From an uncultured virus (IMG/VR IMGVR_UViG_3300030376_003496) (taxonomy: Duplodnaviria; Heunggongvirae; Uroviricota; Caudoviricetes), in the IMG/VR virus record IMGVR_UViG_3300030376_003496: 20,000 bases of DNA; one strand, written 5' to 3'. The translations under genes were made by a program, and so were the position numbers. The notes beneath the pieces were generated by a model that saw only the letters and a list, made by a program, of their open reading frames with translations, had not been told where the DNA came from and did not search any database. The first letter of the stretch is position 1, and every line of letters begins with the position of its first letter. Below are positions 1 through 20,000 of this stretch, in pieces.

Positions 1-2
1 TC

Positions 3-338
3 ACGGCCAAGGTGACACCTCTCCGTGCTCTGCCGTACTTCATCACATGGAACACCTCCGAGATGCTCCCCAACGCGGCTCGGGCCATGTGGTACAAGAA
101 GAACAGCCTGAAGACTCCCATCAAGTTCGTCAGTGCTTGGGTCGATGGTGGGATCGTTGTGAAGTACACTCCTGATGATGGTATGTCAGGCTCAGAGGTG
201 CATCATGTCTTCTCTGCTGGCTACGGCGGTGTCTGGCTCCCGATGGTGTACACTCACACCTGTCCTGTCCACGATATGCTCTACCCATCCGTCGCCAAGG
301 CGTATGAAGAGCAGATCATGGCGAACCTGAGCGACTAA
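3..338 (+). CDS. Hypothetical phage protein, probably 5'-truncated by the window edge
   Basis: Frame is open from position 3 to TAA at 336-338, with coding-like C/G-ending codon bias. No recognisable motif. Confidence 0.6.
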   Translation, partial: TAKVTPLRALPYFITWNTSEMLPNAARAMWYKKNSLKTPIKFVSAWVDGGIVVKYTPDDGMSGSEVHHVFSAGYGGVWLPMVYTHTCPVHDMLYPSVAKAYEEQIMANLSD

Positions 339-351
339 TTCGGCCTTCAAC

Positions 352-412
352 CCGAAGATCCGAAGAGTCCGAAGGCCCGAAGTCACTCAGACCGAAGACC
401 GAAGGCCCGAAG
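352..412 (+). repeat. Cluster of seven CCGAAG hexamers
   Basis: CCGAAG at 352, 360, 369, 377, 392, 399 and 407, mostly at a 7-9 bp period, in an intergenic gap. Confidence 0.9.
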
Positions 413-652
413 ACCTGTCCTTGCGGGTAGTTCCACTATCACCGGACTCGCATAGAGGCATTCCCCGCGTGTAGTCCCCGTCAGAAGCCGTAGAATCTCG
501 ACTGCGGTCCTCGCTTGGACTCGGGGAGTTCCACCCCATTCACTTTTACTGTCCGTTAGGCGGCCTCTCCGGCCCTCTCACGGCATTTCCGGGTACACCT
601 GTTCGTATGGTGGCCCCTGCTTATTTCTCTCCGTTTCTCGAAAGGAAACAAT

Positions 653-967
653 ATGTGTGACAAGATTGACCTTGACCCTCATCGATGCTTGGATGATGAG
701 GATGCTGCGTGCCTTTGCACGGCCCAAGACCTTCTCCCGAGGTTCTTGCACGAACACCACGAAGGAAGCGAGATGTTTGGAGACAGTACGTGGGTTCTCA
801 ACAACCGACAGATGGCTCGTCTCATGGAGATTGCCATCTTGGCACTGAATAAGGAGGCTTCTTCTGACCAGATTCGACGAGGAAACTTCGTTCGAGGCGG
901 CATCTTGGCAGAAATCGGAACAGATCTCATGAACAAAAATCGAAGGGCCATGACTTCGGTTGACTGA
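653..967 (+). CDS. Hypothetical early protein (104 aa)
   Basis: GAAAGGA RBS upstream of ATG 653; fits the + strand gene tiling. Confidence 0.75.
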   Translation: MCDKIDLDPHRCLDDEDAACLCTAQDLLPRFLHEHHEGSEMFGDSTWVLNNRQMARLMEIAILALNKEASSDQIRRGNFVRGGILAEIGTDLMNKNRRAMTSVD

Positions 968-1032
968 CCCGACACTGCTGGGCATCAGTATAAACTGCCC
1001 TTTCACTTTTCACAAAAAAGGAGACTTGACCG

Positions 1033-1281
1033 ATGCGTGATAGAAGAATGATTGTTAATCCCAACCCTCGGAGAGGTATCGAGGTGCGGGATGGTGAGGC
1101 CATCAAGGCAAGGATCAACGAGATCAACAACCTGAAGCGCAAGTGGCTTGCTCAAGAGCAGCGACGGCGGCCCGAGGCAAAGATCTCTTGTACTTTGATC
1201 TCCTTGAATCTGGATGATTTGTGGAGGGACCACGACGTAGTGGATCTCGAATCTTTTGAGCGTGTTGCTCCCTATCTCTGA
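1033..1281 (+). CDS. Hypothetical basic early protein (82 aa)
   Basis: AAGGAG RBS about 8 nt upstream of the ATG. Confidence 0.7.
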   Translation: MRDRRMIVNPNPRRGIEVRDGEAIKARINEINNLKRKWLAQEQRRRPEAKISCTLISLNLDDLWRDHDVVDLESFERVAPYL

Positions 1282-1291
1282 AAGGATTGAT

Positions 1292-1531
1292 ATGATTATT
1301 TGTATTGAATCAGAACTTGAAAGTACTCTTACAGAACTTCTTCGTGAAGACTACGGAGATGAGCTTGAGGGTATCGAGGATATCGATGACTTGCTGTCAG
1401 AGCTTTACGATCATATCCATGTGGATATTATTCCTATTGCTGAGAATTATTTTAGGAGCAGTATCCCCGGCTTGACTAAGGAAACTGTTGAAACATTCGT
1501 ATCAAACCATGAACCCGAGGACGATGAATGA
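1292..1531 (+). CDS. Very acidic early protein (79 aa), possible DNA mimic
   Basis: AAAGGA RBS then ATG 1292; 24 D/E versus 3 K/R; ATGA overlap with the next gene. Confidence 0.7.
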   Translation: MIICIESELESTLTELLREDYGDELEGIEDIDDLLSELYDHIHVDIIPIAENYFRSSIPGLTKETVETFVSNHEPEDDE

Positions 1532-1782
1532 CTAAAGAGTTCCGTATTTACGTGCATGACGATGCTTCACCAACACCTGAGGCTATCGCAATGTGGTTTT
1601 TTGACGCAAAAGATCCTGCTCTTATGTATGCTAGAGAGCTATGCGATAAGTTTCAAGAAAACAAGGATTGTCTTAGAAATCTTTCACGATACTCTGTAAC
1701 GGTGTATCAATTTTACGGTACTGACCTGAAGTTCAGGTCGGATGTTTTTGACTCAAAGAAGGAGTACCCATGCGTACGATGA
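1528..1782 (+). CDS. Hypothetical early protein (84 aa)
   Basis: GAGGA RBS; ATGA-coupled to the upstream gene. Confidence 0.7.
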   Translation: MTKEFRIYVHDDASPTPEAIAMWFFDAKDPALMYARELCDKFQENKDCLRNLSRYSVTVYQFYGTDLKFRSDVFDSKKEYPCVR

Positions 1783-2168
1783 GTTATCAATGGCTCCATG
1801 ACGGAGAGAATCTGACCTGTGTCAGCAATGACACTGGACCACAAGAAAAGTTTTTGTTCAAGACCGGGATGTTTGGTCGAGAATACTACTTCATTGAGCG
1901 TGACATTTCGCTCAAGGACTACGACGAGGATGCCGGGGCATACTGCTCGGAGGATATCGAGTGGTACGTCACTTGGCTGAGTGATGTGTCCAAGGCAGGC
2001 GTTGGACTCAAGAGGGAGGCAGTACACGCTCCCCTTGGTACTTACGCTGACATCAAAGAGGTATGCCTGTGGTGCCGAATTGGTTGTCCTGAAATCAAGA
2101 GAACAACAAGCAACGCCAAGTCGAAGATGGACTGGACGCTTGATATGCTCGAAGCTACTTCAAAATAA
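1770..2168 (+). CDS. Hypothetical early protein (about 130 aa)
   Basis: AAGGAG RBS with ATG at 1770 or 1779; followed by a terminator. Confidence 0.7.
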   Translation: MRTMSYQWLHDGENLTCVSNDTGPQEKFLFKTGMFGREYYFIERDISLKDYDEDAGAYCSEDIEWYVTWLSDVSKAGVGLKREAVHAPLGTYADIKEVCLWCRIGCPEIKRTTSNAKSKMDWTLDMLEATSK

Positions 2169-2175
2169 CTCTCAC

Positions 2176-2209
2176 GGGGGCGGTCATGTTGGCCGTCCCC
2201 TTCTTTTTT
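2176..2209 (+). terminator. Rho-independent terminator
   Basis: GGGGGCGGTCA-TGT-TGGCCGTCCCC, an 11-bp stem with 2 G-U pairs, followed by TTCTTTTTT. Confidence 0.8.
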
Positions 2210-2239
2210 CTATGCCACATTGGCAGAAAGTTTTATACT

Positions 2240-2518
2240 ATGTCTAACTATGACAAGACTATGCGTTTCTTTGCTACCGTCACCTTCTACCTCCCCCTTG
2301 GTGAGGGCAACAAGACTTGGGAACTCAAGGTCCACGCGAACACTCAAGGCGGCCTCATGGATGAGGTGCTTCGGGTCAAGAAGAACTACGAGGCCAAGCA
2401 CGGCAAGTCCACTTGCAAGACTTGGAAGTACTCTGGCCCCGATGGTTTCAACCGACTGATGGATCAGCGCAAGCGTGAGCAGAAGGCGTGGGCTGAGAAG
2501 CAGCAGGCCAGCGCGTGA
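2240..2518 (+). CDS. Hypothetical basic early protein (92 aa)
   Basis: ATG 2240 (MSNYDKT...); strong codon bias, with all 12 Lys codons AAG. Confidence 0.75.
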   Translation: MSNYDKTMRFFATVTFYLPLGEGNKTWELKVHANTQGGLMDEVLRVKKNYEAKHGKSTCKTWKYSGPDGFNRLMDQRKREQKAWAEKQQASA

Positions 2519-2548
2519 GCGGCTGCTCAACTCAAGAGGTATCCCGAG

Positions 2549-2578
2549 TCCCCTCTGAGGCATACGTCTCAGAGGGGG
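2549..2578 (+). other. Long intergenic hairpin, possible RNase III-type processing site
   Basis: TCCCCTCTGAGGC-ATAC-GTCTCAGAGGGGG, a 13-bp stem including G-U pairs, with no immediate U tract. Confidence 0.5.
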
Positions 2579-2705
2579 TCTCCGGGCCTCACACGGAACC
2601 TGTTGACTTGGGGGCTGCCCTCCTTGTTTTTATATTAGTAGTTTTATTATGCTACAGATTACTCAAGAGTAGCAAAGATTGATCCGATGATTATGTAGTG
2701 TCCAA

Positions 2706-2727
2706 AAAACCCACGTTATTGGTATAG
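2706..2727 (+). promoter_or_regulatory. Candidate phage promoter, copy 1
   Basis: AAAACCCACGTTATTGGTATAG is 17/22 identical to 11709-11730; both are intergenic, lie just before an RBS and end in ATAG. Confidence 0.4.
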
Positions 2728-2744
2728 CTACATAAGGAAATGCT

Positions 2745-3125
2745 ATGAGTAAACTGTATGACCGTGATGGATTCTGCGTATTCGGTACGCAACCTTCTGC
2801 TACGCAGCTTGTTGTGAACGACCGTGTGTATCTCATCGTTGACCGTAGGCGTAATCAAGACAACCTGAATGAAGCACAGCAATTGCATATGCAAGGGCTG
2901 CTGAATGTCCATGATCCTTATGTGGACTGGAGGGCTGTCACTGACAAGAAAGGAAAGTCTACCTATAAAGGAATGCTGAATGTATTCCCATCCATTGCAC
3001 AGCAGTGGAAGAATCAGATGAAAGGTAAGTACATCAAGCCCAAGACTTATATGACTGATAACCCTGATAAGATGGGTGAAGATAAGTATTGGGAAGTTCT
3101 TAAGTCCTATCTAACCAAGCACTAA
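2745..3125 (+). CDS. Hypothetical protein (126 aa)
   Basis: TAAGGA RBS; fits the operon tiling. Confidence 0.75.
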   Translation: MSKLYDRDGFCVFGTQPSATQLVVNDRVYLIVDRRRNQDNLNEAQQLHMQGLLNVHDPYVDWRAVTDKKGKSTYKGMLNVFPSIAQQWKNQMKGKYIKPKTYMTDNPDKMGEDKYWEVLKSYLTKH

Positions 3126-3134
3126 GGAGTGCAA

Positions 3135-3296
3135 ATGATTTACAAGATTGTTGAGTCTGGCAAGTGGTACAACGTTGTGGTTGCTTCCACTGATATGATT
3201 GAAGATGGTTTTGATAATCGTGAGGATGCCGAGCGGTACATGGCACACCTCGAAGCTTCAGATTCTGTTGGTATCCTCGAACAGGAGCGTAAGTAA
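3135..3296 (+). CDS. Small hypothetical protein (53 aa, not in the ORF track)
   Basis: TAAGGAG RBS; MIYKIVESGKWYNVVVAS...EQERK*; TAATG coupling to the next gene. Confidence 0.7.
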   Translation: MIYKIVESGKWYNVVVASTDMIEDGFDNREDAERYMAHLEASDSVGILEQERK

Positions 3297-3538
3297 TGCC
3301 TAAGAAACTAAAAACAGAAGACATCATCACTACCAAGGATCACCTCCATGACATTGACTACCTCGCAGGTAGGGCACTCATGATATTCAATGATGAGTAT
3401 GAAGGTGAGGCTGATTCATGGTTGGATGATATCAAGGACATTCAAAGAAAATGTTCTATCCTATTGACTAGAGATTTCATTAGGCGGGCTGATGCCCGTG
3501 CAGCAAGACACGCAAACCTTACAAGAAAGGAAGAGTAA
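3296..3538 (+). CDS. Hypothetical protein (80 aa)
   Basis: AGGAG RBS; TAATG coupling at both ends. Confidence 0.7.
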   Translation: MPKKLKTEDIITTKDHLHDIDYLAGRALMIFNDEYEGEADSWLDDIKDIQRKCSILLTRDFIRRADARAARHANLTRKEE

Positions 3539-3744
3539 TGTATATTGCAGAGATTATGTATCGTGGTGACCTTCATGAGATCATGCATCTCAACGACAGG
3601 GAGCCGTCCAATCTGGAAGTTATCAAACAAGAAATTGATTTGAACTATCCCGGCGAGGAGGATCATGTTCGTATTACCTTGATTAATAGGGATACAGATG
3701 AGCGTGAAGATATTACTGGAGAAGTAACATGTTCACAGAAATGA
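3538..3744 (+). CDS. Hypothetical acidic protein (68 aa)
   Basis: AAAGGA RBS; TAATG coupling. Confidence 0.7.
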   Translation: MYIAEIMYRGDLHEIMHLNDREPSNLEVIKQEIDLNYPGEEDHVRITLINRDTDEREDITGEVTCSQK

Positions 3745-4397
3745 ATGTTGAAATGGTAGATAGCATGGGAGGAGACTTGGATGTAGTTAACGCTGCCCGC
3801 GTCTCTTTCTCTAAAGAAAGTAATGAGCTTGGTAATAACGATATTAAACTTATTAACTATCTCGCCAAGCATAATCACTGGACTCCCTTTGCTCATTGCT
3901 TTGTAAAGTTTAGGGTTAAGGTTCCTATCTTTGTAGCTCGTCAATGGTTCAAACATACTGTTGGCTTTGCTTACAACGAAGTAAGCAGACGCTATGTATC
4001 AGGAAACCCTGAGTTGTTTGATGTTAACGTATGGAGAGGTAAACCTGAAGATAACATTAAGCAAGGATCTAGTAGCAAAGTAATATATGTTACTAGAGAA
4101 ACTACTGAGCTTATGGAAATAATGGTAGCTCACTACAATACTCTTATCAAACAAGGTATTGCACCGGAGATGGCACGTATGGTGTTGCCTCAGGCTACAA
4201 TGACTGAGTACATCGTAAGTGGTAGCCTTGCTGCATGGGCTAGGTTCTACAACCTCAGGGCAGACGATCACGCGCAGCATGAAATTCGCTGGTGTGCTGA
4301 ACAGATCGGTGAGAAGATGGTAAAGTATTACCCACATAGTTGGGCTGCTCTTTGTAACAACTGTAAGGAATGGAACTTTGGCGAAGAAGAACATTAA
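3729..4397 (+). CDS. thyX: Flavin-dependent thymidylate synthase (ThyX/Thy1)
   Basis: MGGDLDVVNAARVSF, HNHWTPF, PIFVARQWFKHTVGFAYNEVSRRY (phage-type variant of the ThyX motif), PEMARMVLPQ, HAQHEIR. Start could be 3741. Confidence 0.95.
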   Translation: MFTEMNVEMVDSMGGDLDVVNAARVSFSKESNELGNNDIKLINYLAKHNHWTPFAHCFVKFRVKVPIFVARQWFKHTVGFAYNEVSRRYVSGNPELFDVNVWRGKPEDNIKQGSSSKVIYVTRETTELMEIMVAHYNTLIKQGIAPEMARMVLPQATMTEYIVSGSLAAWARFYNLRADDHAQHEIRWCAEQIGEKMVKYYPHSWAALCNNCKEWNFGEEEH

Positions 4398-4488
4398 GTT
4401 TAAAGAATTTAGAGGTCGCACTGCTGGTAAGCCGAGGCGATCTAAAAAGAATAAGTACGGCCTACGAAAAAGTGGGAGAAAGAATTGA
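4378..4488 (+). CDS. Possible very basic micro-protein (36 aa)
   Basis: TAAGGA then TTG start; MAKKNIKFKEFRGRTAGKPRRSKKNKYGLRKSGRKN* fills the gap exactly to the next ATG. Confidence 0.5.
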   Translation: MAKKNIKFKEFRGRTAGKPRRSKKNKYGLRKSGRKN

Positions 4489-4491
4489 TGT

Positions 4492-4686
4492 ATGAGTCCG
4501 AAGGATCATAACGATTGGCGTAAGACTGATCGTGCTAAAGATAAGATTAAAGAACCAAAGAAAAATAAACACCAAAAGAAACACTGGACCGAATGGGCTG
4601 GTGATAACCTTGCTCATCCTGATGACTCAGTAGACATGACTCAACAAGAATGGGATAATTTTCTTGAAGGAAACTCAGATGAATGA
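4492..4686 (+). CDS. Small hypothetical protein (64 aa) with a basic N-half and acidic C-half
   Basis: Tiles between neighbouring genes; GGAG upstream. Confidence 0.65.
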   Translation: MSPKDHNDWRKTDRAKDKIKEPKKNKHQKKHWTEWAGDNLAHPDDSVDMTQQEWDNFLEGNSDE

Positions 4687-4798
4687 GATTGATCCAAAAG
4701 AACTTGAAAAGATTTTTGATGTCTTTCCTCAAGCACAGATTGAAAAAGACCTTCACAATCAGATTGTAATTTATACAGGAGTTTATGACAATGACTGA
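4679..4798 (+). CDS. Small hypothetical protein (39 aa, not in the ORF track)
   Basis: AAGGA RBS; MNEIDPKELEKIFDVFPQAQIEKDLHNQIVIYTGVYDND*; 8-nt overlaps at both ends. Confidence 0.6.
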   Translation: MNEIDPKELEKIFDVFPQAQIEKDLHNQIVIYTGVYDND

Positions 4799-5126
4799 AC
4801 GTGATTGTGTTCGTTACACAATAATGGTTCCTAATACTTTTGCAACAGATGAAGACATTCAGAATGAATTAAAAGAAGTTATTTTTGATGAATGCACACA
4901 AGCAGTAATCAGATCTTTTGCTTGCACTTGTATGGTTAGCGAGGGAAATGTTTTTGGTTTTAAAGAATGGAAAGTAACTATACCCCTGCATTCAGCCGAA
5001 GCTGTGTATCATCGTATTGCCCTTTGGGCAGAAGAATGGCTTCATCGTGAAGAAGCATCGGGAAGACTTGGTATAGATAGTATCATGTTAGAGAAAGAAT
5101 TTGTAAAGAAGGTATACTTGAGGTAA
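4791..5126 (+). CDS. Hypothetical protein (about 111 aa)
   Basis: AGGAG RBS at 4777; ATGACTGA overlap with the upstream ORF. Confidence 0.7.
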   Translation: MTERDCVRYTIMVPNTFATDEDIQNELKEVIFDECTQAVIRSFACTCMVSEGNVFGFKEWKVTIPLHSAEAVYHRIALWAEEWLHREEASGRLGIDSIMLEKEFVKKVYLR

Positions 5127-5133
5127 CGATATA

Positions 5134-5253
5134 ATGAACGGAGCAGATGGATTTTTATTGTATCAGTTAGGTTGTTTTGATTACGTTTTGTTTCTTGTTT
5201 TAATTGGTATTCTTGTGAGCTTTATTGGTAAAGCTCTCGATCTCTTTGACTAA
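5134..5253 (+). CDS. Small predicted membrane protein (39 aa, not in the ORF track)
   Basis: GAGGT RBS; hydrophobic stretch YVLFLVLIGILVSFIG. Confidence 0.6.
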   Translation: MNGADGFLLYQLGCFDYVLFLVLIGILVSFIGKALDLFD

Positions 5254-5269
5254 GAAAGGTCAATACACT

Positions 5270-6253
5270 ATGTCACACGAAATTACTACTACTGACAACG
5301 CAGTTTTCCACGGAACCAAGGCTTGGCACGGGCTGGGCTATGTTGTTCAGGATGAGATGGGTCCACTGAAGGCAGTTGAAACTGCTGGACTCGATTGGTA
5401 CGTCTACAAGACGGATGGTGTGTTCGGTTATACTAACGAAGGTGCTACTGTAATGGATTCCAAGCGGTGCATGACGTACCGTGAAGATACCAAGGAAGCC
5501 CTTGGCTACGTCTCCAGTGACTACAACGTCTTTCAGAATGTGGAGCTTGCGAATCTCGCACTCTCTGTGTCCGATGATGTTAAGGTTGAGTCTGCATTCT
5601 CAATGATGGGCGGCAAGCGTGTCGTGATCCTGCTCAAGGGATCAAGCATTGAGGTTGGCAAGGATGAGCGTGATGTCCTTGATACTTACTTCTGCCTGTG
5701 CAATGGGCACGACGGTAAGTTCTCTCTTCGTGGCTTTGGTACAACCATCCGTATTGTGTGCAACAACACACTTCAGATGGCACTGAGCAATGCCAAGGGA
5801 CAAACTTATGCAATTAGTCACAACGGTGACTTCCAGACTAAGCTGGAAGACATGCGTACTGCACTGGGTGAATACAAGAAGAACCGTGAATGGTTCCACA
5901 CTACTGTTAACTCCCTTGCTCAGAAGGACGTTGACAAGGCTCGACTTGATGAATTCTGGAAGCAGTCATTCGCAATGATTACTGATCCTAAGATTCTCAA
6001 GGACAAGACTGCTGGTATGCGTGAAGCAATCAAGTTCCAAGAAAACGTCAAGGTTACCTTTGAACAGGAACGTGACGCTGAAGGCATCCGACCCTCAATG
6101 TGGCTGGCTGCTAACGCAGTGACCAACTACATTCAGCACAGAACTACAACCCGAGGACGCAAGGCTTCCTTCGAAAATCGGGCTGGCGATATGCTGATGG
6201 GCAAGAAGGCAGATACTTCTAACAAGATCATGAAGGCCGCGTTGGCTTTCTAA
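5270..6253 (+). CDS. DUF932-family phage/plasmid protein
   Basis: MSHEI...AWHGLG...AGLDW, NGHDGKFSL, TTIRIVCNNTL, WLAANAVTNY; GAAAGG RBS before ATG 5270. Confidence 0.88.
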   Translation: MSHEITTTDNAVFHGTKAWHGLGYVVQDEMGPLKAVETAGLDWYVYKTDGVFGYTNEGATVMDSKRCMTYREDTKEALGYVSSDYNVFQNVELANLALSVSDDVKVESAFSMMGGKRVVILLKGSSIEVGKDERDVLDTYFCLCNGHDGKFSLRGFGTTIRIVCNNTLQMALSNAKGQTYAISHNGDFQTKLEDMRTALGEYKKNREWFHTTVNSLAQKDVDKARLDEFWKQSFAMITDPKILKDKTAGMREAIKFQENVKVTFEQERDAEGIRPSMWLAANAVTNYIQHRTTTRGRKASFENRAGDMLMGKKADTSNKIMKAALAF

Positions 6254-6360
6254 ATTTCACAGCATAGTGTACACAACCCTTACTTATGAAAGGGCCTATA
6301 GTTTCCTCAAAACTTAGTACACTATGTCCCCCCGCCCCTTGATTGTTTCAAGGGGCACTC

Positions 6361-6433
6361 GCCCTCGTAGCTCAGTTGGTAGAGCATTCGGCTTTTAACC
6401 GATCGGTCGCAGGTTCAAGTCCTGCCGAGGGCA
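6361..6433 (+). tRNA. tRNA-Lys (anticodon UUU)
   Basis: Acceptor GCCCTCG/CGAGGGC, D arm GCTC-AGTTGGTA-GAGC, anticodon loop CTTTTAA, T arm GCAGG-TTCAAGT-CCTGC; no encoded CCA. Confidence 0.95.
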
Positions 6434-6448
6434 TTAAGGAGATTTATT

Positions 6449-6544
6449 ATGATTGTTATTACTAACCCAGATTGTCCTGTTTGTAAAGGTACTGGAACAG
6501 ATACCCGTGGACCCATTGCCGAGGAGTGCCCTAAGTGTGAATAA
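6449..6544 (+). CDS. Zn-finger micro-protein (31 aa)
   Basis: TAAGGAG RBS; MIVITNPDCPVCKGTGTDTRGPIAEECPKCE*, containing CxxCxGxG and CxxC. Confidence 0.7.
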   Translation: MIVITNPDCPVCKGTGTDTRGPIAEECPKCE

Positions 6545-6548
6545 ATTA

Positions 6549-7090
6549 ATGGAAGAAATGTATACGTTTCATAATGAAATTGCTTTAAGAGAGAATGCTT
6601 CGGCTGCTTCGGTAGCCTCGCTGGCAGCAGTCGGGAAGGATTACTTTACGTCCATAGCGGGAGGACTTCTCACCCTCGGTGAAATCCACGCTCCACTATC
6701 ACAGACCCATAAGTTCATTACCCGCTGCTCCGAGCTTAACTACGAAAACGAAATCAAAACTCACTTGATTAATCACTACAAGATCCCCGGTTGGGGTTCA
6801 TCTTTTGTCAAAGGTAATCCTGACTCGGTGTTCTTTGCAGTTGATTGTATGCTTGAAGGAAGCAAAACACNNNNNNNNNNNNNNNNNNNNNNNNNNNNNN
6901 NNNNNNNNNNNNNNNNNNNNNNNNNNNNNNNNNNNNNNNNNNNNNNTACCCAAACGCTTCGTATTATACTGTAGCATGTTGCATTGAATCAGGAGTTCCT
7001 ATTGAAAAGGCAGCGTTCCATCTTGTTAATGCTAGACTCCCTGCTTGGACGGAGTTGTGGATTCTCACTAAACAGAAAAAACTTCGGTAG
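6549..7090 (+). CDS. Minimal citrate synthase / citryl-CoA lyase-fold protein with altered active site; spans an assembly gap
   Basis: Before the gap: ENASAASV..., SIAGGLLTLGEIHAP, KIPGWGSSFVKGNPD. After the gap, in the frame starting at 6947: YPNASYYTVACCIESGVP...NARLPAWTELW...* (TAG 7088-7090). These match the order of citrate synthase motifs NAS, GPLHGG, IPGFGH, YPNVDFY and ARxxGW. The apparent frame change lies within the N run. Confidence 0.75.
6871..6946. other. Assembly gap (76 N)
   Basis: Run of n characters. Confidence 1.
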
Positions 7091-7154
7091 CTCAGTTGGA
7101 TAGAGCAGTTGACTTCTAATCAACAGGTCGAAGGTTCGAGTCCTTCCCGAAGTG
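7081..7154 (+). tRNA. tRNA-Arg (anticodon UCU)
   Basis: Acceptor ACTTCGG/CCGAAGT, D loop AGTTGGATA, anticodon arm GTTGA-CTTCTAA-TCAAC, T arm GAAGG-TTCGAGT-CCTTC; no CCA. Confidence 0.95.
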
Positions 7155-7158
7155 TGAT

Positions 7159-7243
7159 GGCTCTGTGGCGGAATTGGCAGACGCAACGGACTTAAAATCC
7201 GTCGAGGGTAAACCTCATGGGGGTTCGAGTCCCCCCGGAGCTA
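7159..7243 (+). tRNA. tRNA-Leu (anticodon UAA)
   Basis: Acceptor GGCTCTG/CGGAGCT, anticodon arm ACGGA-CTTAAAA-TCCGT, long variable arm GAGG-GTAAA-CCTC, T arm GGGGG-TTCGAGT-CCCCC; no CCA. Confidence 0.95.
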
Positions 7244-7259
7244 TTAGAAAGGAGTATTT

Positions 7260-7454
7260 ATGTACGGTAAAGGTGATAAATACAGGGACGTTGATAAGAA
7301 AAAGTACGATGAACAGTATGAAAAGATTTTTGGAAAGAAAAAATTTAACATCATGAGTGACAAGGAGTCCAATGACAGTATGGGAAGCGTACACAAAAGA
7401 AGAAAAAACAAGGCTAACAAATCTTCAGTTAGCAAACGAAGACAAAGCCGCTAA
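7260..7454 (+). CDS. Small Lys-rich protein overlapping the RNAP start
   Basis: AAAGGAG RBS; N-terminal GKGDKYRDVDKKKYDEQYEKIFGKK resembles a small phage peptide type I recall but cannot verify here. Confidence 0.6.
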   Translation: MYGKGDKYRDVDKKKYDEQYEKIFGKKKFNIMSDKESNDSMGSVHKRRKNKANKSSVSKRRQSR

Positions 7455-9936
7455 ACAATCTATTGCAAAGTACCTTAACAATGTTAACATGTCCCCTAGT
7501 GCCTCTCCACGCGAGAAGGAATTTGTATTTGACTATACAGAATACCTTAGTGATTACATTAAGTGGACAGAAGAACAGTACGAAAAAGTAAAGAAGAAGC
7601 CTTACTGGCTTACTATTGCTCACTTGTTAGGTGCTGAACGTTGTGCTGCTATTGTTGTTAAAGCTTTGCTTGATAGCTGCTTATCGTCTCGTTTGATCCA
7701 AGCATCAGACGGTATTAAATACGATAACTATAACTTAGGAGACTTGAGATCCCAGACTAAACAGAATATACTTGGAGTTATATCAAGAGAACTGTGGCTT
7801 GCTATTGGCATACGCTTGGCTAAAGAAAACTACGGCGAAGAGTTTGCTCGACAGTCTCATTACTTCAAGAACTGGAATAAAAAGAGAATGAAAGCGTTTG
7901 CACGTAAGTGCCAAACGTTGCCTACATGGGATAACCAAAAGAGAAATGTGGTTGCCTTATCGTTTTATACTTTAATGGTAGGAAACAAAGAAAGCGTTAT
8001 GCCCTTTGTTGAGAATCCTATTACTATTGTAAAGAACGGACAGATTAAAAGACATACTATTATCTCACTACGAGAAGAGTTTACGAAAAACTTTGAGGCA
8101 TTTCATAATTTCTACCAATACTATAAGTGGTTGTATTACCCGATGGTATGCCCACCTATTCCTCACAACTATCCTAACAGGACAGCAGAGGACTGGGGTG
8201 GTGCTTTACATCTAGAGTACAGGAAGTCATCTGTTCATAACACAAGAGCAGGTAATTACTACAAGAACAATAGTGAGCATAGCCAGCAGTCAATCAATGC
8301 GCTTAATGCATTGCAAGGTACTGAATGGAGCATCAACAAAAGAGTTCTTGAGGTAATGACTAACTTGTACAAGTCTAATCGACAGGTGTGTAACCTGCCT
8401 CCTTATGAGCACGATGAGTTTGTGTTTAGCAAACCTTTCCCTGAAGGAGAAGAAAAAGAAGTAATAGCTAAATGGAAAAACGAACGGGCGGAGGCTTGGG
8501 GTCTATGGGAAAAGACTAAGCAAAAGAGAATGCAAATGGAAATGCGTTTGCTTATTGCTGATGATCTTAAAGACCTGACGTTTTGGCATGGTTATTCTTC
8601 TGACTTCAGAGGCAGGTGCTATACACAGTCATCGTTTCTATCTCCTCAGAGTGGTGACTTTGACTGCGGTATAATTCAATTTGCTGAAGGGGCTAAACTA
8701 GAGGCAAATGAAGTTAAAGAAGAATGTGATTACTTCTGGTTAAAAGTTCACTTAGCTAATAGATGGGACTTTGATAAAGCTTCTTTTGAAGAACGTGCTC
8801 AATGGGTTGATGATAACATTGCTATGCTTCGTCAAGTGTACGAAGACCCTGAGGGTACTGTAGACCTTTGGAAAGATGACAAAGCTAAAAAGAATGTGTC
8901 ATTCAGACGGCTGGCTGACACTATTGATTTCTTTGTTGCTTTAGAAACAGGTTACTCGTATGTTCCTAAGAATCTGGATGGAACATGCAACGGTATTCAA
9001 CACTGGGTTGGTACAACAAAGGCTGAGAACTTAGCTGAACTTGTCAATGTTATTAAAACTCTTGAACCGGGTGACATGTATAAGTTTATTGCTCATAACG
9101 CTACTGCAAAAATGCAAGCAGAGCGTGATGCCAATCAATACTTTGATATGTTTTTAACCCATTGGGAGCATACAGAAAAAGACAAGAAGATGCCAAGAGG
9201 GCTACCTAAAAGAACTGTAATGTGTGATCCATACGGGGTTACATTCTACAGTGCAAGGCAGTACATTCGATCTGAAGGACATCTTGACTGGTGCAGACCA
9301 TTGCTCGAAGAGCGTGGCCTAAGCTGGCAGGGAGCCATCATGGAATGTACGTCAGTAATTTGGGAAGCACTGCAAGAAGCATTGATCTTACCTAATGAAG
9401 CTAAAGAATACATTAAAGATTGTGTTGAAGTTTGTTACAACAGTGATGACAGAAAGAAGAAGCCACTCCAATGGACAACTCCTTCTGGATTTAAGGTTAG
9501 GCAATATTATACAGAACATATAGAATATATTACTGATATTGCTTTATTGCTAAAGAATGATGTACGCATCAGATCTACAGCAGAAATGTGGCAGTTTACT
9601 GATAACATGGACGTTAGGAAAATGGCAACTGCTATTCCTCCTAATTGGGTTCATTCAATTGATGCTGCACATATGGTATTTGTGGTACTCGCTTTGCTGG
9701 CTATGGGATGCAGAAACTTCTGTATGATCCATGACAGCTTTGGCGTACCCGTCACTTACCTAAAGTATTTACCACGTATATCAAGGGAAACATTTTATGA
9801 AATTCACAAAGAAAGTCAACTCGAATTATTTAAACAAGACCTCGAAAACTTTTCCGGTCACGAACTCCCAGACATTCCAGAACAAGGTAGCCTCGTTCCA
9901 GAAGAAATTCTCGAATCTGAATATCTCTTCTGCTGA
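7372..9936 (+). CDS. T7-like single-subunit DNA-directed RNA polymerase (854 aa)
   Basis: PMVCPP, DFRGRCY, motif A LDGTCNGIQH, motif B RGLPKRTVMCDPYG, WTTPSGFKVRQYY, PPNWVHSIDAAH, motif C IHDSFG, C-terminal SEYLFC; AAGGAG RBS before ATG 7372. Confidence 0.97.
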   Translation: MTVWEAYTKEEKTRLTNLQLANEDKAAKQSIAKYLNNVNMSPSASPREKEFVFDYTEYLSDYIKWTEEQYEKVKKKPYWLTIAHLLGAERCAAIVVKALLDSCLSSRLIQASDGIKYDNYNLGDLRSQTKQNILGVISRELWLAIGIRLAKENYGEEFARQSHYFKNWNKKRMKAFARKCQTLPTWDNQKRNVVALSFYTLMVGNKESVMPFVENPITIVKNGQIKRHTIISLREEFTKNFEAFHNFYQYYKWLYYPMVCPPIPHNYPNRTAEDWGGALHLEYRKSSVHNTRAGNYYKNNSEHSQQSINALNALQGTEWSINKRVLEVMTNLYKSNRQVCNLPPYEHDEFVFSKPFPEGEEKEVIAKWKNERAEAWGLWEKTKQKRMQMEMRLLIADDLKDLTFWHGYSSDFRGRCYTQSSFLSPQSGDFDCGIIQFAEGAKLEANEVKEECDYFWLKVHLANRWDFDKASFEERAQWVDDNIAMLRQVYEDPEGTVDLWKDDKAKKNVSFRRLADTIDFFVALETGYSYVPKNLDGTCNGIQHWVGTTKAENLAELVNVIKTLEPGDMYKFIAHNATAKMQAERDANQYFDMFLTHWEHTEKDKKMPRGLPKRTVMCDPYGVTFYSARQYIRSEGHLDWCRPLLEERGLSWQGAIMECTSVIWEALQEALILPNEAKEYIKDCVEVCYNSDDRKKKPLQWTTPSGFKVRQYYTEHIEYITDIALLLKNDVRIRSTAEMWQFTDNMDVRKMATAIPPNWVHSIDAAHMVFVVLALLAMGCRNFCMIHDSFGVPVTYLKYLPRISRETFYEIHKESQLELFKQDLENFSGHELPDIPEQGSLVPEEILESEYLFC

Positions 9937-9970
9937 ATGGTTGAAATCTATCCTTAACGAAGGTAGAATC

Positions 9971-10273
9971 ATGAGAGTAAGATGGAAGGACGCTCAATCA
10001 ACCGGCGGACCCGGATGGGAAGATGCTGAAGATATTAAAGAAGCCGCTTCTGCTGAGATTTGTATTGTAAACACTATTGGTTATGTTATTAATTTTACTG
10101 AAGACAGAATTGTTCTGACGGATACTATTCAACATGACGGGCAAGCGGGAGGCGCAGTGCATCTCATCCCTATAGAAATGGTACAAGAAATTCACTACCT
10201 CAAGGAGGATAGTTTTGATGTTCAAACACACAACAACGATCAACTCGGAACACACAATGGAGGAACTGCTTGA
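9971..10273 (+). CDS. Hypothetical phage protein (WxDA...GW...TxG...IP type)
   Basis: VRWKDA, GWED, VNTIGY, LIPIEMV pattern. The start is uncertain because the frame is open upstream into the RNAP gene. Confidence 0.7.
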   Translation: MRVRWKDAQSTGGPGWEDAEDIKEAASAEICIVNTIGYVINFTEDRIVLTDTIQHDGQAGGAVHLIPIEMVQEIHYLKEDSFDVQTHNNDQLGTHNGGTA

Positions 10274-10493
10274 TACTATTGAGTTTAATATCCTAGAAGG
10301 AGAAAACGCAACGTATCAAATTATTCTTCCCTCTATTAAATGGGTGAACATTATTCTTGATAACGTGCAGACTATTGGAGATAAGCATCTTTCTAAAGAA
10401 GACGATCTTTCAGAAGATCTTGTAAACATTGAATTTGTAGTAGATAGTACTGACGATAACTTTCCAGAAGAGGATTACTTTAATGCAGAATAA
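10218..10493 (+). CDS. Acidic hypothetical protein (91 aa)
   Basis: Strong AAGGAGG RBS; overlaps the start of the sigma gene. Confidence 0.75.
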   Translation: MFKHTTTINSEHTMEELLDTIEFNILEGENATYQIILPSIKWVNIILDNVQTIGDKHLSKEDDLSEDLVNIEFVVDSTDDNFPEEDYFNAE

Positions 10494-11058
10494 GTTTAGA
10501 AACTACGAAACAGACCCTATTGATATGAACAACAATGATGATCTTATTGAGTTGATTAATAACATTATTGGTACAAAGATTAATCAGGGTTACTTTAGGC
10601 GTTGGTCTAAAGATGCTTTGTTAAGTGAAGGTTGGATTCAAATTCAGTCTCTCATTGAAACTTGGGACAAAAGTAAAGGGGTGGCCTTTAATAAGTATTG
10701 CTATTTGTACCTTCCTTCTAGAATTTCTGACGGAATGCAGGGCTTTGAAGAAGGTATGGCTAAGAACAAGCCCGGTTCTGAATTTCGTTATGCTCACCGA
10801 GCTTGGCAGTTTGACGAATATGAAGATGCTCACACTAACCCAGCAAACGGTGCTTCATGTGAAGACACTTTTGCACAACACAAAGACACAATAGTAGACA
10901 GGGTTTTGAATCACCCTAGTCTTACTGAGGCTGAACGTACTGTTGTTGATATGATTGGCAGAGGGACAACAATGAAAGCCATTGGCGCGGCTATGGGCGT
11001 AACTGAGTCCCGTATTTCGCAGCGATGCAAACTGATTAGGAGCAAGATTAATGAGTAG
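10483..11058 (+). CDS. Sigma-70 family sigma factor-like protein (FliA/WhiG-like regions 2 and 4)
   Basis: Region 2-like DALLSEGWIQIQSLIETWDKSKGVAFNKY; region 4 HTH LTEAERTVV...TMKAIGAAMGVTESRISQ. Confidence 0.82.
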   Translation: MQNKFRNYETDPIDMNNNDDLIELINNIIGTKINQGYFRRWSKDALLSEGWIQIQSLIETWDKSKGVAFNKYCYLYLPSRISDGMQGFEEGMAKNKPGSEFRYAHRAWQFDEYEDAHTNPANGASCEDTFAQHKDTIVDRVLNHPSLTEAERTVVDMIGRGTTMKAIGAAMGVTESRISQRCKLIRSKINE

Positions 11059-11710
11059 AGTATTAGTAATTGGGGATCTACATGCCCCCGCTGTTAGAGA
11101 AGACTACTTTGATTTCGTTAGAAGTATACGAAGAAAGTATAGAACTGATCAGACAGTATTTATTGGTGACGTTATAGATCACCATGTTATTTCGTACCAC
11201 AAAGCAAACCCTGAATCGCCCGACGCAATCAGGGAATACAACCTTGCTTTTGAAACTGTTAAGCGTTGGTACAAGGCGTACCCAAACGCTACTGTAACTA
11301 TCGGTAATCACGATAGTCGAGTGCATAGACTTGCAGCAGATGCTGGCATTCCTTCTATGTACCTCAAAGAATACAATGAACTTTATAAAACAAAGAATTG
11401 GGAATGGAAACATAATGTTGAGTTGGATGGGGTTTATTACTATCATGGCACCGGTGCTGCTTCTGCTTACCCGGCATTTAATGCAGCTAGAACACGCAAT
11501 CAGTCAGTCGTTATGGGTCACCATCATACAAAGGCAGCTATTAATTGGATGTGTGGGTCTAACAATCATCGTATTTTTGGTATGTCTGTTGGGTGTGGAG
11601 TAGACAATGACCACCTTGCCATGCTGTACGCAGAACATTATCTTATTAAACCTATTCACGCATGTGGGGTAGTGGTCAATGGGCACCCCTATCTCGAACT
11701 CATGCCATAA
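11051..11710 (+). CDS. Calcineurin-like metallophosphoesterase
   Basis: GDLH, GDVID, GNHD, HG and GHHH motifs in canonical order. Confidence 0.92.
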   Translation: MSRVLVIGDLHAPAVREDYFDFVRSIRRKYRTDQTVFIGDVIDHHVISYHKANPESPDAIREYNLAFETVKRWYKAYPNATVTIGNHDSRVHRLAADAGIPSMYLKEYNELYKTKNWEWKHNVELDGVYYYHGTGAASAYPAFNAARTRNQSVVMGHHHTKAAINWMCGSNNHRIFGMSVGCGVDNDHLAMLYAEHYLIKPIHACGVVVNGHPYLELMP

Positions 11711-11730
11711 AACCCATGCTATTACAATAG
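11709..11730 (+). promoter_or_regulatory. Candidate phage promoter, copy 2
   Basis: AAAACCCATGCTATTACAATAG; lies ahead of the SSB/replication cluster and is similar to 2706-2727. Confidence 0.4.
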
Positions 11731-11757
11731 GCACCTACTGTGCCGGAAAGGATAACT

Positions 11758-11961
11758 ATGAGTGAAGAAACTGTAGTTGAAGAAACCATTAAAGAAGAGG
11801 TGTCTGGACAGCCGATTGGTGTACAGGCACAAGTAGTTCTTTCCTACTTGGAAGAACTCTATGGGGCAATTACTATGCTTAGTAGTAACCTCAGTAACCA
11901 GATTAAGTCCCTCTCAGATGTCATTGATAACGCCAACAAGGAGAACGAAACTAATGACTGA
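11758..11961 (+). CDS. Small acidic, probably helical hypothetical protein (67 aa)
   Basis: GAAAGGA RBS; ATGACTGA overlap with the SSB gene. Confidence 0.7.
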   Translation: MSEETVVEETIKEEVSGQPIGVQAQVVLSYLEELYGAITMLSSNLSNQIKSLSDVIDNANKENETND

Positions 11962-12481
11962 TCGACCCACTGCTACCATTAAGACCGGCGACCTGACTGT
12001 GAAGTACTCTCATGTCTCCGTACCTGACACCAAGTTCAATGCTGAAGGTGAGTATAAGATCACCGTGATGCACGACGAGGAACTCGAAGCCAAGCTCCAG
12101 AAGCTTGCTGACGAGTGGAAGGTTGACCAGCCTTTTGTCAAGACCGTCAAGGATGGCTCCAAGGTTATTACCTTCAAGTCAAAGTATGCACCTAAGATGT
12201 ATACTGCTGATGACGTTGAAGCAAGAGCCAAGGGGTTCTGCTGGTCCGGTGATACCGTTAACATCAACTCTGTTTGCTACCCCGTTGAGGTCATGGGTAA
12301 GACCTACCTCTCAATGAAGTTTAACGCTGTACTCCTCAAGCATGTGAATGAGTCAGAACAGCGTGAAGCTAGTAACCCGTTCGGAACTGGTAGCGCAGTG
12401 TCGGCCAGTGATGTGAGTGAGACTGATGGTGAACAGCCTGATGCTCCTACTGTCATCACTGATGAAATCCCATTCGATTAA
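11954..12481 (+). CDS. Single-stranded DNA-binding protein (T7 gp2.5-like)
   Basis: PDTKFNAEGEYKITV and ITFKSKYAP motifs, acidic tail ending DEIPFD, position before resolvase and primase; AAGGAG RBS. Confidence 0.85.
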   Translation: MTDRPTATIKTGDLTVKYSHVSVPDTKFNAEGEYKITVMHDEELEAKLQKLADEWKVDQPFVKTVKDGSKVITFKSKYAPKMYTADDVEARAKGFCWSGDTVNINSVCYPVEVMGKTYLSMKFNAVLLKHVNESEQREASNPFGTGSAVSASDVSETDGEQPDAPTVITDEIPFD

Positions 12482-12490
12482 GGAGACCGT

Positions 12491-12880
12491 ATGAATGCTG
12501 GTGAATGGACTTTTAATATAAATCCAGTTGCAGCCAGCCGTCCTCGGGTATCCAAACATGGACATGCGTACTTTACTGGTGCGTATAAACAATTTCGTAA
12601 AGATATGATCGATGTGGCCGAGGCGGTCCTTGGAGAATTTGAACCTCTCCAAGGGCCGTTATCGGTTGATCTGGAGCTATATGTCTGCAAACCTAAGACT
12701 ACTAAGTTGTCATCACCAAGGGGTGACATTGATAACTTTACTAAAGCGGTCTTTGATTCTCTCAATGGTGTACTGTGGGAGGATGACCGGCAAATAGAAA
12801 AGCTTTATGTTGTGAAATGTTGGACCGAGAGTCCTGAACAAGACGGTTGGTTTAGAATTGGAGTAAACCAAATTGATTAA
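12491..12880 (+). CDS. rusA: RusA-family Holliday junction resolvase
   Basis: PVAASRPRV N-terminus and GDIDNFTKAVFDSLNGVLWEDDRQI catalytic motif. Confidence 0.92.
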   Translation: MNAGEWTFNINPVAASRPRVSKHGHAYFTGAYKQFRKDMIDVAEAVLGEFEPLQGPLSVDLELYVCKPKTTKLSSPRGDIDNFTKAVFDSLNGVLWEDDRQIEKLYVVKCWTESPEQDGWFRIGVNQID

Positions 12881-13025
12881 CGTATTCAAAAAGATTCTTA
12901 CTGAGCTAGTTGACGATGCCGTGCAGGTTGAGTCCGATGGTGATGACGCTGGTTATTACTGGGAGATCAACGTGACTGACGAATCTATGGAAAACATTGT
13001 TAAGGTACTTAACTCAGATGACTGA
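12873..13025 (+). CDS. Small acidic protein (50 aa, not in the ORF track)
   Basis: GGAG RBS, TTG start; MINVFKKILTELVDDAVQVESDGDDAGYYWEINVTDESMENIVKVLNSDD*; overlaps both neighbours by 8 nt. Confidence 0.6.
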   Translation: MINVFKKILTELVDDAVQVESDGDDAGYYWEINVTDESMENIVKVLNSDD

Positions 13026-14781
13026 AGAAGATAGCTACGTCGTTGACAGAGAGCAGTGTCCCAAGTGTGCCGAACAAGGGTTCGACCGCTCGGGTGATAA
13101 TCTGGTTGTCTACTCAGATGACCACAAGTATTGTTTTCGTTGTGAATACTATGTCCCCTCAAACAACAGCAACAAGGAGAAGATTGCTATGGAACCCACT
13201 ACGTTTGACTTCAAGAAGTACAATGGATCTTGCGTTGATATCGCGGATCGAAAGATTGACCACAAGACCTGCCGTAAGTACGGCTATCAGGTGGCGAACG
13301 TGGGCGGTAAGGAGATGCACATCGCACCTTACTACCGTAATGGAGAACTTGTAGCACAGCACCTGCGCGGACCTGACAAGCAGTTTAAGTGGTCCGGTTC
13401 ACCGAGTAACTGCGAACTGTTCGGCCAGAATCTCTTTAAGAGTAATGGCGGTAAAAGACTGGTGATTACTGAAGGTGAACTGGACTGCTTGACTGTCAGT
13501 CAGTTGCTGGGTACGTGGCCTGTTGTGTCCGTACCGAATGGTGCTTCGTCTGCAATGAAGTACATCAAGGGTAACCTTGAATTTGTTAATAGCTATGAAG
13601 AAATCGTTCTGATGTTTGACATGGATGATGCGGGACAAGAGGCTGCTCGTAAGGTGGCTGAGATCCTCCCTCCGGGCCGCGCTAAGATTGCCAAGCTTCC
13701 GTACAAGGATGCCAGTGACTGCTACGTCAAGGGCAACTCCAAGGCTGTGGTGAACGCTGTATGGGAAGCTCAAGCGTATAGCCCAGATGAGATCCTCCAT
13801 GTCAGTGACGTTGAAGATTCTTCAAACGATCTGGTTGATGCCAAAGTGTGGGCATTCCCGTGGGACAAGATGTCAGAGTTTTGCCTTGGTCAACGATCAG
13901 GCGAAATCACTTTGCACTGCTCAGGTACTGGCTCAGGTAAGTCAACTATTCTTAGAGAAATTATGCATCATCACCTGAGTGAAGGACGTTCTGTCGGTGC
14001 TATTATGCTCGAAGAATCTCCTAAAGAAACTATTGACGATATGATTTCTTTGATGCTTAGTAAACCCGTTCGTGCAATTCGTGCTTCACGCATGATGAAC
14101 GAACTCAGAAATAAAATGGGTAAAGACCCGATTGATATTGAGATCGTTGATGATCTAACCGATGATGAGTATGCGGATGCTCGAAAGAGACTTTCCGCTA
14201 CGAGCTTTTACGTTTACGATCATTTAGGAAACAATGGTATGGCGAACCTTCTCGCACGAATGGAATTCATGGCAATCTCTCTTGGGGTCGAGGTTATTGT
14301 TTTGGATCACATTACTGCGGCTGCGGCAGGACTTATGGGCCTGAGCAACAAGGACGTTGACGGTGGTAGTTCAGAAAGAATTATTATCGATAGCATCATG
14401 AAAGAACTCCGTGCCCTGTGTGTTCGCACTGGTGTTCACATTGATATTGTTTCTCAGCTTAAGAAGACAGACAAGGCTTATGAAGAAGGTAACCGTATTA
14501 CCTTGCAGGATCTCCGTGGCTCTGGTGCTCTGGCATCTGTGCCTAACACGGTTATTGCGCTCGAACGTAACCGACAAGACCCCGATCCTGTTGTTAGTAA
14601 CACTACTATTGTTCGTGTGCTTAAGAACAGACTTACTGGTCGCTGTGGTATTGCATCTGCATTGTTCTACGACCGCACTACTTCAAGACTTGCAGAAAAG
14701 GACTTTGCGTTTGGAGATGATGGTGAAGTTATGTTTGAAGCCAACCCCTTTGGGGAAGGCAAGTCCATTAATGAGGATTAA
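13018..14781 (+). CDS. DNA primase-helicase (T7 gp4-like)
   Basis: Zn ribbon CPKC...CFRC, TOPRIM ITEGELD and FDMDDAG, Walker A SGTGSGKST, LDHIT, DLRGSG, VLKNRLTG. Confidence 0.97.
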   Translation: MTEEDSYVVDREQCPKCAEQGFDRSGDNLVVYSDDHKYCFRCEYYVPSNNSNKEKIAMEPTTFDFKKYNGSCVDIADRKIDHKTCRKYGYQVANVGGKEMHIAPYYRNGELVAQHLRGPDKQFKWSGSPSNCELFGQNLFKSNGGKRLVITEGELDCLTVSQLLGTWPVVSVPNGASSAMKYIKGNLEFVNSYEEIVLMFDMDDAGQEAARKVAEILPPGRAKIAKLPYKDASDCYVKGNSKAVVNAVWEAQAYSPDEILHVSDVEDSSNDLVDAKVWAFPWDKMSEFCLGQRSGEITLHCSGTGSGKSTILREIMHHHLSEGRSVGAIMLEESPKETIDDMISLMLSKPVRAIRASRMMNELRNKMGKDPIDIEIVDDLTDDEYADARKRLSATSFYVYDHLGNNGMANLLARMEFMAISLGVEVIVLDHITAAAAGLMGLSNKDVDGGSSERIIIDSIMKELRALCVRTGVHIDIVSQLKKTDKAYEEGNRITLQDLRGSGALASVPNTVIALERNRQDPDPVVSNTTIVRVLKNRLTGRCGIASALFYDRTTSRLAEKDFAFGDDGEVMFEANPFGEGKSINED

Positions 14782-14786
14782 ATGAC

Positions 14787-16499
14787 ATGGAAATCATATG
14801 GGACATCGAAGCCAACGGCCTCGCGTATCCGTCAATCGACAAAAAAGGAAACTCCATACCCCGTGCAGAAAGGGTTTGGTGCATCGTGGCAAGAGAAGCA
14901 GGCTCTGAGAGAGTCTACACGTACGGCCCCAACGACATCGAGCGGGGCATTGACTTTCTTAGCCGCGCTACTCTTTGGATTGGTCATAATCTTATCGGGT
15001 ACGACATCCCCGTTCTTTCTCGACTTGGCCTTGTTCGTAGCTGCCCTGTACTTGATACTCTCATTGTTTCTAGATTGATGTATCCTGATAAGCAGGATGT
15101 CAAGTTCCCTCTGCACGACAAGAAAGGGCGGCATAGCCACTCATTGGAAGCATGGGGTCGGAAACTTGAGGATAACAAACAGGATTACGACGGCGGCTGG
15201 GAACATTACTCTGAAGAAATGCTGGAGTACTGTATCCAAGACGTTGCAGTAAATGAAAAGATCTATAACTATCAAAAAGAATGGATCGAGGAGAACCGTA
15301 AGGTAGTGCAGTTCGAGCACCTTGTTGGGCATGTATGTGCCGACATGACAAAGAACGGTTTTCGGTTTGACTGTGAAGCAGCTAGTGAATTGCAACGAGA
15401 ATTGCTTGGCACTAAGGCTGACATCGAAGATAACCTTCAACAAACATTTCCTACTCTTGTAGAGGAACGCTGGTCAGAAAAGACTGGTAAACGATTGAAG
15501 GATAAAGTCACGGTGTTTAACCCCGCTTCAACCAAACAGATTGCCGAACGGTTTAAAGTAAAGTATAGTTGGAAAGCCCCTGTCAGTGAGAAGGGGAATC
15601 CAAACTGCGACACCAAGGTATTGAAGTCATTGAAGTTTCCAGAAGCCCGCTCTATCCTTGAGTACCGTGATGCCCAGAAGTTGCTGGGTATGGTGGACGA
15701 TTGGATGTTGCGGGCTTGTGTGTCTGGTGCTGGTACAATTCATGGGCAGTTTAACCACCAAGGTGCAGCGACTGGTCGTGCTACGCACTCACAGCCAAAC
15801 ATCGCACAAGTCGATAAGAACCCTAAATCACGCAGGCTTTGGAAGCCTCATGACGGTCATGTCCAAGTTGGCTCTGACCTGAGTGGCCTTGAGCTACGTA
15901 TGTTGGCTCATCAGATGGCCGAGTTTGATGGCGGTGCTTATGCTAAAGAAATTCTTGAGGGTGATATTCATACCACCAACATGAATGCCGCAGGCTTGAG
16001 TGATAGGGACCAAGCAAAAACATTTATTTACGGTTTCCTATATGGTGCCGGATCAGAAAAGATTGGTCAGATTGTTGGGGGCAATGCCCGTGATGGTCAG
16101 CAACTTAAAGATAAATTCCTAAGGCGATTGCCTGCACTTAAGAAAGTTATTCAGAATGTCCAATTCCAATCGGCTAAGTATGGTAGTGTTGTTCTCTTGG
16201 ATGGTCGCCGTGTTCCTGTACGGAGTGATCACGCAGCTCTTAACACTTTACTACAGGGAAATGGTGCAGTTGTTTCTAAACTCTGGATCGTACTGGCCCA
16301 TCGGTCCCTTTCCTCCAAGGGGGTAAAGATGATGGGTTGGATTCATGACGAGATCCAAACGTCTTGTCCTCCAAACATTGCCGAAGAAACGGGCAAAGAA
16401 CTGGTGCGATGCGCCCAAGAAACAGGAAGAAAGCTTGGCATTAGAATGCCGGTAGACGCAGAGTATGTGATTGGAGAATCATGGGCAGATACCCACTAG
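14787..16499 (+). CDS. Family A DNA polymerase (T7 gp5-like) with 3'-5' exonuclease
   Basis: Exo motifs DIEANG, GHNLIGYD, YCIQDV; polymerase motifs ATGRATHSQPN, DLSGLELR, RDQAKTFIYGFLYG, IHDE. Confidence 0.97.
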   Translation: MEIIWDIEANGLAYPSIDKKGNSIPRAERVWCIVAREAGSERVYTYGPNDIERGIDFLSRATLWIGHNLIGYDIPVLSRLGLVRSCPVLDTLIVSRLMYPDKQDVKFPLHDKKGRHSHSLEAWGRKLEDNKQDYDGGWEHYSEEMLEYCIQDVAVNEKIYNYQKEWIEENRKVVQFEHLVGHVCADMTKNGFRFDCEAASELQRELLGTKADIEDNLQQTFPTLVEERWSEKTGKRLKDKVTVFNPASTKQIAERFKVKYSWKAPVSEKGNPNCDTKVLKSLKFPEARSILEYRDAQKLLGMVDDWMLRACVSGAGTIHGQFNHQGAATGRATHSQPNIAQVDKNPKSRRLWKPHDGHVQVGSDLSGLELRMLAHQMAEFDGGAYAKEILEGDIHTTNMNAAGLSDRDQAKTFIYGFLYGAGSEKIGQIVGGNARDGQQLKDKFLRRLPALKKVIQNVQFQSAKYGSVVLLDGRRVPVRSDHAALNTLLQGNGAVVSKLWIVLAHRSLSSKGVKMMGWIHDEIQTSCPPNIAEETGKELVRCAQETGRKLGIRMPVDAEYVIGESWADTH

Positions 16500-17014
16500 T
16501 TGTATATTTATATAGTAATTTAGATCACCCAAACAAGTGGCAAAATATCATACATCGGCTTTTAATTGGCCCTGCAAAATGGACTCATATAGGTATTTCT
16601 GTGGGCCAAGCGCATTTCTTTTTTACGCATACTCAGGGATCGGTAGTTACTACTAATAAAGCCGTATTTAAATTGATGAAGCCTCATACGTTATTGTTTC
16701 TTCCTAGTGTTGAAATAACACTAGAAAAACTAAAAGAAATAATGCCTAAATATTCTTCTTATTCTAAATGGGATATGTTTTATTACGGATTGTCTAGATT
16801 TATTCCCCTTAAATATGTAGGATACACACGACCTAAAACATGTGGAGAGGGTACGTGTAAAGTGTTAAATGGGTTAGGTATTCCAGTACCGCCCTTTGAT
16901 GGCTATAACATAGAAAACATTAGGAGATGGTTACATGAAAATAATTTCGTTCTCTGGGAGAGCAGGTATCGGGAAAACAACAATAGTAAGAGAACTGATG
17001 GGTCATCTGTATGA
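16481..17014 (+). CDS. Putative permuted papain-like (NlpC/P60, YaeF/YiiX-type) protein
   Basis: WTHIGI (His) precedes YSKWD and TCGEGTCKVL (Cys), the permuted order; start uncertain; AT-rich. Confidence 0.5.
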   Translation: MGRYPLVVYLYSNLDHPNKWQNIIHRLLIGPAKWTHIGISVGQAHFFFTHTQGSVVTTNKAVFKLMKPHTLLFLPSVEITLEKLKEIMPKYSSYSKWDMFYYGLSRFIPLKYVGYTRPKTCGEGTCKVLNGLGIPVPPFDGYNIENIRRWLHENNFVLWESRYRENNNSKRTDGSSV

Positions 17015-17672
17015 AGATGGTTTCTTTCCAGTCTACCTTCCTTTTGCTGCCGCTCTTAAAGAAGAAGCAGATAAAGCTGGTTACGGCAAAGAAGAAGATC
17101 CAGTAGGATATAGAAAGTATTGCCAAAACTGGGGCGCAAAGATGCGCGAACAAAATCAAGACTACTGGATTGATAAATGGGTGGAGCAATATGAAAAACA
17201 TTTGTTTAAAGAAACGTCTGGAGAACGAGAGTCAGAAACAGTTATTCTCGTTGACGATTGTAGATATGTTAATGAAACAGAAGCAATTAAACTTAGAGGA
17301 GGCAAAACGGTTTTTATTGCAGGAGGAAAACGAACTCTTGCAAATGAAGATGGCCCTTGGAGAAAACATGAATCCGAAGCTCTTGCAAACCTTATTGAAA
17401 AAACTATTAACCACCGTCCCGAAGCTTTAACTCCTTTTTGTCATTTGTTCTGGAATAACAAAAGCTTAGAAGATCTAGAAGAAAATTTACTTATTGCTTA
17501 TGAAGACTGGCTTGAAGATGACCCCTGTGATTGTGAGTTATGTCTTGCGCGTAGAGAAGGAAGAGAACCTGATATGGGTACAGTTTTTGAAGAAATAAAA
17601 GAAATCTTGTTGTCAGAAAATATTGATCCCTCGGAGATTTTTAATGAAGATGCCGACAATAGCGATCCTTGA
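16935..17672 (+). CDS. Deoxynucleoside monophosphate kinase
   Basis: ISFSGRAGIGKTT P-loop, FAAALKE, RKYCQNWG...R...YWI, DDCRYVNE, HESE; AGGAG RBS. Confidence 0.85.
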   Translation: MKIISFSGRAGIGKTTIVRELMGHLYEDGFFPVYLPFAAALKEEADKAGYGKEEDPVGYRKYCQNWGAKMREQNQDYWIDKWVEQYEKHLFKETSGERESETVILVDDCRYVNETEAIKLRGGKTVFIAGGKRTLANEDGPWRKHESEALANLIEKTINHRPEALTPFCHLFWNNKSLEDLEENLLIAYEDWLEDDPCDCELCLARREGREPDMGTVFEEIKEILLSENIDPSEIFNEDADNSDP

Positions 17673-18342
17673 TGGAGATATCATTGCGTATAAATTAGCG
17701 TGTAAAGTAGATGTGTACGGCGATGAGTATCTTCTCCAAAATATTAGAGAGTATGTAGCTAGTTGGACTCCTTATGAATGCGATGAAGTTGTTCTGGCTT
17801 TTAGTTGTAGCCGAGAAGATAACTACCGTAGAAAATATTGGCCTGATTATAAAGCCCACCGAAGTAGTGTCTCTAAGCCCGACTCAATGATCGATGTAAT
17901 TAACTCAATAAAGGCGTTGTATAAGATTGCTTATACTCCTCACCTAGAGGCAGACGATCTGATGGGCAGGGAAGCCTCTGGCGAGAGAGCTATCGCTGTG
18001 ACCATTGACAAGGATCTAAGATGTACTCCGGGCTGGCACTGGAACCCTGACAAGGAATGGGAGCCTCGATACCTTACGGTAGAGCAGGCTGATCGTTTCT
18101 TTTACAAACAATGGCTTATGGGGGATAGTACAGATAAGATACCGGGCATCCCTAAGGTAGGCCCAGTTAAAGCAGATAGACTACTAGAACAAAATAGTCC
18201 CGCTAATTGGGAAGCTATTGTTATGGTAGAGTATGAAAAAAGGGGCTTGACAGAGGAATATGCCCTAAGTCAAGCAACTTCAGTTAGAATTTTAAGAGAT
18301 AAAGAAGAACCATGTTTATGGAAAACAAGCTGGATGGGTTAA
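17644..18342 (+). CDS. 5'-3' exonuclease (T7 gp6-like)
   Basis: ILDGDIIAY, NYRR...YKAHR, EADD, DKDL, GDSTDKIPGIPKVGPVKA. Confidence 0.93.
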   Translation: MKMPTIAILDGDIIAYKLACKVDVYGDEYLLQNIREYVASWTPYECDEVVLAFSCSREDNYRRKYWPDYKAHRSSVSKPDSMIDVINSIKALYKIAYTPHLEADDLMGREASGERAIAVTIDKDLRCTPGWHWNPDKEWEPRYLTVEQADRFFYKQWLMGDSTDKIPGIPKVGPVKADRLLEQNSPANWEAIVMVEYEKRGLTEEYALSQATSVRILRDKEEPCLWKTSWMG

Positions 18343-18377
18343 AAAACCCAGATATTAGCTACGAAGGGATACGAACA

Positions 18378-20000
18378 ATGAATTTTTTTGGTGATTTCAT
18401 CCATCAGTCTCGCTACGCAAAGTGGCGTAATGACCTCTCAAGACGAGAAACTTGGTCCGAAACAGTAGATCGATACTGGAATTGGATGTGCGGTAAATTC
18501 CCCATCCTTGAAACTAGAGAGGACATTAGAGAAGCAATTCTAAAAAAGAATATTATGCCCAGTATGAGAGCAATGATGACCGCTGGTCCCGCCGCTGATA
18601 GGGATAATACCTGTACTTATAACTGTTCTTATATTGCATTGGATAGTCCTAAAGCAATGCAGGAACTTTGTTATATTCTGATGAATGGCACCGGAGTAGG
18701 ATTTTCTGTCGAAGAAAGTGTAGTCGATCAGTGGCCTATGGTTCCTGAGTCTATCGAAAGAATTGATGAAGTCATTGAAGTAGAAGACTCCAAAGAAGGA
18801 TGGTCTATTGCTGTCTACGAACTTATGATGCACCTGTATGAAGGATGTCACCCTACGTGGGATGTCTCTAAGGTGCGGCCATCTGGGGCTAGGCTTAAGA
18901 CATTTGGAGGACGAGCTTCTGGACCCGGACCTCTTGAAGATGTGTTTAGATTTATTACTAACATGTTTTATAACAAAAAAGGCAAAAAGCTTAAGCCTAT
19001 AGATATCCACGACATTGCTTGCTCTATTGGTAATGCTATTGTTGTTGGAGGAGTACGTAGATCTGCTATGATTTCACTGTCAGATTTGACTGACTACGAC
19101 ATGGCTAAGTGTAAGTCAGGTAACTGGTGGGAGCAGGAGAGCCAGCGTTCTCTTGCTAACAACTCTGCTATTTATAATTCCAAGCCTTCAATGTCTGAGT
19201 TTCTTCAGGAATGGGCACATCTGTACGAGTCACGTTCAGGTGAGCGTGGTATCTTTAATCGATACGGAACTCAAAAGTGTATGGAAAACACTCAAAGAGA
19301 TAACAACTACAAGTTTGGTACTAACCCGTGCGGGGAGATTACTCTCCGAAGCAAGCAGTTTTGTAACCTTACAGAAGTAGTTATTAGATCAGAAGATTGT
19401 AGCATTGATATTGAAGAAAAGATCGAACAAGCTACTATCCTTGGCACACTCCAGTCATCCCTTACGCATTTCCCTTTCTTGTCCGAAGAATGGAAAAAGA
19501 ATAGCGAAGAAGAAAGATTGCTTGGAGTTTCACTAACTGGTATTTGGGATAATCCAATTACTTATGGAAAGATTTCTATGGGACAGCTTAGGGGGCGACT
19601 TAAAAGATGGAGAGAGTTGACCCATGAGATTAACGCTGACTGGGCTAACCGGATCGGTATTAATCCAAGTGCTGCAATCACAACGGTCAAGCCCTCAGGA
19701 ACCGTGTCCTGTCTTGTGGACTCTGCTTCAGGGATTCATCCGCGTTACGCGCAGCAGTACATTAGAAGAGTTAGAATGGATATCAAAGACCCCCTAAGCA
19801 CCCTCATGCTTGACCAAGGCGTACCGCACGAACCCTGCATGAATAACCCGGACTCCACTATCATCTTCGAGTTCCCGCTTGCCGCTCCGGCCAACGCTAT
19901 GACTCGTAACGAAGTCTCAGCTATGCGCCACCTTGAATTGTGGATGACATACAAAAAGTATTGGACTGATCACAACCCTTCAGTCACAATCGAATATACG
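18378..20000 (+). CDS. nrdJ: Class II (adenosylcobalamin-dependent) ribonucleotide reductase, 3'-truncated by the window; missing from the ORF track
   Basis: Hand translation from ATG 18378: SRYAKW...RRETWSETVDRY, MPSMRAMMTAG, YNCSY, LMNGTGVGFSVE, LKTFGGRASGP, GGVRRSAMI, GTNPCGEI, FCNLTEV, TTVKPSGTVS; no stop seen. Confidence 0.93.
   Translation, partial: MNFFGDFIHQSRYAKWRNDLSRRETWSETVDRYWNWMCGKFPILETREDIREAILKKNIMPSMRAMMTAGPAADRDNTCTYNCSYIALDSPKAMQELCYILMNGTGVGFSVEESVVDQWPMVPESIERIDEVIEVEDSKEGWSIAVYELMMHLYEGCHPTWDVSKVRPSGARLKTFGGRASGPGPLEDVFRFITNMFYNKKGKKLKPIDIHDIACSIGNAIVVGGVRRSAMISLSDLTDYDMAKCKSGNWWEQESQRSLANNSAIYNSKPSMSEFLQEWAHLYESRSGERGIFNRYGTQKCMENTQRDNNYKFGTNPCGEITLRSKQFCNLTEVVIRSEDCSIDIEEKIEQATILGTLQSSLTHFPFLSEEWKKNSEEERLLGVSLTGIWDNPITYGKISMGQLRGRLKRWRELTHEINADWANRIGINPSAAITTVKPSGTVSCLVDSASGIHPRYAQQYIRRVRMDIKDPLSTLMLDQGVPHEPCMNNPDSTIIFEFPLAAPANAMTRNEVSAMRHLELWMTYKKYWTDHNPSVTIEYT

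Follow-up and report, generated by a model that had tools for sequence, protein, structure and literature searches.

A small sigma-70-family protein encoded beside a T7-type RNA polymerase in one lineage of uncultured phages

Introduction

In the programme of T7 and other Autographiviridae, host RNA polymerase (RNAP) serves the early genes, gp1 serves the middle and late genes, and gp2 shuts off the host enzyme. The window analyzed here, a 20,000-nt stretch of an uncultured virus of the Caudoviricetes (IMG/VR record IMGVR_UViG_3300030376_003496), encodes a T7-type RNAP and, shortly downstream, a 191-aa protein resembling sigma factors (Table 1). What could a sigma factor do in a phage that has a sigma-independent polymerase of its own? 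PMC9429907 and PMC4496689 list the use of host sigmas, of phage sigmas and of phage polymerases independent of sigma as alternative strategies, and the lineage described below appears to bring them together.

Table 1. Genes and promoter-like elements of the locus (positions in the window)
Feature	Position	Strand	Description
Motif A (TTCCACTATCA)	431..441	+	candidate early promoter; early-region element
Motif B	2704..2720	+	ahead of the gene block leading up to RNAP
T7-type single-subunit RNAP	7357 (GTG) or 7372 (ATG)..9936	+	859/854 aa; all catalytic motifs
orfA	9797..10273	+	158 aa; phage family without assigned function; most likely start inside RNAP gene, +1 frame, 140-nt overlap
Sigma70-like site TTGAAA-17-TAGAAT	9941..9969	+	just past RNAP stop; 10/12 consensus
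orfB	10215..10493	+	92-aa acidic protein; small similar ORFs at the same place in sigma-less sister loci
Sigma-70-family protein	10483..11058	+	191 aa; predicted sigma2 ~10534-10746, linker, sigma4 ~10891-11052, without sigma3
Metallophosphoesterase	11051..11710	+	overlaps sigma stop; Pfam Metallophos 40 bits, PHROG 221
Motif B (AAAACCCA-N3-TATW)	11707..11723	+	precedes orfC-SSB; candidate promoter of the T7-type RNAP
gp2.5-like SSB	11954..12481	+	PHROG 112 E 5e-11; closes the RNAP-to-SSB interval
Motif B variant, 2-nt spacer	18341..18357	+	ahead of ribonucleotide reductase gene

Results

RNA polymerase and neighboring genes

The polymerase is intact, as a sequence-only reading of this DNA had claimed. 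It scores 218 bits with Pfam RNA_pol (cutoff 22) and matches PHROG 414 with an E value of 1e-142. Its alignment to T7 RNAP (E 5e-45) contains polymerase motif A (D541), motif B (R613/K618/Y626) and motif C (HDSF, D793), and also takes in the specificity loop and the C-terminal YLFC, so that the catalytic motifs, the loop and the C-terminal aromatic foot of a T7-type enzyme are all present. The specificity loop is near-invariant over both sub-clades of the lineage, and the enzyme is only ~25% identical to those of cultured phages.

Two small ORFs do separate the polymerase and sigma genes, as first noted, but the first of them, orfA, most likely begins within the polymerase gene. Its frame is open to the same Met in 11/11 clade loci (chance 0.05-0.17 per locus, the loci not being independent), and the overlap recurs in the sister loci L160 and L171. 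The matches of orfA in the Atlas are unnamed viral clusters. No match to orfB was found in Pfam, PHROG, NCBIfam or the Atlas; its profile matches the sister locus L159 (E 0.01). Neither protein matched gp2-like families in Pfam or PHROG, and a check for the anti-sigma neighbor of ECF sigma factors gave no family match for either, both being present in sigma-less sisters.

Fold and family of the sigma-like protein

The 191-aa protein matches Sigma70_r4 at 25.9 bits (Pfam cutoff 24.1), which identifies the sigma4 helix-turn-helix (HTH). The Sigma70_r2 profile gave no match on this protein itself and matched 6 of the 27 members of its family, 24 of which match Sigma70_r4 at E <=0.05; Sigma70_r3 matched none of the 27. 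The general model TIGR02937 covers residues 44-190 (E 3e-7) and reaches E <=0.001 in 25/27 members; the score of the protein (30.1 bits) lies below the curated cutoff of 42.9 because the sequence has diverged, while the fold is in agreement. In the AF2 model (pLDDT 81.9) three helices at 18-88 and an HTH bundle at 137-190 are joined by a low-confidence linker of ~45 residues. Structural alignment with VIA-align places residues 20-91 on sigma domain 2 (3ugo; Z 7.6, rmsd 2.1, 67 residues) and residues 135-191 on sigma4 domains (8jzt; Z 8.5), Z values that are middling for helical bundles. The 50 matches listed by Foldseek against the PDB are all sigma factors or sigma chains, none of them reaching E 0.001. 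The modeled structure thus confirms a predicted sigma2 + sigma4 fold with no room for sigma3, in agreement with the earlier remark that too little sequence lies between the two regions.

Could the protein be a stand-alone repressor or activator, using its sigma4 HTH after losing the ability to bind core RNAP? Only Sigma70_r4 passes its cutoff, GerE/NarL HTH models also match, and region 2.4 is atypical: the RIRG of Streptomyces venezuelae WhiG is aligned with YLPS, placing a proline in the helix. However, prediction of the sigma2 bundle is confident (pLDDT >87 across residues 11-90), and most positions that never vary fall in region 2; we regard this role as improbable.

In size and domain content (sigma2 and sigma4 only, ~200 aa) the protein corresponds to ECF (group 4) sigma factors; it lacks the sigma3 of the FliA/WhiG (group 3) family. 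The likeness to FliA/WhiG (sigma28) claimed at first holds insofar as TIGR02479 is the best-scoring model and the protein shares a similar 4.2 helix (ESRISQ) and a Ser in region 2.2. It fails at the level of membership, since the score is 35.7 bits against a cutoff of 189.6, sigma3 is missing and region 2.4 is altered; from its sequence the protein is only FliA-like, not a member of the family. The related suggestion that it titrates a host anti-sigma factor (FlgM or RsiG), freeing a host FliA/WhiG sigma, would fit the best sequence matches, which are FliA/WhiG models and structures. It is weakened by the same low score and missing sigma3. Moreover, the sigmas of the two sub-clades share ~30% identity, whereas imitation of a single host sigma should have kept them more alike, and no host with a FlgM/RsiG-type system was identified; we consider titration very improbable.

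Lineage distribution

The sigma gene lies downstream of the RNAP gene in 10/10 related viral loci and in 8/8 metagenome loci that reach beyond RNAP, several of which duplicate viral loci. At this locus it is absent from 9/9 sister-lineage loci sharing the neighborhood, a statement about this locus only, as the sister genomes are 10-46% complete. Sigma70_r4 matched none of 49 other T7-RNAP records, which bears out the supposed rarity of the pairing. Comparison of these loci points to a lineage-specific insertion, with orfB on one side and the phosphoesterase gene on the other. Two distant sigma relatives, P0014 and P0018, have no locus found in IMG/VR. Searches of cultured phages by tblastn with the sigma and with P0017 gave no match, and a FliA-like query matched 59 records, none with a T7-like name. 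Among the papers listed by literature searches, no title or abstract opening describes the pairing of a T7-type RNAP with a sigma; T7-like phages with sigmas could be included in the VOG sigma table that supplements PMC9429907.

Gene linkage is what suggests that the sigma might assist one of the single-subunit polymerases of the phage itself, as a cofactor in promoter specificity or in initiation. Against this, the polymerase has its own specificity loop and sister RNAPs occur without a sigma, and we know of no sigma-70 fold that acts on T7-type enzymes; such a role is extremely improbable.

With regard to the host, the phosphoesterase has no relative in GTDB genomes, and the pattern of motif A plus a ribosome-binding site (RBS) occurs in 91 scattered genomic stretches, about chance level by estimate. 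The nearest cultured matches of Pol A are ~40% identical (pelagiphages, roseophages) and that of the portal ~34%.

Conservation and selection of the sigma gene

Conservation was analyzed in a 19-row alignment with some near-duplicates, from which P0014 and P0018, part of the 27-row set, were excluded. Most invariant positions fall in region 2: W41 and S48 of region 2.2 are kept in 19/19 rows and E49 in 17/19, and L77, R80, I81 and D83 of region 2.4 in 19/19. With the near-duplicates included, identity of region 2.4 is 0.83 and 0.75 inside the sub-clades and 0.54 between them, and that of region 4.2 is 0.68 and 0.63 inside and 0.40 between, while linker identity is 0.14. Inside the nearest sub-clade, region 2.2 (0.70) is conserved equally with region 4.2 (0.68).

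The two pairs that are not saturated have dN/dS ratios of 0.10 and 0.12, so the coding sequence appears to be under purifying selection. The gene also shows signs of allele exchange, its dS being raised (0.48 vs 0.15, 0.72 vs 0.27-0.33, and saturated vs 0.43). Positive selection was ruled out, as dN/dS is ~0.1 where measurable and the excess divergence is accompanied by raised dS. A primase in L006 has the same raised dS, and thus allele exchange is not unique to sigma. In L007/P0008 the allele has an altered 4.2 recognition helix, yet motifs A and B are unchanged in that genome.

These data bear on the suggestion that the sigma is a decoy, which would block host sigmas on core RNAP, doing the job of gp2 without productive promoter opening. 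Its place inside the RNAP-to-SSB interval beside small ORFs without a gp2-like PHROG match, the proline in region 2.4, the absence of a detected sigma promoter class (see below) and the signs of allele exchange, which fit a host-facing protein, all speak for it. On the other hand, regions 2.4 and 4.2, which read DNA, are better conserved between sub-clades than the rest of the protein. This speaks against a decoy role alone, as a pure decoy need not retain them, and sister lineages lack sigma at this locus. The decoy idea of the sequence-only reading is weakened accordingly, and we judge it unlikely.

Promoter-like elements

The sigma70-like site just past the RNAP gene reaches at least 9/12 consensus positions in 9/11 clade loci and is absent in L033; in the background, 2/199 windows attain 10/12. 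We propose it as a candidate host-holoenzyme promoter for orfB, sigma and the phosphoesterase gene. Since it lies within orfA, its conservation could also stem from constraint on the encoded protein. No RNA holder is listed for 7300-12500, which says nothing about expression.

Motif B is a contiguous 17-mer consisting of an A-tract, a C-rich core and a TATW box followed by a purine. It has three matches in the window (0.01 expected) and at least one in 18/18 sigma-clade loci examined, and none in the nine sigma-less sister loci. Enriched, position-conserved and T7-shaped, it stands over middle and late genes and is a candidate promoter of the T7-type RNAP. LUZ100 promoters resemble it, and it presumably matches the T3 promoter in register.

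The core of motif A, the second element, is CCACTATCA; it occurs 4, 4 and 5 times in the early regions of genomes G002, G003 and G004, respectively (<=0.02 expected), and never on the minus strand. It ends with a TATCAY hexamer and has no conserved hairpin. Among 15 virus records with motif A and an RBS, mostly fragments, the sigma profile matched none and RNA_pol gave one weak match, inside a 4728-aa frame.

Searches for a sigma-dependent promoter class in the phage genomes found none. A bipartite motif search of 26-29 upstream or intergenic regions per genome in three genomes gave nothing clearly above shuffles, and shared k-mers of intergenic regions comprised motif B only, besides RBS words and A-/T-rich runs. 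The CTATGTTTGGTCAA repeats of G004 were dismissed as a promoter class because they fall inside long ORFs and neither G002 nor G003 repeats the sequence.

It was also considered that motif B or A is the sigma's own single-element promoter, in which case sigma would drive middle/late or delayed-early genes as the core programme. The distribution of motif B over sigma-clade and sigma-less loci fits this; some copies read TG-n-TATAAC, motif A closes with TATCAY, and sister loci L172/L173, which have the same RNAP in the tree, carry a canonical sigma70-like site where motif B would be. In addition, phiEco32 gp36 uses one element. However, sister RNAPs are only 31-38% identical to the sigma-clade RNAP, so that motif B would be expected to be lost there under either reading. 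Motif B also follows the layout of T7-type promoters from -17 to +6 (PMC4496689); the RNAP specificity loop hardly varies whereas the sigmas diverge strongly; and motif A sits with the earliest genes, upstream of sigma. This role is quite unlikely.

A giant virion protein in relatives

Relatives encode a giant virion protein (4.7 kaa) that is cysteine-free (0 Cys in 3/3), has segments resembling polymerase motifs A and B, and weakly matches PHROG 414 (E 0.008-0.1 in 3/3). A structure search of 48,161 chains with a pLDDT-48 model ranked mitochondrial and T7 RNAPs as the top two (Z 8.4 and 8.1; next 5.8). Foldseek gave no match at E 0.001, and no PDB sequence match was found. A motif C-like HD is located before polymerase motif A. 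The relatives probably carry a third, virion-borne RNAP-like module.

Discussion

Fold, synteny, lineage restriction, purifying selection and the two motifs provide the direct basis for our interpretation, which tips slightly toward a working minimal sigma that serves as an accessory promoter-reader on host core RNAP; core binding, the promoter function and readers of the motifs, and the targets of the sigma are what we infer. One lineage of ~70-kb T7-like phages would have inserted the gene between orfB and the phosphoesterase gene. Host holoenzyme starting at the sigma70-like site just past RNAP would probably transcribe it, in addition to read-through. The product would load onto host core RNAP in competition with host sigmas and direct it to a limited group of promoters that have a new -10 specificity. 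If the motifs act as promoters, the T7-type RNAP would serve middle and late genes via motif B, and the virion-borne RNAP-like module or host holoenzyme would serve early genes via motif A. The targets of sigma may be a few phage promoters not yet recognised, which is a tentative suggestion, or, with slightly less probability, host genes.

The sequence-only reading is thus partly supported: fold and rarity of the pairing hold, and redirection of host core RNAP is the best of its three ideas, although the second promoter class it expected was not found in the phage genomes. Counting against an accessory sigma, the only two enriched motifs both have other natural readers. The atypical region 2.4, the missing Sigma70_r2 match and low TIGR02937 score of the protein, the L007/P0008 allele with its unchanged motifs, and the conservation of region 2.2 in the nearest sub-clade also speak against it. 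In phage 7-11, real sigma promoters were likewise missed by motif finders.

Small phage sigmas that run host core RNAP are represented by phiEco32 gp36 and Salmonella phage 7-11 gp47, which are likewise two-domain proteins encoded among replication genes (PMC8948821, PMC12276001). Those phages depend on host RNAP and their sigma is the main middle/late switch, whereas here a T7-type RNAP is present and the sigma looks accessory. The host-like auxiliary sigmas of Bacillus phages are likewise accessory and may act on host genes (PMC9429907); they closely resemble host sporulation sigmas, unlike the highly diverged sigma described here, which has no sigma3 and accompanies a phage RNAP.

With T7 and other Autographiviridae the lineage shares the gene order RNAP-SSB-resolvase-primase/helicase-Pol A-exonuclease, the virion module and a 17-bp promoter-like motif ahead of SSB. 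It differs in its larger genomes, the sigma within the RNAP-SSB interval, the lack of a gp2-like match and the giant RNAP-like protein. Coliphage N4 uses vRNAP, RNAPII and host sigma70 RNAP with N4SSB (PMC4496689). Both possibly have in common that a single-subunit RNAP is injected, that the phage supplies a second RNAP and that host core RNAP is used. In contrast to N4, the second RNAP here is one T7-type chain rather than a heterodimer, a phage sigma instead of SSB would steer host RNAP, late genes bear a T7-type motif, and motif A has no conserved hairpin.

The lineage kept its own sigma-independent RNAP and matching candidate promoters, yet gained a sigma; hence host RNAP is probably re-aimed too. 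More speculatively, and with distinctly less confidence than in the accessory sigma itself, three phage-supplied specificities may coexist in a 70-kb genome: an injected, possibly permuted RNAP reading motif A, a gp1-type RNAP reading motif B, and a newly acquired, allele-swapped minimal sigma taking host core to a host or hidden phage regulon, where T7 uses gp2 shut-off. Together with motif B, the gp1-type RNAP would also add a new and very divergent polymerase-promoter pair of the T7 type. The two candidate promoters, motifs A and B, and the three enzymes are open to in vitro study without knowledge of the host, and the sigma-less close sister lineages offer a natural comparison of phages with and without the gene at this locus. 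Provided that the sigma is active, this would be a T7-like phage that retains and re-aims host RNAP rather than silencing it.

A sigma factor gene beside a T7-type RNA polymerase

The window holds an early-to-middle section of a T7-like phage genome. Its RNA polymerase (RNAP) was called intact in the sequence-only reading, which is borne out by Pfam and PHROG matches and by an unbroken alignment to T7 RNAP that takes in all three motifs (A, B and C) as well as the specificity loop and C-terminus; identity to cultured-phage RNAPs is only ~25%. The specificity loop is near-invariant over both sub-clades. The small gene orfA starts within the RNAP gene, and all 11 clade loci (viral and metagenome loci with a close RNAP and the sigma gene) keep the overlap frame open, as do two sister loci, which share the neighbourhood and have a diverged RNAP. 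A +1 frameshift fusing orfA to RNAP is less likely than a separate internal start.

Coordinates of features in the window
Feature	Position (nt)	Context	Evidence
ThyX	3729-4397	Upstream of RNAP gene
tRNA-Lys(TTT)	6361-6433	Just upstream of RNAP gene
Citrate-synthase-like small ORF	6453-6974	Between tRNAs	Pfam E 0.01, below cutoff
tRNA-Arg(TCT)	7081-7154	Just upstream of RNAP gene
tRNA-Leu(TAA)	7158-7244	Just upstream of RNAP gene
T7-type RNAP	7357/7372-9936		Pfam RNA_pol 218 bits; PHROG 414 E 1e-142
orfA/RNAP overlap	9797-9936	orfA start within RNAP gene	140-nt dual coding
Sigma70-like site	9941-9969	Follows RNAP stop	10/12 consensus matches
Sigma ORF	10483-11058		191 aa; above Sigma70_r4 cutoff (Pfam)
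RusA-type resolvase	12491-12880	In place of T7 endonuclease I
orfD	16481-17014	After Pol A

The three tRNA anticodons all read A-ending codons, and G+C, 55% over the first kb, declines to ~40%. The citrate-synthase-like ORF is broken by an N run in the window assembly and is whole in two related loci (L001, L005). In several sister loci ThyX follows RusA.

Fold and family of the sigma protein

The phmmer alignment of the sigma protein to WhiG includes region 2 (residues 43-84), and the AF2 model (33 sequences, pLDDT 81.9) shows a sigma2-type bundle joined by a low-confidence linker to a sigma4 bundle. All 50 rows listed by Foldseek against the PDB are sigma factors or sigma chains, at E >0.001; many matching BFVD rows are annotated phage sigmas, and VIA-align matches the sigma2 and sigma4 domains separately. 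The sigma fold thus follows from the Sigma70_r4, AF2, Foldseek, BFVD and VIA-align results, and the regions 2 and 4 proposed earlier are both present. The accompanying FliA-like label stands as mere resemblance: FliA/WhiG and sigma70-ECF models are the top scorers, yet fall under their cutoffs. The protein belongs to the sigma-70 family by fold, is ECF-like by size and is not a FliA member. Compared with WhiG, its region 2.4 is rewritten as LPxRISD; regions are numbered from the WhiG alignment and general sigma70 anatomy. Beside this two-domain fold, a stand-alone HTH regulator is very unlikely, and titration of an anti-sigma, an idea that came with the FliA-like label, is highly improbable.

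Distribution and evolution of the sigma gene

The order RNAP-orfA-orfB-sigma-phosphoesterase-orfC-SSB is found in all 10 IMG/VR loci whose RNAP is close (69-99%) and, with sigma, in all eight metagenome loci reaching past RNAP (ten were examined, two stop inside RNAP, and several duplicate viral loci). Each near-complete relative (G002-G004, 68-73 kb) has one sigma4 match, and G002 carries a T7-like virion module. A diverse RNAP alignment search, from which the best 80 of 596 loci were taken, yielded 78 outside the sigma clade; in these plus 5 GenBank loci (83 in total) the sigma-family profile had no match at E <0.05. Nine of the 83 are sister lineages (RNAP 31-38%, primase 59-68% identity) that retain the RNAP, phosphoesterase, RusA, primase order, most with small ORFs after RNAP; none of the nine, whose records are 10-46% complete fragments, has a sigma at the RNAP-phosphoesterase locus; one could lie elsewhere in these genomes. 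A role as cofactor of a phage polymerase is scarcely credible. Over whole records (49 of the 83 loci plus the G002 control), Sigma70_r4 matched only the control and 0/49 non-clade records (16 at least 90% complete, 5 GenBank included), and the supposed rarity of the pairing among T7-type RNAP records is upheld. Sigma-bearing RNAPs form a single clade (support 1.0; FastTree, 33 sequences), next to which branching has support of only 0.24. The simplest reading is a single insertion in one lineage.

The sigma gene diverges faster than its neighbours (identity 90, 83 and 55% vs 99, 98 and 96% for RNAP). Its dN/dS is 0.10 and 0.12, and its dS is ~2-3 times that of RNAP and phosphoesterase, or saturated. 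It is under purifying selection, with old alleles swapped by recombination; similar exchange is seen in the primase of L006 and orfD of L007, two related loci. Between sub-clades, regions 2.4 and 4.2 are best kept (identity 0.54 and 0.40, vs 0.31 in region 2.2 and 0.14 in the linker; 19 rows, some near-duplicates). Beside this pattern, a core-sequestering decoy that replaces gp2 is unlikely.

A second fast-changing gene is orfD (92%, 46% and 32-37% identity; dN/dS 0.27-0.57), which had no match in the PHROG search and is probably another exchanged, host-facing gene.

A giant virion protein of the relatives

The relatives' virion gene set includes, outside the window, a cysteine-free protein of 4661-4735 aa. 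All three copies (that of G002 at L037 606-14765) contain DADxSG and K-x3-MT-x2-YG segments, preceded by a motif C-like HD; this HD-first order, ahead of motif A- and B-like segments, is consistent with a permuted RNAP core. The three copies match the T7 RNAP PHROG weakly (E 0.008-0.1). For a low-confidence module model (pLDDT 48), the best two of 48,161 chains are mitochondrial RNAP (Z 8.4) and T7 RNAP (Z 8.1), the third reaching Z 5.8. No significant hit came from Foldseek or from a sequence search of the PDB, and a profile-profile comparison gave a probability of 11%. The module, a putative enzyme, is likely RNAP-derived.

Candidate promoters

Motif B, AAAACCCA-N2-3-TATW, occurs three times in the window (0.01 expected), in 18/18 clade loci and, in G002, G003 and G004 alike, at four orthologous positions between genes. 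Weaker in-gene copies lie ahead of internal virion genes (3/3 genomes) and inside the portal gene (both genomes reaching it). Its A-tract, C-rich core, TATW and following purine are a T7-type promoter layout according to passages of PMC4496689, and it is comparable to annotated LUZ100 promoters. The gp1-type RNAP of the window probably reads this putative promoter. Motif A, (TT)CCACTATCA, has 4, 4 and 5 copies in the early regions of G002-G004 (expected <=0.02), confined to the plus strand and often 8-11 nt upstream of the RBS. A host holoenzyme, a virion RNAP or the phage sigma may read it, and an RNA element is another possibility; that the sigma protein reads motif A or B is quite unlikely.

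The sigma70-like site has a background of 2/199 windows at its score; nine of the 11 clade loci keep it at 9/12 or more, and one of seven sisters checked (L161) has it at 10/12. This candidate promoter, within the orfA coding sequence, would let host RNAP express orfB-sigma-phosphoesterase. A bipartite sigma-type motif search found none clearly above shuffles, which is a weak negative, since in passages of PMC8948821 this approach also missed real sigma promoters of phage 7-11, and the promoters of phiEco32 gp36 rely on a single main element.

The G002 early region contains Pistol ribozymes (L015 3317-3395 and 4522-4572; 65 and 49 bits, above Rfam gathering); none was found in window 1-7400, where a AGTATAAAC hairpin word at ~975-1000 is common to the first. 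Many early RBS elements (GAAAGGA) in G002-G004 and at window ~632-650 apparently form part of short hairpins in which the 5' arm changes in step with the 3' arm (by eye), making translational control possible. A structured-looking intergenic region ahead of the capsid gene (L016 ~9430-9580), kept in three genomes, has no Rfam match at gathering score.

Predicted function of the sigma protein

On balance we favour, by a modest degree of confidence, a working minimal sigma acting on host core RNAP, accessory to the T7-type programme. It would bind host core as an added layer over a programme already supplied with its own candidate promoters, and its targets may be host genes or a small number of phage promoters that escaped recognition. 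This proposed mode is common to phiEco32 gp36 and 7-11 gp47, as described in excerpts of PMC12276001 and PMC8948821. Passages of PMC9429907 put a sigma in ~13% of 4,350 VOG phage genomes and do not mention Autographiviridae, and passages of PMC7824862 describe jumbo phage groups having their own RNAP without sigmas. Literature searches, judged by titles and abstract openings, showed no report of a T7-type RNAP together with a phage sigma.

Established here are a lineage-specific insertion with sigma-less sisters, two motif classes, allele exchange and the orfA overlap. The RNAP-sigma pairing is real and rare, and is a variation on known phage-sigma strategies.
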